From: Rhodothermales bacterium
Lineage (GTDB): Bacteria; Bacteroidota; Rhodothermia; Rhodothermales; Bin80
Assembly (NCBI GenBank): GCA_965215475.1
Contig: OZ244061.1
Span: 3,112,307-3,176,306 of the forward strand
DNA: 64,000 bases
Direction of reading: 5' to 3'
Shown here: in pieces, positions 1-64,000 of the stretch
Layout: each line of letters begins with the position of its first letter
Position numbering within the stretch: position 1 is the first letter of the stretch
Translations under genes and position numbers: made by a program
The notes under the pieces: generated by a model
Databases searched by the model: none
Told to the model about the DNA's origin: nothing
The model's input: only the letters and a program-made list of their open reading frames with translations

Positions 1-53
1 CGATTGATAGGGAGGCAAGCTCTGGCAGTCATTGTGTTCAGCTCTTTGCTGGC

Positions 54-644
54 TTGGGGTGGGGCATGGTTGTGAACCCAATTTCCCCTTCTCACCAAAA
101 AATGGGACAAAAACTGCTGCACCGGCAGTGCTGGAATTGGGGCCGGGACATCATTCGCCCAGAAGGCAATCTCCTACTTGAAGCAGGTTTCCTCAGACAA
201 CGCCCCCCTGAAGGAGAAGCAGGGTCAAGTTGCTATACGCTCTTGTTACCTGACGGAGACCGGCTCATGTTGTGGGGCTTTGGGCTCTTGTATGGAACGC
301 CACTAAAGGGCTACGTTTACCTCAATCGCTACCAGTTTCAACCCGATTGGCTACCGTGGGCAGTGCTTCATGGTCCGATCTGGAGGCCAGACATGATCCC
401 GAGCAAACAAGTACCTCCGTCACTTCGCAACCCAGTTGACCTCACCGTTACTGCAATCCGGCACATCGCCGACTACGAGGAAGGGGCTCTCTCGCGTTGC
501 GGTCTGGAGTATCGTCGCGCCATCCTACATGAATGGGAACAACCTTTCGAACCACCGTTACCCCAGGAGCTTCCCCAGGCTTGGCGTACGCTCGCCGATG
601 CAATTGACGCCCATTCGGATCTTGGCTCGGCACAAACATTTTGA
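54..644 (+). CDS. hypothetical protein (start uncertain; ATG at 102 is a plausible start)
   Basis: Only long ORF in this stretch. I recognise no motif. Confidence 0.3.
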   Translation: MGWGMVVNPISPSHQKMGQKLLHRQCWNWGRDIIRPEGNLLLEAGFLRQRPPEGEAGSSCYTLLLPDGDRLMLWGFGLLYGTPLKGYVYLNRYQFQPDWLPWAVLHGPIWRPDMIPSKQVPPSLRNPVDLTVTAIRHIADYEEGALSRCGLEYRRAILHEWEQPFEPPLPQELPQAWRTLADAIDAHSDLGSAQTF

Positions 645-838
645 GATGCGATAATTCAGAAGTTGCTCAATAATGTTGGAGTGATGGAATTTATCGAACT
701 GGGATTGATGTTTTCATGTAAGACGTAAACAACAGGTGTGGTGGTGTGGCACATCAAAATTCATCTATAGATGAGGGTTGATGAGATAATTATGGACACA
801 GAAGATGACTTAGTAAGGAGGATTGACGTAGTATTTGC

Positions 839-3800
839 ATGATGTTCTTTATCAGAAAGCAAATTTATCTTGAAGGCCGTCGTGCAAGTCATTGGCTTGC
901 ACGGGGGATTACGATTCTGTGTGCTTTGAATTTTTATCCAGCCGCTGTAGCTCAGGAGATAGCTCAGTATGAGATAGGTGTTGTGGTCGTACAGTTCGAT
1001 TCTACGATACAGATTGCACCAAAGACCGATCGGACAGGATTAGCTGGTTTTGATCGTATAGCGTCCAAGTACGAGGTTTTCACGATCGAGCGTGTGTATC
1101 CATTTCTGGACCATGTTTTACCTACGTCAAAGACCCGCAGGAATTTACTCGCGCTTCGACGAACGTATTATGTTTACTATCGTGCAGGGCAGGATCCGGT
1201 TGCCGTTGCAAGGGAATTTTCGGGGATCTCAGCTGTGGTATATGCAGAGCCTGTTTTACTGAATCGGCTTGATGAGGTGGATTCAACAGAGTTTGATGAT
1301 CCAAATGATCCAGAATTTCGGCAACAATCAGAACTTCATTTACTTCGGTTACCAGAAGCTTGGGCTGAAGTCAAAAGTGAATCCAGGGTTCCAAAAGTGG
1401 TTATTGCCATTGTGGATAACGGAGGGGAATGGCGACATCAGGATCTTCGTGCAAATGTGTGGACGAATGAAGACGAAGTCCCAGGCAACGGGGTTGATGA
1501 TGATCAAAATGGTTTTATTGATGACATACATGGAGTTAATTTTTCCAATAGAGATGATACCAACAATGATCCAACCAGAGAACCGGAATTTCAATATAAT
1601 AAGTGGCATGGGACGGCAACTGCAGGAGCAGCAGGTGCCGTAACGGACAATGGAATTGGGGTTGCCGGGGCATCATGGAATGCTTCGCTGATGCATATTA
1701 ATGCATCAGATACCACAGGTCTAGGAATCCGATATGGATATGAAGGCATTCTGTACGCGGCGATGAACGGGGCAGACATTATCAATACAAGCTGGACTGG
1801 CCATATAGATGCGGATTTAGATGCTCAATTCTTGGATCAATCCTTGAATTTGGCGACGGATCTTGGAGCATTCATCGTCAGTGCAGCCGGGAATGAGAGA
1901 CAGGATGTTGATCAATTCAGGCGATATCCCGCTCGTCATCCAAGGACACTTTCCGTAGGAGCAACAGAAAAAAAAGCGGTAAGACGTGCTTCTTTTTCTA
2001 ATTATGGGAGATTAGTGGATGTGTTCGCTCCAGGAGAATCCATCTTAACGACAGGAGTGAATGACAGCTATATTTCAGTTAGTGGAACTTCACTTGCAGC
2101 ACCTTTGATTGCCGGGGTTGCTGCATTGATCAAGACGAAGTTTCCAGATATGACACCGGATATGGTTCGTGAGAAGATCCGGGCTTCTGCCGAAAATATT
2201 GATAAGGAGAACCCCAATTTTGCAGGGCAACTTGGTCGCGGTTTTGTGAACGCATTGGCGGCAGTTCAGGAAACCAGTCATTCAGGTGTACGACTGACAC
2301 GATGGTCATGGGAAGATGATGACGGGGATCAGATCATCGTATCTGGAGACGAGGTTACCATTACCGCAGTATTTACGAATCATCTGGCGGATGCACGAGA
2401 GCTCACTGTAGAATTACAAAGTGATCAGTCCTATCCATTTCTTGAATTACATCAGACAGAGGTCAAGATTGGTTTTTTGGGAGGCGGTGATTCGAAGGAG
2501 GTGACATTTCAGTTTCGGGTGAGCGAAGAAGCATCGTATAATCGACGCATTCGTTTTTATGTCCATACCCGGGCGGAGGATGCAGACGATATATCGGATA
2601 TGCTATCCTTTCCGGTAAACCGTTCTCTTGAAGTAATTCATCAGAGTCTGAGTGCTTTATATACCTCAACAGGTGGGGATCAGTGGCAAAAAAATGAGAA
2701 TTGGGATCTTACAAAGACCCCGAGCGAAGAGGAGCTCAATCAGTGGCATGGGATCGCAATGCTTGAAGGCTGGATGTTCAGCCTACGGCTTCCCCGGAAC
2801 AAACTTATGGGGATGCTCCCACCCGAGTTCGCCGATCTATCGGAGTTACAGATACTTGATTTGTCTGATAATTCTCTCTCTGGATTCGTTCTGGATCAAT
2901 TGAGTCATTTTTCCGAGCTTCGCAGTCTGATTCTGGCAAACAATTCCTTTCTAGGCGAGATTCCCCCTGAATTCGGTGAACGGACGAAGTTGGAATGGCT
3001 AAATCTATACAACAATTCTTTTTCGGGCCCAATCCCTTCCTCCTTTGCGAACTTGGTGAACCTAAAAATTTTGGATCTTGACAAAAACAAATTTTCGGGC
3101 TCAATTCCTCCTGAATTGGGGAATCTCTCAAAGTTAGACTGGATTGGCCTGGGAGAAAATGAACTCATCGGTTCCATTCCACCAGAGTTGTCAAATCTTT
3201 CCAGTTTGATCTGGCTAGATCTTGGGGAAAATGAATTCACCGGCTCCATTCCACCAGAGCTTGGCAATCTTTCTGCTCTCGAAGTATTAGATCTGAGTCG
3301 TAACGCTCTCTCTGGAGATATTCCACCTGAACTAGGTAATCTTTCTCAGCTAGATTCCTTGAACCTGTCACATAATATGTTCGTAGGCAGGTTGCCGAGG
3401 AGTTTTATGCAACTGGATAGTCTAAAAGGTTTCTGGTTTGACGGACAAGATCTTTGTGCGCCACAGGATGATGAATTCCAGGCATGGTTGAAGAGTATTC
3501 CGGATGTCAGGGGGGCGATATGCTCAATATTAAAGTTTGCGGAAGGCATCGAGGATCAACGATATGCCTGGTTAAGGCCGATCCCGCCCTTGGTCTTACC
3601 CGAAGTCACCAATGGAACTGCTCCAATCGAGTATACATTGACCCCAACTTTACCTGAAGGATTAAAATTCGACCCGTCAACTCGTACGCTCAGTGGAACG
3701 CCAACCATGATTACCTCCTCCATAGAGTATTCTTATAAAGCCATGGACGCAGGTGGGGCTATGGATAGCCTGTTGTTTAAGATTCTTGTTTACTCTCCGT

Positions 3801-4105
3801 CCTCGGTTAAAAAAGAATTTTTGCCAGAAGTATTTACGGCTCTTGGAAACTTCCCGAATCCCTTTCAAGCCATAACCCAGTTGACCTTTAATCTTCCTCA
3901 GGATGCGCGCGTGCAGGTAGAGGTTATAGATGTGATTGGAAGACGTTTGCTCACGGCTACGGAGAGTCATATTCCTGCTGGATGGTCAAGGACTATAGAA
4001 CTGAATGGTGGAGCACTACCTGCAGGATTTTATGTGTATCGCTTGATTGCAGATTTCCCCTTGGGAAGAGATGTGGAAGTCGGACGCTTTGTACGAATTC
4101 GGTAA
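839..4105 (+). CDS. secreted subtilisin-like (S8) serine peptidase with leucine-rich repeats, a cadherin-like Ig domain and a T9SS C-terminal sorting domain
   Basis: Catalytic triad contexts IAIVDNGG (Asp), HGTATAGAAG (His) and SGTSLAAPLIAG (Ser). About 9 consecutive 24-aa LRRs (LxxLxLxxNxFSGSIPPELGNLSxL). Ig-like segment PLVLPEVTNGTAPIEYTL..STRTLSGTP. C-terminal FPNPFQ..TQLTFNL..VEVIDVIGRRL is typical of a Por/T9SS CTD. Confidence 0.85.
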   Translation: MMFFIRKQIYLEGRRASHWLARGITILCALNFYPAAVAQEIAQYEIGVVVVQFDSTIQIAPKTDRTGLAGFDRIASKYEVFTIERVYPFLDHVLPTSKTRRNLLALRRTYYVYYRAGQDPVAVAREFSGISAVVYAEPVLLNRLDEVDSTEFDDPNDPEFRQQSELHLLRLPEAWAEVKSESRVPKVVIAIVDNGGEWRHQDLRANVWTNEDEVPGNGVDDDQNGFIDDIHGVNFSNRDDTNNDPTREPEFQYNKWHGTATAGAAGAVTDNGIGVAGASWNASLMHINASDTTGLGIRYGYEGILYAAMNGADIINTSWTGHIDADLDAQFLDQSLNLATDLGAFIVSAAGNERQDVDQFRRYPARHPRTLSVGATEKKAVRRASFSNYGRLVDVFAPGESILTTGVNDSYISVSGTSLAAPLIAGVAALIKTKFPDMTPDMVREKIRASAENIDKENPNFAGQLGRGFVNALAAVQETSHSGVRLTRWSWEDDDGDQIIVSGDEVTITAVFTNHLADARELTVELQSDQSYPFLELHQTEVKIGFLGGGDSKEVTFQFRVSEEASYNRRIRFYVHTRAEDADDISDMLSFPVNRSLEVIHQSLSALYTSTGGDQWQKNENWDLTKTPSEEELNQWHGIAMLEGWMFSLRLPRNKLMGMLPPEFADLSELQILDLSDNSLSGFVLDQLSHFSELRSLILANNSFLGEIPPEFGERTKLEWLNLYNNSFSGPIPSSFANLVNLKILDLDKNKFSGSIPPELGNLSKLDWIGLGENELIGSIPPELSNLSSLIWLDLGENEFTGSIPPELGNLSALEVLDLSRNALSGDIPPELGNLSQLDSLNLSHNMFVGRLPRSFMQLDSLKGFWFDGQDLCAPQDDEFQAWLKSIPDVRGAICSILKFAEGIEDQRYAWLRPIPPLVLPEVTNGTAPIEYTLTPTLPEGLKFDPSTRTLSGTPTMITSSIEYSYKAMDAGGAMDSLLFKILVYSPSSVKKEFLPEVFTALGNFPNPFQAITQLTFNLPQDARVQVEVIDVIGRRLLTATESHIPAGWSRTIELNGGALPAGFYVYRLIADFPLGRDVEVGRFVRIR
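2756..3461 (+). repeat. 72-bp-periodic coding repeats (LRR array inside the S8 peptidase)
   Basis: Repeated ..L.LS.N.LSG.IPPELGNLS.L.. units are visible in the translation. Confidence 0.7.
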
Positions 4106-4187
4106 AAGTATTTTGCCTGTAGACAGGAATCGGCCCCAAGGTGGAGTGTATACACCGAGATTATAGGGCAAATCAATGCATTCGCAG

Positions 4188-4742
4188 CTAGCCGATCTTG
4201 TGAAATAACTTATCGAATGTGTGGGTTGGCTGCCCGATAAATTTCCGAAAATAAACCCTCTCGACCTTCCGATTGCAATCATGCGCAAGAATATGTTTGT
4301 AGCGCAAATTTGATGCAGAAAATATACTCTGCATTCGTCCAGGATATCGGCCTTTATTTCCTCTTGGTGCGTCAATGAAAATCACATCCCAGAAGGTTTC
4401 TAGAACGATTTCGGGTAGGATCATCTGTAGCTTATCGAGTTGATTAATAATCCTCCTCCATTGTCGTCGTTTCGTCGTATACTCTATTTCTTCGATTACA
4501 ATGCTTGGGTTCTTTGATTTTATTTTTTGAATCCAGTAGGCGTTATCCTCCAAGAATAAAGTCTGACCTCCAGCATTAATGTTCATCCAATAAGGAGAAT
4601 CATTTCCAAGGCCAAAAATCAGAATATTGCCTGGAGAGAACGAATTGATTAGTTCTCCGATGTACTGGTATTCCTTGAGAGAGCAATTCCCAGGGTTTGA
4701 ATCAACCAGCTTTTGGAAATCAATATGGATGTTCCTGAACAT
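4188..4742 (-). CDS. DUF579-family SAM-dependent methyltransferase-like protein (plant glucuronoxylan 4-O-methyltransferase/IRX15 family)
   Basis: FGLGNDSPYWMNINAGGQTLFLEDNAYWI, WDVIFIDAPRGNKGRYPGRMQSIFSAS and ILAHDCNRKVE align by eye with the FGLGHDSLMW..GGRTVFLEEDEAWI, WDLIMVDAP.G....APGRM.AIYTAG and VFVHDVNR blocks of plant GXMT/DUF579. Confidence 0.75.
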   Translation of the reverse strand: MFRNIHIDFQKLVDSNPGNCSLKEYQYIGELINSFSPGNILIFGLGNDSPYWMNINAGGQTLFLEDNAYWIQKIKSKNPSIVIEEIEYTTKRRQWRRIINQLDKLQMILPEIVLETFWDVIFIDAPRGNKGRYPGRMQSIFSASNLRYKHILAHDCNRKVERVYFRKFIGQPTHTFDKLFHKIG

Positions 4743-5433
4743 GACTCCCGAATCTATAAAACGAATAATCTACAACGGTGACTGCAATCATACTTATGGG
4801 CTTTTTCTGTTCTTGTGATCGGGAAGTTTTTATTCGGCCACGATGGTTCAAGATGGATTAAAAATTGGACCGAGATCCCCTTTTTTATTTGCATGCTTCA
4901 GGCAGAACGTATTTGAAATGAAATCTGTTACCGTCTCAAAAGGACCGGAGGCAGTCTATGGATTGGTTTAATATTTTTGCAAAGTTACTGATTTGTGCAT
5001 AAACGTCATCGGGAGGGTATCTCAGACACATAGAGATGAAAAAAATCAGGCAATTATATCTGAGTAACCATTTGGCTGTTTCAAGATCATGTTGCATCTT
5101 TGTAGTGTTACGTCCTGGATTGGCGAAGTATGCACCACAAACCGGGTGTGTGAATGGACGGCGAGGAGCGAAGTGGTTGGGAGTTTGCGATTGGTACGAT
5201 CGCACAAAGTCCTAACCAGCAGGCAAGTATCCTATAATTGAAGCACATTCGTTTCAGATCCGTCGGACTCAATTCTATCAAGTACGGGCTAAATCTTATG
5301 TTAGGGATTGTGTTCTAAGATGAGTACGTTGATTGCTTGAAGAAGCAGCGAGCTCTGAGGAGAGTTCGCATGCTTGTAAATTCTATCATGTATAAGCGAT
5401 CAAAACAGCTGAGAGATATTTACCCAATCTCCA

Positions 5434-7347
5434 TTAATGGTCACTGTTTTGCAGTTCTGGTTCAGGCAGGGCAATGGTTTCTCCAAAAAACTTTTGTAAG
5501 ATAGGCTTTGAGTTGGAGGGCCCAGCATAAGTTCCCAAACCGCCAGCTACGAGGGATGCAAGAAAGCCCCAGATGAGCGGATCCAATCCCCAAGGGCGGA
5601 TCGGGCTAATTTCTCCCAGAGCAACAAAGCCAATCAAGTAGAGGAAGACATAAACCAGAGTCCCTAAGGCCATGGATGTAATTGCCCCTATTTTGTTAAA
5701 CCGAGGCCAATAGAGCCCCAGTGCTATAGGGGCCAGGAAGGCAACGGCCAGACCGCCTCCAGTGAAGACAATGATATACTGCAGAAATTGTGGTGGGTAT
5801 AGCGCTCCAATGGTCGCCAGAAGGCCAACCAAGACCGTTGTGCCATAACTGAGCAATTTCAATATGCGCTCCGTCGCAGCCGGGTGGATAGATTGCTGGT
5901 ATACATCGCGAACGACACTGGAGCTAATCATTAGGATAAAGCTGTCCACCGTACTCATGGCGGCAGCAAAGGGAGCCGCAATCAGGATGCCCGCCATCCA
6001 TGGAATTCCAGCACCATCCGAGAGTAGATAGGCCATAACGGGCATGATTCGATCAGGTGTATGATCCAGCCCGGGGGCAAGGATGCGTGCACAGCAAAAA
6101 ATGATAATCAGGGGGAAATAGATGAGAGAAAAATAAACGGCCAGCGATGCAATCGCACGGCGCAAGGTTCGCGTGCCCGTAAAGGCCATCAATCGAACCA
6201 TGTTACCAGGTTGCCCTGTACCAGAGAGGGCCCAAAAAGCAAAGAAGGATACGGCTAGGCCCAGCGGTAAAAATCCATTTGGATCTGATGAACTTGGGCC
6301 AGGTGGTTGCATATACGTGCCGGTTTCTCCGTCTCCTCTTGCATAGGCAGATATCTGATGGACAACGGGCATCGCATTCAATACAGGTATTCCTTTCTCC
6401 AGGATTCGATTGATTTCCTGGGGTGTGGTGACTTGGGTTACTTTCACCGGTGCAGATTCTTGCTCCCCGGCAGGAATCACCGAGGCCTCGTTCGTTCGAA
6501 ACAACTGCTCATCATCCATGAACCATGTTTCTGAATCAATCCGGATATCCTGTAGTCGGGGTGCATCTTCCAAGATGAAAGATGCAGTTCCCAATCGAGG
6601 AGGTTGCATGGACGCCATTTCGGACGAGGCACTCGGCAAGCCTCCCACCTGCACCAAAGCAAAGACCAGCATTAAGATGACCCCCAAGAGCATTACAAAC
6701 CCTTGTAGGATGTCGGTCCAGACTACGGCCCTGAACCCCCCAAACGTGGTGTAGGCGATGACCAAGATTGCAAATACCAGTAGTCCAAGTACATATTCTG
6801 AATTGGTGTTCACGGGAATCAGTGCAGGTATCATATTTTGAAGCTGCATTGCTGCCTCCTGGTAAAAAGGAGAGTTTCCTAACAGTTGTTGCATGATGAG
6901 TGCAGCTAGCGTGAACTGAGGAACGAGATACACACACAGGAGGATGGCTAGAAGCAAAGTGCTCATGATTGCCAATGCAGGGCTCTCAAAGCGGATACGG
7001 AGTATATCCGGTACGGTGATGGCTCCGGTTCTTTGGGAGATATGGCTAAGGCGTTTTCCCAGAATCCCCATCGCGCAAAGGGGAAAGATCATATAGCTGG
7101 CGATCCAGAGAGCCAAGGACCACCCGTGTGCGTAAATGAGGGAGGGAAATCCTGCAAAGGAGCCCGCAGAAGCACTAGTGGCTCCAAAGGTCAGAGCGAG
7201 TGCGATGACGCCTAATCCACGGCTTCCCAAAAAATATTCACTAAGAAAGGCCCGTCGCCGGAACGCATAATTGGAGATGACCGCAAGGCCAATGACTACC
7301 GCCGTATAGCAGAGAAACGCAATGAGTGAAGAGTTCGCACCGCTCAT
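5434..7347 (-). CDS. sodium:solute symporter (SSS family, PanF-like) with a large hydrophilic insertion
   Basis: 12-13 hydrophobic segments with an SSS-type layout. It lies immediately downstream of, and is ATGA-coupled to, a YhdT-like gene, as in panF loci. Confidence 0.8.
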   Translation of the reverse strand: MSGANSSLIAFLCYTAVVIGLAVISNYAFRRRAFLSEYFLGSRGLGVIALALTFGATSASAGSFAGFPSLIYAHGWSLALWIASYMIFPLCAMGILGKRLSHISQRTGAITVPDILRIRFESPALAIMSTLLLAILLCVYLVPQFTLAALIMQQLLGNSPFYQEAAMQLQNMIPALIPVNTNSEYVLGLLVFAILVIAYTTFGGFRAVVWTDILQGFVMLLGVILMLVFALVQVGGLPSASSEMASMQPPRLGTASFILEDAPRLQDIRIDSETWFMDDEQLFRTNEASVIPAGEQESAPVKVTQVTTPQEINRILEKGIPVLNAMPVVHQISAYARGDGETGTYMQPPGPSSSDPNGFLPLGLAVSFFAFWALSGTGQPGNMVRLMAFTGTRTLRRAIASLAVYFSLIYFPLIIIFCCARILAPGLDHTPDRIMPVMAYLLSDGAGIPWMAGILIAAPFAAAMSTVDSFILMISSSVVRDVYQQSIHPAATERILKLLSYGTTVLVGLLATIGALYPPQFLQYIIVFTGGGLAVAFLAPIALGLYWPRFNKIGAITSMALGTLVYVFLYLIGFVALGEISPIRPWGLDPLIWGFLASLVAGGLGTYAGPSNSKPILQKFFGETIALPEPELQNSDH

Positions 7348-7580
7348 GGAGCTTCTGATTTCATATAGAACAGGGCAAACCAGAGGCTATATAGCGTGGT
7401 AATGATCCAAGGGATGACAATTCCAAGTACTACCCATCTAGGCATGCCCCAGAGCAGGTGGATTTCCGCGGATCCATAGGCAAAGAATGCACAGTATCCG
7501 ATCGTCCAGATCATGCAGATCCCCCATGCCACAAGAATATGGATGGCTTCTCGTCTTGCATGCCGAAAGGATGAGGACAT
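7344..7580 (-). CDS. YhdT/DUF997-like small membrane protein
   Basis: 78 aa with two TM segments. HARREAIHIL.. and GMPRWVV resemble E. coli YhdT (HKEARWAL.., GFPRWFE). A 4-nt overlap joins it to the symporter. Confidence 0.65.
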   Translation of the reverse strand: MSSSFRHARREAIHILVAWGICMIWTIGYCAFFAYGSAEIHLLWGMPRWVVLGIVIPWIITTLYSLWFALFYMKSEAP

Positions 7581-7581
7581 C

Positions 7582-8046
7582 CTAAGAGCGAATTTCCAAG
7601 ATGAGCTCGGTTTCCACGGCGCTACCCAGTGGCAGCTGGGTTACTCCTATGGCCGAGCGTGCACCGACCCCCAAATCGCCAAAGACATCTTTTAGAAGTT
7701 GGGATGCTCCATTGATCACCAGATGTTGATCGGTGAAGTGAGAATCAGAATTGACATAGCCTGTCAGTCGAAGAACACGAAGAATCCCATCGAGATGGCC
7801 TGCTTTCTGATGGAACATTCGAAGATTATTTGCCACGCAAAGGGCCGCAGCTTTTTGTGCGGTTGGGAGATCTATGTCAGATGGGACTTTTCCTGGATAT
7901 TTTAGATGTCCCTGAGTGACGGGTACAGCACCAGATACATATGCAATTGAGCCAACGAAAGTGACTGGATTGTAGAGCCCCCCAGGACTCGGTACATCAT
8001 CAATCGGATAGCCAAGTGTGGCTAGGCGTTTAATGGGATTTGTCAT
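7582..8046 (-). CDS. RidA/YjgF/UK114-family protein
   Basis: About 150 aa. The pattern ..GSIAYVSGAVP....KAAALCVANNL....LTGYVNS....INGASQLL.DVFG..G.ARSAIGV..LP.G.AVE is typical of the family. Confidence 0.75.
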   Translation of the reverse strand: MTNPIKRLATLGYPIDDVPSPGGLYNPVTFVGSIAYVSGAVPVTQGHLKYPGKVPSDIDLPTAQKAAALCVANNLRMFHQKAGHLDGILRVLRLTGYVNSDSHFTDQHLVINGASQLLKDVFGDLGVGARSAIGVTQLPLGSAVETELILEIRS

Positions 8047-8048
8047 GA

Positions 8049-9122
8049 TTACGGTAAAGAGCGAAGAAAGAATTCAAGTGAATTATGATAAAAGATATTG
8101 TTTATATCGGAAGAAGAATAACCGCGTGCAGAAAGTAGTCCCTGAAGAAGTTGGAGATCGGAGTATCGGTCCAATCCTGTGGGGGTCTGATTGGTACCAA
8201 ATCCTCCATCAAGATCACTCCCAATCGCAATGTATTTGGTATTTCCAGCAAGGTCACAGATATGGTCCATATGATCAATTACCGTATGGAGGGGGACAAC
8301 CGAACGATCGGTCTCTCCACGGATCCAGCCGGGGTACAGCATCCACGCATCAAAGGCAATCCCAATTACGGCATCTCGGTCAATCAGTGCACAGATCTGG
8401 TGATCAGAAAGTTGACGCTGCCCCGGCACGAGTGACCGGCAATTATGATGACTGGCCAAGAGCGCCCCCTGATAACATTCCATAGCCTCCAACATACTTT
8501 GATCACTCAAATGAGTTATGTCCAGGATCATGCCAAGGGAGTCAAACTCCTTGAGGAGATCTCGACCCTTTTGTGTTAATCCTCCATCTGCATCTGTACC
8601 GGCAGCATATTGTCCCTTTCCGTAATGGGTTAACCCGGCTGCTCGAACCCCCAGATCATGCCAGTGATAAAAATCATCTATATCCAGGATGGGATCACAT
8701 CCCTCGAAACTGATCATCATCCCCAGTGCATGAGGATGATCCCAGTGGTTTTGTAGATCATTGGCCGTCTGGATGATCCGTACCTGATTTGTGCGTTCCA
8801 GCCATTTATAGTATGCATACTGTCCGTGAGCATGCGCGTGGGCAATAGAAGGATGAGCATAATCAAGTTCTCTCCTGAGTACACTGGGCGGAGCATGGTC
8901 GGGGCCGCTTCGTGCCAGAAGTGTAGCGACACAAACGCGCAGGTTTGCATTCGAAAGCTCACCCAGTGAAATGGCACAATGACCACGGAAAAGCCCATCC
9001 TCGTAGCGCGCATCGGCGTCACATAAATCATTCAGAGAAAGAGTGAGATCTCGATTAAATGAGAGGGCATTCCAAGCCAAGTCCAGATGTGCATCAAAAA
9101 GAGGAATCATGGGCTCGGTCAT
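8049..9122 (-). CDS. membrane-dipeptidase (peptidase M19)-like metallohydrolase
   Basis: DAHLDL (HxD), LTHYGKG, ILDITHLSD, ASHHNCRSL and IGSDLDGGF match the ordered conserved blocks of the renal dipeptidase family. Confidence 0.65.
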   Translation of the reverse strand: MTEPMIPLFDAHLDLAWNALSFNRDLTLSLNDLCDADARYEDGLFRGHCAISLGELSNANLRVCVATLLARSGPDHAPPSVLRRELDYAHPSIAHAHAHGQYAYYKWLERTNQVRIIQTANDLQNHWDHPHALGMMISFEGCDPILDIDDFYHWHDLGVRAAGLTHYGKGQYAAGTDADGGLTQKGRDLLKEFDSLGMILDITHLSDQSMLEAMECYQGALLASHHNCRSLVPGQRQLSDHQICALIDRDAVIGIAFDAWMLYPGWIRGETDRSVVPLHTVIDHMDHICDLAGNTKYIAIGSDLDGGFGTNQTPTGLDRYSDLQLLQGLLSARGYSSSDINNIFYHNSLEFFLRSLP

Positions 9123-10020
9123 TTTTTCCTCCGCCAGGAATATGAAAACCTGCGCGTCGAATCAAAGATTGTGGAGGCCGGAATGAGATAGATTCCGTAA
9201 ATCCGCTCCCGAAGTATCCAAACCCGTTGACTACGTTCGAAAACAATCCCGGCTCAACCAAAAAATTTTCCTCAAAGAACCCTATGGGCGAGATCCATAG
9301 ACTATCTCCTACATGAACCGTGACATTCATTTCACGGAGTTCAATGATTGTGGGGGTAACATCATCATCTCGGTCAAATAATTGATAGATGTCCAGATAA
9401 TCTTCTCTCAGATCAATATCCAAGATATATCCATCCATCTCGGGCAATGCAAGGCCTCCATAATTGAACACGACCGGCTTGAAGATTGGATTGCTTCCAT
9501 TCTCATCCACTCCAACCAGAATATACTCAACATCTATGCGAGGAAGTGTGGGGGGAGCCCCCTCAATGAGAAGAGGCATGAGTGCCTGACCGCGGTTCAG
9601 GGTGTCCGGTTCCAGAACTTGAAGGCGTATCGGAGGTGGAACCGTCGTGATGGCTTCCGTTTCAGCTCCATCAGAGCGGGTGACTTTTAGATGGTATGTC
9701 TCTCCCTCGGACGCATCAAATTCAGACCAGTAGACATGTCGGTAATCGCCGTCTTCAAGTTGAATTACAGAATCGCGCCAAGTATATACTTCTCCACTTT
9801 GAATATGCGTGGATGTGACGGTTGCATCAATAGGATCGGGGCGTACGAGTGCAATATTTTGTTTGATTTCAAAGACTCTTACAGCATGGGTATCGGCTTT
9901 CGGATTAATGATCCCAAAGATAGAAAATGGATATTCAATCTGTAGCCTCGTTTCAACCGTTTCGGTACAGGCTGAAAAAAGTAAAAAAGTGATCCCCATG
10001 ATGGCCAGATACCTGTACAT
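9094..10020 (-). CDS. DUF4249-like lipoprotein (TBDR partner)
   Basis: Lipoprotein signal ..FLLFSAC. C-terminal FSNVVNGFGYFGSG motif. Sits directly downstream of a CarboxypepD_reg TBDR. A paralogue lies at 19248-20249. Confidence 0.6.
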   Translation of the reverse strand: MYRYLAIMGITFLLFSACTETVETRLQIEYPFSIFGIINPKADTHAVRVFEIKQNIALVRPDPIDATVTSTHIQSGEVYTWRDSVIQLEDGDYRHVYWSEFDASEGETYHLKVTRSDGAETEAITTVPPPIRLQVLEPDTLNRGQALMPLLIEGAPPTLPRIDVEYILVGVDENGSNPIFKPVVFNYGGLALPEMDGYILDIDLREDYLDIYQLFDRDDDVTPTIIELREMNVTVHVGDSLWISPIGFFEENFLVEPGLFSNVVNGFGYFGSGFTESISFRPPQSLIRRAGFHIPGGGKNDRAHDSSF

Positions 10021-10022
10021 GA

Positions 10023-12278
10023 TCAGTCAAAGTTAATTTTGAGTCCGGCAATCGGTACAATGGGGAGTTGGTAGTTACGAGAAGCGGTAAAGAGATCCAA
10101 GGCAAACAGGTTACGCCGATTATAAGCGTTGATCACTCCAATCTGTGCGGTAAGCATGAATGTATCATAGGAGAATTCACGCTCGATAGAAAGATCTAAT
10201 CGGTGATAGGTGGGAAGAATGCCCCCAAAAGGGCGGCCATAGATGACGCGCTGATTGTCAGGTACGGAAAACAGATCTTTGATCCCATCAAGCAAAAGGA
10301 AGCCATCAAATCCATATACATGATTGAAGGGGCGGCCGCTCCCAAAATTCCATCGTGCACTGAGATCATAGTTCGCAATCCGGGTCGTTGCAACGAGATT
10401 TAGTTGATGCCGACGGTCATGGGGAGGGCGAAAATCAAGATTATCACTGCCAAACCATAACTCGGCCGAGGGTTGTTTAGAGGTATAGCGTACACTGGAA
10501 AGTCCATAGTTGATATATCCATAAAATTTTTGGCGACGGACTTCAGTTCGTAGCTCTACCCCCATCGCTTTGCCATCCGCTCTCTGAAGCAGAGACGTAA
10601 ATCGTGGGAATGCAGTCCACTCCGCGATGAATAGATCTTGCAACTGTTTGTAATAGGTCTCCACGGACAATTCCAGCCATGGGTAAGGACTGGTTCGATA
10701 GCCGGCAAGAGCATGAATGGAACGGGAAAGATCTTCAACCGGCGCACTGCGCCAGGAGGTAAAGATGTTGGTGGCATCACGCCGGTCGCTCAATCCAAAA
10801 ATTTCTTGATGATACCAGCCCGCTCCTATACTTACTTCATGTTCTTTGTGTTGCCAGATTGTCCGAAAGCGAGCTTCCAAGTTACTACGTCCAGAGAGTT
10901 GCCCTGGAAATAATTCTGCGATTGCAGTCAGGCGAGTTCGGAGTTTAGAGGTGATATAGAAATCCGGCTCCAGATAAAGTCCGGTCTTGTGGCGCCGGCT
11001 CATGCCGACATCCAAGTTCTGAAATAACCCGCCCAAGTGTGCAGTGACCTGCGGAGCACGCCAATAGAGACCCCATTTCCACTGAGTTCGTTCATAAAAG
11101 CTGTTCATATGGACCGAATACTGAAATCCAGAGATTCTGGACCAGCGAACCGGGTCCTCGGTCGGCCCTTGAGTGGTCTCTAAAAAGGAGTAGGAAAGTT
11201 GGATTTCTGCGACGAAGGGAAGTGCTCGGGGCAGCACCACATAGCGCATGCCTACAGCTGCATTTTTCCAGCCAACTTCTTCCAGAATTCGATCCTCAGA
11301 TTCAAGTCCGATGGTTCCCCGGTCATCCGTATAAATTCCGCTAATCGAAAGTTGGCTGTTCGAACCGATTTGCCCGTGGACTTTCAGGAATGCATCTCCA
11401 AAGGTGTATGGCATATCCTGAGCTACGTAATGCTGCGCAATTTGCTTGATCACGGATTGTCGTGCTGAAGCCAGGAAGGAAAGCTTGTTATAAATGAGTG
11501 GTCCTTCGATCTGAGCAGAACTGACGAACGGAGCTATGGACGCAGCACCGCTATAATTTCGCTTATCTCCATTCCGAGATTTGATGTCAATCACGGATGA
11601 GATACGTCCAGTGAACGGCGCTCCATATCCAGCTGTATGGATATCTGCCTGATGGATGATATCCGAAGAGAATGCAGAATAAAATCCAAGGATATGATAA
11701 GGTTGGTACACTTGCATCCCATCAATCAGGGTCATATTATGGGAAGGTTCCCCGCCTCGGATAAAGTACTGTCCCCCTCGATCTCCAAGTGTAACCACAC
11801 CAGGAAGTGTAGTCAGAAAACTTGCTAAATCTCCTGACACATCAGGAGTGGGGATCAGGTCCATATCTTTGGGGCTGATCGTTTGTAGCCCAGCGGTTAT
11901 TTGAGCAGCCCCGGTCTCGATCTCTGCTTCCACAACCATCTCTTCCAGAACCCCTAGGGAGGGCTGTAAGGCAACATTGAGGTTGCGCCTTTGGCCTGCT
12001 CGAAAGGCCAGTGTATCCGACCATGTATTATAACCAACAAATGAAAGACGGAGGATATATGTGCCAGGTGCAATTCGGGTGAGATGATAGATGCCGTCAC
12101 TATTGGTTACGCCTCCACGTAACCCTCCGGTATCGCTCTCAAGAACTACACTGACTCCCGCAAGAGCTTCAAGGTCCTCTGCATCGTTCACAAATCCTCG
12201 AATGCTTGCCGTCTGTCCGAAGGCAGGATTGGTCCAAACGGACAATACAATCAACAAGAGGAGGCTTTGACTCTTCAA
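10023..12278 (-). CDS. TonB-dependent receptor with N-terminal carboxypeptidase-regulatory-like domain
   Basis: Signal peptide, CarboxypepD_reg-like N-terminus (IRGFVNDAEDLEALAGVSVVL..TNSDGIYHL), plug (IRGGEPSHNMTLIDGMQVY) and a beta-barrel ending ..GLKINFD. Confidence 0.85.
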   Translation of the reverse strand: MKSQSLLLLIVLSVWTNPAFGQTASIRGFVNDAEDLEALAGVSVVLESDTGGLRGGVTNSDGIYHLTRIAPGTYILRLSFVGYNTWSDTLAFRAGQRRNLNVALQPSLGVLEEMVVEAEIETGAAQITAGLQTISPKDMDLIPTPDVSGDLASFLTTLPGVVTLGDRGGQYFIRGGEPSHNMTLIDGMQVYQPYHILGFYSAFSSDIIHQADIHTAGYGAPFTGRISSVIDIKSRNGDKRNYSGAASIAPFVSSAQIEGPLIYNKLSFLASARQSVIKQIAQHYVAQDMPYTFGDAFLKVHGQIGSNSQLSISGIYTDDRGTIGLESEDRILEEVGWKNAAVGMRYVVLPRALPFVAEIQLSYSFLETTQGPTEDPVRWSRISGFQYSVHMNSFYERTQWKWGLYWRAPQVTAHLGGLFQNLDVGMSRRHKTGLYLEPDFYITSKLRTRLTAIAELFPGQLSGRSNLEARFRTIWQHKEHEVSIGAGWYHQEIFGLSDRRDATNIFTSWRSAPVEDLSRSIHALAGYRTSPYPWLELSVETYYKQLQDLFIAEWTAFPRFTSLLQRADGKAMGVELRTEVRRQKFYGYINYGLSSVRYTSKQPSAELWFGSDNLDFRPPHDRRHQLNLVATTRIANYDLSARWNFGSGRPFNHVYGFDGFLLLDGIKDLFSVPDNQRVIYGRPFGGILPTYHRLDLSIEREFSYDTFMLTAQIGVINAYNRRNLFALDLFTASRNYQLPIVPIAGLKINFD

Positions 12279-12934
12279 GGTTTGGGACCAAGATGGCTAT
12301 AGATAAGAGCAAAGGAAAGATAAGATACTTAGAGTTAGCCAGAACGCTTTTGGGCAGAGATAGTATCGTTCTAGCGAAAGCGGGGGAGATGTGCTACCAA
12401 TATTTTATTGGGGCGCAATCTGGTATTTATGACTTCGTGCATTGCAAAGTTTCATGAGGAAAGCCATCCGAAGTCGTTAATCACCCTACTATGTGCGCTT
12501 CCCATTTAAAATATTAGTTGTCGCGAAGAGAGGTTTAATTGATTTTAAGCAACTATCGTGGAGGAGAATCGTTGGTTGAAGGGCGTGCGATTACTCCGGG
12601 TAAGCGTTCATTAATTGCAAGAGCAAGTTCAATGCCGTGGTTACGTGTATAATGAAGTCATTCATCGTGTCCCAAAAACCCTAGATTCATACCGATGTGG
12701 TGTCTAAAACGTCAAGGGAAATCACTTGATCAAGTCGCAACCGTGATCTATCCTTGAACCACTCACAAACGGCTTCAAATTGTGGGATGCTTCTCTGACA
12801 GGTGTAGCAATGGGGGGTAACCATAACGGATGGAATCCCATTACTCTTTGGTCGTGAAATGTCGATACAGGAGCCATGTAGATAGAAAGGCGACCAGAAA
12901 AATGGTCGCAGGCACTACAATGCCCCATAATAGA

Positions 12935-13060
12935 TTAAACTCCTCCATCCCGATGGTTTTGATTATGTTTACGCCAGGCACGATAGGCAAGTATAAGCCC
13001 CAAGAAAGAGGCGATGTATGCGATGGTCATGCCAATGACCGTAGCTAGTGCTTGGTTCAT
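12935..13060 (-). CDS. possible 41-aa single-TM peptide (MNQALATVIGMTIAYIASFLGLILAYRAWRKHNQNHRDGGV)
   Basis: Hand translation. It is not in the ORF track because it is under 60 aa. Its ATG overlaps the stop of the upstream ORF as ATGA (13057-13060). Confidence 0.3.
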   Translation of the reverse strand: MNQALATVIGMTIAYIASFLGLILAYRAWRKHNQNHRDGGV

Positions 13061-13359
13061 GATGCTTTTTTGTCAACTGATTTCCAACGAACTTTTGCTT
13101 CCAGCTCATGCAAATATCCCTGCTGTTTTGTTTCGTACTCTTTGGAAATGGCCCGGAGCTTTGGGTCAATCACAAGATGCAGAAACACGGTCATTACAAT
13201 CCCGATGGCCAGCATGATATATCCGGACATCTGCAAGAGGATGGATAATGCGGCACCGATTGTGATCAGTACATAGCATAAAGGGGAGAGGACAATCGCG
13301 ATCCAGTCCTCTTTGGTCCATTCGTCGGCTTCATCCGCCGACCATTTTCGTCGAATCAT
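13057..13359 (-). CDS. small 2-TM membrane protein coupled to the symporter
   Basis: 100 aa with two hydrophobic helices. ATGA overlap with the upstream SSS gene (13356-13359). Confidence 0.5.
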   Translation of the reverse strand: MIRRKWSADEADEWTKEDWIAIVLSPLCYVLITIGAALSILLQMSGYIMLAIGIVMTVFLHLVIDPKLRAISKEYETKQQGYLHELEAKVRWKSVDKKAS

Positions 13360-14996
13360 GAGTGATCAGGGTATGTATCGGCGGGACGACTAGCTTCTTC
13401 AGCACCGGGGACTGTTTCCCCATTGGCCATGATCAGGCCGCGGCGCAGGGCTTCTTTTCGAACAGGGCCCCACCATCCGATGGGGCGTGACATCACATAG
13501 TAATGGACAAGATGCTCCATGGGTTCAGATTTGGTAAGCAGGGTGACCGGGAAATATACCATTGCCCCGAGAATCATCAGAATCCAGAACTGCTGATAGT
13601 CCAATAATTGAGGAATGAGGTTCAATTCCGGTAGGATCCATACCACAAGCCAGCTAAATCCCAGATTCGCGATCCAGGATGATAGGTACCCCCAGGCATT
13701 AAAGCGCCACCAGATAACCTGCAGAATGTTGGGTAACCAGATCCCTGCGGCCATGATCCAAAGTGCAAAAATGAGCCAAGAGGTAATATCCTCCATGATC
13801 AGGCCGTAGAAAAAAGATCCAAGCAACAAGATTCCGGTGGAGATTCGGCCAATCTGGACAAGACGTTTTTGGCTTGCTTTGGGGTTAACATAATGTTGAT
13901 AGAGATCGCGTGTCGCATAGAGTGCACCAAGATTGAGGTGCGACGAGATGGTAGATAGGTGGATTGCCAAGATCGCTGCAAAGAAGAATCCGAGCATCCC
14001 GGCTGGCAGGTAGTCAAATCCGAGACGAAACCAACCCATCTCATATTGACTCTGTTCCGTGATTCCTGGAAAGAGAACGAAAAAGGCTAGAATGGCTACG
14101 GCCCATACGGAATTGCGGATCAAACCAATAATGGTCCCCCACCATATGCTGTAGCTTGCGTCCCGTACGGTTTTTGCGGATTGAATACGCTGTGCTTCTA
14201 CATACCAGTCAATCGTGGTGCCCATACCAAAGCCACCCAGGAAGGCAATGAGCATCATCGTTATGAACCAGGCGATGGGAAAATCGCCAGACCACCATCC
14301 TGTGAAAGCAAACGGATTAATTCGATCCAATTCACCAAGGATTTCGAGTTTCTCAAGAATGCCATTTGGTCCACCTGCAGTATGGATTCCCCAAACGGAG
14401 ACGATAATGATGACCAGGAATGCGATGATTCCTTGCTGAAAATCTGCCATCACGACTCCCCAATACCCGGAGGCCAGAACATAGACCGCACAAACCAATG
14501 AGAATACAATCAACCCAATCCAGGTTGGCCATGCAAACAGGTATTCACATACGCGTCCCATGGCAATCCCAACCCACCCCAAGACGAACATATTCATAAA
14601 AAACTGCCATCCGGCCATCCAGCCTCGCAGGAGCTCACTACCGAGACCGGTGAATCGTACCACATTCCACTCGGCCTGCGTGTAAGCCAAGGAGCGACGA
14701 AATATTCGTGTCGACACAAATGCGCTAATAGCCGCCCAGCCGCAAAAAAATGTATACCATATGCCGGCCATCCCATTCTTGTAGATCACTCCCGTGATCC
14801 ACATGGGGGTATCGGTAGCGGTGTGTGTTGCATATACGCTACTAGCTGGTAGCCACCAAGGAAGGCCTCTTCCAGCCAGAAAAAAGTCAGATTCAGAACG
14901 CTTACCTAGTCGATAGAACAAGATGCCACTGCCGACCATCAAGAGCAGGAATAACCCGACCCAGAGCCAATCTAGAAACGTGAACGTAACAGTCAT
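13356..14996 (-). CDS. sodium:solute symporter family transporter
   Basis: 546 aa, polytopic, with an SSS-like N-terminus (..FFLAGRGLPWW..). Confidence 0.8.
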   Translation of the reverse strand: MTVTFTFLDWLWVGLFLLLMVGSGILFYRLGKRSESDFFLAGRGLPWWLPASSVYATHTATDTPMWITGVIYKNGMAGIWYTFFCGWAAISAFVSTRIFRRSLAYTQAEWNVVRFTGLGSELLRGWMAGWQFFMNMFVLGWVGIAMGRVCEYLFAWPTWIGLIVFSLVCAVYVLASGYWGVVMADFQQGIIAFLVIIIVSVWGIHTAGGPNGILEKLEILGELDRINPFAFTGWWSGDFPIAWFITMMLIAFLGGFGMGTTIDWYVEAQRIQSAKTVRDASYSIWWGTIIGLIRNSVWAVAILAFFVLFPGITEQSQYEMGWFRLGFDYLPAGMLGFFFAAILAIHLSTISSHLNLGALYATRDLYQHYVNPKASQKRLVQIGRISTGILLLGSFFYGLIMEDITSWLIFALWIMAAGIWLPNILQVIWWRFNAWGYLSSWIANLGFSWLVVWILPELNLIPQLLDYQQFWILMILGAMVYFPVTLLTKSEPMEHLVHYYVMSRPIGWWGPVRKEALRRGLIMANGETVPGAEEASRPADTYPDHS

Positions 14997-15052
14997 AAAA
15001 GAGGGTAAATCACCTAAGTCCTATTAAGAATAAGAAAATGGGCATTATATAT

Positions 15053-16278
15053 CTAATTACGCAAGTGATCAGATTCGGATTGACGCTTCCATGCCTGTGC
15101 CTCTGCGAACAGAGGTCTTATGTAGGCTCCACGCCCCTTCAAGGACGCCAACCCAGACGCCCGGATATTGAATGCAGCATTCACGTCTGCATTCTCTTGA
15201 TGAGTACAGGACTGACACCGAAACTTACTTTGTGTCAACCGATTCTCCTTGCTTACATGTCCACACTTGGAACACGTCTGGCTGGTATAGGCAGGATTCA
15301 CTTTGACCACTACCCCATGCTCACGTAGATACGGTTCCAACTGCCCCAGTCCGTACGGCGGTGGAGTCCTGCTTTCTGCCTCACATTCTTCCCGGGCTTA
15401 TCCACCGTCCCCTTGGCACTTGCGGTCATATTCTTGGTGTTCAAATCTTCCAGCAAGATGAGATCCGATTGAATACGGATTCCCTTTGCAATGTGTCGTA
15501 GATCGTTCTTCCTTATGGTTGCCATTTCATGGCAATGTCGATGGATCGTTTTCAATAATCGTTGATACCTCTGACGACCCCGCTTCCGCTTGGTAAGCCT
15601 CCGTTGGAGTTTCTTGACTCGTTTCTGTGTGTGAGAGGGGGCGGTCAAATACCAAATCTTTCCGGTACGATCTGCTACTTGCCCCACGTTCCGATCCACC
15701 CCGATCCCCTTGCCATCGGTTATTATCTCCACGGCATCGACCTCAAACACAATACTCATATACCACTTCCCACGCTCCTCAAAGATACGCCCACACTTGG
15801 CTTGAGGATTCGAATATCGATTCACTCGTTGCCAGTCCATCAACTTGACTCGCATTCCACGCTTCAAACGGACATATCCGTTCTTTGAAAGGCGGGGATC
15901 AAGATCAATGGCAAAGGACGTTTTCGCCCTGCCCTTCTTCTTGAACCTCGGGTACGCCCTGGTCTTCTTGAAGAACTGTTTGAAGGCGTTCGAGACCTCC
16001 TTTACTCCAGTTCGGGTCAAGACCGCTGGATACTCCTTCAACCACTCGGCTTCTTCCTTATACCATTTACAAAGAGAGAAACAGGAGGACTCGGATGTAC
16101 CGGTTTCCTCGTGCTGTTTTTTCAGATGTGCCACAGCAGTATTCCAGAGATATCGGTTTGCTCCTGCAAGTTCATTCAGGAATGGATAGATTTTCTTGTT
16201 TCCTCGGATTCGAAAACGAATCGTTACTTGCGAGCGTGAACCATCTGTGCCTTCTTTCTTTAAATCCCTTACGGACAT
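15053..16278 (-). pseudogene. tnpB: tnpB (RNA-guided RuvC nuclease) split by one frameshift
   Basis: RuvC motifs IGVDRNVG (D), LLEDLN (E) and DVNAAFNI (D). Zinc ribbon CSKCGH..CQSC. Frame changes within ..KAGLHRRTDWG/ GLGQLEPYLREHGVVVKVNPAYTSQ at the C4 run near 15344-15347. The likely real start is MSVRDLKK.. at 16278, not the track start at 16383. Confidence 0.75.
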
Positions 16279-16307
16279 GGTATCAATCCATCTGATATTA
16301 TGGTAAG

Positions 16308-16337
16308 CAATAGGTTGGACTGCAATCCAACCTATTG
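16308..16337. repeat. perfect 12-bp stem / 6-nt loop hairpin (caataggttgga-ctgcaa-tccaacctattg); candidate IS605-family left-end hairpin
   Basis: Read directly from the sequence. It lies just upstream of the probable tnpB start. Confidence 0.55.
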
Positions 16338-16410
16338 GATCCGTATGCTCGGAAACGTCAATAAAGTTTGACATGCGTGACATTCTATATAATCCCCAAG
16401 AAAATCATCA

Positions 16411-17580
16411 TTAATTCGAATTCTTCGGCCACTTCTGGAGTAGTTTCCAGCAAAGCCATAAAGCACGAGGCACATGGAAACAGCCTTTATAGGGGCCTCC
16501 CTTAAAGCGATGGGTAACCTGACCTTCGCGGTTACAGTATCCATACCATTCGCCATATTTTGAATCGATGAAGTGTTTGGAGATATAGTGATGAATCTTG
16601 TGAAAGGAGGTTAGATCCGTAGGGTCGCCTGTATGCGCATAGTTGAGTAGGTGTGCATAGAGGGCTTCGGAATGCGGCCACCATAGTTTCATGGACCATT
16701 CCAGTTGAACCGGACTGAATCCATCTACGTCTATAAAGTAATAGAGTCCTCCGTGCTGCTGATCCCATCCAAAAGCTTGGGCATTTCGGATCATATTCTG
16801 GGAGAGTTCAACGATCTCTGCTTCTTCAGTCTGTGAGGCAATGTGTTGAAGAAACCACCCGGCCTCAATCACATGTCCAGGATTCATCAGGCGCCCATCA
16901 GGCCCGTCGAGGCGGCTACCATCTGGAGCGACAAATTCAAACGTATGCTGACCGTGCACATGCAGTCGGATACGATGGAAACAGTCCTTAATTTCGGACG
17001 AGCAGTCTGTGTCAACCATAACTTCATCAATCAGGTTGAGCAGCATCATGGGCACGGCGAGCATTTGGGCAGGCTTTGCACCCGAAAGGGCAGGGCGCCC
17101 CACCTTGGACCAGTCGTAGGCCCAATCCCAAATTTGCTCTACCATAAGCTTTGATTCTTTGATGTATCCCACATGATCAATTGCACGGCCGTACTCTGAC
17201 AACGCCATCGCATAGAAGCATTCGGTAAAGATTTTGCGCTGCTGATAAATAGGTCTCCCGTCTTGGGAAAGAGAAAAATATACACGTCCATCTGGTCTCA
17301 GGGCATGGCTCATCAAGAAATTCATGCCACTTTCCGCGATGGAGAGCCAGGATGGACGAGCTTCAACCAAGCGATACAACTTGCTAAACATCCAGACCTG
17401 TCGTGCTTGCAACCAGATATGCTTAGTCGTATCATAAACTGTACCATCTCGATCCAGGTTATTAAAGTATCCGCCATGGGTGGGATCAGGGGAATGTGAC
17501 TCCCAGAACGGAAGCACTCTCTCAAACAGTTCCTGTTCGTAAGATTGTCGTAGATGCTCTCTTTCTTGCTTGGTCATCAA
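16411..17580 (-). CDS. N-acylglucosamine 2-epimerase (AGE/renin-binding protein) family
   Basis: HIWLQARQVWMFSKLY resembles the AGE block KFIWVQGRQVWMY. The length (389 aa) and alpha/alpha-barrel repeat pattern also fit. Confidence 0.75.
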   Translation of the reverse strand: MMTKQEREHLRQSYEQELFERVLPFWESHSPDPTHGGYFNNLDRDGTVYDTTKHIWLQARQVWMFSKLYRLVEARPSWLSIAESGMNFLMSHALRPDGRVYFSLSQDGRPIYQQRKIFTECFYAMALSEYGRAIDHVGYIKESKLMVEQIWDWAYDWSKVGRPALSGAKPAQMLAVPMMLLNLIDEVMVDTDCSSEIKDCFHRIRLHVHGQHTFEFVAPDGSRLDGPDGRLMNPGHVIEAGWFLQHIASQTEEAEIVELSQNMIRNAQAFGWDQQHGGLYYFIDVDGFSPVQLEWSMKLWWPHSEALYAHLLNYAHTGDPTDLTSFHKIHHYISKHFIDSKYGEWYGYCNREGQVTHRFKGGPYKGCFHVPRALWLCWKLLQKWPKNSN

Positions 17581-17658
17581 CCGGGATATGGAAATGATCT
17601 CATTATTTCCTAATTTAGTGATCTTAACACTGGCGCAACCATACTTTATTCATACATC

Positions 17659-18591
17659 ATGACCAATCGGCGTAAATTTTTACAAACCGCGGCAATCGCT
17701 GCAACCGGATTGTCGGCAGCTTCCGTAACGGCGTCTAATCCTGTGAAAGCTAAACAACGGCCAAATCCAATCGGAGTATCCACCTATTCCTTTTGGCGAT
17801 TTAATGGACCAAAGGAAGACTATCCGATCGAGACATGCATTGATCAGGCAGCAGCTATGGGATTCGACGGGATAGAACTGCTCCATATGCAGATGGCCTC
17901 GGAGGAGCCAGATTATTTACAGGGGCTGAAGCGTCGGGCTTTTGTGAATGGATTGGATCTGATGGGGTTCTCGACCCACCAAGGGTTTGTATCTCCGGAT
18001 ATAGACGAGAGGCAACATAATATCAACGAAACGATTCGGCAGATTGAACTCTGCTATGAGCTTGGAATCCCGACAATGCGTCTGAATACGGGAAGATGGG
18101 GGACATCTGAATCATTCACGGCACTGATGGATAATCGCGGAATTGAACCGCCATTAGAGGGCTATACCGATGAAGAAGCGTTTGTCTGGGTGATTGATGC
18201 GGTCGAACGTTTAATTTCTAAGGCCAGACAGTGTGGAGTACTCCTCGGGTTGGAGAACCACTGGGGGCTTGGACGTACCCCAGAGGGAGTTCTCAGGATC
18301 GTTGAAGCGGTTGATTCTCCATGGCTGAAGGTGACGTTGGATACAGGAAATTTTCTGGAAGACCCGTATGATAAACTGGAGATGCTGGCACCGCATACCG
18401 TTTTGATGCAGGCCAAGACCTATTATGGAGGCGGAACCTGGTATACATTGGATCTAGACTATCAGCGCATTGCAGAAATCATGCGTCGACACAATTATAC
18501 CGGGTACGTCTCGCTGGAGTTTGAAGGTAAGGAGAGTGAGCAAACAGCAATCCCCAAAAGCTTGGAACTGCTCCGAAACTCATTCAGTTGA
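17659..18591 (+). CDS. xylose-isomerase-like TIM-barrel protein (sugar phosphate isomerase/epimerase), Tat-exported
   Basis: Twin-arginine signal MTNRRKFLQTAAIAATGL. LGLENHWG and TLDTGNF blocks are typical of the AP_endonuc_2 family. Confidence 0.75.
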   Translation: MTNRRKFLQTAAIAATGLSAASVTASNPVKAKQRPNPIGVSTYSFWRFNGPKEDYPIETCIDQAAAMGFDGIELLHMQMASEEPDYLQGLKRRAFVNGLDLMGFSTHQGFVSPDIDERQHNINETIRQIELCYELGIPTMRLNTGRWGTSESFTALMDNRGIEPPLEGYTDEEAFVWVIDAVERLISKARQCGVLLGLENHWGLGRTPEGVLRIVEAVDSPWLKVTLDTGNFLEDPYDKLEMLAPHTVLMQAKTYYGGGTWYTLDLDYQRIAEIMRRHNYTGYVSLEFEGKESEQTAIPKSLELLRNSFS

Positions 18592-18597
18592 TGATTG

Positions 18598-18613
18598 AGG
18601 CGAAAGAGCCTCA
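18598..18613 (+). terminator. weak hairpin (gaggc-gaaaga-gcctc) just after the stop codon
   Basis: Stem seen in the sequence. Only a short A/T-rich tail follows. Confidence 0.25.
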
Positions 18614-18856
18614 TATATTCAACGATACGGGGTATGCGTAGCCTAAAGCGACAACATCACCGGAGGAGTGCCAACGAATATGCATTCTTCCGTAGGATGA
18701 GGGCATAAAGACAGCCGTGCTCCCCAGAACCTGAGAATCAACCAGGGGGGACTTGAAAATAACTTCGGCCAGTAGTAATCACTACTACTATGCGAAGCTA
18801 GGACTCCCTTGCCTGTCAGAAATAATTAGGACAAGGGAAACGGATAAAGCGGATCC

Positions 18857-19069
18857 CTAGATAGGATCAACACTTTGTGCTTGGAACCCTTTGTCTCCCT
18901 GGGTTACGGCAAATTCTACCCGTTGGCCTTCATCCAAGGACTTGTAGCCCTCCTTGTTAACCTCGGAGTAGTGAACGAACACATCTTTTTCTCCACTATC
19001 ACGCTGAATAAAACCATAGCCTTTCTCAGCGTTGAACCATTTGACTGTGCCTTGTTCTCGATCTTGCAT
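18857..19069 (-). CDS. cold-shock protein (CspA family)
   Basis: [15 protein letters not shown] (RNP1) and DVFVHYS (RNP2). 70 aa. Confidence 0.95.
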
Positions 19070-19247
19070 TTACACGGTGTCTTGCGACGTTTAATAAGTT
19101 GAAACTAAAACTAACGAATGATTGAACGATCCAGTTAGGAGCTCAATCAGTTAAGGGTTATACGCTGTTTGATCAAAAGGATGCAAAAACTTTGTGTGTT
19201 TGATGAAAATAATTTATGAAGAATGGATGATTTTTGCTGCCGTTAAT

Positions 19248-20249
19248 TTAACCCGCTTCCTGCAGGCAAGGTTCGGGAGGGAGTTGGCACTCTGGGATAT
19301 TTGCAGGAGCGAGCGGGCATGGCCCCGCCGTACGGTAACCGATATTACGTTGAAGTTCTAAGGTTGGGATCCAAGCAGTGACGACCGTATATCCTCCTCC
19401 AAAGAATCCATACCCATTGACTACATTCGAAAACGTGCCCGGCTCAATCAATAGATTTGGATCGAAAGATTGATCAGGAGAGGCCCACTGCTCATCTGCC
19501 GCTAAAAATCGAAGGTGAATTCGGCGGAGTGCAATATGATCACGAGACAGACAATTGATTTCAAATTGTTCTTGAACCAGAGCAAAATCCTCACGGAGAT
19601 TTACCTCGAAGCGCCAGCCATCATCCAGAGGTTCTTCTTTTCCGGAATAGGATACCTCCACAGGGAGGCGAACGGCTGGTGGATTGGTGGATCCTGGAGG
19701 CCATGGGTTTGCAGGGGGTAACGTAATGGCGTCATACGTTACTGCTATATCGACCAGGTTTGGTGGTTTTCCTTTTATATGTACGGGAACGATCGAGCGG
19801 GTCCTCTCATCAATGAGCTCTACCTCAACCGGGGGTGGGATGGTTACTTCTGCACTGGATTCTACTCCATCGGAGCGCCGAACAGAAAGGCGGTAACGAT
19901 GTTCATATTGAGCCTCGAATTCTGCCTCAAACAAATACCCGCCAACACTGTCTTTCGCCGTGCCGCCGCAACAGGCTTCGTCAATGTGTACCCATGTATG
20001 TGTCTCACCAGTCGTCAGATTGGTAGAGGTTACCGTGGCATCAATAGGCGCCGAAGGGTCAGCGATCAATTGGTCTCGAATCGGAAATACCCGGACTCGC
20101 TGAATCTTTGCATGGGCATCCATGTAGCCCCATAACGTATATGGTCGGTCTTCGCCGATAATCGGATCAATTGACTGATCGCACCCACTCAAAGCGACTG
20201 CAAGGATCACCAGGAATGCCGTGTAAAGGGAATGAATACGGGGCATCAA
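19248..20249 (-). CDS. DUF4249-like lipoprotein (TBDR partner, second copy)
   Basis: Lipobox ..ALSGC. C-terminal FSNVVNGYGFFGGG. ATGA-type 4-nt overlap with the upstream TBDR. Confidence 0.6.
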   Translation of the reverse strand: MMPRIHSLYTAFLVILAVALSGCDQSIDPIIGEDRPYTLWGYMDAHAKIQRVRVFPIRDQLIADPSAPIDATVTSTNLTTGETHTWVHIDEACCGGTAKDSVGGYLFEAEFEAQYEHRYRLSVRRSDGVESSAEVTIPPPVEVELIDERTRSIVPVHIKGKPPNLVDIAVTYDAITLPPANPWPPGSTNPPAVRLPVEVSYSGKEEPLDDGWRFEVNLREDFALVQEQFEINCLSRDHIALRRIHLRFLAADEQWASPDQSFDPNLLIEPGTFSNVVNGYGFFGGGYTVVTAWIPTLELQRNIGYRTAGPCPLAPANIPECQLPPEPCLQEAG

Positions 20250-22498
20250 AATTCAAATTTTATGCCAGCAGTTGGAATAATTGGTAGTTGATTATTTTGC
20301 TCAGCGGTAAAGACATCAAGCGAAAAAAGATTACTCTTGTTATATAGGTTGATGACGCCGGCCTGGATGGTGACAAAAGAATCATCACGGTACTGAAACA
20401 CCCGATCAATGGAGAGATCAAGGCGGTGATAACTCGGTAGCAGTCCAGCAAATGGGCGATCATAAATCACTCGTGCTGTACCAGGATTCGCAGATACGTT
20501 CACAGGTCCATCCAGGAGAATAAATCCATCAAATCCGCGAATCTGACTGTAGGGTAGCCCGCTGCCAAAATTCCATCGGACACTGAAGTCAAATTTCTTC
20601 CAGGTAAAGCTCAGAAGTGCATTAATTTGATGTCGGCGATCGTGTGGTGGGCGGTATCGAACTTCATTGGAGCCAAACCAGACCGGAAGCGTTTCTTGCA
20701 TCGCGTTGTATTCTACAGAAGAGAGACCATAATTCAGGAATGCATAGAAATTCGTCTGTCGCAATTCCAGCCTTAAATCCATTCCCATTGCGCGCCCGGA
20801 TGCTTCTTGCAAGCGCGTTGTGAACCTGGGGAATGCCGTCCATTCTGAAACGAAAAGGCTCGAGAATTTTTTGTAGAACAACTCTGCCGATAGATTGACT
20901 CCCGGGCGGAGCGAAGTGCTGTATCCAACCAGGCTGTGAATGGAGTTTGGAAGGCTGCCGGTCGGAGATCCAGTCCATGCGGTGAATACATTCGTTGCAT
21001 CTCGGCGATCATTGAGGCCAACCATCTCCTGACGATAAAATCCACCCGCAAGGCTGAATTGATGAGAGCCCAATGCATAGATCACACGTATTCTTGGCTC
21101 AAAGTGAAATCCTTGATCTCCCAGAAATTCGGCAATCAGTCCTATACGCCCCTTTAGATTCGGAGTAAAGCTGAATTCTGGCTCCAAGTAGGCACCGGTG
21201 GAAAGAATCCGGTCACTGCTGAAATCCAGGTTCTGAAACAACCCTCCTAGGCTGGCATCCAGCCTAGGAGCACGTAAATAGAACCCCCAATCAATGTTTG
21301 TACGTTGCCCGTAATTGGTCAGGTTGACGGTAAGGTTAAACCCCTCAATCGCGCTCGAGCGATCCGGTTCATCCTTTGGCCCTCTCTCCATGTTCAAGAT
21401 CGATACTGAAAAAAGAACTTCCCCTAACATAGGAAGGCTCGGAGGTACAACTAGCCAGCGGGCACCATAGGCCGTATTATTCCAGCGGACTTCATCACCA
21501 TTCTCGTTCACCGTATCAAGTGTGCCACGATCATACGTGTGGATGGCACTAATGGAGGCCTGATGACTATCACTGATGATCCAGTGGATTTTTCCAAAAA
21601 AATCTCCAAAATTATAAGGGACGGGCTGATCAATATAACTTGAAGCAACTCGTTCAATGGTTGATGCACGACCGGAAAACAAATAGGACATACGTCCACG
21701 CTTGACGGGGCCCTCAAGAATTCCCATATTGACAAAGGGAGCAAAAGAAAAGGTTCGGCGGGATTCCTGTAGGTTGCCGTTACGAGTATGTACGTCAATG
21801 ACCGAAGACATACGCCCAGAATATTTGCTGCTGAATGCTCCCGCGTGAATATCTGCATTACGGAGGATATCGGAGGAAAAAGCCGAATAGAATCCCAGTA
21901 TATGAAAGGGTTGATAGATATACATCCCATCCAGAAGGGTAAGGTTATGGGATGGTTCACCTCCACGAATAAAGACCTGTCCCCCGCGATCTCCAATAGA
22001 AACGACTCCTGGCATCGCAGAGAGATAAGAAACAAGGTCTCCAGATACATCTGGAGTCGGGACCAGATCCACATCAGCGGGCCGGACCGTTTGTACACCA
22101 GCTGCGACCGTCACACCTCCTTCTCGCTCCCCTTCTACGACCACAGCATCCAATTCAAATCCAGATGGAAGAGAGATGGAAACCTGTTCTGTTTGATCTT
22201 CTACCAGATCCAGTGTATCCCTGTACGTTTCGTACCCGATAAAGGAGGCTTGCAAAAACCAGCGTCCCGGCTGTAACCGGACTACGATAAAGAATCCATC
22301 ATCGTTTGTACTGCCTCCCCGCAAATTTCCTGAGGCATCTCGAAGGGCAATATTTACTCCTTGAAGGACTTGTCCATCCGAAGCATCCACCACAAATCCA
22401 CGAACGGATGCCGTCTGTGCACTTACCTGTGGTATACAAAAAAGTAACAGGACACCCAATAAAAATAATCTGTAGCGCAGTGAATAGATTATCGGCAT
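20246..22498 (-). CDS. TonB-dependent receptor with CarboxypepD_reg domain (paralogue of 10023-12278)
   Basis: Collinear with the first TBDR (VRGFVVDASDGQVLQGVNIAL.., IRGGEPSHNLTLLDGMYIYQPFHILGFYSAFSSDI.., ..AGIKFEF). Confidence 0.85.
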   Translation of the reverse strand: MPIIYSLRYRLFLLGVLLLFCIPQVSAQTASVRGFVVDASDGQVLQGVNIALRDASGNLRGGSTNDDGFFIVVRLQPGRWFLQASFIGYETYRDTLDLVEDQTEQVSISLPSGFELDAVVVEGEREGGVTVAAGVQTVRPADVDLVPTPDVSGDLVSYLSAMPGVVSIGDRGGQVFIRGGEPSHNLTLLDGMYIYQPFHILGFYSAFSSDILRNADIHAGAFSSKYSGRMSSVIDVHTRNGNLQESRRTFSFAPFVNMGILEGPVKRGRMSYLFSGRASTIERVASSYIDQPVPYNFGDFFGKIHWIISDSHQASISAIHTYDRGTLDTVNENGDEVRWNNTAYGARWLVVPPSLPMLGEVLFSVSILNMERGPKDEPDRSSAIEGFNLTVNLTNYGQRTNIDWGFYLRAPRLDASLGGLFQNLDFSSDRILSTGAYLEPEFSFTPNLKGRIGLIAEFLGDQGFHFEPRIRVIYALGSHQFSLAGGFYRQEMVGLNDRRDATNVFTAWTGSPTGSLPNSIHSLVGYSTSLRPGVNLSAELFYKKFSSLFVSEWTAFPRFTTRLQEASGRAMGMDLRLELRQTNFYAFLNYGLSSVEYNAMQETLPVWFGSNEVRYRPPHDRRHQINALLSFTWKKFDFSVRWNFGSGLPYSQIRGFDGFILLDGPVNVSANPGTARVIYDRPFAGLLPSYHRLDLSIDRVFQYRDDSFVTIQAGVINLYNKSNLFSLDVFTAEQNNQLPIIPTAGIKFEF

Positions 22499-22547
22499 AC
22501 TCTCTCTCCACCCATTCTCGGAACAAGAAATAAAGGATTTAGAGGAA

Positions 22548-22922
22548 CTACAGGAAGCCCAGTTCTAATTTCGCCTCATCACTCATCATATCAATGGTAA
22601 AAGGAGGATCAAACGTGAGTTCCACATGTGCATCGGTGACTCCTTCTGTGAGCATGACCACAGATTCAACCTGACTCGGGAGACTATCCGCTACGGGACA
22701 ATTTGGAGTGGTTAAGGTCATGGTGACAAATGCTCGATCATCCTCGTCCAATCGCACCTTGTAAATCAGTCCCAAGTCATAGACATTCACCGGGATTTCT
22801 GGGTCGTAGACCTGTCGAATAGAGTCGATGATTTCCTCAGCCAGGCGGTCATTTTTCGAGTGATTAATAATTTCACAATTCATTAGATTCTGCAAGAGAT
22901 GCTTCTTTTTGAATACGTTCAA
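22548..22922 (-). CDS. sufT: SUF-associated DUF59/SufT-like Fe-S assembly protein
   Basis: DPEIPVNVYDLGLIY and TLTTPNCPV motifs. Last gene of the suf cluster. Confidence 0.75.
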   Translation of the reverse strand: MNVFKKKHLLQNLMNCEIINHSKNDRLAEEIIDSIRQVYDPEIPVNVYDLGLIYKVRLDEDDRAFVTMTLTTPNCPVADSLPSQVESVVMLTEGVTDAHVELTFDPPFTIDMMSDEAKLELGFL

Positions 22923-24582
22923 TCATGCGGTTTAATCCATTTTTTCGGCGCGCAGTGATAAGATTTGGAAGTCCGATATCGTTCACTAAGGCAAACAGGT
23001 CGGTCTCCAGGATAGTTTGCGGAGCTTGACCGTCCATTAGACGCACTAGAAGAGCAATCATTCCCCGAGTGATGAGTGCATCGCTGTCCGCCTCAAAATA
23101 GATTCGCCCTTCACGTATCGTACTATGTAGCCAAACCATTGCCAGGCATCCATGAATTCGATTTTTTTCGGTTTTGAGTGAGTGATCGATATCCTTCAGA
23201 TTTTCGCCGAGTTCAATCAGGTATTCTCGTCGATCATCTGCATCTTCAAAAAGCTCCAGATCCTCAAGTAAGGCAGCTTTGCGAGCCTCAATCGATTCAT
23301 TCGCAGATGGAGGTGAATCGGCGTGGTTAATCGTTGGAGATGAGAGAGTTTTTTGAGAATGTTCATGGACAATCTCGTTCAGTCTTGCGACAAGGATATC
23401 AATATCTTCATGAGTATTGTAAGCTCCTAGAGAAGCGCGAACCGTTCCAGGGATCCCAAAGTACTTCATCAAAGGCATCGTACAATGATGTCCTGTTCGC
23501 ACGGCAACCCCTGCTTGATCGAGTGCATGGCCAACATCATATGGATGCTGTCCTTCAAGTAAAAAACTTATAGAACCTACCTTTTGGGAAGCTGTGCCTA
23601 CAATTGTCAGGCCAGGCACGGTCTGGAGTTCTGAATGGGCATAGTCGAGGAGGGCTTCTTCTTTCTTTCGAAGAACATCCATACCGATCCCTTCCAGATA
23701 ATCAATGGCAGCCGCCATGCCAATTACGCCTGAAATATTCGGAGTGCCGGCTTCAAACTTATGTGGAACCTCGGCCCAAGTGGAAGATGTACGATGCACC
23801 TCTTCAATCATATCCCCGCCGCCATGCCAAGGGGGTAAATTCTCCAAGAGATCTTCTTTCCCATACAGAAAGCCTACTCCAGTAGGGCCATAGGCTTTGT
23901 GGCTGCTTGCGCAGTAGAAGTCGCAATCCAGCGCTTTCATGTCCAGAGGTAGATGCGGCAATCCTTGCGCCCCATCCAGGAGAACGACAATACCTCTTTT
24001 GTGTGCTTCGGCAATAAGATCTTCCACCGGATGGAGGGTCCCCAGGCTGTTGGAAACATGGCCTAAAGCGATGAGACGGGTTCGGTTGTTCATCTGTCTC
24101 ACAAACGTGTCCACACTGATCGTACCGGTTAAAGACACGTCCAAGACACGTAGCTGTGCACTTCGTTCTTCGGCAAGTAATTGCCAAGGGACAAGATTGG
24201 AGTGGTGTTCCATGACGGTGGTCAGGATTTCATCTCCCGGCCGGATATACTTTTGTCCGTACGTAGAGGCAACCAGGTTAATGGCTTCGGTGGTCCCTCG
24301 CGTAAAGACAATATTTTTTTCACTTTCTGCACCGATGAATCGGGCGACGCTCTTTCGGGTATTCTCATATCGATCCGTTGCGCGCTGGCTTAGGTAATGA
24401 ACTCCACGATGCACATTGCTGTGCTCGCGGGCATAATAATTTGCCAGACAATCAACGACACATTGAGGTTTCAGCGAAGATGCTGCGCTGTCCAGATACA
24501 CAAGCGGCTTGCCATGCACCTGTTGGCGCAGAGCAGGAAAATCAGCCCTGAGGGCATCATCTCTCAAAGCAGAATCCACCAT
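22873..24582 (-). CDS. sufS: cysteine desulfurase SufS fused to a C-terminal SufE-like domain
   Basis: Class-V aminotransferase blocks (SSHKAYGPTGVGFLYG with PLP Lys; RTGHHC with catalytic Cys). This is followed by about 140 aa with the SufE pattern ..DRREYLIELG.......IHGCLAMVWL. Confidence 0.85.
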   Translation of the reverse strand: MVDSALRDDALRADFPALRQQVHGKPLVYLDSAASSLKPQCVVDCLANYYAREHSNVHRGVHYLSQRATDRYENTRKSVARFIGAESEKNIVFTRGTTEAINLVASTYGQKYIRPGDEILTTVMEHHSNLVPWQLLAEERSAQLRVLDVSLTGTISVDTFVRQMNNRTRLIALGHVSNSLGTLHPVEDLIAEAHKRGIVVLLDGAQGLPHLPLDMKALDCDFYCASSHKAYGPTGVGFLYGKEDLLENLPPWHGGGDMIEEVHRTSSTWAEVPHKFEAGTPNISGVIGMAAAIDYLEGIGMDVLRKKEEALLDYAHSELQTVPGLTIVGTASQKVGSISFLLEGQHPYDVGHALDQAGVAVRTGHHCTMPLMKYFGIPGTVRASLGAYNTHEDIDILVARLNEIVHEHSQKTLSSPTINHADSPPSANESIEARKAALLEDLELFEDADDRREYLIELGENLKDIDHSLKTEKNRIHGCLAMVWLHSTIREGRIYFEADSDALITRGMIALLVRLMDGQAPQTILETDLFALVNDIGLPNLITARRKNGLNRMIERIQKEASLAESNEL

Positions 24583-24599
24583 GGTATGGGGTGCCCGCG

Positions 24600-25889
24600 T
24601 TAGCGTAGCATGTGCTCTACATGGTCATAGAGCGTTTCATGCATTGCAGCAACAGGCGCTTTTTCGATTATATCACCGGCAAAAGACATCAACATGAGTC
24701 GCCGTGCTTCTTCCTCATGAATCCCGCGGGAACGAAGATAGAAGAGACCATCCTTATCTAGTTGGCCTGTCGTTGCTCCATGTGAGCATTTGACATCATC
24801 AGCATAGATTTCCAGAGCTGGCTTTGAATACATCCGTGCAGTTTCTGAGAGTAAAATACTCCGATTTGTCTGGTAGGCATTGGTCAACTGGGCGTCCTGG
24901 CGAACGAGCACCTTCCCGTTAAATACTCCGGTCGCGTGATCATCCAAAAGCCCCTTGTAGTACTCGGAGCTATAACAGTTTGGTTTTGCATGGTCAACCA
25001 GAGTGTGGTTGTCAATATGAGTCTGTCCATTTGCCATAAATAGTCCATGAAGGAGGCTTTCACAGTATTCGGCGTTGGGGAGAATAGTCAGATTATTTCG
25101 GGTTAATTCGCCTCCGAACGTGAATATGCCACTATAAAATTTACTCTGTGTTTCCTGATATACGCTCAGATTGGTAACTCGGCTAACTGCCGGGGTTCCC
25201 ACCTGCAGATCCAGGTAGTCAACATGAGCTTCCTTTCCAACATGAATCTCCGTGACCCCATTGATGAGAAGAGAGGCGGCCCCCACAATCTCTGTCGATT
25301 GGAGTACCTGAACAGATGCATGGTCATCCACGTGCATGAAAGTTCGTGGTTGGATCAGGGTCGTATCATTGCATGTGACAACATGAAGAATATGAATGGG
25401 GTGATCCAGTTTGATCCCGGCAAGAATGGTGATGACCGCTCCATCTTTGATGAATGCCGTATTCAGGGCGGTAAAAGGCTCTTCGGCAAAGTCGGCATGA
25501 TGTCCTAGATGTGCTTGGACAACATCTTTTTCCGCGGCCGTGGAGAGGCTTTCAATGCAGACTCCTTCCGGAACCTGATCCAGTCGAGATTGCTCGGGAT
25601 CAAAGCGTCCATTCACGAATACGGCTACATAGGGAGTATCGAGTGCATCAAGACCCTTGGCCGGAGCTTGGGCGGCTTCTGCAATCTGATAGGTCCGGCC
25701 AATGATCGGTGTCACATTTGTATACTTCCAGGATTCATTCTTTGGTTTAGGAAAGCCAGTCTGGGCAAAACATTCAATTGCCTTTTGTGAGAGGTCAGAC
25801 AGCGAGTCCGCCGTTCCATTCATGGACTGGTAGCGTTTGTATACTGCCAGAAAACGATCCTCAACACGATGATCCATCAATTTTGGCAT
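24600..25889 (-). CDS. sufD: Fe-S cluster assembly protein SufD
   Basis: Lies between sufC and sufS. C-terminal beta-helix pattern ..KPALEIYADDVKCSHGATTGQLD..LFYLRSRGI. Confidence 0.85.
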   Translation of the reverse strand: MPKLMDHRVEDRFLAVYKRYQSMNGTADSLSDLSQKAIECFAQTGFPKPKNESWKYTNVTPIIGRTYQIAEAAQAPAKGLDALDTPYVAVFVNGRFDPEQSRLDQVPEGVCIESLSTAAEKDVVQAHLGHHADFAEEPFTALNTAFIKDGAVITILAGIKLDHPIHILHVVTCNDTTLIQPRTFMHVDDHASVQVLQSTEIVGAASLLINGVTEIHVGKEAHVDYLDLQVGTPAVSRVTNLSVYQETQSKFYSGIFTFGGELTRNNLTILPNAEYCESLLHGLFMANGQTHIDNHTLVDHAKPNCYSSEYYKGLLDDHATGVFNGKVLVRQDAQLTNAYQTNRSILLSETARMYSKPALEIYADDVKCSHGATTGQLDKDGLFYLRSRGIHEEEARRLMLMSFAGDIIEKAPVAAMHETLYDHVEHMLR

Positions 25890-25892
25890 CTC

Positions 25893-26654
25893 CTAAGCGG
25901 GCAGGTGATTTTGAATCCAGTCATACCCACGTTTTTCGAGTTTGGATGCGAGTTCTTTCCCTCCGGATTGAACGATCTTACCATCAACCATCACGTGAAC
26001 AAAGTCAGGTACGATATAATTAAGAAGGCGCTGATAGTGTGTAATAATCAAAAATCCTCTTTCAGGATTTCTCAATTGGTTGACCCCGTGGGCAACACTT
26101 CGAAGAGCATCAATATCAAGCCCGGAATCGGTTTCATCCAGGATGGCCATGGTTGGTTCTAGCATGGCTAGTTGAAAGATTTCATTCCGCTTTTTTTCTC
26201 CACCGGAGAAGCCCTGATTTACCGAGCGTTGTTTCAGGCGAGGGTTCAATTCGATCATAGCTGCTTTTTCTTTCGCAAGGCGCAGCAGTGCCGCAGCTCC
26301 CAGAGGTTCTTGTCCTCGATGCTCCCGTACGGAATTGACGGCTTGCTTCAAGAAATTCATCATACTGACCCCAGGTAATTCAACGGGGTACTGAAAAGCT
26401 AAGAACACGCCTTCACGGGCACGTTCATCTACATCCATCTCCAAGAGATCTTCTCCAAGGTAATGTACATGCCCCCCGTCAATTTCGTAATCCTCACGCC
26501 CTGCTAGGATGGAAGCCAACGTACTTTTTCCCGAGCCATTGGGCCCCATAATCGCATGAACCTCCCCAGGGTTTACCGAGAGGTTTACGCCCTTAAGGAT
26601 GGGCATATCTTCAACGGAGGCCTGCAGCCCCCGGATTTCTAAAATTGATTTCAT
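25893..26654 (-). CDS. sufC: Fe-S cluster assembly ATPase SufC
   Basis: Walker A GPNGSGKST, ABC signature FSGGEKKR and Walker B AILDETDSGLD. Confidence 0.95.
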   Translation of the reverse strand: MKSILEIRGLQASVEDMPILKGVNLSVNPGEVHAIMGPNGSGKSTLASILAGREDYEIDGGHVHYLGEDLLEMDVDERAREGVFLAFQYPVELPGVSMMNFLKQAVNSVREHRGQEPLGAAALLRLAKEKAAMIELNPRLKQRSVNQGFSGGEKKRNEIFQLAMLEPTMAILDETDSGLDIDALRSVAHGVNQLRNPERGFLIITHYQRLLNYIVPDFVHVMVDGKIVQSGGKELASKLEKRGYDWIQNHLPA

Positions 26655-26691
26655 TCCTTATGATATGGATCAAGTGATCCGTGGATAATTC

Positions 26692-28215
26692 TTATCCGAC
26701 GGATCCTTCAAGTTCAATGGCCAGGAGTTTTCGTGCCTCAACGGCAAACTCCATCGGCAACTTGGTTAGAATTTCCTGGCAGAATCCACTCACCAGCAGT
26801 TTGATCGCGTCTTGTTCGCTGATTCCCCGCTGCTGGCAGTAGAACATTTGATCTTCGCCCACTTTACTCGTTGTTGCTTCATGTTCTATCTGTGCGGTTG
26901 GATTATGTATTTCCAGGTATGGAAAAGTATGAGCTCCACAACGGTCTCCCAACAGCATGGAGTCACATTGCGCAAAATTTCTGGCATTCTCAGCCTTCTT
27001 ATTAATGCGCACTAACCCACGATAGCTGTTATTGGATTGTCCTGCGGAGATCCCTTTAGAGATAATTGTACTGGATGTATTCCGGCCAAGGTGGAGCATT
27101 TTCGTTCCTGTATCGGCCTGCTGTTTTCCTTTGGTAAACGCGACAGAATAAAATTCTCCAATCGAATGATCTCCTTTTAGGATCACACTGGGATATTTCC
27201 AAGTGATTGCAGACCCTGTTTCCAGCTGGGTCCATGAGATTTTAGATCCGACTCCTTCGCAGATTCCTCGCTTGGTTACAAAATTAAACACCCCTCCTTT
27301 ACCATCGGCATTGCCGGGATACCAGTTTTGAATCGTTGAGTATTTTACTTCGGCGTCTTTATGTGCAATGATCTCCACGACGGCGGCATGAAGTTGATTC
27401 TCATCCCGTTGCGGAGCAGTGCAACCTTCGAGATAGGAGACATAAGATCCTTCTTCAGCCACGATCAGGGTCCTCTCAAACTGTCCGGTTCCGGCCTGAT
27501 TGATCCGGAAGTAAGTAGATAATTCCATGGGGCAGTGAACTCCGGGAGGGATATAGCAAAACGACCCATCGCTAAATACAGCCGCGTTCAGGGCTGCATA
27601 AAAATTGTCAGTATGAGGGACTACGCTCCCCATATATTTGCGGACCAAGTCGCCATGATTTTCGATGGCTTCGGTAAACGAACAGAATATAATCCCAAGC
27701 TTAGCTAGTTCCTCCTTAAAGGTAGTCGCAACCGAGACACTATCGATAACGGCATCTACAGCGACACCGGCAAGTACTTTCTGCTCCTCGAGAGGAATTC
27801 CCAGTGCTTCGAAGGTTTTCAGTAGTTCGGGATCCACTTCATCCAGGCTCTCGTAGCGGGGTTTACTTCCTGGAGCGGAGTAATAGCTGATATTTTGAAA
27901 ATCAATTTCAGGATAATCCAAGTGTGCCCAGCGGGGATATTTATCTGTATCGGATGCTAGCTTCTGCCAGTGTCGAAATGCTCGGAGGCGGCTTTCCAAC
28001 ATCCAGTCAGGATCCTGCTTTTTAGCGGAGATCAGTCGAATTACGTCCTCGCTCAATCCTTTCGGAATCGTATCAGAGTCAATATCTGTTGACCAGCCGT
28101 GCTCGTAGTCGCTTTCGGCTACTTCATGCAGGTATTGTGTATCGGTATTCATATCAATTGATGGAGTAAGTGCGGAGGCATTTAAGATGCGTAACACATA
28201 ATCTGATAAAACCAA
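26692..28215 (-). CDS. sufB: Fe-S cluster assembly scaffold SufB (real start probably MNTDTQ.. at 28152)
   Basis: Highly conserved SufB blocks (..[12 protein letters not shown].., ..[16 protein letters not shown].., ..[22 protein letters not shown]..). Confidence 0.95.
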
Positions 28216-28293
28216 TACAGTAAACCTTCTGCATCTTTCTTCGTTCCTATATGTAGCAGTCTATTGTATACATTTTGTAAAAGGAATTCACAC

Positions 28294-28626
28294 ATGTTTC
28301 TGAAGATCACAAAGCGGGCTGGTGAACAGATTCGTACAGTTGCCATGCAGGAAAACGTTGACCTAGATGAAGCCTATGTACGATTGGCGGTTATCCAGGG
28401 TGGTTGCTCAGGTCTCACATATGATTTAGGTTGGGACACCGAAGTAAAAGAAGGGGATTCCCGGATTGATGTGGAGGGGTTGGCTATTGTTGTAGATCAG
28501 CGCAGTGGAATGTATTTGGATGGGACAGAACTTGATTTTACAGATGGATTGGAGGGGAAAGGGTTTCATTTTTCCAATCCTCAGGCAGCCAGAACTTGTG
28601 CCTGCGGTGAGTCATTTGGCCTGTAG
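28294..28626 (+). CDS. HesB/IscA-family Fe-S cluster insertion protein
   Basis: ..GGCSGLTYDL.. and C-terminal CACGESFGL. Divergent from sufB. Confidence 0.85.
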   Translation: MFLKITKRAGEQIRTVAMQENVDLDEAYVRLAVIQGGCSGLTYDLGWDTEVKEGDSRIDVEGLAIVVDQRSGMYLDGTELDFTDGLEGKGFHFSNPQAARTCACGESFGL

Positions 28627-29116
28627 AATCAATGGTCAGGGTTGAAAAAAACCCCTGTTTTTGGCTCAATCCCCAGTATAAAATCTCAAATTCATTACGA
28701 CTGAAGCTCTTGCAAAACCTCTATCTCTTGAGCGAAAACATTGCTCTGGGAGTACCTAGGGGATTTTTTCTATCTGCATCAAGGGTTTTGCAAGAGTCTC
28801 GACTTACTTGGAGTTTTTGCTTGAATTCATTTTGTCGATATATGTACACGTACGACAATATTGCTTGTAGTAGTCAAGATGAAATGCAGTATATCGCCGG
28901 GATGTAACACTATGGGCAACAAACTAAGCTCCCGGTCGTATCTTCGCACTTGTAGGCAATATATGGTAGGGTAGGTACAGTGTCATCCGAATGGATGGTT
29001 CGATAGATTTGAAATTAGCTGAAGGCGAATGTAGCAACTGTCTTAACTTACGATAAGTCAGCGAAACAAAATTGGCGAGTTAGCCCTATGACCAAACTCA
29101 ACCGAATAGAATAACA

Positions 29117-29434
29117 ATGGTGGATAATATTTCTCTAGACACAGTGAAACAACCAAATTCAGAGCATGATCAGTATGATCTTAAGAAGGAATTAAAGGCA
29201 ATGGATGATTTTATTGAGCGCCTTGAAGCCAGTCGTAGGGGAGTGGTACAACGTGGCACATATTTTACTCCTAAGCGAGATTTCTGGGACGAAATGATTG
29301 ACATCAATTGTACTCCTCAGGGGCAGGATCTTCGTATCCGCTATTCTGGTACTTGGGGTAGTTTGATGGAAATATGGCAGCTTGTCGGAGCTTATTTATC
29401 GGACGCAATGTCTTACGAACAAAAACGAACTTAA
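29117..29434 (+). CDS. hypothetical protein
   Basis: 105-aa ORF in an AT-rich intergenic islet. No motif recognised. Confidence 0.3.
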   Translation: MVDNISLDTVKQPNSEHDQYDLKKELKAMDDFIERLEASRRGVVQRGTYFTPKRDFWDEMIDINCTPQGQDLRIRYSGTWGSLMEIWQLVGAYLSDAMSYEQKRT

Positions 29435-29566
29435 TGCCAAATCAGGAAGTAGATAAACCAACCTCCGAAAACGGAAACATCTCTTGATCAAGTTTCAGAT
29501 GAGGGGGATGAACTTGCGGGAGATTTTGATCTCAAGCATTGGTTAAAGAAGGATACGCCTCCAGAA

Positions 29567-29884
29567 GTGTTGGAACGTGTTACGAGAATACAGAGAGTCG
29601 TGACATATAGCGGACCGCTCCCGCCTTCATCCGAGTTAGCCAAATATGAGAAAGTACAACCTGGAGCGGCTGATCGAATTATCGCCATGGCTGAAAATGT
29701 TCAGATAATGGAGCGTTCTAAATTTCAAGAAGAAGCGGGCATAATCAGGAGAAGGATTACCAATTCTACGATGGTTTCTTTTTACATGATTACAGCTGCC
29801 ATTGTAGCTATTCTGTTTGATCCAGCCTGGTTATCAATTCCACTGGGGTTAGCAGGAGTTCTGACTTTATTAGTGCGAGAATGA
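29567..29884 (+). CDS. DUF2335-like membrane protein (possibly 5'-frameshifted)
   Basis: YSGPLPPSSELAKYEKVQPGAADRIIAMAE plus C-terminal TM helices match the DUF2335 pattern. An ATG at 29434 opens a short ORF in another frame that stops at 29485-29487. Confidence 0.5.
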   Translation: MLERVTRIQRVVTYSGPLPPSSELAKYEKVQPGAADRIIAMAENVQIMERSKFQEEAGIIRRRITNSTMVSFYMITAAIVAILFDPAWLSIPLGLAGVLTLLVRE

Positions 29885-30432
29885 TTCAAGAGAATCAAAG
29901 CATGAGGTGATAAGAGTCTGTGGATTTACAGAAATTGAGTCAAAAGATCACTTTAAGAGAAAAACATTGTGACATAAATTTATGGAATAGTCGAATTGGG
30001 ATGAATAGTATGGGGCAATCTAAAAGCCCAAGTTCGTGGAAAAGTCCATAATCTCAATTCTTTTCTTCTACGGTGGACTGAATTTCTACCCACAACATTC
30101 GTGGCAGAAGCATATGTGATTACCAAGATTTAAGTTCTATAAAGTGGGGCATGGATATTGGAATCTAAAATGTGAAGTTGGATGCGCTTGTTGAGAAGAT
30201 CAATTCTCTAGGAGATGCCATAGATCGGCAATACCGCATCTGCCTCTAGGTGATCGGGATCGTATCCACTTTATGGGGTAGCATGATCTAGGGATTCACC
30301 TGAACCGATAGCATACGATACGAATCTGGGGTAACACAACATAATGAGCGGTTATAAAAATACAGGAATCCCGTTGCCGGTAATATAGAAGTGTCGTAGA
30401 ATCTATCGACGAAGAGATGATTGGAATCGTGG

Positions 30433-30912
30433 TCAGTGACGGACCCAGCTCACTTGATCTCCTTCTACAATTCCCCTTGTATCCGCAAAGCCACCGGGGA
30501 CTTCCAGCACAAACTGTGCAGGTGCACCTCCCACGATCGGTTCATCTGAATATGGTCGTGCATATTTTGCGATATCCACAATCGTAGAATCGTTGGAAAT
30601 AAAGAGAATGTCCAGAGATAACGGGGTGTTGCCCATCCAGAATTGCCGAATTTCCTGACGATCAAATAGAAACAGCATTCCAGATTCTGGGGGGAATGAG
30701 GTCCGCTGCATCATTCCTCGCTCACGAAGCGAGTCAGTGTCTGCAATCTCAATCTCAAGCGATAGGATAGATTCTCCCATACGCAGGAAGTCAAGTGAAC
30801 CATCCACCCTGAATGGAATCTCAGGTACCGTCGTCGGAATTGGCTCAGGCGAGTTCTGACACGAAGATGCCAGGATGAGGATAAGAAGTAAGGGGGCAAG
30901 GTGGTACCTCAT
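30433..30912 (-). CDS. DUF192 (COG1430) lipoprotein
   Basis: Lipobox LILASSC. ..RERGMMQR..GMLFLF....FWMGNTPLSLDILFI.. is the DUF192 core. ATGA overlap with the upstream paralogue. Confidence 0.7.
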   Translation of the reverse strand: MRYHLAPLLLILILASSCQNSPEPIPTTVPEIPFRVDGSLDFLRMGESILSLEIEIADTDSLRERGMMQRTSFPPESGMLFLFDRQEIRQFWMGNTPLSLDILFISNDSTIVDIAKYARPYSDEPIVGGAPAQFVLEVPGGFADTRGIVEGDQVSWVRH

Positions 30913-31370
30913 TCTGTAGTTTCTGTTTTTCTCCACTGAATATGTGTGGAAGTGTCTATACCAAAGCGATCACTAAAGCCTCCGCGCACTTCAACCACGT
31001 ATTGAGCAAGATCTGTGGATCGGATAAATTCGCGGGAGAGGGGAGTCGTACGTTTTGCAATGTTGACGACAGATGAGTCCGCTCCAACAAAGATAATATC
31101 CAGTGGAATCGGGGTATTTGCCATCCAGAAACTCAGAGAGTCAGGGGCTGGGAAAATGAAGAGCATCCCTTCACCGAGTGAGAGTTGACGGCGATGCATT
31201 AAACCGGTAGCACGGCTCTCATCATCCTCGGCAAATTCAACCTCAATGGTTCGAATGATATCACCATTGCTACTGAGAAAGTCAAGCTCTCCCACCGCAG
31301 GTTCAATGGGTTCTTCGGAGCATCCTTGAAGCGCAATCACGGCAATGAAGGCGAAAAGTATAGTTCTCAT
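30909..31370 (-). CDS. DUF192 (COG1430) lipoprotein, tandem paralogue
   Basis: Start taken at MRTILFAFIAVIALQGC. ..RATGLMHRR..GMLFIF....FWMANTPIPLDIIFV.. Confidence 0.7.
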   Translation of the reverse strand: MRTILFAFIAVIALQGCSEEPIEPAVGELDFLSSNGDIIRTIEVEFAEDDESRATGLMHRRQLSLGEGMLFIFPAPDSLSFWMANTPIPLDIIFVGADSSVVNIAKRTTPLSREFIRSTDLAQYVVEVRGGFSDRFGIDTSTHIQWRKTETTE

Positions 31371-31422
31371 GCGAGTGTAGCAAGTTGCAAAGCGATCTTC
31401 AACCGAATCCTGTAGGGCGGGT

Positions 31423-32583
31423 TCAGTCGGGCCATAATTCTGTAGCCAAGCCGTCACATATGTGCATCCCCTTTGTAGTGAGCCGTATGCATGTTCCGTC
31501 CCGGGTAATTAGGCCATGAGTGATCATTTTTTGTAGTTCCTTTTGTTTATGTCGAACCAGATCCAAGCCATACCTTTTCCAGAGGTGTTCCAGATCAAGC
31601 CCCTCGGAGGTGCGAAGTGCGAGCATGATTTTTTCTCGTGCCAGATCATGATCCGAAAGGATTTCGCTACGGACCATAGGGGGCCGCTCTTTTGTTACCA
31701 TCTCCGTATAGGCATGCAGATTACGGATGTTTTCCCATCTTCGTGCCCGATCATCCTCCCACCAAAAGGAATGAGCACCAGGGCCTATTCCCAGGTAATT
31801 CGTGTGCTGCCAGTATTGCATATTGTGCTCCGAGCGATGTTTAGGTCTTGCAAAGCTGGATACCTCATAATGCTTATATCCTATGGATTGGAGAGTGTCA
31901 ATTGCAATTTGAAATTGACGAGATACTTGTTCATCGGGAGTCGGTTTGACAGCTCCCATTTGAACTTGCTTGTGCAGAGGGGTACGTGGTTCAACGGTAA
32001 GACTGTACGTGGAAATATGTGGCACACTGGTTTCTACTGCACGCTGCAAATTATCCTCCCAGTCATATATAGATGTCCCCGGAATCCCAAAAATTAGATC
32101 AAGGGACCAGCTAGTAAATCCTGCTGCATGAATCAGATTACAGGCATGAGATGCCTGCTCCGAGTTGTGGCACCGGTTCATAAAACGTAGTTCGTCATCC
32201 TTGAAAGATTGAACCCCAAGGCTGATTCGGGTGACACCGGCATGTTTTAATTCGTTGACCTTTGTAGCGGTGAGATCTTCCGGGTTTGCCTCCAGTGTGA
32301 TTTCATTCACGGAATGGGTATTAAATGAGCGATGAATTTGTGTCAGTATTTGGGCAATCGCTTGTGGAGATAAGCGGGAAGGTGTACCTCCTCCGAAGTA
32401 GATCGTGGATAAGCGTGTATCAGGAAAACTTTGAGAGATTTGTGTGATTTCCAGGCAAAGTGCATCAACGAATTTTTCGTGATCATGGTTTGTAGTCACG
32501 AAATAAAAATCACAATAAGAGCATCGCTGCGTGCAGAAAGGAATATGCACATAGAGAGAGGCACTCGGGCGGCTCAGATCCAT
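31423..32583 (-). CDS. hemW: radical SAM heme chaperone HemW / oxygen-independent coproporphyrinogen oxidase-like
   Basis: YVHIPFCTQRCSYCDFY (CxxxCxxC). About 386 aa, HemN_C-like tail. Confidence 0.85.
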   Translation of the reverse strand: MDLSRPSASLYVHIPFCTQRCSYCDFYFVTTNHDHEKFVDALCLEITQISQSFPDTRLSTIYFGGGTPSRLSPQAIAQILTQIHRSFNTHSVNEITLEANPEDLTATKVNELKHAGVTRISLGVQSFKDDELRFMNRCHNSEQASHACNLIHAAGFTSWSLDLIFGIPGTSIYDWEDNLQRAVETSVPHISTYSLTVEPRTPLHKQVQMGAVKPTPDEQVSRQFQIAIDTLQSIGYKHYEVSSFARPKHRSEHNMQYWQHTNYLGIGPGAHSFWWEDDRARRWENIRNLHAYTEMVTKERPPMVRSEILSDHDLAREKIMLALRTSEGLDLEHLWKRYGLDLVRHKQKELQKMITHGLITRDGTCIRLTTKGMHICDGLATELWPD

Positions 32584-32847
32584 TTCATTACTGGATCGGA
32601 GCTGGAATTAGATGCTATGATCATCACACATTCTGAATGGAAGCGTTTCTCGGATGGTTCTATTATCTCTTCGGGGGCATCATTGAGATTAAAATCCACG
32701 AGGGGCTGTTTCAATAAGCGTAGAGAGAAATAGAGGCTCTATTTCTCTCTTGCAGTATGAATTAGGATAAGAACCAATCATAGGAACGAGTCCGATTGAG
32801 ATTTATCCAATATGACGGAAAACCAATTCTTCCAGAGCAGGGATGAG

Positions 32848-33402
32848 TCACAGAATGACACCAAAGCGGATCGGAAGCTGCATTTCAACCGATGACTCAA
32901 CTACAATCAAAGCAGGGATGAGCTCGATATACAAGGAGGTAGCTTGGAGTGAGAATACCCATCCCATACCGGCATTAACCGAAGGACCAGATTCAGCTGA
33001 GTCAGCGTCACCACCCAGTGTTAAATTCGCGCCTAGCCCAAAAATCAGATAGGGAGAGCGAATATCTGTAGCGTCTAGTGTGACAATCGCGGTAACGGTT
33101 GGATGGAAAAAATAGGCCGCTTCATCCCTGCCTCTCAGGATATAGTTGACGAAGTTGGCACTAGTACCAATAGAGAAATCCGAATTGATCACCCAAGCAA
33201 GACGTGTGTCTACTCCGATACCGACGGCCTGATCACCAGTACCTACTACCGTGCTTAATCCTACCCCCAATCTGGGACGTGGAAAACTTTGGGCATGCAG
33301 ATCAGGTGCAACTGCAAAGAAGACGGTCAAGATGAATAAAATTCCGGTTAAACCCAGTCGCATTAACGGGAGAGCAAATCTTAAGATGGGAACTCCAACC
33401 AA
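32848..33402 (-). CDS. putative outer-membrane beta-barrel protein
   Basis: Signal peptide followed by alternating beta-strand pattern rich in G/S/T/aromatics. No specific family recognised. Confidence 0.4.
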   Translation of the reverse strand: MVGVPILRFALPLMRLGLTGILFILTVFFAVAPDLHAQSFPRPRLGVGLSTVVGTGDQAVGIGVDTRLAWVINSDFSIGTSANFVNYILRGRDEAAYFFHPTVTAIVTLDATDIRSPYLIFGLGANLTLGGDADSAESGPSVNAGMGWVFSLQATSLYIELIPALIVVESSVEMQLPIRFGVIL

Positions 33403-33608
33403 AGGATAATGAATATGTTGCGTATGAACCGTATTCTGCTTTTAATGTACGAAGAACTATTATGAAACCATCCATTTGAATAGATAGCAAGCTTGAAGTA
33501 CTATCATTCAAGGTATGTTTGTCTGGGAAATAATCGGAGATATACATGGATCAGGGACAATAATAATGCAGAAGAAACATTCTATTCAAATATCCAGAAT
33601 CAAAGAAT

Positions 33609-34826
33609 ATGTCACTAAAGATTGATGATGCACTTTTCTTGGAGAGCACGTTGAGTGAAGAGGAAGACTTGATCCAGAAATCTGCAAGAAGATATGCACA
33701 GGACAAGCTTGAACCCCGTGCACTAGAAGGCAATCAAAAAGAGATTTTTCATACGGAAATCGCCAGAGAAATGGGGGAGATTGGGCTTCTGGGGGCGTTC
33801 ATTCCGGAAAAGTATGGTGGTGCAGAAGTAAGCTACACCGCTTATGGATTAGTAGCGCGTGAACTGGAACGGATCGACTCAGGATACCGATCCTTTATGT
33901 CGGTACAGTCCTCCTTGGTGATGTTACCAATTTGGAAATTCGGGACAGAGGAGCAGCGGACCACCTTTCTTCCCCGCTTGGCAACAGGGGAAATCATAGG
34001 GTGCTTCGGATTAACCGAGCCGAATCATGGATCCGATCCCAGTTCTATGGAAACGACCGCAATTCGTGTCGACGGAGGATGGAAACTGAATGGAGCGAAA
34101 ATGTGGATCACCAACTCCCCGATTGCAGATCTTGCAGTCGTGTGGGCGAAGGCAAAAGAGTCCAAGGAGGATCCCGGTGTCATCAGGGGATTTCTTATTG
34201 AGAAGGGTAGCGAAGGCTTTACAACCCCCAAGACCGGCAACAAGATGAGTCTTCGAGCTTCGATCACAGGAGAAATTGTACTCCGTGATGTGTTTGTTCC
34301 AGAGGAACGAGTATTCCCGGAGGTCTCCGGACTTCGCGGACCATTTACATGCTTGAATAGTGCTCGTTACGGTATCATTTGGGGAGCCTGTGGAGCAGCA
34401 GAAAATTGCTTTGAAAGGGCACGGCGATATGTGATGGAGCGTAGTCAGTTTGGACACGCACTTGGAGCCATGCAGCTCGTACAGACAAAACTGGCCAATA
34501 TGCTTACGAGCATCACGCAGATGCAGTTGTTGGCGTGGAGGATTGGCAAACTCATGGACACTGGTCAGGCCATCCCCGAAATGATTTCTATGGCGAAGCG
34601 CAACAATTGCAACACCGCGTTAGAGATTGCGAGAACGGCAAGAGATATGCTTGGAGGTAATGGAATTAGTGGCGAATTTCGAGTCATTCACCATATGGTC
34701 AACTTGGAAAGCGTGAACACTTATGAAGGTACCTATGATATTCATGGCCTTATACTCGGGCGTGCGATAACAGGGATTCAGGCATTCGTGCCAAGGGGGA
34801 ATAATGATTCCGGGGTTTCGACGTAG
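33609..34826 (+). CDS. acyl-CoA dehydrogenase, glutaryl-CoA dehydrogenase-like
   Basis: ..[19 protein letters not shown].., ..WITNSPIAD.. and C-terminal ..[18 protein letters not shown].. are typical of GCDH. Confidence 0.8.
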
Positions 34827-34843
34827 TGCGGCGAGTTCCGTGG

Positions 34844-36523
34844 TCAGTGATCTTCCAGAGACAGGACTTTCCGCCACATCTCAAACGTCAACCACCAGTC
34901 TAATTGGGTGGAGTAGCGGGCGCTACCACGGGCAAAATCATCGGCCATGGATTTTAGCTTTACATGATTGTAGGCCTCATTATTGCGTACGGAACTACTG
35001 CGCATCGTATCAAGGATAAATTCCTGAAGGTGGGTGATAAATTCCGAGGGGCGGGAATCATAATAGGATTGCCCGGTTAGCTTTTTTGCCCGGGCATAAG
35101 CGTAAGAACGGATGGTTCCCAGTCGAAAAGGATATTTTGTTGTTCCCTTGACCAGAGGCGGAGAGGATAGGGAAGGGGAGTGACTCCGAAGAAATCTCCG
35201 AAGCAGGCGCCCATTCCATCGAAGACGAAGTGGGACCTGGAATAACGCTCGAAGGACAGATGGCTGCGCATAAGGCATGTACGCCACACACACATTGTCT
35301 AGGTAATTTTGTTCGAAGCCAAAGAAATTTGGGAGGCGGGATCGAATACTGATGAGATCTGCTTTATTTGCGATCTCCATGGATGAAGGAAGGCTTTCCC
35401 AAGCAGCGTTAAGTTGTTCGGAAGCGCCATGAACCATGACATGATGGATCTCGGGGGAGAAAATATCGGACTTTCCTGTGCTGGGACAAGATAGCGGCCT
35501 ATGGGAGAGGCGTCCAGCGAACATACGCCTGAATACGATTGAGTTCATGAGTTGACGCCGAGCGATTTCACCGAAGCCCCCATCCAAGACGCCTTTCCCC
35601 ATAGCATGCAACTTCTCATATCCTTGCCGCTCTACAGCTGCCGATGCGGGTGTAATGGCTTGGGTTAGACCTACGCGCTCTCGCAACATACGAATGCACG
35701 CATCCACATCGGGTAGCTGGCTTGGAAAATAATTCTGTTCCAGTCCGGCAGAACGGGCTAATTGATCTGAAATTTCTACATCGGGGTGATCAGGTGGCCC
35801 CCAGACGTGTGCCTGGGGATTTTCCAGAAGAGAGAGTAAAACACGGGAATCAAAACCGCCAGACAACCCGAGACTCCAAGTCTTTTCCTCCTTGATGGTT
35901 AAGGATTTTTGTAGCGCATGTATATACTCGAGTCCATTTCGATCATGTTTTGAAATAACACAGTCCCATGGAGTGGATCGGGTGCGTACACGACCTTGCT
36001 TGATCACAGCATGACCGCCCGGTTCTAATCGAGTCACATGTTTTACGACACTAGTCGTTTGGATTGAGTTTGCCAGGATCCATTGCGCGCCAAAGCGAGA
36101 AAAATCAATCTCCAAGGGGCCAGTAAGGGATGCGAGCCAGTCTAATCGAGTGCTAAAATACAGACCTTCAGTTCGTTGAAGAAAATAAATGGTTCTTAAG
36201 CCCGTAGGATCATTGAAGAGTTCAATTTGATGGGGTTTCCAACAGAGCGTAACAAAATGACCGTCCAGATGCCTTATGCTTTCCTGTGACTCGCTCAGCC
36301 GGGCACCCCAGTCTTTTTTGCGTAGGATTTGTTGATCACATATACCTATCCCCGTCAAAAGAAACATCCCCCCTTCAGGAGTTTCTCCTCCACAGCAGGT
36401 TTCGCCGGGCCCTCCTGCCTGAGCGAAAAGATTCTTTTGCCGAATAGTATAACGGGCTTTGTGATGCGGAGGCAGTAGTCTTGCAGGCAATTCAGTACCA
36501 GCAAAGCCGATCATCCAGCCCAT
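34844..36523 (-). CDS. asparagine synthetase B-like adenylating enzyme lacking the N-terminal Cys nucleophile
   Basis: PP-loop LGLSGGFDSRVLLS. The N-terminus is MGWMIGFAG rather than MCG. Confidence 0.6.
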   Translation of the reverse strand: MGWMIGFAGTELPARLLPPHHKARYTIRQKNLFAQAGGPGETCCGGETPEGGMFLLTGIGICDQQILRKKDWGARLSESQESIRHLDGHFVTLCWKPHQIELFNDPTGLRTIYFLQRTEGLYFSTRLDWLASLTGPLEIDFSRFGAQWILANSIQTTSVVKHVTRLEPGGHAVIKQGRVRTRSTPWDCVISKHDRNGLEYIHALQKSLTIKEEKTWSLGLSGGFDSRVLLSLLENPQAHVWGPPDHPDVEISDQLARSAGLEQNYFPSQLPDVDACIRMLRERVGLTQAITPASAAVERQGYEKLHAMGKGVLDGGFGEIARRQLMNSIVFRRMFAGRLSHRPLSCPSTGKSDIFSPEIHHVMVHGASEQLNAAWESLPSSMEIANKADLISIRSRLPNFFGFEQNYLDNVCVAYMPYAQPSVLRALFQVPLRLRWNGRLLRRFLRSHSPSLSSPPLVKGTTKYPFRLGTIRSYAYARAKKLTGQSYYDSRPSEFITHLQEFILDTMRSSSVRNNEAYNHVKLKSMADDFARGSARYSTQLDWWLTFEMWRKVLSLEDH

Positions 36524-36535
36524 TTATTGTATTGG

Positions 36536-39172
36536 CTATTTTTCTGCCAAATGTGCCTGTGCCGCAGAAAGCCTCGCAATAGGAACTCGGAACGGAGAAC
36601 AAGACACATAATCTAATCCCAGTCGATAACAGAATGCAACAGATTGCGGTTCTCCTCCATGTTCTCCGCAAATACCAACCTTTAAGCTGGCATTAGAGCT
36701 TTTGCCCCCCTCGGTTGCGACTTGAACAAGTTGCCCCACGCCCTCTTGATCGAGCACCTGGAATGGGTCATCGGATAGAATTTTATGCTCTACATAACCG
36801 GGGAGAAATTTGCCGGCATCATCTCGGCTGTATCCGAAGCACATCTGTGTCAGATCATTGGTACCAAAGGAGAAAAAGTCAGCTTCCCTGGCGATTTCTT
36901 TCGCCGTCAATGCGGCTCTCGGGACCTCGATCATGGTTCCAATCAGGTATTCAATACGGGTTCCTGTTTCTTTGAATACGGTTTCAGCAGTTTCCTGAAT
37001 CAGTACTTTCTGATTCCGAAATTCTTCTACCGTCCCAATGAGGGGCACCATGATTTCTGGGTGAGGATCCACCCCCGCTTTCTTGGCTTCTACCGCGGCC
37101 TCAATAATTGCTCGTGTTTGCATGGCTGTGATTTCGGGGAAGGTAATCCCGAGGCGGCAGCCCCGATGCCCAAGCATTGGGTTAAACTCATGCAGTTCTT
37201 CAATTTTTGCTTCTACTTCCCGGACAGGAACGCCCATCAGTTCCGCCATTTCGGTCTTGCCGGCTTGGTCATGTGGTAGAAATTCGTGGAGAGGTGGGTC
37301 CAACAAGCGAATTGTGACGGGCATGCCGGACATGGCCTTGAAAATTCCGAGGAAATCTTCCTTCTGGAAGGGAAGTAATTTGCGGAGTGCAACCTCACGT
37401 GCGCTTTGGGACTCTGCCAGAATCATCTCCCGAACATTCTGGATACGGTTGCCTTCAAAGAACATGTGCTCTGTGCGGCAGAGCCCAATTCCTTCAGCTC
37501 CAAAAGAGATAGCTTTTTCTGCATCTTCCGGGGTATCGGCATTTGTTCGGACCCCCATGGGACGCACTTCATCGGCCCACTCCATAAATGTAGCAAAGTC
37601 CTCACTCATTTGGGCACTGACCAGTTCTTGTGCACCTAAAATGACTTCACCGGATGAGCCGTTAATACTGATCCAGTCTCCTTCAGAAATAATCCTGTCT
37701 CCAGCTTTGAAAGATTTGGTTGCGTAACTGATCACAATATCTCCGCACCCTGCGACACAGGGTTTTCCCCAGCCACGCGCGACGACGGCGGCATGACTGG
37801 TCATGCCGCCTCTTGAGGTTAGGATTCCCTGAGCTGCATCCATTCCTCCCACATCTTCGGGGCTTGTTTCGATACGGACAAGAATTACTTTTTTGCCATC
37901 CTTTGCCCAGGCTTCCGCTTCGTCTGCGGTAAAGACAACTCTTCCAACGGCAGCACCAGGAGAAGCGGGCAATCCGGTTGCCATGACTTTGTCTTGATAG
38001 GAAAGCTCATCCTTGAACCCAGGGTGGAGCAGTTGGTCAAGGTGACCAGGTTCAACCAGATCTCTGACGGCGGTGACTTTGTCCGTGATCCCTTCTTGAA
38101 CCAGATCTACAGCAGTGCGAAGGGCAGCGCGCCCTGTTCGCTTTCCATTGCGAGTCTGCAATATATAAAGAGATCCATCCTGGATCGTAAACTCGATATC
38201 TTGCATGTTCTGGTAATGTTTTTCGAGATTGGTGGTCATTTCCAGCAACTCTTTATAGGGTCGAGGGAATTCGGAGGACATTTCTGAAATTGGTTTTGGA
38301 GTTCGAATTCCGGCGACCACGTCTTCTCCTTGAGCATTGACCAAATACTCTCCATACAGCTCCGGTTCTCCGTTCGAAGGGTTTCGGGTGAAGCAGACGC
38401 CCGTTCCACTACTTTCCCCCATGTTTCCATAGACCATTGCTTGCACGTTAACCGCAGTTCCCAGTAAGCCAGTAATTTTATTAATTCGGCGATATTTGAT
38501 CGCGCGCATACTATCCCATGAGTTAAATACCGCATTAATGGAATGCTCCAGTTGAGTTTGCGGATCGTTAGGGAAGGAATGGCCGGTATGTTTTTCGTAA
38601 ATGGATTTAAATTCCAAGACTAGAATTTTCAAATCTTCTGCATCCAGATCCAGATCATCGGTGACCTTTTTTGCTTTTTTCATTGAAGCGATAGCTTCTT
38701 CGAAATAGTGATGATGGACTCCCATGACCACATCTCCAAACATATCAATAAAACGGCGGTATGCATCGTAGGCAAAGCGTTCATTTCCGCTTTCCTTAGC
38801 CAATCCCATGACAACTTCGTCGTTCAATCCAAGGTTGAGTACCGTATCCATCATGCCGGGCATGGATTGTGCGGCACCGCTTCGGACAGATACCAGAAGT
38901 GGTCGCTCAGGATCTCCGAGTGTACGTCCGAGTGCGTTCTCAATATGATGGATCCCGTCTTGAATCTGTTCACGCAATCCTTCAGGCCAGGAATGCTGAT
39001 TGCTACTGTAGTAGTGGCAGGTTTCCGTCGTTACGGTGAAGCCAGGGGGGACAGGCAGGCCAATGGAACTCATCTCTGCCAAGTTGGCCCCTTTGCCACC
39101 AAGCAGGGCTTTCATTTCCCTTGAACCTTCAGTTGCTCCGTTCCCGAAGCGATATATATATTGAGTGGACAT
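36536..39172 (-). CDS. ppdK: pyruvate, phosphate dikinase
   Basis: [11 protein letters not shown], phospho-His region [13 protein letters not shown], and C-terminal PEP-utilising TIM barrel ..[11 protein letters not shown]... Confidence 0.95.
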
Positions 39173-39331
39173 GATTGATATTTTATATGAGAGTCAATCT
39201 GTTGGATAAAATTTTACCACACAGAACCTCAAATTTACTGCAAAATTCATTACGGATACCAACGATACAGGTTATCTTTGGAACGTTGTTCCCGGCTGTG
39301 CGTGTGAATCGCGCTAGAATTTATTTTCATC

Positions 39332-41734
39332 ATGTCAAGTTTGGTAATTGTTGAATCTCCTACGAAGGCCAAGACGATCAGCAGGTTTCTACCTTCTTCA
39401 AAATATCGGATCATGGCTAGTTGGGGGCATATCCGTGATCTTCCCCGTAATGCGAAGGAGATTCCGGCAAAGTATAAAAAAGAGCCTTGGGCTACACTTG
39501 CCGTGCAAATTGAAAAGGGGGAATTCAAACCACTTTACATCATCCCCCAAGACAAGCGAAAGGTGGTAAAAGAACTCAAAGATGCCTTGGACAGAGCCGA
39601 CGAGCTATTGATTGCAACGGACGAAGATCGTGAAGGTGAAGCCATTGGATGGCATCTGATTGAAGTACTCAGACCGAAGGTACCTGTGCGTCGAATGGTG
39701 TTTCATGAAATCACAAAAAAAGCGATTGAGAAAGCTCTTACGAATACGCGTGATGTGAACCAGAATTTGGTTGAAGCCCAAGAATCTAGAAGAGTATTGG
39801 ATCGTCTGGTAGGGTACAAGATTTCGCCGGTGCTATGGAGAAAGATTGGTAAGGGCACCAGCGCAGGACGCGTTCAGAGTGTTGCAGTTCGGCTACTGGT
39901 TGAACGCGAAAAAAAGCGCATGGAATTTTTGCCGGCCCAGTATTGGGATCTGGAAGCAACTCTGCAGGCCAATACCGGCAAATTCAAGGCAATTATGACA
40001 CATCTTGGCGAGCGAAGATTAGCAACAGGACGTGATTTTGATGATAATACCGGCGAGCTCAAAAAATCACTTGCAGACTCTGGGGTTCTTCTTTTAGGAA
40101 AAGAGGAGGCGGATCAGTTGGTCGCCCAACTTCCTTCGGCAGATTGGCGGGTTTCCAGTGTTACGTTCAAAGAGAGGAAGCGAACTCCTGCTGCCCCATT
40201 TATCACCTCATCTCTTCAGCAGGAAGGTAGTCGTAAGTTCGGATGGGGGGCTCGCAAAACGATGTCGGTTGCGCAGAAACTCTATGAGCGCGGGTTCATC
40301 ACGTATATGCGCACGGATTCGATTACTCTTTCTCAAGAAGCTCTCGATGCAACTCGTGAAGCAATTCTGCGAACCTATGGGCAGGAGTACATGAGCGAGC
40401 ATGTACGCAGGTACAAGAACAAGGTCTCGAATGCTCAGGAAGCTCATGAAGCAATTCGACCTGCGGGCCGGGAGATGAAGACGGCCACTCAGCTCAACCT
40501 GCGTGAAGATGAAAAGAAATTATACGACCTTATCTGGAAACGAACGGTGGCGAGCCAAATGTCGGATGCTAGAATGAGGGATGTCCGGGTAATTTCTAAG
40601 GCTACTCTTGAAGGGAGTCCAGAGGTGCAATTTCGTTCAACCGGTCGGCAGGTGTTATTTCCTGGGTTTTTACTGGTGTATGTTGAGGGGAGTGATAATC
40701 CTGAAAAAGTAAAGGAGAGTACAGAAAAATATCTGCCGGCACTTGAAGCAGAGGAGTCATTACAGTGTTTGGACCTCGAATCAAAAGATCACGAAACAAA
40801 GCCGCCTGCCCGTTATACGGAAGCATCGCTGATCAGAAAATTAGAGGAGGAGGGGATCGGTCGCCCGAGCACCTACGCCACAATCGTTAGCACGATTCAG
40901 GACCGGGGCAGTGCAATTAAATCTGGTTCCGCACTTGCTCCAACACTCCGCGCGTTTGCTACAAATGCGTTTATGGAGGAGCGCTTTGAATCTCTGGTAG
41001 ATGTCGGTTTTACGGCTCAAATGGAAGAGCATCTGGATGAGATTGCGCAGGGAAAAGTAAAGGGACAAGAGTTTCTTTATACGATTGACCAAGGGGATGA
41101 GGGGCTCCAGAATCGAGTTGAACAGGCGATGGATCAAGTGGATGCTCGTGCAATCTCCACCATTCATTCCCCCAAATTGAAACAATGCATAGTTCGCGTT
41201 GGGCGTTACGGACCATATGTACAGGCAACCATTGACGGAAAGGAATTACGCAGTACGATACCGGATCATTTTTTACCTGCCGATGTCGATGATACGATAT
41301 TATTCGATTTGCTCAAAACGGCAAAAGCGCCAGCAAAAGAATTGGGTGCTCATCCTGAAAGTGGGCAAACGATCTTACTCAAGAGTGGCACCTACGGTCA
41401 TTATATCGAGCTTGTAGAACCCGAAGGATTCAAACCTCGGCGAAAATCAATTCCCAAAGGAGTTGAACTGGAGGATGTTAACCTGGAGCTTGCCTTGGAG
41501 TTACTGAGATTCCCGGTTGAGTTAGGAGTAGATGCTACGACGGGCGAACGAGTATTTTATGATAAGGGTCAGTATGGACCATACGTAAAACGAGGAAAGA
41601 TCAATGCATCAATTGGGAAAGATCGAGATGTGGGAGATATTACGATTGACGAGGCAGTCGAACTCTTGAACAAGAAGGCAGCAAATCCCCGCAGGAAGAA
41701 GGGGAGAGGTGGTCGTCGGTCAAAAAAGAAATGA
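39332..41734 (+). CDS. topA: DNA topoisomerase I
   Basis: Toprim LVIVESPTKAKTI and ATDEDREGEAI. Catalytic-Tyr region GFITYMRTDS. C-terminal GRYGPYV / GQYGPYVK repeats and a basic tail. Confidence 0.95.
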   Translation: MSSLVIVESPTKAKTISRFLPSSKYRIMASWGHIRDLPRNAKEIPAKYKKEPWATLAVQIEKGEFKPLYIIPQDKRKVVKELKDALDRADELLIATDEDREGEAIGWHLIEVLRPKVPVRRMVFHEITKKAIEKALTNTRDVNQNLVEAQESRRVLDRLVGYKISPVLWRKIGKGTSAGRVQSVAVRLLVEREKKRMEFLPAQYWDLEATLQANTGKFKAIMTHLGERRLATGRDFDDNTGELKKSLADSGVLLLGKEEADQLVAQLPSADWRVSSVTFKERKRTPAAPFITSSLQQEGSRKFGWGARKTMSVAQKLYERGFITYMRTDSITLSQEALDATREAILRTYGQEYMSEHVRRYKNKVSNAQEAHEAIRPAGREMKTATQLNLREDEKKLYDLIWKRTVASQMSDARMRDVRVISKATLEGSPEVQFRSTGRQVLFPGFLLVYVEGSDNPEKVKESTEKYLPALEAEESLQCLDLESKDHETKPPARYTEASLIRKLEEEGIGRPSTYATIVSTIQDRGSAIKSGSALAPTLRAFATNAFMEERFESLVDVGFTAQMEEHLDEIAQGKVKGQEFLYTIDQGDEGLQNRVEQAMDQVDARAISTIHSPKLKQCIVRVGRYGPYVQATIDGKELRSTIPDHFLPADVDDTILFDLLKTAKAPAKELGAHPESGQTILLKSGTYGHYIELVEPEGFKPRRKSIPKGVELEDVNLELALELLRFPVELGVDATTGERVFYDKGQYGPYVKRGKINASIGKDRDVGDITIDEAVELLNKKAANPRRKKGRGGRRSKKK

Positions 41735-41878
41735 CGAATTCTCAGAGGTGTAGAAATGGATCATTTGGGGTATTTTTGGTGGAATTGTTTTTGCTTGTCA
41801 GAATGAGTAGAGGTATATCTATCCGTCAAAGCACATAAGGTACGATCAAATCTATTTCAGAGTAGCTGAACAGTTTAT

Positions 41879-42130
41879 ATGTACAAAGCTCATATTACAG
41901 TTACACTTCGCCCCACCATCTTAGACCCACAGGGGAAAGCCGCTCATCATGCGTTACAGAATTTGGGTTTTGATCAGATCAACTCTGTTCGAATTGGAAA
42001 GTATATGGAGCTTCAGCTTTCTGCTGATACGGAAGAGGGGGCAGAATCTGCGGCGCGTGCTGCTTGCGAGAAACTTCTTGCCAACCCAATTATGGAGGAT
42101 TTTAGGGTGAGGATTGAACCGGCTGATTAA
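41879..42130 (+). CDS. purS: phosphoribosylformylglycinamidine synthase subunit PurS
   Basis: 83 aa. ..VTLRPTILDPQGKA...AL..LGF..I..VRIGKY.. is the PurS signature. Confidence 0.85.
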   Translation: MYKAHITVTLRPTILDPQGKAAHHALQNLGFDQINSVRIGKYMELQLSADTEEGAESAARAACEKLLANPIMEDFRVRIEPAD

Positions 42131-42354
42131 ATTCTATGCTTCTTAATAAGCTTGTTAAAATACTGAGAATGTGAACATTGCCAGCAAAATCATTCCACAA
42201 AACTTAATGGTACTATTGCGAATGTTGTGGATCAATCTCGGTCTATTGACGCGTTTTGGGAAGCACTTGCGGGTCCATGCAAAGCGAGCATCCCCTTCTC
42301 CTGCTTCCTACATCATCTCCGGCAAGCGATCCGTGTCTCGGTCCGCCCTTCTGG

Positions 42355-43032
42355 TCACCTCATTCTCATCAAGTGTCCGACCTGCATGGATGCGTGTCCT
42401 TCCATGGAGGTGGCTACCATGCGATACAGATAGACGCCGGCCGGGAGGGCAACCTGCTCCAATGTGATCACCTGCTCTCTGCCCGCCGCCATGCGCACCA
42501 TTGGATGGGTATACACCCGCCTGCCCGTCAGATCCAGGACGTCCAGTTTGATTTCGGCCGGCCACGGCAGATCAAAGAGCAGATTCGTAGACGTATGGAA
42601 GGGATTGGGATAGTTGGCATGCACGATCAGCTCCTGGGGATACTCCTTCTGCTCTTCGGTCGCCACCGGCGAGACCACTTCCAGGGTAAAGGTTAAGCTG
42701 GCTTGGGCCCCCTTGGCATCCGTTGCCTTGTAGGTCAGCTCCACCGGGGGTGTGATCTGCACGGGCGTGCCCGCGATCGTGCGCGTGGACGCATCAAACC
42801 TCAGTCCACTCGGAAGAGACAAGAGGTTGAGCGTATACTGAACCGGGTCGGTGCCCCCGGTCACCTCCGGCAAGACCAGTGGATCAATCCCTTGTCCACG
42901 ATCATAGGATTGATTCATGACCGTGGTGACAAACGTGATCTCGTAGATCTCCAGCGTAAATTCCATTGTGGAGATGGCCCCCGGGGCATCGGTCACCGTC
43001 CAGATAAAGGGTTGTGATCCCATAATATTCAC
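42355..43032 (-). pseudogene. 5'-truncated T9SS cargo fragment (two cadherin-like Ig repeats plus T9SS CTD)
   Basis: No signal peptide. DPLVLPEVTGGTDPVQYTL..STRTIAGTP and YPNPFHTSTNLLFDL..LDVLDLTGRRVY parallel the C-terminus of the S8 peptidase at 839-4105. It abuts an IS remnant. Confidence 0.6.
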
Positions 43033-43079
43033 GACGATTGAGTTTTGAAGTTATTTTCAGCACATTGGAGTTTTTTCTG

Positions 43080-44160
43080 AAAGCCTGGTTTAACGCCCTA
43101 AGCCTACCTTGTATGACCATCGCAAGGAGCGTCAGTGGCGCCATCTGGATCTGTTTACTTGGAGGTGTTTTATTCACGGCCGGGTTCCCCGCGTACAAAC
43201 CCCTAAGGATCCGAAGACGATCCGCTGAACGCAACCAAGAACCAAACCAAAGCGTCGGGAATTCTTCGGTGCGGAATGAACCAAGTCCATCGCAGTATGC
43301 ACCGTGCGGTGAAGCGCGGAGAGGCCCGCAGATCTCTGACAAACGTTCGTCCTATCCGTATGGATGAAAAGGCCCTCAAGCGCGGACATCGGCACGCAAC
43401 GGTGGGGAGTGATTCGGATCTTGGAATCGTTCTTGATGTTGGATAAGGGCGCACCAAAAAAGGCACGATCGACCTGTTGGAGGGCATTTTAGAGCGGATC
43501 GGGGATCAGGTATCGATCGATATGTGGCTGGCGTTCATTGGAGCGGTACAAGAAGTCTTCCCCGAGGCCCTCTTGATTCACGATCGGTTTCATTTAATCC
43601 AGTATCTCCATCAAGCCATCCATCAAGCACGAAGGCGAGAGGTCAAAGATCATCCAGAACTCAAAGGGAGCCAGTACGCCCTGTTGAAGAATGAAAAAAA
43701 TCGCACGCAAAAACAAGAAGAAATCTTCCAGGTGATCCAAGAAGCGAACCTCCATGTGAGTGTTGCTTGGCGATTCCGAGAAGACTTCAAAGCCATCTTT
43801 GAATGCACATCGTTCCAGGAAGCGAAAGAGTATCTCAACTTATGGCTTGACGAGGTGCAAGAGACGAGGATTCAGGAAGTCATCAACATTGCAGATCTGT
43901 TTAAGAACCACTTTGATGGAGTTTGCAACGCACTATGGAACCGACCGTCCAATGCAAAAGCAGAACGGATGAACGGAAATATTCAAGAAATCAAAACCAT
44001 TGGGAGAGGATACAGAAGATTTGAAAACTTCCGCGTTGCGATTCCAATGCGGAGGTTTAGACCTGCACCCACACAATTCGTGACAGAACCATCTGAGATA
44101 TTCGTGATTGAAATTAGAGTTTATCCGGTCTTGGGGTATTTGATTGGCCAAAAATAGAAG
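43080..44160 (+). mobile_element. decayed ISL3-family transposase remnant (5'-truncated, internal deletion, stop codon and frameshift)
   Basis: Hand translation gives ..YDHRKERQWRHLDLF.., ..GMNQVHRSMHRAVKRG..IRMDEKALKRGHRHAT..VLDVG*GRTKK.., then the ORF 43477-44157 with DRFHLIQYL. The C-terminus ..QCGGLDLHPHNS* is readable only after a frameshift. Confidence 0.7.
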
Positions 44161-44240
44161 GAATGTGACGACTTCAGCGCTTTGAAGAGAACAAATAGTT
44201 GAAATGATCATAGTAGAACCACAAAATCAAATTTCAACGT

Positions 44241-44654
44241 ATGCGTAAGCCTCGTACCATCATCAGTATGATTGCCCTTGTGGGATTTGCCTCTCTGCTT
44301 CTGCTCAACTTCGGAGAACAGGTTGGTGGTTATATGCATTTTTCCGAAGCTGAAGCCTCAGGATCTCGTGCTCATGTGGTTGGTTACTGGACACAACCCG
44401 AGACGGCTCATTATGACTCTGAGACCAATGTCTTTTCATTCCACATGAAAGATGAAGAGGGAAGCGTTCGCAAAGTACACTATCATGATATAAAACCTGC
44501 AAGCTTTGAAAATGCAGAAAAGCTGGTCGTGGAAGGCCGTCTAAATGGAGAAATTTTTGAGGCCGAACATATCCTCATGAAATGCCCCTCGAAATATAGC
44601 GAAACGAACACTCTCCATCAGATTCCTCTCTCTTTGGAAGACCTCCAAAATTAA
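44241..44654 (+). CDS. CcmE-like heme chaperone, CxxxY variant, without neighbouring ccm genes
   Basis: N-terminal membrane anchor plus OB-fold pattern (..VHYHDIKPASFENAEKLVVEGRL.GEIFEAEHILMKCPSKY). The CPSKY motif replaces the HxxxY heme-binding motif. Confidence 0.65.
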   Translation: MRKPRTIISMIALVGFASLLLLNFGEQVGGYMHFSEAEASGSRAHVVGYWTQPETAHYDSETNVFSFHMKDEEGSVRKVHYHDIKPASFENAEKLVVEGRLNGEIFEAEHILMKCPSKYSETNTLHQIPLSLEDLQN

Positions 44655-44850
44655 TATTCCATAGAAAACGCGGTAGCATCAATAAATATTTGATTCTTCG
44701 ATTTGATGGGAGATTAGTCTGCTTCTAGAATTTTGCTTGAATGCCATCCTCCAAAAACATTCAATCCTAATCCATTTGATGCACTCCCCTCCCGTAAAAC
44801 GATAGATCTTTACCCAAAACAATCAAAGTAGAACAACTAAATTCTTTTCG

Positions 44851-44858
44851 TATATTTG
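44851..44858 (+). promoter_or_regulatory. TAnnTTTG (tatatttg) Bacteroidetes-type -7 promoter element upstream of the cluster
   Basis: An exact match to the consensus is seen in the sequence. No clear -33 TTTG was found. Confidence 0.25.
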
Positions 44859-45431
44859 CATTCGGTTAGACATTCTATATTGCTATCACCATTACTTATG
44901 AGAAGTTGCTCTCCATTATTATTGTCTAGAATGGCTTCCTCGGAATCAACCTGCAATTTAGAGGATTCAGAGATACGTTTACGAAAATCCCCCCCCCCTT
45001 TTTTTCGTAGCTCCCTAGTCCTATTTTTGATCCTTTTTGGAACTGGTTGTCAGGGAGTTACTGATTATTGTGACCTTGGAAAGCAAGATTTTTGGCTTGA
45101 ATCACTCTCGGATTGGCTAAATCTTGCCATACAATCCGGTGTCATCGGTTTTCTGATAACATTGATTGTTAGCTTGTTCTTGTACAGAGCACAACTTCAA
45201 AAAGTAAGGGAATGGGATGTTACCGCATCCTCACATCCTCGATTTCTGCCCCTTTGGGTGATCCCGGCTTTATTGATTGCCATTGCGCTTATGCCTGCAA
45301 TCCTATTCCTCCCCCTGGATTGCTCAATAAGGTTGGCACACATAATCGGTGCATGGGCAGGTTCGTTTATCGGTTGGGGAATCGTCTACACCTACTACTC
45401 TATCAGTGTCAAAAAAATACTTAAAAATTAA
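44856..45431 (+). CDS. polytopic membrane protein, first gene of the cluster (start probably ATG 44898 or 44931)
   Basis: Lipobox-like LILFGTGC followed by three hydrophobic helices. The stop lies 2 nt before the next gene. Confidence 0.5.
   Translation: MHSVRHSILLSPLLMRSCSPLLLSRMASSESTCNLEDSEIRLRKSPPPFFRSSLVLFLILFGTGCQGVTDYCDLGKQDFWLESLSDWLNLAIQSGVIGFLITLIVSLFLYRAQLQKVREWDVTASSHPRFLPLWVIPALLIAIALMPAILFLPLDCSIRLAHIIGAWAGSFIGWGIVYTYYSISVKKILKN
44989..45005 (+). repeat. C10 T7 homopolymer tract inside the coding frame (encodes SPPPFF)
   Basis: Counted directly: C at 44989-44998, T at 44999-45005. Confidence 0.9.
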
Positions 45432-45433
45432 TT

Positions 45434-48166
45434 ATGCCGAATTATTTTGTTGCGTGTGGTGGAACAGGGGCTCATGTAATGTTGGCCATGGTGCGTTTAC
45501 ATCTACTGGGATACCCTTTTGGGTTTTTCACCCCAAAAGACGGAAAAAATTTCCCTGATCTTTTTCTGATTGATCAAGATAGTGGATCACTTGTAACCGG
45601 CAAGGACAAGAACACTGCAATGGGGGAAATAAACCGCCTTCTTCGCATTCACCCCGGTCGATACGATCCACAAGTTGCATTTGGTGTTGGTCGCAAGTTG
45701 AAAATATCTCGTGTATCACCATTACCCATTGATGATGGAACATGGTTTGCCTCCCCTAACAACATACTGAAGAACAGATTTTCAGCATCAGACATTCTTG
45801 ATCTGATAACTACTGATCGCCAGCAAGATATTGATTATTCTGGCGGCATGATGGCATCCCCTGCCGTGGGATCCCTTCTTTTTCGCCTCAAAGACGATGA
45901 CAGACCCAATCCTGGGGCACCGAATAATGATAAAAATTATAACACATTACTGACTGATTCTGCAGGAAACCCTGTTGTCGTCTGCGGCTCAATTGTAGGA
46001 GGCACTGGTGCATCTGTTACCCCCACTCTTGCGCGTCAATTAAAAGATGGTCAGGCATCTGAGGTAATGGCAGTTTTGGTTCACAGGTGGTTTAACCTTG
46101 ATGCAGATCAAGGCGGAAAAAATTTTGATGACGCCGTCCGTAGAAATAAGGATATGGAAGACAATGCTGCCAGTGGACTTGTCTCTTCTGCTGAGGAACT
46201 GGCTAATCATTTACCTACAGTTTTAGTAGGAGCGACTAACAAAGGGATGAAAGATCGAAAATATGGTGGTGACTATCTAATGCCTATTGAAGATTCCTAC
46301 ATTCATGCTGTTGCAGCACTCGCTGGCATGACCCATTTACTCGGTGCACACCAGCCCAATGGGCTATATGGAGTATCCGCTTCTGTGGATCACGAGTTGA
46401 GTAATGATATTAAGATTGAAAATTCCACACTAGGCAATTTAATTGATCATGCTGAATTATTTTTAAGATTTTTGGACGCCTATTGCAAGGTCCTATCAAA
46501 CTTCAACGATTCATCCAATGCTGACATTATAGAGAAGTTTTTGAAAAAAACCAGTACTGGTTTCAGTGATCCTCCGCGACACAAGATACATGAATGGATC
46601 TATAACGAAGTTGGAAAGTCTGCCAAAAAGGTGGATTCGGTGTTCAATCAACTAAAAGAGTTCAAGGTTGCCTACGCCGAGTCTCTGGACTGGCTCAGAA
46701 GCCTAACTTCCCCTAGACCCATCCTTTCCCCCAAAGATGATATAGGATCAATCACTTTTCTTAATGAACGCTTAAAAGTAAAGCCACTGGATGGGTCTGC
46801 AGGAACTCGAACTCCTCCTATACCTATGGACAGGGAGGAATATATTGCTCTATCTCTGTATCACTGGCTTGCAGAATGGACTAAGGATTACTACGAGAAA
46901 AAATACAAGAATTTGTTTCCATCTCAAGGTAGTGTTAAAAAAGGATACTGGCCATCTATTGATGAGCCTACACTTCTTCCCGCTTTTAGCAATGCAGGCA
47001 CACTAGCAGGCCTTCATGGTGCAGGTAATATCGGGGCCGCGCTAAAAGCTATGTATGATCCTTCGAAAATTTCTCAAAATGGATGGCCACATTGCTTTGC
47101 TGCTAGTAAGCAATTCAAATTTTTAGTTAAGACTGGAGACAAAGTAGCGATTCGAAAACTTGAAATGTTGCTTGTAGGTCATGCACTTGGTTACCTGAAG
47201 CTGGAGCCTGTTAAATTTCTTGACAAAAACAAAAGGATCCCAGCATCTATTGATACCCTGCTTGAAGAAAAAGGAAATGGTTTGGCGAAATATCGGCTTC
47301 GTGACAAAAAAAACGATATTGTTTATGGATTTAGTTCACCAGACACATTACTATGCCCCACACCAAGAACTGATGATCCAAGAACTGATGATCCAAGAAC
47401 TAATGATGAATTGGCAAAATTATGGGACAAAATCACAGATTATACTGATCCTAATGCGGACTATAAAACATCACAAAAATGGGGGTATTTTGGAAACAAG
47501 GCTCGCAGCAGTGTTGCATTTTGGATTCAGCAGTTGACTAAATATTACCCCAACGAGCCTACATTAGATTGGGTCAAGCCTCTCAAAAATAATCCTCAGG
47601 ACGGACAACCATATGGAATTGTAGAATGGCTTCCATTGTCTGACAACGGGAACAATGAGATTAAACTCCCCTTGCCCCATGTTAAAAATACGCTCCGCCC
47701 TTCTCAAGATATAATTGGCGGGATACAATCTTTTGATGCCCATACACAGGATAAAAAAATACAGACCCGAATTCCAAGCTTCAATAAATGGAATAATTTT
47801 TCCCGCATAAAAGAAATATTTTTGCCCGGTTTAAAAAACCCGATTAGCTTGATCTGGAAAGAGCATCTGGATGGGTTACAAAAAAAGGGGGAGATTTTTG
47901 CATGGGGAAGCGATAAAAAAGATCATATTTGGGTCATGACGGATCTGGAATCAGATCTGATTGAAATCACGAACCTGCGTGTCATAGATATTGAGAAAAT
48001 TCGTATTCCCACTTGTATTCCGCTTAAGCAAAACCCTGTTCCTGGATCTAATACCAAAAAGGGTAGCATAATATTTCCCGATTTGCCCCTCCTTCCAGAA
48101 TATACAAGTTTAGCGATGGTACCTCCTGGCAATAAAAGAAGCGGGAAAAGCAATGATCAATCATAA
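45434..48166 (+). CDS. 910-aa protein with N-terminal tubulin/FtsZ-superfamily-like GTPase loops and a large uncharacterised C-terminal region
   Basis: FVACGGTGAHV (T1-like GxGxxG, aa 5-15), SGGMMASPAVGSLLF (T3-like, aa 136-150) and CGSIVGGTGASVTP (T4-like GGGTGSG, aa 184-197; nt 45998-46015). Confidence 0.5.
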   Translation: MPNYFVACGGTGAHVMLAMVRLHLLGYPFGFFTPKDGKNFPDLFLIDQDSGSLVTGKDKNTAMGEINRLLRIHPGRYDPQVAFGVGRKLKISRVSPLPIDDGTWFASPNNILKNRFSASDILDLITTDRQQDIDYSGGMMASPAVGSLLFRLKDDDRPNPGAPNNDKNYNTLLTDSAGNPVVVCGSIVGGTGASVTPTLARQLKDGQASEVMAVLVHRWFNLDADQGGKNFDDAVRRNKDMEDNAASGLVSSAEELANHLPTVLVGATNKGMKDRKYGGDYLMPIEDSYIHAVAALAGMTHLLGAHQPNGLYGVSASVDHELSNDIKIENSTLGNLIDHAELFLRFLDAYCKVLSNFNDSSNADIIEKFLKKTSTGFSDPPRHKIHEWIYNEVGKSAKKVDSVFNQLKEFKVAYAESLDWLRSLTSPRPILSPKDDIGSITFLNERLKVKPLDGSAGTRTPPIPMDREEYIALSLYHWLAEWTKDYYEKKYKNLFPSQGSVKKGYWPSIDEPTLLPAFSNAGTLAGLHGAGNIGAALKAMYDPSKISQNGWPHCFAASKQFKFLVKTGDKVAIRKLEMLLVGHALGYLKLEPVKFLDKNKRIPASIDTLLEEKGNGLAKYRLRDKKNDIVYGFSSPDTLLCPTPRTDDPRTDDPRTNDELAKLWDKITDYTDPNADYKTSQKWGYFGNKARSSVAFWIQQLTKYYPNEPTLDWVKPLKNNPQDGQPYGIVEWLPLSDNGNNEIKLPLPHVKNTLRPSQDIIGGIQSFDAHTQDKKIQTRIPSFNKWNNFSRIKEIFLPGLKNPISLIWKEHLDGLQKKGEIFAWGSDKKDHIWVMTDLESDLIEITNLRVIDIEKIRIPTCIPLKQNPVPGSNTKKGSIIFPDLPLLPEYTSLAMVPPGNKRSGKSNDQS
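47363..47407 (+). repeat. 3 x 15-bp in-frame tandem repeat (ccaagaactgatgat x2, ccaagaactaatgat) encoding PRTDD-PRTDD-PRTND
   Basis: Read directly from the sequence. Confidence 0.95.
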
Positions 48167-50351
48167 TTGGAATGGTTTATCAGACTATAAATGGGATAAC
48201 AATACTACGGTAGAATGGGACGTGTATTTAATGGGCCGCCCTCAATCAAAGCCTGAAAAGATCAAAGTAACAATTGATAAGAATATCAATCCCGAAGCAG
48301 CTCATTGGATGATTTGGCCAAATTTCAAGTCTCCCAAAAATGACCCGACGCCATGGAGAGCCTATTACGTATATGAAGATTCATCACGACCATCCCTGCA
48401 AGCTCATGTCTTGACCCAAAAGAATGATGGAAGTATTTCTAGACCCAAAACACGCCCCGATGGCATTTCTGGTCCCAGTCGCTCTGTGGAATGTAAAAAT
48501 GGAAAACACACCGGCGGTGCTCCAGTGGCCTTGTGTGCTTATGATACTGATCTTGAAAAATATGTCGGCCTTTATAAAATAGAAATAGTGAATGAGTTTG
48601 ACGACCATGACAATCCAACTCCTTGGAAGCTTGCCTTGGATTTTGGAACTTCACATACGGTAATGGCCCAAGAAGGTCTCAATAATGGAAATGCTGAAAT
48701 AATTTCCCTCAGTAGTGAATTAACTCCTGAGAGCCCAGAGATGTCTTTGCATATCAGTCAGAATTGGCCTGAGCAAAGAGATGTGGAGCGTAAAAAATCT
48801 TTGGAGGTATGGAGACCAACTTATGTAGAGAAGAAGAATTTGAACCCAAGCGCATCCCAAATGCTGCGTTCCGATCTTTGGTCGTCGAAGAAGAAGGAAT
48901 TCGGCACATCCAACAATATGCCGGAAGGATTGGGAGCCCATGACCCATTATGCACTTCCTTCCTGGAATTTACACCGTGAATCTTTAGGTGATGTTATAT
49001 CTGGCTTTAAATGGGAAATGAATGATGCACAGTTTGCAGGGCATGAGCGATGGCTCCAAAAGAGATATCTTGCAATGGTCATTGAACTATTCTTGGCCGA
49101 AGTGATCATGGAAAAACGAGCGTTTCCGCACAAAGTCCAGTTTACATTCACGTATCCCTTACGAGGCAACAAGGATAACTACGAAGAACATGATTAAAGA
49201 AGGTGCTTCCGGAATGTGCAAAAAATCTTGGTTTCGATTTCAATCCAGACGGAAACAATTTATCTTTACTTAGTGAATCCCATGCTGCGGCTGGAATCGT
49301 AGGTACAGGGAATCCTTGTGAAGTAAAACTTGTAGCCGACCTAGGCGGGGGAACCCTTGACATCTTTATTTCCACGTCAGACACGTCAGATAGAGAAGAT
49401 AGTGATAGTAGATTCAAGACAATAGCCGATAGTGCTAAAATTGGGGCGAATCATCTACTCAAAATTCTCGCGAAGTATGGATCTAAATATCTTCCAAACG
49501 ATTCTGCATGGAGGGACAGCTATGAAGAAGCTTATATCAACTTATGTGTGTGGATGCGTTTGAAAGGATCTCGTCAATTATTCGATCCTAGTGGAATAAA
49601 TTCAGAGATTCCTCCACTAAAACTTAATGGCTTCCAAGATGGACCATCTGGGAGCAAGGCAAGAATTCTCATCAGTAAGTATTTCTACCTAATTACTGAT
49701 TTTTTAGCTCGAAATCTTGTCGCGTATGTGACGAAACATGTTCTTAAAGAGTTAACAGATCAAGAGCTTAAGCATGATCTAAAACTATTTCTACAACTCC
49801 AGGGTAACGGATGGCGTTTATGGTATCAGAGTGACGATTACAATCAAATTCATCAGCAAATACTTAAACTTATCAAAGAACGAGCTAACCTCTTATGGAA
49901 CGAGCGATCTCTGGATAGTCATGATTTTTCTATTCAAGAAGATTTATGGGATGATGAAAACAGAAATTTAGGCCCTGACCCTAAGACTGGCCCGATTTGT
50001 AACGCTGTAGGTAAAGGCTCTCTAACAGACGGTACAACAAACTATCACAAATTCCCCTTATCCAAAGTAAAGATTTTTCATCCTGAAGAGGAAACAATCG
50101 AAAGAAATTGGTTTGATCTTCTACCATTTGAGAAGTTGCCACAGAAGTCAACTCCTAGAATCAAAGAATTTGATCCAGGATTATGGTTAGGCCGTACATC
50201 AAAAGAAATCAGTGCGATTGAGGCTCAACGTATGGCTAAAATTAATGCTGAAATAGAAAGTCCAACTTGGGGTATAAATACGATGGATGCACCTATTGGG
50301 GCGGCTATTTGGGAGCAGATGCTTAAATCGGCATATTTGAGGATGGATTGA
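48153..50351 (+). pseudogene. Hsp70/actin-fold (ASKHA) ATPase with a ~155-aa N-terminal extension, split over three ORFs by two frameshifts
   Basis: LALDFGTSHTV (phosphate-1, nt 48639-) in ORF 48153-48980. VQFTFTYPL (the 'vitvPa' strand) in ORF 48940-49197. LSESHAAAG and ADLGGGTLDIFIS (phosphate-2, nt 49338-) in ORF 49203-50351. Frames run 0 to 1 to 0. Confidence 0.6.
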
Positions 50352-50606
50352 AACATCCATTGAAGCTTTCAAGGAATGATTATGATTGATCTGATGGTTG
50401 ATGTCTCTGGCACTCCTCACAAATCAAATCATAACTGATGCTCTCTCTGATTGCTACCAACCCAATAAACAACCTGCATGATGGTGATGATCCATATTCC
50501 ATTGCGCGCTCAATTTCACCCTGATCTGTTCGTTGTATGACACGAGCCTTGAATTCTACCATTTTATTTCTGATGCTCAAGGTTTAAGTTGACCACTATC
50601 TGTGAT

Positions 50607-51011
50607 ATGAAGCTGAGGACGAAATTCTTGAAATTGATGGAAGTAGCACGAACTACTCTGCAGGGGGAATGGGCCAAAAAAGGGCTTGAATTATTGGTTC
50701 GTGTAGTTCTCGTTGCAACTCGTCGGACCGATGGAAATCCAGCATCATTAGATCTACTCATTCTTCGTGATTTGAAAAAGATCCTTGAGGATTTTCCCAG
50801 TATGCCTTGCCCACCAGCAGGATCGCCTACTCTCTTTCCACGAGAAGATTCAAAAACTAAACTCCTTATTTCCCCTAGATGGATACTCCGATCACTATAC
50901 AAGATTCGTATTCAATTAGGTGGACCAGTTCCAACGCATATCAGAGTTTTACGTGATGCTCTGGAATCACTGCAATGCATCTATGTAACCTCACAAAATG
51001 AAGCGAAATGA
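50607..51011 (+). CDS. hypothetical 134-aa protein (ATG at 50607)
   Basis: ATGA overlap with the downstream gene (51008-51011). No motif recognised. Confidence 0.4.
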   Translation: MKLRTKFLKLMEVARTTLQGEWAKKGLELLVRVVLVATRRTDGNPASLDLLILRDLKKILEDFPSMPCPPAGSPTLFPREDSKTKLLISPRWILRSLYKIRIQLGGPVPTHIRVLRDALESLQCIYVTSQNEAK

Positions 51012-52420
51012 TACTCATGCACAGATACAGATTCGTTTATTTAATCCTAATACTTGCGATTGTTATCTCACAACCTAGCAATGGGCAGTCAAATGATCGA
51101 CCTGTCGAAAGTTATGCTCAAGAGGTTGCCGTTCAATCTGTTTGGGAGAATGACTTTTATGGTCAAATAGCACCATTGGAATCTCAGGATTTTTATCTGC
51201 TTTGGGATGTGTCGATCCCTATGGGCGGGTATATCCACGAAAGTAATCGTAGCCTTTCCGTTGCACTTGCCAAGATACAGGAGTTGTTAAAAAATGGAAT
51301 TTTGAATTCTGACTATGGAAGAACAACTATTCAATGTATGGGAATCAAAGACACCATTGATCCTTTGGAGAAATGCGATGACAATCAACTTAGAGACAGG
51401 GATTTTTTTCTTGGATTAGATTCTGACGTTGGGCTGGGTATTGAGCTTATGATTGACAGTCTTAAGACCGGAAAAATGATGGGGGCAGTTCTCATCACTG
51501 ATTTGATGGCAACTACCGAATATGGCACTGGCGCAACAGCATTATTACCGTATTTTAATGACGAGGAGCTTATGGCATATTTTACAGATGGTAAAATATA
51601 CATGGGGATCTTGGGGATTGCTCCCGATTATTGGGGACTCAAAAAAGGACCTTGTGCGACAAAATCAGGGCCATTGGGATGTTGGTTCAATGAAGGACTC
51701 CAAGAGTGGGTACCTCTCAACCAAACGGTGAAGAGACCGATATATGTTCTCGTTATGGGGCGTCATTTGGAGGGAGAGGATAAACATTCTAATTCCGTGA
51801 ATACGATTATTGAGGAGATATACGAATCTTTGCGTGATTTGGGTTATGAAGTAAAATTGGAACGCGTGACGCAAGGGGCGTTAGGCCTTCAGACTCAATT
51901 AAAATGGCACAATCCTTCCACAGAAGGCAGAGGACGCCCACCCATCAATCTTGACTCAGACAATGGATTTTCTTGTAATAATAGAAATGTCCACACGTTA
52001 TCCAGCGAATTTGACGATCGTCAAATTCGTGTTGATGAGATAGATGATACGGGCATAATTAATGGTCTTGAAACATTTGACCAAGTACGAAAAGAGGATG
52101 AACATGGAATAAAATTGGATCTTAACTGCGAGAATGTATTGAATTTGATCCGAAAAGAGAGACGTTGTAGAGGAGATGAAGATCCTGATAGACCTTGCAA
52201 CTGCACGATTGACTCTGTATTTAAACCAGATCTGAGCAGGATCACTGCCAAAGTCAGCTATCAATCCGAGAATGGAATGGGTTGGGGCAAATGGTCATCT
52301 ATACAACATAGTGATAGTTTGACACTTTATTTAGCAGATTTTATTGATGGATTGCACCCTGACCATTATAACGCAATGATTTCCCCTGCTCCTCCTCTTG
52401 ATTGTAGCAAAGCGAGGTAA
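51008..52420 (+). CDS. secreted or periplasmic Cys-rich protein, possible degenerate vWA fold
   Basis: Signal peptide MHRYRFVYLILILAIVISQPSNGQS. FYLLWDVSIPMGG (DxSxP in place of the MIDAS DxSxS) and AVLITDLMAT (in place of the vvllTDG strand). Eight Cys in the mature part. Confidence 0.45.
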   Translation: MILMHRYRFVYLILILAIVISQPSNGQSNDRPVESYAQEVAVQSVWENDFYGQIAPLESQDFYLLWDVSIPMGGYIHESNRSLSVALAKIQELLKNGILNSDYGRTTIQCMGIKDTIDPLEKCDDNQLRDRDFFLGLDSDVGLGIELMIDSLKTGKMMGAVLITDLMATTEYGTGATALLPYFNDEELMAYFTDGKIYMGILGIAPDYWGLKKGPCATKSGPLGCWFNEGLQEWVPLNQTVKRPIYVLVMGRHLEGEDKHSNSVNTIIEEIYESLRDLGYEVKLERVTQGALGLQTQLKWHNPSTEGRGRPPINLDSDNGFSCNNRNVHTLSSEFDDRQIRVDEIDDTGIINGLETFDQVRKEDEHGIKLDLNCENVLNLIRKERRCRGDEDPDRPCNCTIDSVFKPDLSRITAKVSYQSENGMGWGKWSSIQHSDSLTLYLADFIDGLHPDHYNAMISPAPPLDCSKAR

Positions 52421-52438
52421 TGATTTTTTCGAAACCTC

Positions 52439-53962
52439 TTGCAAAACCCTCTTCATTATGTGTTACTTGTGTTATGTATTGCTGTCCTAGTCTTACTACT
52501 TCTTCGTTATATGTTACTTGTGTTATGTATTGCTGTCCTGGTCTTGGTAATCATATGTCAATATCTAAACTTTAATAAATCAAAAACATCTTTAACTGAT
52601 ATAGATGATTTATTAAAGAAGCTTTTAGAGCGCTCCGACTGGAAGGGGAATTGGGAAATACTAGATCGTCTCGTTGTCCCTCATTTAGATGATATTCAAA
52701 GATTCTCCAATGCCGCATTAGTTACTGGTATAGGTGGCACGATGGGGATATTCTTCCTTGAAGCCTTGTATTTAATACCCAGTGATGTATCCAATTTAGA
52801 CATTACCATCATTGTTCAAGGTGCAATCCCAGCTCTACTTTCTAGTTTGTGCGGAATATTTTTTCATCTCTTCATCCTATCAAAACATTTATCAGAGGCT
52901 CAAGAAAGCGTAACTGACGTGGAGATGAGATGGTTAGAGTCGGAAAATGTGCCATTGCGTGATGGACCAATCGTGAATGTTGACATCAGCGGTGCTGTTG
53001 AAAAAATTTTCCAAGAAATTTCAGCTACTCAGAAAGGTGTATCGGACTCTACGCAAGAAATTAGCAGGCTTCTACAAGAAAACAAAGAGATTTCTCTGAT
53101 TCAGCGATCCTCTGCCAAAGAGATAAAAGAAGGTGTTCAAATCTTTGCAGAACATCTTAAATCTCTCCCCGATGATCTTCGAAAATCACTAGATTTGACT
53201 GAGATTCAACGTTTATTAAAGGAGCAGCAATCAGATGTGCTTGCAATTTTATCTGATGTTAAAGGAGCGACTTCACAAATCGTTAATGCTCAGGATCAAT
53301 TCACAGATGTAGGGACTGAGTTACTGGAGTCGATTAAACAAAATTTGATAAACCATCAAACATCGACCCAGAAAATTTGTGACAATGTTCAAACGCTTAC
53401 CGAGACAATAGAAACTCTTCCCGGCGATATTCGAAGCTCACTGGAAATAAGTGAATTCTTTGATAAAGCTGCAAGAAGCCATCTTGACGAATTGTATAAG
53501 GCTTTTAAAGATCATCAATCTGAATTAAAAAGAGCAATTATTGATAATCAAGAGCAACAGAAACGATGGTTAGCTAATAACATTCACAAAGTTGTTGCAG
53601 ATGTTATTGATGATTTACAGAAACAAATTAATGAAACTATTAAAGATCCGCTTGACACGATGAGCAAAAAACTCAGTGCTGCTACGAAAGAAATGCCAGA
53701 TGCTGCAAATAAGTTCGGGACGGACCTCATTGAATCTGCGAATACACTCGCCACGATTCCAAAAGAACTTGAAAAGGTGTCAGAAGGTGTCAATGAAGTG
53801 GTTCGTGCAACTGCGGACGCTGCCTTGAAGCCTCTATCTGACGAAATGAAAGATTTTGTAGGCACTATTCAGGATACTCATCAGAGACTTGAAAAAACTA
53901 TTCATGGACTAGTACACCTGATTGAAAATCTGATTAGAGGAATGGAAATTAGAAGTAAATGA
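52439..53962 (+). CDS. MotA/ExbB/TolQ-like membrane protein with ~340-aa coiled-coil tail (ZorA-like architecture); start may be ATG 52511
   Basis: TM1, then ALVTGIGGTMGIFFLEAL (compare LGLLGTVxGI) and IIVQGAIPALLSSLCGIFFHLFIL. After that comes a long heptad-rich, Q/E/K/L-rich tail to the C-terminus. Confidence 0.55.
   Translation: MQNPLHYVLLVLCIAVLVLLLLRYMLLVLCIAVLVLVIICQYLNFNKSKTSLTDIDDLLKKLLERSDWKGNWEILDRLVVPHLDDIQRFSNAALVTGIGGTMGIFFLEALYLIPSDVSNLDITIIVQGAIPALLSSLCGIFFHLFILSKHLSEAQESVTDVEMRWLESENVPLRDGPIVNVDISGAVEKIFQEISATQKGVSDSTQEISRLLQENKEISLIQRSSAKEIKEGVQIFAEHLKSLPDDLRKSLDLTEIQRLLKEQQSDVLAILSDVKGATSQIVNAQDQFTDVGTELLESIKQNLINHQTSTQKICDNVQTLTETIETLPGDIRSSLEISEFFDKAARSHLDELYKAFKDHQSELKRAIIDNQEQQKRWLANNIHKVVADVIDDLQKQINETIKDPLDTMSKKLSAATKEMPDAANKFGTDLIESANTLATIPKELEKVSEGVNEVVRATADAALKPLSDEMKDFVGTIQDTHQRLEKTIHGLVHLIENLIRGMEIRSK
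52457..52546 (+). repeat. ~39-bp direct repeat at 51-bp offset (52457-52495 / 52508-52546, 2 mismatches) duplicating YV/MLLVLCIAVLVL
   Basis: Aligned by hand. Confidence 0.85.
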
Positions 53963-54729
53963 AAAGACGCTCTGAGACACAGGTTACCGTATGGCCTGCA
54001 ATTACGGATTTGATGATTGCGATTGTCGTCATTGCAGTTTTAGCGGGGATCATTGGATATAGTAAATATACTGAGATAAAATTAACGGCAGGTCCCTCTA
54101 AAATTCGTAATGATATACTGGAGGAGATTGACAGTTTACTGAAGAATTCGAATCTGAGCGTTGAAGTACTTAAAGATGAAAGCGTTTTACGTCTATCTGA
54201 CGGTATCGTTAACTTTGAACTCGGAGAAATTTCGCCCATTGAAGATCACAAGAAAAATGTGGCGATATTGGCTGAGGTGTTAGCTCAGGTGGTTCCGTGT
54301 TACATTTCATGCCCATCTCAAACGATCACACATGTGTCCACTGACAGCCATAGCAGAGATAAATCCTATTGTCAAACAATCTCCTGTAACGAAACCAGCA
54401 ACTCACAGTGGCTCATTGGGACAGTACTCATTGAAGGACATACGGACACTATCCGTGTAATAGAAGGGAGAAATCGATTCAAGGATAATCTTGAGTTATC
54501 CTCAATGCGGGCTGCCGAAGTCTATCGGATGATTACTGCTTGGGAACCCTCAATCGGAGAAATGAAGAATTCACAAGAGGTTCCTATCTTCAGTACAAGT
54601 GGTTATGGCTCGATGCGGCTTGCAGAACCAGATATGCCCTCCAGTGACCAGAATAGACGAATTGACTTACGATTTCTTTTTGAACGACGCCAAGAAAGAA
54701 ATCCAACAGAGGAATCAAGTTTGCCATGA
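53959..54729 (+). CDS. MotB/OmpA-like peptidoglycan-anchored stator subunit (ZorB-like)
   Basis: N-terminal TM with conserved Asp (VWPAITDLMIAIVVI, compare MotB YADFMTAMM). C-terminal OmpA_C blocks IEGHTDT..NLELSSMRAAEV..GYGS..NRRIDLRF. ATGA overlap with the upstream gene. Confidence 0.8.
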   Translation: MKRRSETQVTVWPAITDLMIAIVVIAVLAGIIGYSKYTEIKLTAGPSKIRNDILEEIDSLLKNSNLSVEVLKDESVLRLSDGIVNFELGEISPIEDHKKNVAILAEVLAQVVPCYISCPSQTITHVSTDSHSRDKSYCQTISCNETSNSQWLIGTVLIEGHTDTIRVIEGRNRFKDNLELSSMRAAEVYRMITAWEPSIGEMKNSQEVPIFSTSGYGSMRLAEPDMPSSDQNRRIDLRFLFERRQERNPTEESSLP

Positions 54730-55221
54730 GGGAAACAGTATCGGTGAATGGTGGATTGATAACCTATTGATGCCTTCAATTAGTGGCATGGTTAAACTAT
54801 TTGGGTCGTATTCTTGCTTATTCCGATGAACCAGGGCACCCATCCCAAACGAACTGGGACACTTCAATCAAAATACCCAAGGTGAAATAGGAAAGTTATT
54901 TTTGAATGTCTCCTAAGAAATGTCCATTTTTCATTCGTATACCTCTATCAAGACTCTTCACATCTACTCTTCAAAGAGTATTCGTTGATTTTAGACGTAT
55001 AAGATTGTCTCGGGAGATTAGGCGGAGAGCGAGTTTTTTCAGAGGCTTTAGAATTTCTTGCCTCTCGTTCGTTCGTGATAACATCGCCACGCAAGCAGTT
55101 CAACTTTGATGATATGAGCTTGCTGTTGTTGATCGCATCGGCGATTATTTTGGAGATCTCTTCTTAATCAAGTTCGCTTTGTGATCGTACAACCGCTGAG
55201 CAACTTGCCTCTCCTATCTCC

Positions 55222-55881
55222 GTGACCCGATTACTTTGTTTCTGTATTTTCCTTGCCATTCCATGCAAAGCACAGGACTATGCGTTCTCCATCGCACGTG
55301 TCAAATATGGAGGTGGGGGAGATTGGTACAGCGATGAGCAGTCATTGCCGGAACTTCTTTCCTATACCCGAGCGGAGACTCTCGTGAATGTTGCACCGAC
55401 ACCCGAGGTTGTAGAGCTCTCCAATACTCGCTTGTTTACCTTCCCCTACTTGTACCTGACAGGACATGGAAACGTCGTGTTCACACAGCGGGAGGCGATC
55501 CGATTGCGTCAATTCCTTGAACAGGGAGGTTTTCTCCATATTGATGACAACTACGGTTTGGACAAAGCCATTCGTCGTGAAATGAATAAAGTATTTCCCC
55601 AACAGGAATTTGTCGAACTCCCATTTGATCATCCAATCTATCATACGCACTACTCATTCCCAAATGGCCTCCCCAAAATCCATGAACACGATGGTAAACC
55701 ACCTCAGGGATTGGGACTGTTTGATAAGCATGGGCGCCTTTGTGTGTTCTATAGCTATGAGAGTGATCTTGGGGATGGCTGGGAACCTGAATCCGTTCAT
55801 GATCTTCCACCCGAAATACGTAAATCCGCCCTTCAAATGGGGACGAATATCTTAGTGCATGCCTTGATGGGCAGTAATTAA
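55222..55881 (+). CDS. DUF4159-domain protein
   Basis: ..RVKYGGGGDWY....FPYLYLTGHGNVVFTQREAIRLRQFLEQGGFLHIDDNYG.. matches the DUF4159 pattern. Confidence 0.65.
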   Translation: MTRLLCFCIFLAIPCKAQDYAFSIARVKYGGGGDWYSDEQSLPELLSYTRAETLVNVAPTPEVVELSNTRLFTFPYLYLTGHGNVVFTQREAIRLRQFLEQGGFLHIDDNYGLDKAIRREMNKVFPQQEFVELPFDHPIYHTHYSFPNGLPKIHEHDGKPPQGLGLFDKHGRLCVFYSYESDLGDGWEPESVHDLPPEIRKSALQMGTNILVHALMGSN

Positions 55882-55902
55882 CGAATCATTTCCATCTCTC
55901 AC

Positions 55903-56247
55903 ATGAGTCATCTTTCATCACAGGATCCGCAAATTTATGCTGCCATTGAGCGGGAAGTCCATCGGCAGAATTATGGGTTAGAGTTGATTGCTTCGGAAAA
56001 TTTTGTTTCCAGAAGTGTTATGCAGGCCCAAGGTTCTGTATTCACGAATAAATATGCCGAGGGACTACCCGGAAAACGCTACTATGCCGGATGTGAATTT
56101 ACCGATGTCGCAGAGGATTTAGCACGTACTCGCGCCAAAAAACTGTTTCAATGTGATTGGGTCAATGTGCAACCTCATTCTGGAGCTTCTGCCAATGCTG
56201 CCGTTTACCTTAGTTGTCTTAATCCGGGAGATACCTTCCTCGTATAG
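55903..56247 (+). pseudogene. glyA: serine hydroxymethyltransferase, N-terminal ~113-aa fragment only
   Basis: ..[59 protein letters not shown] then a stop. Full-length GlyA is about 415-420 aa. Confidence 0.85.
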
Positions 56248-56409
56248 ATACAAAAAATCATTTCTCGCAAAAATGGGCGAAGAGCCAATCAATCAATCCT
56301 ATATGTACAGATCGCATAATTTCAAATAGATGATTCGGGGGCAATTTGCGACATCAACGAAAAAAAAGTTATATTGTACTACTTTATCTGTTCATAAACC
56401 TGTCTATTC

Positions 56410-57813
56410 ATGCGTCGACTGATTTTGATCTTTCTTGTGATTAGCGGATGTAGTGTATCTCAGCAGGATCCGATAAATATACTGATCCTGTATACGGATG
56501 ATCAAAGATTTAATACCATCGGTGCTCTGGGGAATAATGAAGTCAGAACACCGAACATAGACACTCTGGTCAGGAGAGGGACAGCCTTCACCCATGCACA
56601 TACCATGGGTGGACTGCAAGCCGCACTCTGCGCACCCAGCCGAGCAATGCTTATGACCGGAAGACCTCTCTTCCTCTTAGACAGGATTGGCGACAATATT
56701 CCGGCGGAACATACCATGATGCCTGAAGCTGCAGCAAAGGCAGGGTATATTACCTTCGGTACCGGGAAATGGCATAATGATCGCGCGTCATTTTCTCGGG
56801 CATTTCAGAAAGCAGACCATATCTTCATCGGTGGAATGCATTTGCCTGAAGTTGGAGGACATGAAGCGCCAGAGTTGTATGAATTTGATCCTACAGGTAC
56901 CTACCCGAACCATGACCGGCGGCAAGTTCAAGGATATTCTAGTACTCTTTTCACGAATGCTGCCATTGATTTTTTGAATGAAGTCAGTACCGTAGATCAG
57001 CCATTTTTTGCGTATGTATCCTTTACCTCACCTCACGATCCGAGAACTCCTCCTGAACCCTATGCTGGTTGGTATCACCCAGATTCCGTTTCTCTGCCAC
57101 CTAATTTTTTGCCAACGCATCCATTTGACAATGGTCACCTTGATGTTCGGGATGAACTTCTTCGTGAGCTCCCTCGAACCGAAGCAATGATCCGGGAGGA
57201 ACTCGCCCTTTATTACGGAATGATCAGTGAGTTGGATGCTCAGGTTGGACGTATTATCTCTGCACTGGAGAAAAATGGACAATTGGACAATACGCTCGTT
57301 GTTTTAGCAGGAGATAATGGGCTAGCCGTTGGAAGCCATGGACTTCTGGGAAAGCAAAATTTGTATGAGCATAGTATGCGGGTGCCGCTCATCATGGCTG
57401 GCCCCGGGATCCCTGCGAATGAGCAGCGCAACCAACTGGTCTATATCTTTGACATTTTCCCGACCATCGCAGAGATTCTAAACCTCCCTTCCCCGGAAAC
57501 GATTGAGGGCCAAAGCCTGAATCCATTCATTGAGAATCCACAACTCCCAGGCCGTAACTCAGTATTTTATGCATACCGTGATTTACAGCGTGGAGTTCGG
57601 ACAGTCGACGGATGGAAACATATCCAGTACCTCGTAAACGGAGTACATACGGAACAACTCTTTGATCTGAACTCAGATCCGCACGAAACAAACGACTTGG
57701 CTTCGGATTCTTCGCATATCATGAAACTGGATGAAATGCGCGAATTGCTCGCACAGGAAAGCGTGTACTGGTCAGACCCACTGGATCTATCTGCCTCGGA
57801 CTGGGGACGTTAA
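56410..57813 (+). CDS. sulfatase (formylglycine-dependent) lipoprotein
   Basis: Lipobox LVISGCS, LYTDDQR and the CAPSRAMLMTGR (CxPxR) motif. Confidence 0.85.
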   Translation: MRRLILIFLVISGCSVSQQDPINILILYTDDQRFNTIGALGNNEVRTPNIDTLVRRGTAFTHAHTMGGLQAALCAPSRAMLMTGRPLFLLDRIGDNIPAEHTMMPEAAAKAGYITFGTGKWHNDRASFSRAFQKADHIFIGGMHLPEVGGHEAPELYEFDPTGTYPNHDRRQVQGYSSTLFTNAAIDFLNEVSTVDQPFFAYVSFTSPHDPRTPPEPYAGWYHPDSVSLPPNFLPTHPFDNGHLDVRDELLRELPRTEAMIREELALYYGMISELDAQVGRIISALEKNGQLDNTLVVLAGDNGLAVGSHGLLGKQNLYEHSMRVPLIMAGPGIPANEQRNQLVYIFDIFPTIAEILNLPSPETIEGQSLNPFIENPQLPGRNSVFYAYRDLQRGVRTVDGWKHIQYLVNGVHTEQLFDLNSDPHETNDLASDSSHIMKLDEMRELLAQESVYWSDPLDLSASDWGR

Positions 57814-57943
57814 GGTCAAATAGGGGGTTCAGAAATCTTGCAAATTCAGTGATATTCACCTGTCCAGCCCTGAAAACCGTGCCATTCAACCGGGTAAGTT
57901 GCGTTTTTTCAACACTCCTTGTCCAGCTCAATCGAGCATTGCC

Positions 57944-59110
57944 CTAACCAAATAATATCCCGAAATGGCACATTGGCTCTATCCCGATTTGTGTGGATAC
58001 AGGCTTAATCCTCCACAGAAGAAAAGAATAGCAACCCTGAAATTTCCAAATCTTCGATACCCTCTTCCAATCGTTTTGATTTCTTTGAATTTTTCCATTC
58101 ATGCGCTCCGCCAGCATTGGATTGGATGACAAAGTGCGTTACAAATGCCTTCAATTTGAACATCGTGGCAACCTTGATGACTTCCTTCCTGCCTGTTTTC
58201 TTTACACGGTCAATCCAAAGGTCTATATTCTTTTCGGCTTCCGCATCCGATCTACAATGAAAGAGGGCCTTGAACTCTTCACGTAGCCGCCACGCAACCC
58301 TGATTTCCAGATTGGCTTCTTGCATGGCCTTGAAGATCTCTTCTTGGGATTCGGTGCGATGTTCCTTGTTCTTCAACCGTGCATAGCGACTGCCTTTCCA
58401 TTCGTCAGGGTGCAGGTTCACTTCGCGCCGACGAACCTTGTTCAAAGCTTTACTGAGGTAAATGAAACCTGTCGTGAATCAAAGCGGCTTTGGGGAAGAC
58501 CGTTTCCACCGCCTCGATGAAGGCCAGGCCTTCCACAAAACCCGTCTCTACTTTATCCTTGATCTCTTCAAAACCATCTCGAACCGCTCTATGGTGCCTT
58601 TTTGGATACGCCCTTGCCCAACATCAAGGACAGTGGAATCACAGATCACCGTTGCATTGACATGCCCCCGCTTCCATGCCTTTTCATCCCATGCAGGACA
58701 TCGTTCAAGGTTCATTCCTCATGTAACCCTACGATGCATGATCCGATGTAATTAATGAAAATCACACTTGACCAACTTCGTCGTTTTCGTCTGGTTCTTG
58801 GTCCGCTTTAATAACTCCATTGCGATGCACTCAAAGATATAGGTGACCGGACTCAATGGACTCGCCCACGGAACCGCGATCGTTTTGGTCTCCGATGAGG
58901 TTGCAACCCATGGCAATGAACCAAACACCCGCATCCTGCAAGATTCCGATGACGCCATGTGCGCACTTCGCGAGGATCATACAGCGTTCCTGACTCTCCC
59001 GTCTCTGGACAGATCTCAAATTCCTCCCAGAAGGAACAAGGTAAAGGTTAATACGAAGAAGATTCTCGTTGACCGTGTTCAACCGTCTATTCAGGTCCAA
59101 GTCCCAGAAA
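57944..59110 (-). mobile_element. second decayed ISL3-family transposase remnant (multiple frameshifts and stops)
   Basis: Fragments include ..KTIAVPWASPLSPVTYIFECIAMELL.., ..WDEKAWKRGH.., ..VRRREVNLHPDEWKGSRYARLKN..EANLEIRVAWRLREEF.. and ..AERMNGKIQ... They are about 50-60% identical at the aa level to the remnant at 43080-44160. Confidence 0.7.
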
Positions 59111-59482
59111 TTGACCTACAACGGGGCTTATATCTATCGGTGCATTTGCCATGAAAATGAGAATGGTTGATTTAACTGAATTTAATCATTTCACAGAAAA
59201 CGCAGTAGATCAACTTAATTCATCCTCCCAGAAATGGTCCGCATGGGAGTTTCTGAGAATGGAGAAATTCTTTTTTACGACACATTGCTGTTGGATAGAA
59301 TTCTAAAAACAACGAGGGGATACAACCTTTTCATAAGAGATTGAATCAAGAACGGTTACACAACAATAACCATCTTTCGCGGATTTCTATTCCATCTACG
59401 GTATGGCATCTAAGCATATGAAAGTGCTATCTAATGGAGGGTGCATCAAGCGATTCCTGCATGTAATTCAGCCACTGGATTA

Positions 59483-60105
59483 CTACTGTGGAGGCTGAAA
59501 TGCATCCTGATCAAGTAAGAGTTCTGCAATTAAAGCTTCTAATCTTGAAAGGCCCTGGCCTGCATCAGCCGTTTTGAGAGCCTCGTAATATTCTGGATGT
59601 CCTTTTAAGCGTTCTGGAAAAATTGGTATCCCATCCATCCAATATCCGGCATGGGCACATATCACAAAGTAAGATGCTGCCCTAGCTGTCCTGCCATTTC
59701 CATTTATAAATGGATGGATCCAGTTGATCCTCCAAAGAACATAAGCGGCCAATGAGACCGGAGTAAACTCTGTCCACCAGCGATTGACTCGATTAACCAT
59801 ATCATCCATGAGCGAGGGAATCCTGAAATGCATTGGTGGCTCATAATCCCCTACGGTCACGTCACAGGGTCTGTATTGTCCTGCATATGCGTGTAAACAG
59901 CTAATTGCATGAAAGTTGAGGGCTTTGATGACGGTTGCGACAAAAAAGGGGTTCCCGATTGAATTGCCGCCTCCACCAAGTCCTCAAGAAAATCAAGCTG
60001 CCGTTGTCGGTTCCCCCCATCCAATCCCTGATAAACTGGATCGGCTTCAGATCCACCCACTAACTCATGAATGATCATGGAGTAACACCATAACGTTGAT
60101 CCCAC
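59483..60105 (-). pseudogene. Fic-domain protein, frameshifted copy
   Basis: HPFINGNGRTARAA motif. TT at 59935-59936 corresponds to TTT in the intact copy (61144-61146). This 1-nt difference shifts the frame after ..PFLSQ. Confidence 0.75.
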
Positions 60106-60287
60106 AAAGTAGACAATCTCTTCCTGTCTTCTTCGGTTTTTGCAGCTCCGAGGAAATATGATTTTCGTTGTGCTCGACGTTCCTCTGGGGTCATGTTGCG
60201 CCCACCTTCGGCCATTCTTTCAAGTGCGGCCGCAACCTTTTTGGCGAGTTCACAATTTGGATCCATGAATTCAGGGTTTATCAAAGA
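60075..60287 (-). CDS. small upstream partner ORF (antitoxin-like), copy 1
   Basis: MSLINPEFMDPNCELAKKVAAALERMAE... Its stop overlaps the Fic start region. Confidence 0.4.
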   Translation of the reverse strand, partial: SLINPEFMDPNCELAKKVAAALERMAEGGRNMTPEERRAQRKSYFLGAAKTEEDRKRLSTLWDQRYGVTP

Positions 60288-60691
60288 CATAATCAATATT
60301 GGGTTGTTTTTGTTATAGTACAAGGAACGTACAAATTAGTTGTCGAGGTGTTCATGTACATCATCGTTTCTCGGTTGCGTGCTTATCAGTAGGACAACAG
60401 GGATAGATGGTGATTCTACTGGGGCTGGCGCGGGGCAAATATGCCAGGAATGAGGCCATGAGAGTTTCTCAGAACAGAAGGGCGTTTTCACGACATATCA
60501 TTATCAGGTGGAATTCTGAAAACGATGTGAGGATATATTTTTTTGTGGAAGACTGAATCGGGAACGGGTAGATGATCACTACCTATTTTGCTATAGACTC
60601 TCCTAGCCCAATGCCACGCCAAGCGTATGAACATGCCATCATACGAGGGTGCATCAAGCGATTCCTGCATGTAATTCATGCCACTGGATTA

Positions 60692-61312
60692 CTACTGTGG
60701 AGGCTGAAATGCATCCTGATCAAGTAAGAGTTCTGCAATTAAAGCTTCTAATCTTGCAAGGCCCTGGCCTGCATCAGCCGTTTTGAGAGCCTCGTAATAT
60801 TCTGGATGTCCTTTTAAGCGTTCCGGAAAAATTGGTATCCCATCCATCCAATATCCGGCATGGGCACATATCACAAAGTAAGATGCTGCCCTAGCTGTCC
60901 TGCCATTTCCATTTATAAATGGATGGATCCAGTTGATCCTCCAAAGAACATAAGCGGCCAATGAGACCGGAGTAAACTCTGTCCACCAGCGATTGACTCG
61001 ATTAACCATGTCATCCATGAGCGAGGGAATCCTGAAATACATTGGTGGTTCATAATCGCCTATGGTCACGTCACAGGGTCTGTACTGTCCTGCATATGCG
61101 TGTAAACAGCTAATTGCACGAAAGTTGAGGGCTTTGATGACGGTTTGCGACAAAAAAGGGGTTGCTGATTGAATTGCTGCTTCCACCAAGTTTTTAAGAA
61201 AGTCAAGCTGCCGTTCTCGGTTGGTTACATCCAGTTTCTGATAGACAGGATGGGTTTCAGATCCGTCAACTAATTCATGAATGATCATGGGTAACGCCAT
61301 AACGACGGTCAT
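60692..61312 (-). CDS. Fic-domain protein, intact copy
   Basis: HPFINGNGRTARAA (the HxFx[D/E]GNGRxxR motif with N at the acidic position). 206 aa. Confidence 0.8.
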   Translation of the reverse strand: MTVVMALPMIIHELVDGSETHPVYQKLDVTNRERQLDFLKNLVEAAIQSATPFLSQTVIKALNFRAISCLHAYAGQYRPCDVTIGDYEPPMYFRIPSLMDDMVNRVNRWWTEFTPVSLAAYVLWRINWIHPFINGNGRTARAASYFVICAHAGYWMDGIPIFPERLKGHPEYYEALKTADAGQGLARLEALIAELLLDQDAFQPPQ

Positions 61313-61496
61313 ACCAAGCGGATAACCACTCTCTATCTTCTTCGGTCTTTACATCTGCAAGTGCGTATGATTTTGCTTGTGCTCGATGATCCTCTGGGGT
61401 CATATTGCGCCCAGCTTCGGCCATTCTTTCAAGTGCGGCCGCAACCTTTTTGGCGAGTTCACAATTTGGGTCCATGAATTCAGGGTTTATCAAAGA
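61275..61496 (-). CDS. small upstream partner ORF (antitoxin-like), copy 2
   Basis: Same N-terminus as copy 1. Overlaps the Fic start. Confidence 0.4.
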   Translation of the reverse strand, partial: SLINPEFMDPNCELAKKVAAALERMAEAGRNMTPEDHRAQAKSYALADVKTEEDREWLSAWYDRRYGVTHDHS

Positions 61497-61670
61497 CATG
61501 ATCAGTATTGGGTTGTTTTTGTTATAGTACAAGGAATGTACAAATTGGTTGTCGAGGTGTTCATGTACATCATTATTTTTCGGATGCTTACGAATCAATA
61601 TGACTGGAATAGGTCATGATCCGGTTAATTCTGATATTGGAGTTGCCTTTGGGGCTAATTCTCAACTGAT

Positions 61671-64000
61671 TCAATGTTGGAAGATCTCTCCTCCAATTGT
61701 ATCGACGGTTGATGCACTATCGTTTGAACGGATGTGTTTGGAGTTCTTGGACTCAGCTTCGGTGCGGGCGTGATTCTCAGCGAGTAGCCGCTTTAGTAGT
61801 TCAACGCGGGCTTCAGGGCTGATCGTGTATCGGATCCGGTCGTTTTCGGGGAGTGTCTCGACTTCATAAAAATCGTGTTGAAGGTCAAGGTCCTGCCAGC
61901 CGTACGCATCGCGAACCGCAAGATCAAGTGCAACATGCAGGCGGCGCAGTTCAATAACCGCCTCGAGACCTGAAGTTGCGGTATCCATATCTTTCTTGGA
62001 CTCCTCCGCAATCATTTCGGGAGATAGGTCACGGGTATGGAACAGGTTATATATTTTTGTCAGCCCTAGCCAAAGGGACGACATGAGATTTTTACGATAC
62101 GTATGATAGGACTCGCCGATCTCTGCGAGGCCTGTGTCAGGCGTTTGCCATAGCCCTATAGGGAGAGTGAAGGTGTTAAAGCAGTTGGTAGGAGTATAAC
62201 GTAGATCTTGCTTTAATGAGCCACTATATTTGCGAGCCCATATCTCATGAAGAGTAGATTGCACGACGCTGAAAAGATCCCAGCGATCGGTGGTAAAAAT
62301 ATAGAGTGCATCGCTGAAGACATAATTTGTCGGCATCGCCGAAAAGTTCAGGTACTTTGTAGTACGAGAGGCGACAAAGCACCTAGGAAGCCCCCTGATA
62401 TTACTATAGAGGTTCTTTCTAATGGATGCATATTGCCACCACCGATTCCGGTTATCTTGGTTGATGGATGTCTTGTCATGTAGTGCCAACCGAACGGGTT
62501 TTACGAGTGATGAGACAATTGAAAAAGGTTCGGAGTATTTTCTGGCTTGTTCTTCGGTCATGTTGAAAAAATCAATCGTGCTTCTTCCCGGTGCTTGACT
62601 CGGTTCATTGTTTAATTCTTGGCCGTTGATAATCTGTCTAATCACATCTTTGCATGCAGAATTTTGCCGGATCAACTCATCTGCTTTTCCATGTGTAAGT
62701 AGAAATCCATTTCCACGAAAAGTTGAACCTTGATACATTTTCCGGAGATTCTCTACGACCTTGTGTGGCTTTTTTTGGACTACTCCTTCTTCAAAAAATG
62801 GATTGATCTGTTCGACCGGTTGATTGTCGAGGAGTTTTAGGCCCTCCCATTTTCCCTTATGAACAGCAAGAAGAGAGACTACGAGATTGGCAACCCCAGA
62901 CCATTTCATTCCACGGGTGGCCATGTTGATCTCTCCTCCAACGGAGACGATTTGCTCTAATCCATCCCTACGAATTTTGCCGTCGATGATTGAATTGGTA
63001 GTGATGATAGCCAAAAAGCCATCATCCCGGAGTAACTCATAAATACGCCGGAGAAAATATACCACCAAGTCACTAAGCCCAGCGGGCGCGTATTGCCATT
63101 TAACATACCCACAAAAGGCATAACCATAGGTTCCACTAAGCGCCTGCCCACCCAAGTAAGGTGGATTCCCGAGAATGCAGTCGAACCCGCCACGCTTTAT
63201 TATTTCGGGAAATTCCACAAACCAGTGAAAGAAACGTTTATTTTCAGCGATGAATCTCGCATGTTCAGCTCCTTCTCCCTCTGGTATTAACTTGCTCCGC
63301 GAATAACTACGAAACTCGCTATCCGTAATGATTTTCCTCTCGTTGCGAGGGATTTTTTGAGTATAGAACTGTGCAATGGGAATACCTGCAACAGCTCGTA
63401 AAAAGTTCATGTTCTGTCCTTGGTCTAAAGCAGCAAAACGTTCTTTCTTCTGATCCACCTGGGCTGAAGTATGCTCTGGAAGGCTCGAAATCTGTGTTGA
63501 TTCATTTCGGACTGTGCCAAGGCGGTCGGAGAGCTCAGGAGAGGAGTCGATCGATAGTTGCCCTTGGCGTTTCCGCTCATCCTTGTTTTTATTTCGATAG
63601 ATACTGGCGAAAGTCTTGTCATCGCCAGACAGGGACTTGAATGCTTCCATTGGTATGCCCTGAGCGAGTTCTTCATGACGTGCAAAACCGACGATGGCGT
63701 TGCCACACTTGACATGATGATCCAGGAAGTTGAGGGGCTGGCCTGGAATATGTGCCTCAAGCCATAGAGCCACCTTGCATAGCTCTACTGCGAGAGGATT
63801 CAAGTCAACGCCATAAATGCAGTTTTGGATCGTGTCACGCAGAGCGGTTCGGTAGGGCGCGGGCGATGGTTGCTCTTCACCGGTACGCACCACAGCTAAC
63901 GTATTGGCGATCCGGCGGGCGGCCGCGAGAAGAATGTGTCCCGAGCCACAGGCAATATCGGCTACCCTCAGAGCAAGGAGTGCTGTCTCAGGATCGTCTG
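61671..64000 (-). CDS. large N6-adenine DNA methyltransferase (type IIG/IIL- or BREX PglX-like), 5' end beyond the window
   Basis: Motif I DIACGSGHIL (hand-translated, 63950-63980), HVKCGNAIVG, and motif IV ILGNPPYLGG. The frame stays open to nt 64000. Confidence 0.8.
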   Translation of the reverse strand, partial: DDPETALLALRVADIACGSGHILLAAARRIANTLAVVRTGEEQPSPAPYRTALRDTIQNCIYGVDLNPLAVELCKVALWLEAHIPGQPLNFLDHHVKCGNAIVGFARHEELAQGIPMEAFKSLSGDDKTFASIYRNKNKDERKRQGQLSIDSSPELSDRLGTVRNESTQISSLPEHTSAQVDQKKERFAALDQGQNMNFLRAVAGIPIAQFYTQKIPRNERKIITDSEFRSYSRSKLIPEGEGAEHARFIAENKRFFHWFVEFPEIIKRGGFDCILGNPPYLGGQALSGTYGYAFCGYVKWQYAPAGLSDLVVYFLRRIYELLRDDGFLAIITTNSIIDGKIRRDGLEQIVSVGGEINMATRGMKWSGVANLVVSLLAVHKGKWEGLKLLDNQPVEQINPFFEEGVVQKKPHKVVENLRKMYQGSTFRGNGFLLTHGKADELIRQNSACKDVIRQIINGQELNNEPSQAPGRSTIDFFNMTEEQARKYSEPFSIVSSLVKPVRLALHDKTSINQDNRNRWWQYASIRKNLYSNIRGLPRCFVASRTTKYLNFSAMPTNYVFSDALYIFTTDRWDLFSVVQSTLHEIWARKYSGSLKQDLRYTPTNCFNTFTLPIGLWQTPDTGLAEIGESYHTYRKNLMSSLWLGLTKIYNLFHTRDLSPEMIAEESKKDMDTATSGLEAVIELRRLHVALDLAVRDAYGWQDLDLQHDFYEVETLPENDRIRYTISPEARVELLKRLLAENHARTEAESKNSKHIRSNDSASTVDTIGGEIFQH

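Follow-up and report, generated by a model that had tools for sequence, protein, structure and literature searches.

Genes at the locus

The window analysed here is a stretch of 64,000 nucleotides from contig OZ244061.1 of a Rhodothermales bacterium (GenBank assembly GCA_965215475.1). At 44856-54729 it carries a cluster of open reading frames (ORFs), all of which share the plus strand in the ORF list: 44856/44898-45431, 45434-48166, 48153 onwards, 50589-51011, 51008-52420, 52439/52511-53962, and 53959-54729. A 2-nt spacer (45432-45433) separates genes 1 and 2, the next two consecutive ORFs overlap by 14 nt (48153-48166), and ATGA overlaps of 4 nt each occur at 51008 and 53959; a non-coding stretch begins after 50351, ahead of the small-protein gene. 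The GC content is 0.385-0.42 in the cluster versus 0.46-0.50 in the flanks. The original prediction, made from the sequence alone, had described this tight co-directional packing, its junctions and gap and its AT-richness, and both coordinates and GC content were as claimed. The motifs listed there (CGGTGAH, VGGTGAS, DFGTS, DLGGGTLD, and the transmembrane Asp in WPAITDLM) were all found in the cluster.

The predicted number of seven genes, with the tubulin-like and Hsp70/actin-like (ASKHA) proteins encoded separately, had to be revised. The orthologous locus L008 is intact and shares 72% nucleotide identity with the window across the whole cluster. Because a single ORF of 1,580-1,650 aa, and hence one polypeptide, spans the 910-aa and ASKHA parts in L008 and most relatives, the ancestral cluster as read from these intact loci is a unit of six genes, not seven, in the order membrane protein, giant protein, small protein, ~460-aa exported protein, ZorA-like protein and ZorB-like protein. 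Nuclease, protease and NADase domains were not recognisable in the cluster with Pfam, PADLOC or NCBIfam profiles, the same outcome as in the original prediction, and neither a P-loop GTPase nor a protein kinase domain was found in any cluster gene with Pfam or NCBIfam.

The giant protein and its partners

The intact giant protein is a cytoplasmic chain of ~1,600 aa consisting of an FtsZl1/Tubulin_2-type domain, a middle region, and an Hsp70/actin-like domain. In the window, its N-terminal 910 aa are encoded at 45434-48166 (+ strand) and comprise a divergent tubulin/FtsZ GTPase domain of the FtsZl1/Tubulin_2 type, at approximately residues 1-350 (nt 45434-46500), followed by a helical and alpha/beta region. 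The AF2 model of the 910-aa part (pLDDT 81, pTM 0.82) agreed with the tubulin/FtsZ fold proposed for it: its best 50 PDB matches in Foldseek were all tubulin, FtsZ or CetZ, with CetZ2 (4b45) on top (E=9.6e-4, prob 1.0). Across the family, the T1-like CGGTGAH, T3-like GMMxSPAVG, and T4 VGGTGAS motifs show little or no variation; Pfam Tubulin matched the T4 loop weakly in 7 of 22 members, and the T4-H4-S5 stretch was aligned in register with E. coli FtsZ by hhalign at low probability. Pfam Tubulin_2 did not match the window's 910-aa protein and reached 0.033 with one close relative. Two distant relatives retrieved with a profile of the tubulin-like domain, P0117 (40.1 bits) and P0148 (32.9 bits), exceed the Tubulin_2 gathering score of 27, so that membership of the N-terminal domain in Tubulin_2/FtsZl1 would follow by transitive homology only. 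The reference to FtsZl1 in the original prediction was apt, as Pfam Tubulin_2 is the FtsZl1 model. The structural model supports a tubulin/FtsZ fold for the N-terminus, which would be a divergent branch of FtsZl1/Pfam Tubulin_2.

The C-terminal ASKHA part (48153-50351, + strand) is spread over three frames in the window (48153-48980, 48940-49197, and 49203-50351), placing DFGTS and DLGGGTLD on different ORF fragments. These phosphate-1 and phosphate-2 motifs are nearly invariant across the family, and the distance of ~235 residues from DFGTSHT to DLGGGTLD, phosphate-1 preceding phosphate-2, corresponds to ASKHA proteins in order and spacing. The family profile aligns phosphate-2 with DLGGGTFD of Hsp70, and the PDB sequences that it matched were only Hsp70, DnaK, and MreB, with E of ~0.1. 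Since the window copy is frameshifted, the structure was modelled on the P0003 homologue, which is 50-59% identical. The model has a mean pLDDT of 55.7, with a low-confidence N-terminal half and a C-terminal half that alone is well predicted; the best 47 Foldseek matches of its ASKHA region were Hsp70, DnaK, Hsp110, MreB, or Arp (best E=7.5e-6, prob 1.0). Thus, of the ASKHA ATPase originally proposed as a single separate ORF, the fold stood and the separate ORF did not. The model supports an Hsp70/MreB-like ASKHA domain with a predicted two-lobed RNase-H-like fold at the C-terminus of the giant protein. Because Pfam HSP70 matched none of the 22 family members, this part is Hsp70-like in fold only and not a bona fide Hsp70 chaperone.

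Three smaller genes accompany the giant gene. The first (44898-45431, + strand, counted from ATG 44898, with TTG 44856 as the start of the mechanical ORF) encodes a small polytopic membrane protein of 177 aa that has four hydrophobic segments, two of them strong and two weaker. With the 178-aa product of the first L008 gene it shares 47% identity; it has homologues directly upstream of the giant gene in ~30 loci and matches no Pfam, NCBIfam, or PADLOC family. The conserved accessory gene at 50589-51011 (+ strand) encodes a small soluble protein of 140 aa, whose likeness to relatives starts from 50607 and which aligns over its full length with the product of a 148-aa L008 gene (47% identity, E=9e-33). 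A homologous C-terminal module occupies the small-protein position in ~35 loci, often within proteins of 270-290 aa; Pfam and NCBIfam yielded no family match for the small protein.

The third, an exported or periplasmic protein of 470 aa (51008-52420, + strand) with an N-terminal hydrophobic signal or anchor, retains its gene position in ~45 loci. Its family has invariant Cys pairs, and a lipobox-like Cys in most homologues predicts a lipoprotein in most relatives. The claim that this protein is vWA-like received no signal from Pfam, from the PDB profile search, or from integrin I-domains in hhalign (prob 0.2%), and the protein carries DVSIP, not the MIDAS DxSxS. The idea stays alive because the spacing D67xS69 ... 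S139 ... T164-D165 resembles a MIDAS site and because the distant relative L062 carries DISGSM (L061 has DGSLSM), which makes vWA likeness a motif-level suggestion only.

The last two genes encode a putative MotAB/ZorAB-type stator with a long-tailed A subunit, a B subunit with a channel Asp and, in the window's clade, an OmpA-type anchor. The B subunit (53959-54729, + strand) has one transmembrane helix, where Asp D17 lies within WPAITDLM, and an OmpA-like domain for peptidoglycan binding. The MotB-like protein with a transmembrane Asp was recovered as expected, with a PADLOC ZorB1 match at E=2.3e-43 (residues 14-248) and an Asp (WPAxxDLM) that is invariant in 37 of 37 aligned B subunits. The Pfam OmpA match (E=2.9e-4) falls short of threshold, and MotB-family NCBIfam matches are confined to the OmpA part. 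Searches recognise the expected OmpA domain in the Rhodothermales clade to which the window belongs and, weakly, in the distant L062 subfamily; in most other clades they do not, and the B subunits of L001, L006, L024, and L027 gave no OmpA or ZorB signal beyond the transmembrane segment. The alignments support a ZorB-like B subunit with a putative proton-carrying Asp.

The A subunit (52511-53962, + strand; the mechanical ORF starts at TTG 52439) has three transmembrane helices, GxxGT and SSLxG motifs in its transmembrane part, and a cytoplasmic helical tail of ~350 aa. Described at first as a MotA/ExbB-like long-tailed protein, it was counted as the ZorA-like partner on the basis of PADLOC and PDB profile searches. 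Its best PADLOC matches are ZorA models, mostly in the tail (1.8e-7 in the window and, again mostly in the tail, 1e-10 to 1e-12 in relatives), and the transmembrane region of the L062 subunit matches PADLOC ZorA at 9e-9. The family profile matches the ZorA structures 8qyd, 8qyk, 8vvn, and 8vvi, with apolipoproteins scoring equally well, and a profile of the transmembrane region only matches ZorA and MotA chains at E=0.03-0.8. Pfam MotA_ExbB was found in 3 of 19 members, and the NCBIfam ZorA score was 17 bits versus a cut-off of 250. The subunit can be called ZorA-like on a weak sequence signal, resting on context and architecture. In composition the tail resembles any long helical protein, and the ZorA call rests largely on it.

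These matches bear on the idea that the cluster is a canonical Zorya system (type I, II, or III) whose effectors are poorly annotated. The strong ZorB1 match and the ranking of ZorA models first among PADLOC matches of the A subunit speak for it. We nevertheless consider it highly improbable, given that PADLOC matched ZorC+ZorD, ZorE, or ZorF+ZorG neither in any cluster gene nor in the intact L008 giant protein, that the other genes encode tubulin and ASKHA folds, and that the window A and B subunits stay below the thresholds of the NCBIfam ZorA and ZorB models.

Integrity, distribution, and mobility of the cluster

Comparison with the intact P0006, P0003, and L008 sequences by tblastn located frame changes in the window's giant gene at ~48144-48153, 48926-48940, and 49195-49205. 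The 5' end of the ZorA-like gene carries a 51-bp tandem duplication (52457-52507 / 52508-52558), and its ancestral ATG at 52420 is now out of frame. The frame changes are local to the giant gene and not assembly-wide, since the window elsewhere is 88% coding, with 21 ORFs of 300 aa or more that are intact (34.8 kb in total). We regard it as unlikely that the window copy is really intact and functional, with its three frame changes and 5' duplication introduced by faulty assembly or sequencing. Related records do come from long-read metagenome assemblies, going by contig names (ctg..._1281x_c), short homopolymers (A4, G3, C3) adjoin the shift sites, runs of at least 4 nt are denser in the big gene than in the rest of the window (22/kb vs 15/kb), and the remaining cluster genes are all full length. 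However, the three shifts fall inside 1.1 kb while the 34.8 kb of other long ORFs are unbroken, and uniform placement would put all three in the giant gene in ~0.2% of cases; the homopolymers at the shift sites are short, and a 51-bp tandem duplication is atypical as an indel error. The neighbouring ISL3 transposase is fragmentary too, and IS elements demonstrably disrupt other family members. The window copy is a probable pseudogenised, decayed copy, and the three frame changes together with the ZorA-like 5' rearrangement make it most likely non-functional.

Approximately 52 loci were found sporadically among 185,579 species genomes, in four phyla, from MAGs of Rhodothermales, Acidobacteriota, Gemmatimonadota, and Latescibacterota; going by isolate names, the hosts include sponge and coral symbionts. 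Homologous genes proved to be co-located, with the same order in ~45 of 60 loci fetched from the four phyla, which argues that the cluster is more than chance. The insertion site of the window cluster differs from that of its 72%-identical orthologue L008, which has a second copy in tandem. An ISL3 remnant lies directly upstream of the window cluster, and a Fic gene and an MmeI-type restriction-modification gene lie downstream. Neighbours elsewhere include integrase/relaxase/GmrSD, NERD, AIPR, DUF4011 helicase, AbiE, GajB, ShosA, PDC-S01, and transposases; many flanking genes are ordinary metabolic ones, and the neighbour lists are uncorrected for background defence-gene density. Some genomes contain two or three divergent copies (L011, L012, and L037 in OZ241874.1), P0033, paralogous to the exported protein of 470 aa, is encoded on the window's own 3.71-Mb contig, and IS insertions interrupt L005 and L052. 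In its behaviour the system appears horizontally mobile and accessory or defence-like, a context that leans towards defence.

Proposed function and relation to known systems

On balance, we favour the view that the cluster in the window is the decayed form of an envelope-spanning system of six genes, conserved and horizontally mobile, with a Zorya-like mechanism and the giant NTPase as effector, probably an envelope-triggered defence system without a recognisable nuclease. The peptidoglycan-anchored, proton-driven stator, perhaps with the periplasmic protein, would sense envelope disturbance such as phage entry, and its tail would relay the signal to the giant NTPase, which the small membrane protein may hold at the membrane. 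The giant protein might then undergo nucleotide-dependent self-assembly or remodelling at the site, taking the effector role that nuclease-type proteins play in Zorya I-III. The lack of a recognisable toxic effector domain in the cluster counts against a defence role. Polymerisation of the giant protein is a conjecture, because FtsZl1-type domains may miss elements required for canonical filaments (PMC2875224).

The same parts could instead constitute a proton-powered machine for envelope or membrane remodelling, surface motility, or envelope maintenance with no immune role, as in the original "membrane remodelling" proposal for FtsZl1 or like Tol-Pal and the Agl-Glt system of Myxococcus (a MotAB-like motor coupled to MreB). 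We consider this possible but rather doubtful. Every component of the cluster is envelope-associated or cytoskeleton-like, with no nuclease, protease, or NADase; many housekeeping genes lie in the flanks, the sponge and coral symbiont hosts suggested by isolate names are ones in which surface functions matter, and FtsZl1 operons were so interpreted in PMC2875224. Against such a machine stand the sporadic spread (~52 loci in four phyla), the GC content below that of the flanks, insertion sites that differ between loci, several divergent paralogous copies per genome, repeated inactivation by IS elements or frameshifts, the defence and mobile genes that often adjoin the loci, and the specific resemblance of the B subunit to ZorB1, not to flagellar MotB. 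The original prediction had offered a sentinel with a tubulin-fold plus actin-fold effector and a membrane machine as alternatives; the context leans towards the former.

A named system, PADLOC candidate, NCBIfam model, or published description of the whole architecture was not found, and PADLOC returned ZorAB-type matches for the cluster with no Zorya effector and no named system, as the original prediction had anticipated for a novel system. Zorya anti-phage systems were reportedly described by Doron in 2018. They combine ZorAB with ZorC/D, ZorE, or ZorF/G (PMC11946911; PMC11890865). The cluster resembles them in its adjacent, translationally coupled A and B genes, in the Zorya hallmark of a small transmembrane core with a very long helical cytoplasmic tail in the A subunit, in the MotB-type transmembrane Asp and OmpA-like domain of the B subunit in the window's clade (ZorB1 at 2e-43, full length), and in its accessory and mobile genomic context. 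It differs in its partners, which take the place of the type-defining effectors and are a fused tubulin/Hsp70-like giant, a ~460-aa exported protein, a small protein, and a small membrane protein, with no nuclease-like domain; moreover, neither an OmpA nor a ZorB periplasmic domain is detectable on the B subunits of most other clades, and the A-subunit transmembrane core is only marginally ZorA-like by sequence.

MotAB, ExbBD, TolQR, and AglRQS-Glt are 5:2 ion-driven motors. The cluster shares with them a MotA/ExbB-like A subunit and a B subunit with an Asp in its transmembrane helix, and AglRQS likewise acts with an actin-like protein, MreB. In contrast to these motors, the cluster has a B subunit that ZorB1 fits better than MotB models do and an A subunit whose long tail is missing in MotAB, ExbBD, TolQR, and AglRQS-Glt, and it occurs as a sporadic, mobile locus outside the core genome.

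FtsZl1 operons contain vWA and OmpA-like genes (Makarova & Koonin 2010, PMC2875224); the FtsZl1 protein consists of an FtsZ-like domain, a coiled coil, and an alpha-helical C-terminal domain, and vWA, GTPase, and kinase genes occur in the operon (PMC2875224). The N-terminal GTPase domain of the giant is similarly a highly divergent tubulin/FtsZ domain whose distant homologues pass Tubulin_2, the cluster also pairs it with secreted or membrane and OmpA-like proteins, and the phyletic distribution is patchy as well. However, in the giant the same chain continues to a C-terminal ASKHA ATPase, the cluster has no P-loop GTPase or protein kinase gene, its vWA protein is motif-level only, and a MotA/ZorA-type partner is absent from PMC2875224, where "MotA" occurs nowhere in the text.

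Tubulin, HSP70, and vWA components were also predicted in conflict systems (Kaur, Burroughs, Iyer & Aravind 2020, PMC7159879), and the GTPase-centric ones were predicted to work via NTP-dependent multimeric assemblies (PMC7159879). Besides members of the tubulin and HSP70 superfamilies they have extracellular components of the vWA type; the cluster shares the first two and, as a motif-level suggestion only, the third. These systems have GAP1-N2/TRAFAC GTPases at their core, none of which Pfam or NCBIfam detects in the cluster, and have no MotAB/ZorAB stator; their tubulin and HSP70 themes are non-overlapping neighbourhood types of Firmicutes/Actinobacteria, whereas here both reside in one fused polypeptide. 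The architecture is rare and unnamed; the precedents that come nearest to it are Zorya, the FtsZl1 operons, and the tubulin/HSP70/vWA conflict systems.

Gene organization and probable decay of the cluster

The cluster is a tight row of ORFs on the + strand at 44.8-54.7 kb of the window, and it is AT-rich (GC 0.385-0.42 vs 0.46-0.50 in the surroundings). It begins with the gene for a small membrane protein (44856/44898-45431), kept in about 30 loci, followed by a 910-aa ORF (45434-48166) encoding the tubulin-like part of a giant protein, the Hsp70/actin-like (ASKHA) part of this protein in three ORF fragments (48153-48980, 48940-49197, and 49203-50351), and the genes for a 140-aa small protein (50589-51011), a 470-aa exported protein (51008-52420), a ZorA-like subunit (52439/52511-53962), and a ZorB-like subunit (53959-54729), all on the + strand. 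The junctions are those of the original prediction: 2 nt separate one pair of ORFs, another pair overlaps by 14 nt, and an ATGA overlap occurs at each of the positions 51008 and 53959. A chance cluster of ORFs was rejected, since the same gene order recurs in other loci. The 140-aa gene is real, being 47% identical (E=9e-33) to its counterpart in L008, a close intact orthologous locus; its product received no family assignment. The giant, 470-aa, small, and membrane proteins have no model in NCBIfam or PADLOC, and an Rfam scan of the window gave no match. Predicted promoters and terminators were no commoner in the window than in shuffled sequence, so the operon boundaries are left undefined by that scan.

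The original prediction counted seven genes and took the ASKHA ATPase for one ORF. Both points required revision: the fusion of the tubulin and ASKHA parts and the frameshifts had been overlooked, and the motifs DFGTS and DLGGGTLD are carried by fragments that differ in frame. The 910-aa product has few homologues, 24 clusters out of 5.8 billion proteins, mostly with a length of 1,580-1,593 aa, and tblastn of the giant homologues against the window required four frame segments. The L008 locus, from a Rhodothermales MAG, shares 72% nucleotide identity with the window cluster throughout (47-74% protein identity per gene) and contains one unbroken ORF of 1,619 aa, the window equivalent of which is 910 + 275 + 85 + 382 aa. 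The frame changes at about 48144-48153, 48926-48940, and 49195-49205, with short homopolymers adjoining these positions. Random assembly error could produce such shifts; three of them in 1.1 kb are more likely to represent real decay, because the window elsewhere seems intact, with 88% coding sequence and 21 unbroken ORFs of at least 300 aa (34.8 kb in total). In addition, the ZorA-like gene has its first transmembrane helix doubled by a 51-bp tandem duplication (52457-52507 / 52508-52558, with few base differences). Its ancestral ATG, which in L008 overlaps the preceding gene as ATGA, is found at 52420 in the window, out of frame, and an in-frame ATG is still present at 52511. The window copy of the system is probably inactive. 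A short peptide repeat, PRTDDPRTDDPRTND, was also observed at residues about 643-659 of the 910-aa ORF (window about 47360-47410); it is located in a low-confidence loop of the structural model (pLDDT <50, residues 651-655) and looks like a small in-frame tandem expansion.

Two cytoskeletal folds in the giant protein

The profile of the giant family, searched against PDB sequences, retrieved no tubulin and matched only Hsp70, DnaK, and MreB (E about 0.1, at the phosphate-2 motif), so a comparison at the level of folds was needed. By hhalign, E. coli FtsZ and DnaK aligned with the family in register and weakly, with probabilities of 4% and 57%, respectively. The AlphaFold2 model of the 910-aa part, built from a 22-sequence alignment, is confident (pLDDT 81, pTM 0.82), and its best 50 Foldseek matches in PDB are all tubulin, FtsZ, or CetZ, led by CetZ2 4b45 (E=9.6e-4, prob 1.0, target TM 0.42), which bears out the predicted tubulin/FtsZ fold. 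The family retains T1-like CGGTGAH, T3-like GMMxSPAVG, and T4 VGGTGAS loops, and Pfam Tubulin weakly matches the T4 region in 7 of the 22 members. The ASKHA fold was likewise supported by Foldseek on the corresponding 725-residue stretch of P0003, a giant homologue: the model is partly confident (pLDDT 55.7, with a good C-terminal half), and its best 47 matches are Hsp70, Hsp110, MreB, or Arp (best E 7.5e-6).

Residues 1-356, used as a profile in an exhaustive search, identified 782 cluster representatives at E<=1e-3, including 70 at E<=1e-30. Distant representatives (450-520 aa; 1,500-1,970 aa) are recognised by Pfam Tubulin_2, in two cases with a score above the gathering threshold, which argues, on profile matches, that the N-terminal domain is a diverged branch of FtsZl1, the family that Makarova and Koonin (2010) described as missing the T6-H7 elements (PMC2875224). 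The distant relatives of 1,500-1,970 aa have DxGTS and DxGGGT motifs at the same positions, suggesting that the tubulin-ASKHA fusion is older and wider than this operon type. Clustered at 50% identity, the Tubulin_2-ASKHA fusion family numbers about 100 representatives or more and is unannotated in Pfam architecture terms, NCBIfam, and PADLOC. Two of its distant members are P0109 (1,969 aa) and P0134 (1,956 aa); P0109 has a TerD domain at the C-terminus (Pfam E=2e-37), tying the fusion family to tellurite-resistance/TerD-type stress modules.

Stator subunits and the exported protein

Among the window ORFs, Pfam, PADLOC, and NCBIfam gave weak Tubulin, OmpA, and ZorA signals and a single strong signal, for ZorB. 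The predicted ZorB-like subunit is thereby substantiated (PADLOC ZorB1, E=2.3e-43, residues 14-248), and the Asp of its WPAxxDLM motif is invariant in 37/37 aligned relatives. An OmpA-type domain (IEGHTD...NLELSSMRA) can be clearly recognised in the Rhodothermales clade of the window alone, and the B subunits of loci L001, L006, L024, and L027 have no PADLOC match. In most clades, these four loci included, the B subunit keeps a MotB-type WPAxADLMT helix followed by a different periplasmic domain (~150 aa) in which a C(R/K)F(W/F)V motif is conserved. As this alternative domain gives no OmpA/ZorB signal, the mode of peptidoglycan binding may differ between clades.

The ZorA-like subunit contains three hydrophobic helices, conserved GxxGT and SSLxG motifs, and a helical tail of ~350 aa. 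The best PADLOC match of these proteins is always a ZorA model, covering mostly the tail in the window and the transmembrane core in L062, a distant operon. The family profile finds the ZorA structures 8qyd, 8qyk, 8vvn, and 8vvi, with apolipoproteins scoring equally; when the profile is restricted to the transmembrane region, ZorA and MotA chains score no better than E=0.03-0.8. The predicted ZorA-like identity was accepted on genomic context and architecture (three helices and the ~350-aa tail), not on sequence statistics. Canonical Zorya was rejected as an identification: the partners have tubulin and ASKHA folds, and none has a PADLOC match to ZorC/D/E/F/G.

The 470-aa protein has a signal or anchor sequence, a lipobox-like Cys in most homologues, and invariant Cys pairs, and on these features it is predicted to be exported. 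Its proposed vWA domain failed every test, namely a Pfam search of 12 members, a profile search of PDB, and an hhalign comparison of integrin I-domains with an alignment of 44 sequences. The sole pointers to vWA are a MIDAS-like spacing (D67xS69 / S139 / T164-D165) and the canonical DISGSM of the distant L062 counterpart; Pfam detects neither vWA nor MotA_ExbB in the L062 operon. The domain assignments of the original prediction largely hold, the exception being the vWA reading, for which the profile tests gave no support.

Distribution, genomic context, and proposed function

One genome from each of 185,579 species was scanned by pattern, which identified 52 loci in Rhodothermales, Acidobacteriota (Vicinamibacteria, Thermoanaerobaculia, and Bryobacterales), Gemmatimonadota (Longimicrobiales), and Latescibacterota. 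All host genomes are MAGs, several of which, judging from the style of their isolate names, come from sponge or coral. The neighbourhood was conserved wherever the flank sufficed, in the order membrane protein, tubulin part, ASKHA part, (small protein), about 460-aa protein, ZorA-like, and ZorB-like; the P0094 subfamily (L062), a distant one, has the ZorA-like and ZorB-like genes upstream instead. No relative of the 910-aa protein was found by tblastn in the sequenced plasmid and phage collections.

In the window, the cluster is preceded by PPDK, topoisomerase, a fragmentary ISL3 transposase, and a CcmE-domain gene, and followed by DUF4159, sulfatase, Fic, and an MmeI-type restriction-modification enzyme. 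The transposase remnant (42256-44157) lies about 0.7 kb upstream of the cluster; its 226-aa ORF (43477-44157) spans only positions 57-240 of Pfam DDE_Tnp_ISL3, and the preceding 1.2 kb contains no more than short ORFs in multiple frames. The CcmE-domain protein (137 aa, 44241-44654, Pfam E=7e-14) stands alone between this remnant and the cluster, with no further cytochrome c maturation genes nearby. On the - strand, 6-9 kb downstream, Fic/DOC (60692-61312) and the MmeI/Eco57I-type type IIG restriction-modification enzyme (61671-63893) may belong to a small neighbourhood of defence or mobile genes.

The L008 orthologue has another neighbourhood, beside ClpB and a GFO/IDH/MocA gene. Neighbours elsewhere include integrase, relaxase, ArdC, and GmrSD (L006); NERD, a DEAD helicase, and AAA_14/DUF4143 (L001); a DUF4011 helicase (L003); and AIPR, an NTase toxin-antitoxin pair, and ISL3 copies (L005). 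When 105 flanking ORFs of 19 loci were scanned together, they included transposases (Mutator x3, IS66, and ISL3) and defence genes (PDC-S01 x2, ZacB, GajB, MzaE, ShosA, AbiEi/Eii, a C5 methylase, HNH x2, and AIPR), as well as many metabolic genes; as raw counts, the defence and mobile genes are no more than suggestive of a defence context. Copy number and decay, too, favour an accessory element. Three loci (L011, L012, and L037) occur in genome OZ241874.1, and L008 contains a second, divergent copy in tandem (membrane protein about 16537, giant gene from 17112). Between the L008 copies, in the region 13772-21386 that also holds the second copy, lies a 225-aa protein, the first 87 residues of which resemble the ZorB-like N-terminus. 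P0033, a 445-aa paralogue (35% identity) of the 470-aa protein, is encoded on the same 3.71-Mb contig as the window proteins P0001 and P0025, which would imply a second system in the source genome. Loci L005 and L052 are cut by IS elements, there intact ISL3 copies.

The system is real, conserved, and so far unnamed, and is best regarded as a Zorya stator module joined to a fusion protein of FtsZl1-type and ASKHA parts. It comprises four components that are inherited as a set: a proton-channel subunit of MotB/ZorB type, an A subunit with a long tail, an exported protein, and a cytoplasmic giant protein whose GTP- and ATP-binding motifs look intact. By analogy with Zorya, the stator would sense envelope perturbation (PMC11946911; PMC11890865), its signal might pass through the A-subunit tail, and the recipient would be the giant NTPase, assembling or remodelling at the membrane. 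We tentatively propose, as a possibility somewhat short of even, an undescribed Zorya-like immunity class, in which a peptidoglycan-anchored, proton-driven ZorAB-type motor detects damage done to the envelope by phage and triggers local GTP-/ATP-dependent assembly of the giant protein, with no nuclease, so that the entry site is blocked or sealed or the cell is arrested. The main rival explanation of the system is a non-immune, proton-powered envelope machine. If the immune reading is true, this would be the first prokaryotic immune effector with both cytoskeletal folds on a single chain, an arrangement unusual in itself. The coupling of a ZorAB-type stator to a tubulin/Hsp70-fold NTPase would make the motor a general envelope sensor, pluggable into quite different outputs, and the FtsZl1/Tubulin_2 proteins, orphans since 2010, would gain a concrete, testable partner and role.

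The function of the system is wholly inferred, its architecture is striking and testable, and its pieces have computational precedents. Operons in which FtsZl1 accompanies vWA, GTPase, kinase, and OmpA-like genes have been known since 2010 (PMC2875224), and GTPase-centred conflict systems with tubulin, HSP70, and vWA components since 2020 (PMC7159879). No paper combining ZorA/ZorB with tubulin-like or FtsZ-like terms was found in the searchable literature. Three Zorya subtypes have been reported, with nuclease-like effectors in those studied (PMC11946911; PMC11890865), and all characterised types are thought to end in such an effector (PMC11890865). Compared with Zorya, the system described here has a ZorB-like subunit and a putative ZorA-like partner, and its output would be a tubulin/ASKHA giant protein in place of the nuclease-like effector.

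Follow-up and report, generated by a model that had tools for sequence, protein, structure and literature searches.

A divergent tubulin/FtsZ-like domain at the start of a frameshifted giant gene in a proposed Zorya-like membrane cassette of a Rhodothermales bacterium

The window analysed here, a 64-kb stretch of Rhodothermales DNA, contains a segment (44-54 kb) in which GC drops from ~0.47-0.51 to 0.39-0.42, and whose upstream edge is marked by the remnant of an ISL3-family transposase (43477-44157, forward strand, as are all features below; Pfam DDE_Tnp_ISL3, E 1.9e-47, limited to profile positions 57-240 of 240). A glyA remnant is also present at the locus. The segment carries a cassette whose gene order is conserved across four phyla: a small membrane protein, a giant protein, in some loci a 140-aa protein, a 470-aa exported protein, a ZorA-like protein, and a ZorB-like protein. 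Local HMM counts over 58 related loci, in which this order is kept, located the transmembrane protein in 56, always immediately 5' of the giant gene, the 470-aa family in 48, downstream of it, the ZorA-like head in 43, and the ZorB-like protein in 40. The first gene (44856-45431), 191 aa as called from a TTG start that is probably over-extended, encodes two hydrophobic, TM-like helices (aa 87-105 and 128-146) and matched nothing in Pfam, NCBIfam or PADLOC. The giant gene, second in the cassette, is the main subject of this report.

Downstream of the giant gene lies the reading frame of the 140-aa protein (50589-51011), of unknown function and conserved within the cassette's Rhodothermales branch, for which same-position homologues occur in 12 loci and library searches gave no family. 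It is followed by the 470-aa protein (51008-52420), which has an N-terminal hydrophobic segment and is probably exported or membrane-anchored; its alignment (A4) reveals an invariant D67-x-S69-x-P71 with G74, and D165 with a near-invariant T169, while PDB and Pfam searches yielded no match. The ZorA-like protein (52439-53962), whose gene bears a 51-nt tandem duplication at its 5' end, combines hydrophobic head helices, with the conserved motifs ALVTGIGGTM and ALLSSLxGI (alignment A6), with a helical tail of ~350 aa. PADLOC ZorA models match it at E 1.8e-7 to 1e-3 over the tail only, the PDB entry of ZorA (8qyd_A) does so at E 3.6e-4 amid many coiled-coil matches, and the head alone gives a non-significant match to MotA/TolQ/ExbB (E 1.7); the ZorA assignment draws mainly on the low-complexity helical tail. 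The last gene (53959-54729) encodes a protein with one N-terminal TM helix that resembles a peptidoglycan-binding stator subunit of the MotB/OmpA family, being matched by PADLOC ZorB1 (E 2.3e-43 over aa 14-248), Pfam OmpA (E 2.9e-4) and MotB-family models of NCBIfam; the ZorB models find no match in the last cassette gene of the Acidobacteriota and Gemmatimonadota branches. Pfam, PADLOC and NCBIfam searches found no nuclease or toxin domain in the cassette, and no vWA protein, P-loop (Walker-A) GTPase or protein kinase was detected in it.

The second gene was initially described from an ORF of 910 aa with an ATG start (45434-48166), taken to be a complete protein. Alignment to relatives does not bear this out, and indicates that the ORF covers the first 57% of a gene whose product in relatives is a protein of ~1,600 aa: the orthologue is mostly a single ORF of 1,580-1,690 aa among 52 genome loci, and the tubulin-like and Hsp70-like profiles described below fall within one ORF in ~44 of 56 loci. 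In tblastn searches with intact orthologues, the window copy spans orthologue residues 1-1621 continuously, but through four frames (45434-48148, 48144-48926, 48889-49197 and 49200-50342), split into four ORFs by three 1-nt indels at ~48146, 48927 and 49190. This continuity implies that the 910-aa ORF ends at a frameshift, in the A-run 48146-48149, and not at a natural stop. Fragment 2 (48144-48926; called ORF 48153-48980; orthologue residues 897-1153) is shifted by +1 from the frame of the 910-aa ORF, has no internal stop, and is 63% identical to the intact 1622-aa orthologue from the L008 MAG by tblastn. Fragment 3 (48931-49197; called ORF 48940-49197; orthologue residues ~1154-1244) follows another +1 shift and was delimited by tblastn against the proteins P0003, P0006, P0016 and that of L008, together with a reading of the junction sequences. 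Fragment 4 (49200-50351; called ORF 49203-50351; orthologue residues 1245-1621) follows a -1 shift and is 61% identical to the L008 protein by tblastn.

The window copy is therefore a probable pseudogene; if the sequence is correct, its coding capacity is limited to a truncated product of 910 aa that includes the tubulin-like domain, and the locus is then most likely decaying. It is possible, if doubtful, that the organism itself carries an unbroken gene with a product of ~1,620 aa, the frame changes being assembly or base-calling errors. Each of the four fragments retains 50-63% identity to intact orthologues, and none has stop codons beyond those made by the frame changes, the first junction falls in a short A-run (gggAAAAgc, 48143-48151), and relatives come from long-read metagenome assemblies in which some contigs have 1x to 4x coverage. 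Against this, the remainder of the window holds many long unbroken ORFs (up to 1,088 aa), which indicates a low overall rate of indel errors; no break interrupts the 910-aa ORF over its 2.7 kb, yet three indels lie inside 1.05 kb, two of them at non-homopolymer sites; the transposase and glyA remnants and the duplication in the ZorA-like gene are further signs of decay; and broken copies of the giant gene are present in other assemblies too. Programmed ribosomal frameshifting, for instance a +1 shift at A-AAA-G (48146-48150) that would give both the 910-aa and a longer product, can be set aside as exceedingly improbable, for although tRNA-Lys could re-pair on AAAA in +1 and the resulting SGKAMINHNW matches orthologues, in these a single frame covers the region, without a slippery site (that of L008 has no break), two more frame changes without slippery sequence would be required, and there is no sign of a stimulatory element.

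The preliminary description drew attention to three glycine-rich motifs in the 910-aa ORF, and a motif search placed each exactly where it had been reported: ACGGTGAHV at aa 7-15, GGMMASPAVG at aa 137-146 and VGGTGASVTP at aa 188-197. In terms of tubulin/FtsZ loops, these comprise T1 (CGGTGAH, aa 8-14), a T3-like loop (GMMASPAVG, 138-146) and T4 (VGGTGAS, 188-194), to which a T5-like WF (219-220) can be added. Chance is an inadequate explanation for the motifs, judging from their rarity and conservation: GGTG occurs only twice in the 26,698 aa that the six frames of the window yield in ORF segments of 100 aa or longer, both times within the 910-aa protein, and when 117 related N-terminal domains are aligned, the T1 core G9-G10-[T/S]11-G12 is 99-100% conserved, as are S186 (100%), G189-G190-T191-G192 (97-100%) and P197 (100%) of the T4 region, with G138, P143 and G146 of the T3-like loop at 100%, 85% and 92%. 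The spacing between loops is indeed longer than in FtsZ, with ~129 residues from T1 to T3 against ~50.

Structural comparison sustains the proposal that these loops sit on a tubulin-like fold. AlphaFold2 (AF2) models of the N-terminal domain (aa 1-~320, 45434-46393; pLDDT 81.8, pTM 0.85) and of the full 910-aa ORF (pLDDT 82.2, pTM 0.82) both match tubulin-superfamily structures: the Foldseek PDB top 50 of either model consist entirely of tubulin, FtsZ, CetZ or BtubA, including CetZ2 (4b45_A) and FtsZ (9lfx_A, 4u39 and 1w5a). The best match is 4b45_A, for the N-domain model (E 4.1e-5, probability 1.00), and 32 matches have E<=1e-3. The TM-scores to FtsZ and CetZ are low (0.38-0.49, rmsd 6-8 A; TMt 0.49 for B. 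subtilis FtsZ), and identity is only ~10-14%. Weak sequence evidence concurs. Pfam Tubulin (PF00091) covers aa 180-214 of the 910-aa protein, the T4 region, at a sub-threshold E of 0.0034, and is sub-threshold in 14 of 16 family members (best E 2.7e-5), and hhalign against E. coli FtsZ aligned T3-S4-T4-H4-S5-T5, whereas the family profile retrieved nothing from PDB sequences at E<=10. Tubulin_2 (PF13809) has no match to the window protein in a Pfam search and is sub-threshold in only two of the 16 family members; the family profile (A2), which collects 861 proteins at E<=1e-3, nevertheless reaches distant relatives that score above the 27-bit gathering threshold of PF13809 (P0107, 40.1 bits; P0129, 36.5; P0112, 28.3).

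These data support the N-domain as a highly divergent nucleotide-binding domain of the tubulin/FtsZ superfamily, nearest the branch of FtsZ-like 1 and Pfam Tubulin_2. That it is instead a generic Rossmann-like GxGxxG (di)nucleotide-binding domain, resembling tubulin/FtsZ by chance, is very improbable. CGGTGAH after a beta-strand is compatible with a loose GxGxxG/A pattern, and the sub-threshold sequence scores and TM-scores below 0.5 leave some room for such a reading; however, P-loop and NAD/FAD Rossmann proteins are absent from the top 50 structural matches of both models, three or four loops agree with FtsZ both in order and in sequence (GxxxxPxVG in T3, GGTG in T4, (P)WF in T5), and relatives of the family exceed the Tubulin_2 threshold. 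The tubulin/FtsZ-like domain has T1, T3, T4 and T5 in the same order as FtsZ, CetZ and tubulin, with loop sequences similar to those of FtsZ. It differs from these proteins in carrying ~100 additional residues, in a T4 of VGGTGAS in place of GGGTGSG, and in forming part of a 1,600-aa protein with several domains. It also has no C-terminal activation domain: FtsZ_C or Tubulin_C was not detected in the 910-aa protein, and past aa ~316 the AF2 model is near-wholly helical to aa ~491, without the FtsZ-type C-terminal sheet. Conservation is also lacking at the T7 catalytic residues; a clear T7 loop was not found in the 117-domain alignment, and because the best candidate acidic column is 58% D/E, with Val in the window protein, polymerisation-activated GTP hydrolysis is only putative.

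The remainder of the 910-aa ORF, ~600 residues considered unrecognisable from the start, has remained so, with no Pfam family at E<=10; AF2 models aa ~333-491 as a bundle of helices and aa ~503-900 as an alpha/beta region (together 46430-48148). This middle region (~700 residues in the full protein) is conserved along its entire length in homologues. The actin/Hsp70-fold protein that had been regarded as a separate neighbour proved to be the C-terminal portion of the ancestral giant protein. The phosphate-1 motif DFGTSHT lies at 48639-48659 in fragment 2, and the phosphate-2 motif DLGGGTLD at 49338-49361 in fragment 4; a profile of the C-terminal region from full-length homologues matched Hsp70 nucleotide-binding domains (6nhk_A, E 9e-6) and ParM (E 1e-3), both aligned on the two motifs. 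From these matches, the C-terminus of the giant protein is recognisable as an actin/Hsp70-like (ASKHA) ATPase domain, so that the layout of the protein is a tubulin-like domain, ~700 familyless residues, and an actin/Hsp70-like ATPase domain. It has no name in any library searched, and PADLOC gave no match.

Three known types of system share features with this cassette. In FtsZl1 proteins (PF13809, Makarova & Koonin 2010), as in the giant protein, T1 and T4 are conserved in a very divergent N-terminal domain of the FtsZ/tubulin GTPase type, with family-specific inserts between these loops; neither T6-H7 nor a C-terminal FtsZ domain can be recognised; the C-terminus is extended by a long stretch that is not tubulin-like; the operons also encode membrane and OmpA-family proteins; and the distribution is patchy. 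The giant-protein profile reaches members of their Pfam family. In addition to the missing PF13809 match, the giant protein differs in its extension, which is a coiled coil plus helical domain in FtsZl1 and here runs from a helical bundle through an alpha/beta region to a full actin/Hsp70-like ATPase; moreover, FtsZl1 operons contain vWA, GTPase and OmpA proteins (PMC2875224), whereas the partners here are a ZorA-like/ZorB-like pair. Zorya (ZorAB with ZorCD, ZorE or ZorFG) shares the peptidoglycan-binding ZorB-like protein, a ZorA-like protein with a MotA/ExbB-like G-x-G-T motif and long helical tail, co-transcription with large cytoplasmic proteins, and an island-like context. In contrast to Zorya, PADLOC finds none of ZorC, D, E, F and G in the cassette, the ZorAB-like pair stands at the operon end, two extra envelope proteins are present, the ZorA-like head has no significant sequence similarity, and the cytoplasmic partner contains no helicase or nuclease, only tubulin-like and Hsp70-like NTPase domains. 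Lastly, the predicted DO-GTPase/GAP1-N2 conflict systems include tubulin and HSP70 NTPases as non-enzymatic, probably assembly-forming, membrane-proximal components (Kaur, Burroughs, Iyer & Aravind 2020, PMC7159879); there, these are separate genes with non-overlapping neighbourhood themes, in Firmicutes and Actinobacteria, in systems built on DO-GTPase and GAP1 with vWA and FNIII proteins (PMC7159879), whereas the cassette unites both in one polypeptide, has no Walker-A GTPase, and pairs them with a stator-like couple.

The giant-protein family is rare, with 52 loci in ~185,000 species genomes, distributed among Rhodothermales, Acidobacteriota, Gemmatimonadota and Latescibacterota; one MAG holds three copies, and the gene is disrupted in ~1/5 of loci, the window copy included. 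Its neighbours include an integrase, a relaxase and GmrSD_C, NERD and helicases, a DUF4011 helicase, and HicB, Uma2 and PDDEXK_9; they can be called only loosely defence-like. These features bear on whether the cassette could instead be a housekeeping machine for membrane remodelling or cytoskeletal work (vesicles, envelope maintenance, surface motility), which we consider unlikely. Membrane remodelling was the role proposed by Makarova & Koonin for FtsZl1 operons with their vWA and OmpA-family partners (PMC2875224), several cassette proteins are membrane-bound or exported, and the cassette is free of nuclease and toxin domains; yet the patchy occurrence in unrelated phyla, the mobile neighbours or low-GC segments, the occasional multiple copies and the frequent disruption are traits of accessory or conflict genes, and not of core cell biology.

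The reading we favour, with moderate confidence, is that the cassette is a variant of FtsZ-like conflict/membrane systems that joins a Zorya-type stator to a tubulin-like/Hsp70-like effector, whose gene is broken in the window. Its function, any role in defence included, is inferred. As such, it would be a conflict system of Zorya-like build, anchored in the envelope, spread by horizontal transfer and most likely directed against phages. A peptidoglycan-tethered, ion-driven ZorAB-like unit, together with the exported 470-aa and small membrane proteins, would sense envelope perturbation, and the long ZorA-like tail would relay the signal to the giant cytoplasmic protein, which may respond by nucleotide-dependent self-assembly or conformational switching, with GTP at its tubulin-like and ATP at its Hsp70/actin-like domain. 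Since no recognisable nuclease or catalytic effector domain is present, the output would be membrane-proximal protein assembly or remodelling, rather than DNA cleavage.

The open reading frame at 45434-48166, which the preliminary description had treated as a self-contained protein, is indeed an ATG-initiated, forward-strand frame of 910 codons, but tblastn shows that it covers only part of a larger gene; the actin/Hsp70-like protein that had been listed as a separate neighbor is likewise part of this gene, since its DFGTSHT and DLGGGTLD motifs are located in the remainder of the same coding region. Relatives are rare: only 24 were found in 5.8 billion proteins, most of them 1,200-1,600 aa in length, and among 1.84 billion cluster representatives, searched exhaustively with a profile, full-length members are concentrated at 1,500-1,700 aa. 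The closest intact orthologue, a 1,622-aa protein that is 63% identical and originates from a Rhodothermales metagenome-assembled genome (MAG; locus L008, OZ244857.1, 2779696-2784564), is encoded by the window over residues 1-1621 without gaps, in four reading frames of the forward strand (45434-48148, 48144-48926, 48889-49197, and 49200-50342, as defined by tblastn with full-length relatives), with the part of the gene that follows the 910-aa frame being represented by ORFs at 48153-48980, 48940-49197, and 49203-50351. The frame changes correspond to a +1 indel in the run gggAAAAgc (48143-48151, at about 48146-48149), a second +1 indel near 48927, and a -1 indel near 49190, and the only stops in the gene are those that these changes create. 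In 52 loci from species-representative genomes, the gene is mostly a single ORF of 1,580-1,690 aa, and in about 44 of 56 loci, one ORF matches both the tubulin-like and the Hsp70-like profile. That the gene is broken, in the sequence as given, is nearly certain.

Real pseudogenisation is a more likely origin for these frameshifts than assembly error. The latter would be in line with the fact that the related assemblies are long-read MAGs, some of whose contigs have very low coverage, but many other ORFs in the window are long and unbroken, reaching 1,088 aa, and the 2.7-kb first fragment is itself unbroken, yet three indels are concentrated within 1.05 kb. Further decay is visible at the locus, in the form of an ISL3 transposase remnant, a 114-aa glyA remnant, and a 51-nt tandem duplication in the ZorA-like gene described below; pseudogenisation is favored because of the long intact ORFs elsewhere, the clustering of the indels, and this additional decay. 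Programmed frameshifting can be dismissed, given the unbroken frame of the orthologues and the lack of a slippery sequence at two of the three sites. In the window genome, the system is probably inactive, or at best yields a truncated 910-aa protein.

Split copies of the giant gene are common: roughly one in five of the 58 related loci has the tubulin-like and Hsp70-like parts in different ORFs. The locus of the closest metagenomic relative (L005, protein P0003, 50% identity) harbors frameshifts near aa 160 of the tubulin-like domain and inside the gene for the 470-aa partner protein (locus coordinates 1111-6017 and 6791-8181). In locus L061, and also in L062, a single in-frame TGA (3986-3994 of L061) splits the giant gene into ORFs of 989 and 628 aa, and may represent either a nonsense mutation or a site of read-through; the two assemblies may stem from a single sample.

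The N-terminal domain of the giant protein (N-domain, aa 1 to about 320) does belong to the tubulin/FtsZ superfamily, as an extreme member that sits with Tubulin_2/FtsZl1, with sequence evidence that is weak but consistent and structural evidence that is cleaner. Pfam PF00091 matches aa 180-214, within the T4 region of the profile, with an E-value of 0.0034 and a score of 18.1 bits, where the cut-off is 33, and 14 of 16 family members also match this model, all below the cut-off and with a best E-value of 2.7e-5. Beyond this sub-threshold Tubulin match, searches of the 910-aa ORF against Pfam, NCBIfam, and PADLOC yielded nothing, and the family profile of the N-domain retrieved nothing from the PDB sequences at E<=10. 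PF13809 (Tubulin_2), which corresponds to the 'FtsZ-like 1' (FtsZl1) family of Makarova and Koonin (PMC2875224; PMC9871819), did not match the window protein at E<=10 (its gathering score being 27 bits), and gave sub-threshold matches in two of 16 family members. The family profile, however, gathers 861 proteins at E<=1e-3, and distant relatives among them do pass the PF13809 gathering score, namely P0107 (40.1 bits), P0129 (36.5), and P0112 (28.3), all of which have profile E-values of 1e-13 to 1e-21 and also match PF00091. The link to Tubulin_2 is therefore transitive, since it is these distant relatives, and not the window protein, that satisfy the model. Stand-alone Tubulin_2-like proteins of 450-520 aa form a large group.

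Alignment with hhalign against E. coli FtsZ, informative in local but not in global mode when a single FtsZ sequence is employed, brought together S4-T4-H4-S5, and a broader alignment extended from T3 through T5 (pairwise E 7e-4). GMMASPAVG was paired with GAGANPEVG of FtsZ, GSIVGGTGASVTP with AGMGGGTGTGAAP, and RWFNL with KPFNF, within KPFNFEG. AlphaFold2 models built from the family alignment reached a pLDDT of 82.2 and a pTM of 0.82 for the full ORF, and 81.8 and 0.85 for the N-domain; with both models, the top 50 Foldseek matches in the PDB belong exclusively to the tubulin/FtsZ superfamily, including CetZ1, CetZ2, FtsZ of several species, alpha-, beta-, and gamma-tubulins, BtubA, and an Asgard tubulin. 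The best match has an E-value of 4.1e-5 and a probability of 1.00, and 32 matches are found at E<=1e-3, with TM-scores that are modest (0.38-0.49); a Foldseek search of viral structures (BFVD) provided no significant match. The possibility of a generic Rossmann GxGxxG domain was rejected, as the top 50 structural matches of either model include no P-loop or NAD/FAD Rossmann protein. The preliminary proposal of tubulin/FtsZ-type loops is thus upheld by the T1, T3, T4, and T5 features and by structural matches restricted to the tubulin superfamily, and the Foldseek search bears equally against the Rossmann, P-loop, or FAD/NAD fold that had been named as the outcome that would undermine it. The assignment of the fold to this superfamily can be made with high confidence.

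The three motifs reported initially (ACGGTGAHV at aa 7-15, GGMMASPAVG at aa 137-146, and VGGTGASVTP at aa 188-197) are located precisely where they had been placed. When all ORF segments of 100 aa or more are collected from the six frames of the window (26,698 residues), the tetrapeptide GGTG is present twice, in each case within the 910-aa protein; this count is a crude background, and the alignment of relatives is a stronger test. When 117 related N-terminal domains are aligned, the T1 loop (FVACGGTGAHV, aa 5-15), which in the AlphaFold2 model lies between a strand (4-8) and a helix (9-29), shows 99% conservation of G9, G10, and G12, and 100% of T/S11, while D47 and D49 are conserved in 98% and 100% of the domains, respectively. 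In FtsZ and tubulin, the T4 signature GGGTG(S/T)G follows strand S4. Its counterpart here, VVVCGSIVGGTGASVTP, is located between a strand (180-186) and a helix (190-205) of the model, and although the first and last glycines of the 7-mer are replaced (V188, S194), S186, G189, G190, and G192 are invariant, and T191 is conserved in 97% of the domains; P197 is also present in all of them. The T3 loop of FtsZ reads G-A-G-A-N-P-E-V-G and its T5 loop K-P-F-x-F-E-G; the T3-like segment G138-M-M-A-S-P-A-V-G146 retains G138 in 100%, P143 in 85%, and G146 in 92% of the domains, and the T5-like segment R218-W-F220 displays an invariant F220. As judged from this alignment, the motifs are real, conserved, and under selection.

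The domain departs from its canonical relatives in other regions. Approximately 100 residues are inserted between T1 and T4, a feature that has also been reported for FtsZl1. In the canonical fold, the T7 'synergy' loop, NxDxxD/E, follows helix H7 and carries a catalytic acidic residue; the candidate in the window protein, G310-L-Y-G-V-S-A-S-V-D319, follows a helix (289-303), and its best column (318) has D/E in 58% of the 117 domains, being Val in the window protein, where Asp is found at 319. FtsZ_C and Tubulin_C gave no Pfam match at E<=10 in the 910-aa ORF, and after aa ~316 the modeled chain is almost wholly helical up to aa ~491; a C-terminal activation domain is absent from FtsZl1 as well. 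Binding of a nucleotide by the N-domain is predicted, and plausible.

The remainder of the 910-aa ORF had been called unrecognisable, and aa ~333-900 in fact match no Pfam family at E<=10, although AlphaFold2 resolves this stretch into a helical bundle (aa ~333-491) and an alpha/beta region (~503-900). A potential P-loop at its end, GNKRSGKS (aa 899-906, window 48128-48151), is an artefact of the frameshift junction, with the intact orthologue displaying PNHPNKGR. Further downstream, the phosphate-1 (DFGTSHT, 48639-48659) and phosphate-2 (DLGGGTLD, 49338-49361) motifs of actin/Hsp70-like (ASKHA) ATPases occur in the expected order. A profile of the C-terminal ~580 residues of intact homologues matches the nucleotide-binding domain of the Hsp70 mortalin (6nhk_A, E 9e-6), that of DnaK, and ParM (E 1e-3); the Hsp70 and ParM matches align on the phosphate-1 and phosphate-2 motifs, and Pfam HSP70 and MreB match the C-terminal region below threshold. 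The evidence for the two domains therefore indicates that the intact protein is a fusion of a tubulin/FtsZ-like and an actin/Hsp70-like (ASKHA) module. Distant relatives of 1,540-1,969 aa share the same layout, with a tubulin-like N-terminus and an Hsp70-like C-terminus; these include P0107 (1747 aa) and P0098 (1969 aa), the latter of which carries an additional C-terminal TerD domain (Pfam E 2.2e-37).

The giant gene belongs to a cassette whose order is conserved across related loci. Local HMMs over 58 such loci, where those lacking a component are largely short contigs, identified a small membrane protein (44856-45431) in 56, the giant protein (45434-50351) in all 58, a 140-aa protein (50589-51011) in 12 of the Rhodothermales branch, a 470-aa protein with an N-terminal hydrophobic segment (51008-52420) in 48, a ZorA-like protein (52439-53962) in 43, and a ZorB-like protein (53959-54729) in 40. 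The ZorB-like protein matches the PADLOC model ZorB1 (PDLC00610) with an E-value of 2.3e-43 over aa 14-248, in addition to OmpA and MotB, and the ZorB model is also matched in L008; within the Rhodothermales branch, the sequence matches thus lend strong support to its putative identity as ZorB, while PADLOC detected no ZorB in the L001 and L003 branches. The identity of the ZorA-like protein is the weaker of the two assignments, resting on architecture (hydrophobic head helices, GIGGTM and ALLSSLxGI motifs, and a helical tail of ~350 aa) and on tail-only HMM matches: PADLOC ZorA is matched in the helical tail only (E 1.8e-7 to 1e-3), ZorA in the PDB (8qyd_A, E 3.6e-4) is one of many coiled-coil matches, and a head-only profile gave no significant match in the PDB (best E 1.7).

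A tandem duplication of 51 nt, in frame and with two 45-nt copies that are 93% identical, is located at 52450-52545, at the 5' end of the ZorA-like gene, and repeats the coding stretch of the first transmembrane helix. Because L008 and similar relatives begin at the position of the second copy, the TTG start called at 52439 may lie too far upstream; alternatively, the protein may possess an additional helix.

In the alignment of the 470-aa partner family (A4), D67-x-S69-x-P71, G74, and D165 are invariant, T169 is near-invariant, and several cysteines are conserved. The D-x-S-x-P motif resembles the MIDAS of vWA domains; a search for vWA in Pfam and the PDB gave no match, nor did the family profile find a match of any kind in either database. 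PADLOC did not match the giant, 470-aa, 140-aa, or small membrane proteins, and found none of ZorC, ZorD, ZorE, ZorF, or ZorG in the cassette, which differs from Zorya systems in that every type-defining partner (ZorC and ZorD, ZorE, or ZorF and ZorG) is missing.

All hosts of the family are MAGs, from Rhodothermales, several Acidobacteriota orders, Longimicrobiales, and Latescibacterota. One Rhodothermales MAG (OZ241874.1) harbors three copies of the giant gene (L010, L011, L036), and two complete cassettes lie near-tandem around 1.06-1.10 Mb. Neighbors in other loci include an integrase, a relaxase, and GmrSD_C; NERD and helicases; a DUF4011-type helicase; and HicB, Uma2, and PDDEXK_9. In the window, the cassette segment has a GC content of 0.39-0.42, compared to 0.46-0.51 for the flanking housekeeping genes, with ppdK, topA, and purS upstream and DUF4159 downstream. 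The ISL3-family transposase remnant (43477-44157), which covers only positions 57-240 of the 240 in the Pfam profile, is located at the edge of the segment, with purS on one side and a lone CcmE-domain gene (44241-44654) on the other, at the point where GC falls from 0.515 to about 0.42; ORFs just upstream of it (42100-43500) have no Pfam match. On the downstream side of the cassette, the glyA remnant (55903-56247) encodes only the first 114 aa of serine hydroxymethyltransferase, and is followed by a sulfatase-like gene (56410-57813). Neither a tRNA nor flanking direct repeats were found at the ends of the island.

The closest known systems are FtsZl1/Tubulin_2, Zorya, DO-GTPase systems with tubulin or HSP70 components, and canonical FtsZ and CetZ. 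[quoted passage not shown] FtsZl1 operons encode a vWA protein, a P-loop GTPase, and/or an OmpA-family protein; here, the OmpA-family protein is present and the cassette contains no Walker-A GTPase. No vWA, GTPase, or kinase partner of the giant family was recognized, which sets it apart from these known systems. It is absent from Pfam, NCBIfam, and PADLOC, and no account of a tubulin-Hsp70 fusion or of its pairing with ZorAB-like proteins was found in the searchable literature, whose coverage is incomplete.

In Zorya, cytoplasmic effectors receive their signal via the long tail of an ion-driven ZorA5B2 unit that is anchored to peptidoglycan (PMC11946911, PMC11890865); tubulin and HSP70 components of prokaryotic conflict systems have been read as formers of NTP-dependent assemblies (PMC7159879). 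By analogy, the ZorAB-like pair, along with the small membrane protein and the exported 470-aa protein, could sense perturbation of the envelope and would then cause the giant protein to self-assemble or switch at the membrane, in a manner dependent on GTP and ATP. Since no nuclease domain can be recognized, an assembly or remodeling event is a more likely output than DNA degradation. Overall, this account of the family is considered fairly probable. A Zorya-like conflict function, suggested by analogy, stands at about even chances; its main rival is a non-defence role in membrane remodeling, of the kind originally suggested for FtsZl1 operons (PMC2875224). The most specific proposal, that of an undescribed Zorya-like immune system in which a ZorAB-type ion-driven stator activates a giant tubulin-like GTPase/Hsp70-like ATPase effector, which on breach of the envelope would build a nucleotide-dependent membrane filament or cage and block infection or kill the cell, is speculative and rather unlikely.

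Cells build dynamic filaments from two NTPase folds, tubulin/FtsZ and actin/Hsp70, and the conserved family described here combines both in a single polypeptide of 1,600 aa, genetically coupled to a stator of the MotAB/ZorAB type. If the immune proposal were true, the protein would represent an immune effector of a 'cytoskeletal' kind, and the first case in which both cytomotive NTPase folds are naturally fused; should its tubulin-like domain bind GTP and self-associate, the family would widen the range known for the tubulin superfamily. Zorya effectors known so far are nucleases or helicases, and the pairing of ZorAB-like proteins with a non-nuclease, probably assembly-forming partner would widen the range of activities under the control of Zorya-type motors. 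For the window genome, the consequence is that the annotated 910-aa protein is a piece of a broken gene. The interest thus lies in the family, more than in this damaged copy, and intact orthologues such as that of L008 open the Zorya-type idea to direct testing.

Follow-up and report, generated by a model that had tools for sequence, protein, structure and literature searches.

A ZorA/ZorB-like gene pair in a rare conserved cassette with a giant tubulin/FtsZ-like and Hsp70-like protein

The window, the 64,000-nucleotide stretch of Rhodothermales DNA analysed here, contains a pair of genes that probably forms the membrane module of a conserved, rarely found cassette of six genes, and this cassette would represent a Zorya-like system of a new type. 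In order, the cassette encodes a lipoprotein, a giant protein combining a tubulin/FtsZ fold with an Hsp70-like half, a small protein, a periplasmic protein, and the two subunits A and B. We consider the system to be of an undescribed Zorya-like kind because the pair is constantly linked to the giant protein in this rare six-gene cassette, which lies among phage-defence genes. The original prediction had called the pair ZorA/ZorB-like, and this proved a fair description: for B by its ZorB profile match and sequence identity, and for A by its architecture, its predicted fold and a transitive link to the MotA_ExbB family (PF01618).

Both predicted open reading frames were present, at 52439-53962 (507 aa, TTG start) and 53959-54729 (256 aa, ATG start), and the ATGA overlap proposed to couple the two genes was confirmed. 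However, the 507-aa form includes a start region that arose by duplication. A repeat search identified a direct repeat of 45 nt with copies at 52450-52494 and 52501-52545 (93% identity, spacing 51), which represents a tandem duplication of the A start codon and first transmembrane (TM) region (52450..52545, + strand; copies 51 nt apart), and the initial 72 nt of the 507-aa frame derive from it. Tandem Repeats Finder did not flag this two-copy duplication. In relatives, the start aligned with the ATG at 52511, and the database entry for the protein (P0001) is 483 aa long. Based on the repeat origin of the extra 72 nt, the start position in relatives and the 483-aa database protein, we reassigned the start to ATG 52511. 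The A gene thus spans 52511..53962 (+ strand) and encodes a 483-aa, divergent putative member of the MotA/ExbB superfamily with ZorA-like architecture. The pair is the last in the cluster, as had been proposed, and no further B-like gene was found downstream within the window.

The giant gene is located upstream of the pair. Its first fragment (45434..48166, + strand; 910 aa) encodes an N-terminal domain of predicted tubulin/FtsZ fold, with the motifs CGGTGAHV and VGGTGASV, followed by middle alpha/beta domains, and corresponds to the N-terminal part of a single ORF of 1576-1801 aa in relatives. Fragments 2-4 (48144..50351, + strand) make up an Hsp70/actin-like (ASKHA) half with the motifs DFGTSHT and DLGGGTLD, which is split over 48144-48926 (frame 1), 48889-49269 (frame 2) and 49200-50351 (frame 1). 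When the intact giant proteins of two other loci (L001 and L014) were compared with the window by tblastn, collinear pieces were recovered in frames 3, 1, 2 and 1. Given these three frame changes, the window's copy of the giant gene is probably decaying or inactive, and the cassette copy as a whole may be so. The expectation that cytosolic NTPases are encoded upstream was therefore borne out in that tubulin-fold and Hsp70-like halves were found, but they belong to one giant gene rather than several, and this gene is frameshifted in the window.

An AlphaFold2 (AF2) model of fragment 1 (pLDDT 80, pTM 0.81) was compared with the PDB using Foldseek, and all of the top 50 matches were tubulin, FtsZ or CetZ, with probabilities up to 1.00. 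As judged from this model, the N-terminal domain of the giant protein is a tubulin/FtsZ fold with a G-box-like loop. At the sequence level, the Pfam Tubulin model gave weak matches to 9 of 21 giant-protein homologues (best E=2.7e-4), none of which reached the gathering score, and the Tubulin_2 model, which we take to represent the FtsZl1 family, matched one of the 21 (E=0.033). A profile of the Hsp70-like half searched against the PDB retrieved only Hsp70/DnaK nucleotide-binding domains, and these matches were not significant (E 0.5-0.9).

The remaining three cassette genes encode small or exported proteins. Gene 1 (44856..45431, + strand) encodes a small membrane lipoprotein-like protein with a lipobox (LFGTGC) followed by hydrophobic segments; translation probably begins downstream of the TTG. 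L003 (48% identity, E=6e-51) and L001 (E=2e-10) each have an orthologue at the equivalent place, and Pfam and PADLOC searches returned no match. Gene 3 (50589..51011, + strand) encodes a small conserved protein of 140 aa, which has orthologues in L004, L014 and L003 (E=4e-38 to 2e-26) and was likewise without matches in Pfam and PADLOC. Gene 4 (51008..52420, + strand) encodes a 470-aa exported or periplasmic protein with a signal or anchor sequence. An alignment across seven loci revealed conserved Cys and the motifs D-x-S-x-P-M-x-G and TDL, together with lipoboxes in orthologues. Searches of Pfam, PADLOC, NCBIfam and the PDB (by profile) found nothing for this protein, and the von Willebrand factor A (vWA) model was not matched; its vWA-like look (DxSxP, TDL) is an impression only, since the profile search against the PDB found nothing.

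The cassette is rare, with ~50 loci in 185,579 species genomes, patchily spread over unrelated phyla; intact examples are L014 (OZ244857.1) and L003/L015 (OZ241742.1). A and B lie just downstream of the giant gene in ~45 loci, which come from Rhodothermales, Acidobacteriota, Gemmatimonadota and Latescibacterota. This strict gene linkage supports the predicted coupling of the motor to upstream NTPases. PADLOC returned no match for the other cassette proteins (window, L005 and L007), including none to ZorC, D, E, F or G, and Pfam and PADLOC detected no nuclease or other recognisable effector domain in the cassette. Individual loci adjoin AIPR/Z1/DUF4420/Vsr, type ISP restriction-modification, SocA, integrase, relaxase, GmrSD and NERD genes. 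Strong PADLOC matches among 123 neighbouring ORFs from 34 loci, a census made without matched control loci as background, included PDC-S01 (5 ORFs), PDC-M28B (2), SspC, ZacA, MzaE, ShosA, BrxC and AbiEii. Clustering of the neighbouring ORFs yielded no additional conserved flanking gene. In the window, the cassette forms a low-GC island (0.39-0.42 vs ~0.47) that adjoins a transposase fragment, and no tRNA was found at the island borders.

These data also bear on whether the cassette is an envelope or cytoskeletal machine rather than an immune system. Such a machine would use a MotAB-like energiser to drive a scaffold of tubulin/actin fold, serving membrane remodelling, secretion or cell-surface dynamics. 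The tubulin/FtsZ fold and Hsp70/actin-like motifs of the giant protein fit such a machine, as do the periplasmic protein and lipoprotein encoded in the cassette and the failure to find a nuclease or toxin domain in it, and a similar proposal was made by Makarova and Koonin for FtsZl1-vWA-OmpA operons (PMC2875224). We nevertheless consider it unlikely in view of the very patchy spread, the recurrent defence or mobile-element neighbours, the pseudogenisation of the giant gene in 5 of ~45 loci and the position of the low-GC island beside a transposase fragment; the single Tubulin_2 match among 21 homologues also speaks against it.

The FtsZl1-vWA-OmpA operons encode a divergent FtsZ-like protein together with vWA and OmpA-family proteins, and a role in membrane remodelling was proposed for them (Makarova & Koonin 2010, PMC2875224). 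At ~1000 aa, FtsZl1 proteins contain a coiled coil, end in a helical domain and lack an Hsp70-like half (PMC2875224). The cassette is similar in combining a highly divergent FtsZ/tubulin-like protein with exported/periplasmic and OmpA-family proteins and in its patchy occurrence across phyla. It differs in that the analysis found no gene for a vWA protein, a protein kinase or a P-loop GTPase, and in its MotA-like partner, which is not described for those operons (PMC2875224). We therefore rejected membership of this group, as the architecture differs from the published description, Tubulin_2 matched only 1 of 21 homologues and vWA was not found.

Hydropathy analysis of the 483-aa form of subunit A supported the three predicted TM segments (approximately residues 1-24, 68-89 and 96-124). 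TM1 is followed by a cytoplasmic loop of ~45 aa, TM2 (GIGGT77M), TM3 (LLSS112L) and a cytoplasmic helical tail of ~338 aa. The motifs highlighted in the original prediction, GIGGTMGIFF and AIPALLSSLCGIFF, turned out to be the best-conserved parts of the A family: among 51 relatives, G73, T77 and G115 were invariant and S112 was nearly so. T77 and S112 match in kind the polar residues Thr147 and Ser184 of ZorA (PMC11946911). In the AF2 monomer, the N-terminal 145 residues were modelled with pLDDT 64-93 and the tail with pLDDT <50. The top 28 Foldseek matches of this predicted fold in the PDB were all ExbB, TolQ, PomA or MotA chains, with probabilities up to 0.97; E-values were weak (0.03-0.5) and TM-scores were low, the latter because of the tail.

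Sequence searches placed A at a great distance from known families. Its N-terminal profile found only 61 relatives in 1.84 billion proteins, with the match at or near the N-terminus in every one. The membrane domain was unmatched in Pfam, NCBIfam, PADLOC and PDB sequences, with single sequences as well as profiles, no ZorA HMM matched over the membrane part, and the N-terminal profile found no stator among PDB sequences. The lack of a significant PF01618 match had been named as a result that would refute the prediction for A, and no match was obtained: neither the window's A nor any of its 13 closest relatives matched at E<=1. However, a genuine ZorA from a ZorABCD locus likewise gave no PF01618 match, indicating that the model has low sensitivity here and that its silence is not diagnostic. 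PF01618 was matched by 10 of the 51 scanned relatives, which are distant family members, and one of these (P0066) exceeded the gathering cut-off (23.6 vs 22.9 bits) over residues 76-141, exactly TM2-TM3. Using hhalign, a 64-sequence N-terminal alignment was compared with E. coli TolQ, ExbB and MotA; TM3 was aligned correctly, and the result was not significant; the target profiles were too thin. Comparison with a single genuine ZorA, also a thin target, aligned TM2-TM3 without reaching significance (E=0.021, probability 2%). Matches of the full-length A profile to 8vvi_F (E=5e-4) and 8qyd_A (E=1.4e-3) were set aside as mostly tail-driven. Taken together, the predicted fold, the transitive PF01618 link via relatives and the ZorA control suggest that A is a very divergent member of the MotA/ExbB superfamily.

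A heptad-like tail of ~340 aa had been described, and the analysis found a tail of this length that is predicted to be helical. It is rich in L/I/E/K/D/S/Q, was modelled as entirely helical at residues 160-482, and showed an amphipathic periodicity of 3.5-3.7 residues (spectral power 166, vs 55±13 in shuffled sequences). By hydropathy, AF2 and periodicity, A has the architecture of ZorA, with three TM helices ahead of a long helical tail in the cytoplasm, and its length of 483 aa falls within the range of the PADLOC ZorA2 models (420-590). Prolines interrupt the tail, four of them invariant, and its C-terminal part is strongly conserved. PADLOC ZorA models matched A only in tail residues 184-503 (best E=1.8e-7), the NCBIfam model antiphage_ZorA_3 scored 16.8 bits against a cut-off of 250, and the tails of the family matched mainly ZorA models in PADLOC (E down to 1e-12). 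Since the PADLOC and NCBIfam matches are confined to the tail and lie far below curated cut-offs, they could be partly compositional. BLASTP between A and a genuine ZorA detected similarity in the tail only (E=1e-5, pairwise). The best-scoring sequence matches of the tail were apolipoproteins, and the A tails carry a weak Pfam signature of Apolipoprotein, ApoLp-III, Baculo_PEP_C and DUF1664, as does the genuine ZorA control.

Such matches, along with the lack of PF01618 hits in the window's A and its 13 closest relatives, the absence of stators among the PDB sequences found by the N-terminal profile and the non-significant hhalign results, could mean that A is a membrane protein with three TM segments and a coiled-coil or apolipoprotein-like character that simply lies beside an OmpA/MotB-family anchor, and is neither a channel subunit nor part of a rotary motor. 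This is improbable. The genuine ZorA fails PF01618 and gives the same apolipoprotein-like matches, the top 28 structural matches of A are exclusively A subunits of 5:2 motors, and P0066 reaches the gathering score precisely on TM2-TM3. Furthermore, invariant Thr77 and nearly invariant Ser112 lie at the expected places in TM2 and TM3, and the partner retains its MotB-type Asp TM helix despite changes in the periplasmic domain.

The B gene (53959..54729, + strand; 256 aa) encodes a MotB-type TM helix fused to a peptidoglycan-binding domain of the type I ZorB kind. A single TM segment was found, carrying the predicted Asp as Asp17 in WPAITDLM, and this residue was invariant in an alignment of seven B proteins. 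The motif MRRxRTxxTxWPAxxDLMT, which resembles AYADFMTAMM of E. coli MotB, was kept in all 54 B-like genes listed, and the TM helix was conserved even in relatives with a different periplasmic domain. A complete OmpA-like peptidoglycan-binding domain had been proposed for B; a ZorB-type domain with GHTD...NLELSSMRAA...NRRIDLR was indeed present, but the Pfam OmpA model scored below its cut-off (21.6 vs 27.2 bits), with a genuine ZorB control scoring 23.6. The PADLOC ZorB1 model (PDLC00610) matched residues 14-248 of 256 (E=2.3e-43), and the PDB chain 8vvn_B, a MotB-related protein, matched B at E=1.8e-11.

Over 98% of its length, B shared 43-44% identity with P0124, which is the ZorB encoded at a canonical locus where ZorA (PF28082) is followed by P0124, ZorC (EH_Signature) and ZorD (SNF2, Mrr_cat). 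The periplasmic domains of the two proteins align, sharing conserved Cys, the GHTD motif and the N-x2-L-S-x2-R-A motif. In E. coli ZorB, Y151, N152, L155 and R159 bind peptidoglycan and there are two disulfide bridges (PMC11946911). In the motif D-N-L-E-L-S-S-M-R-A of B, matched to EcZorB by motif and not by alignment, N, L and R are retained and Asp stands in for Tyr. Of the four conserved Cys, B has three; Trp occupies the remaining position (TAWEP, vs TACEP in all relatives), and residue 118 is an additional Cys. The TM segment is of a cassette-specific sequence type (WPAITDLM, vs SISDVMAAL in canonical ZorB). B is thus, on sequence grounds, strongly ZorB-like in its periplasmic domain, and may be a natural example of a domain swap that joined a cassette-specific TM helix to a ZorB-type peptidoglycan-binding domain. 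This domain was recognisable in one B subclade only, most B proteins of the family being without it. A tblastn search of plasmids with B, made for annotated ZorAB, gave one weak unannotated match. Although the type I kind of periplasmic domain and the canonical Zorya I of a related genome might suggest a remnant of ordinary type I Zorya lying by chance beside unrelated genes, this is highly improbable, as conserved synteny of A-B with the giant gene in ~45 loci from four phyla already contradicts it, the B TM region is cassette-specific, A is only distantly related to canonical ZorA, and ZorC and ZorD are absent.

Under the preferred reading, a new type of Zorya-like system, the closest known counterparts are the Zorya anti-phage systems, and among them above all type I ZorAB (Hu et al. 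2024, PMC11946911; Mariano et al. 2025, PMC11890865). The cassette and type I ZorAB both have an A subunit with three TM helices, a long cytoplasmic helical tail and a weak apolipoprotein-like Pfam signature therein, and a B subunit with a single TM helix bearing an essential-type Asp, which in the window is joined to a ZorB-type peptidoglycan-binding domain with conserved Cys. In both, the A gene adjoins and overlaps the B gene, and the two lie in a defence-island setting. Unlike in Zorya, the partners are a giant protein, a periplasmic protein, a lipoprotein and a small protein, with no ZorC/D, ZorE or ZorF/G, and the A/B genes come last in the operon rather than first. In addition, the TM1-TM2 cytoplasmic domain of A is only ~45 residues long, its tail is broken by four invariant prolines, its membrane part is unmatched by ZorA HMMs, the TM of B is of another sequence type, and most B proteins of the family lack the peptidoglycan-binding domain. 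Membership of Zorya I-III was rejected because the type-specific partner genes are absent.

Compared with the 5:2 motors MotAB, PomAB, ExbBD and TolQR, the predicted fold of the N-terminal 145 residues of A matches only their A subunits; GxGGT in TM2 and Ser/Thr in TM3 are shared, and the A-D-x-M-T motif of B is comparable to ADFMT of E. coli MotB. In contrast to these motors, the window's A is too dissimilar in sequence for HMM or hhalign searches to detect the relationship and carries a long cytoplasmic tail, and partner genes of the flagellar, TonB or TolA-Pal kind are absent. If the pair works like ZorAB, MotAB and ExbBD, A would assemble into an inner-membrane ring, probably of five copies, that encloses a B dimer, with a proton path involving Asp17 of B, Thr77 in TM2 and Ser112 in TM3 of A. 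In the window's subclade, the ZorB-type periplasmic domain of B would bind peptidoglycan. An envelope perturbation such as phage entry might then trigger proton flow and rotation of A with its ~340-residue cytoplasmic tail, and the conserved C-terminal part of the tail might pass the signal to the giant cytoplasmic protein, with its GTPase-like and ATPase-like domains, which would take the place of the ZorC/ZorD nuclease module. The gene 4 periplasmic protein and the gene 1 lipoprotein may be envelope-side partners. That the cassette constitutes an undescribed Zorya-like immunity class, in which a proton-driven 5:2 motor with a tail controls a giant cytoskeletal-type protein instead of a nuclease and the periplasmic sensor of B is exchangeable (ZorB-type peptidoglycan binding in Rhodothermales, other domains elsewhere), we put forward tentatively, as possible rather than likely.

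Known Zorya outputs are nuclease or helicase modules, and our literature search returned nothing relevant on tubulin or Hsp70 partners of Zorya-like or MotAB-like systems. To our knowledge, only in Zorya is a MotAB-type rotary motor put to signalling instead of mechanical work on a flagellum or the envelope. If our reading is true, the cassette would provide a second, independent family of long-tailed motors, and 'motor plus tail' would be a general modular signalling device. The linkage of this motor family to a giant protein of tubulin and Hsp70 folds spans four phyla and would offer a handle on what the tail transmits. It also suggests a fresh look at the FtsZl1-vWA-OmpA operons described in 2010 as possible motor-coupled or defence systems.

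The two stator-like genes, A (ZorA-like) and B (ZorB-like, 256 aa), are the last in a tightly packed plus-strand gene run (44856-54729) inside a low-GC block (0.39-0.42 versus ~0.47 elsewhere). The 507-aa ORF originally predicted for A exists (52439-53962), but this is the longest possible frame: the initial 72 nt derive from a 45-nt direct repeat (52450-52545, plus strand; 51-nt spacing, 93% identity) that duplicates the A start codon and first TM helix, with GTG in the upstream copy and ATG in the downstream one. The start of A relatives coincides with ATG 52511, and P0001, the database copy of A, has 483 aa (52511-53962). Translation from the upstream TTG or GTG would add one more (fourth) hydrophobic helix and invert the topology. 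The three predicted TM segments of A were confirmed, as was its coupling to B (53959-54729), whose start overlaps the A stop as ATGA.

B has a single TM segment carrying Asp17 within WPAITDLM, confirming the MotB-type helix, and matches a MotB-related PDB chain (E = 1.8e-11). Its predicted OmpA-like domain is supported by a match of residues 14-248 to the PADLOC ZorB1 models (E = 2.3e-43) and by GHTD and NRR motifs, but not by Pfam OmpA, which scored 21.6 bits, under the 27.2-bit cut-off; P0124, a genuine ZorB, likewise stayed below it (23.6 bits). A database search returned more than 278 B homologues, mostly ~290 aa long with 40-50% identity. One is P0124, whose locus is a classic type I Zorya system in the order ZorA (Pfam ZorA-like_t1), ZorB, ZorC (EH_Signature) and ZorD (SNF2 + Mrr_cat). 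In the alignment, the periplasmic domain of B is conserved with canonical ZorB throughout (GHTD, NLELSSMRAA, NRRIDLR). Three of the four conserved cysteines are kept; the fourth, at residue ~195, is tryptophan (TAWEP versus TACEP in all aligned relatives, including genuine ZorB), and an additional cysteine occurs at residue 118. In E. coli ZorB, the disulfides are essential (PMC11946911).

The absence of a MotA_ExbB match had been named in advance as evidence against a stator. Pfam scanning indeed found no PF01618 match in A or its 13 closest relatives, but this test is not diagnostic, as the ZorABCD locus encodes a genuine ZorA that lacks a match too and shows the same weak tail matches as the A family (Apolipoprotein, ApoLp-III, Baculo_PEP_C, ATG17_like and DUF1664). 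ZorA models from PADLOC and NCBIfam matched the A tail only, far under their cut-offs, leaving the membrane part unmatched, and a profile of the A N-terminus found nothing among PDB sequences. Searched against 1.84 billion representative proteins, this 160-position profile found only 61, all matched at or near their own N-terminus and most 400-800 aa long.

Three lines of evidence nevertheless place A in the MotA/ExbB superfamily. First, with an AF2 model of its N-terminal 145 residues (pLDDT 64-93), the first 28 Foldseek matches were all ExbB, TolQ, PomA or MotA chains (probability up to 0.97, with weak E-values of 0.03-0.5). Second, PF01618 was matched by 10 of the 51 profile relatives scanned; in P0066, a distant relative, the match (23.6 bits versus a gathering score of 22.9) fell precisely on TM2-TM3. 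Third, G73, T77 and G115 do not vary across these 51 relatives, and S112 is nearly invariant. T77 and S112 are the same kind of TM2/TM3 polar residues as ZorA Thr147 and Ser184, which face the B aspartate in ZorAB (PMC11946911). The TM1-TM2 loop is short (~45 residues). The tail of ~338 residues is predicted to be helical (AF2) and is strongly amphipathic (period 3.5-3.7 residues; spectral power 166 versus 55 ± 13 in shuffles), and it is interrupted by prolines, four of them invariant.

We traced relatives of A, B and the upstream 910-aa protein to their contigs and to 50 loci among 185,579 species genomes, all of them MAGs, from Rhodothermales, Acidobacteriota (Vicinamibacteria, Thermoanaerobaculia, Bryobacterales), Gemmatimonadota (Longimicrobiales) and Latescibacterota. 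Gene order is identical in ~45 loci: a small membrane protein resembling a lipoprotein, a giant ORF (1576-1801 aa), in most cases a small protein, a protein of ~450-490 aa that is exported or a lipoprotein, A, and finally B. One Rhodothermales genome holds three copies (L016, L017 and L041; contig OZ241874.1), two of them almost adjacent, L017 having two A-B pairs ~13 kb apart.

The TM motif MRRxRTxxTxWPAxxDLMT is universal among cassette B proteins; in the window B, WPAITDLM stands where canonical ZorB has SISDVMAAL. The ZorB-type peptidoglycan-binding domain is confined to the Rhodothermales subclade containing the window; other B proteins have a periplasmic coiled coil and a C-terminal domain without family assignment. 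With a periplasmic domain conserved with canonical ZorB but another kind of TM region, the window B appears chimeric, joining a ZorB-type peptidoglycan-binding domain to a TM helix specific to the cassette. The L003 genome also has a canonical type I Zorya locus (L064 7186-14899; ZorA, ZorB, EH_Signature ZorC, and ZorD with SNF2 + Mrr_cat), at a distance of ~90 kb from its cassette; this locus is a plausible donor of the ZorB-type domain. At several related loci B is directly followed by a second B-like paralogue that has the same TM motif and no ZorB-type peptidoglycan-binding domain (L003 12493-13179; L014 19303-19977; L004 12336-12626; L041 8912-9796; L044 9752-10381); none follows B in the window. 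Another B-like protein that has a peptidoglycan-binding domain (P0106, 269 aa) is encoded elsewhere on the 3.71 Mb contig listed for the window's proteins.

The N-terminal domain of the giant protein adopts a tubulin/FtsZ fold (AF2 pLDDT 80, pTM 0.81): the top 50 Foldseek matches were all tubulin, FtsZ or CetZ (probability up to 1.00), and Pfam Tubulin weakly matched 9 of 21 homologues. Its C-terminal half is probably Hsp70-like, with the phosphate motifs DFGTSHT and DLGGGTLD; its profile matched only Hsp70/DnaK nucleotide-binding domains, not significantly. No PADLOC model matched the giant or periplasmic protein in the loci tested, the gene-3 protein in the window and L005, or the gene 1 protein in the window.

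The giant gene is a single intact ORF in ~40 loci. In the window, three indels split it into four segments in frames 3, 1, 2 and 1, with plus-strand junctions at ~48144-48148, 48905-48926 and 49170-49200, the first being one extra A within an A-run (~48145). These breaks may be sequencing errors; the gene is also broken in L026, L056, L059 and L063. A and B are both full length. Taken with the duplication at the start of A and the replacement of a conserved Cys by Trp in B, the split giant gene suggests that the window cassette is a decaying copy.

Just upstream of the window cassette lies a truncated ISL3-family transposase-like ORF (43477-44157; DRFHLIQYL motif, by eye); ISL3 transposases are likewise found beside the cassettes of L003 and L013. 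Between this fragment and the cassette is a stand-alone 137-aa CcmE-domain protein (44241-44654; Pfam CcmE, E = 7e-14), and its vicinity holds no further cytochrome c maturation genes. The 42-43.5 kb region has numerous overlapping ORFs and higher GC (0.515). There, a minus-strand 225-aa ORF (42355-43032) ends in a sequence resembling a type IX secretion sorting domain (NYPNPF..., by eye), which fits a Bacteroidota/Rhodothermota origin.

Cassette neighbours include AIPR/DUF4420/Z1/HATPase_c/Vsr (L001), SocA_Panacea and ISL3 (L003), type ISP and Eco57I-like restriction-modification (L004), integrase, relaxase, ArdC and GmrSD (L005), NERD and DEAD helicases (L007), and Fic and transposases (L013). 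When 123 ORFs located no more than 4.4 kb from the cassette at 34 loci were scanned with PADLOC, without a matched control, strong matches were to PDC-S01 (five ORFs), PDC-M28B (two), SspC, ZacA, MzaE, ShosA, BrxC and AbiEii. The five PDC-S01 ORFs (E down to 2.5e-138) do not form a single BLAST cluster across the 34 loci. This census supports a defence role without proving it.

The main alternative is an envelope or cytoskeletal machine with no immune role, like that proposed for FtsZl1-vWA-OmpA operons (PMC2875224). Against this alternative, the cassette is patchily distributed, adjoins defence genes and is frequently decayed. Membership of Zorya types I-III was rejected because the partner genes are absent and A falls outside every ZorA model. 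The best interpretation is a new Zorya-like cassette with the A-B pair, which resembles ZorAB in architecture and in the B domain, as its membrane motor. We found no paper tying Zorya-like or MotAB-like motors to tubulin-like partners. By analogy with ZorAB (PMC11946911), a ring of A, powered by protons, would rotate about a peptidoglycan-anchored B dimer, and the motor may signal through the cytoplasmic tail of A to the giant tubulin/Hsp70-like protein.
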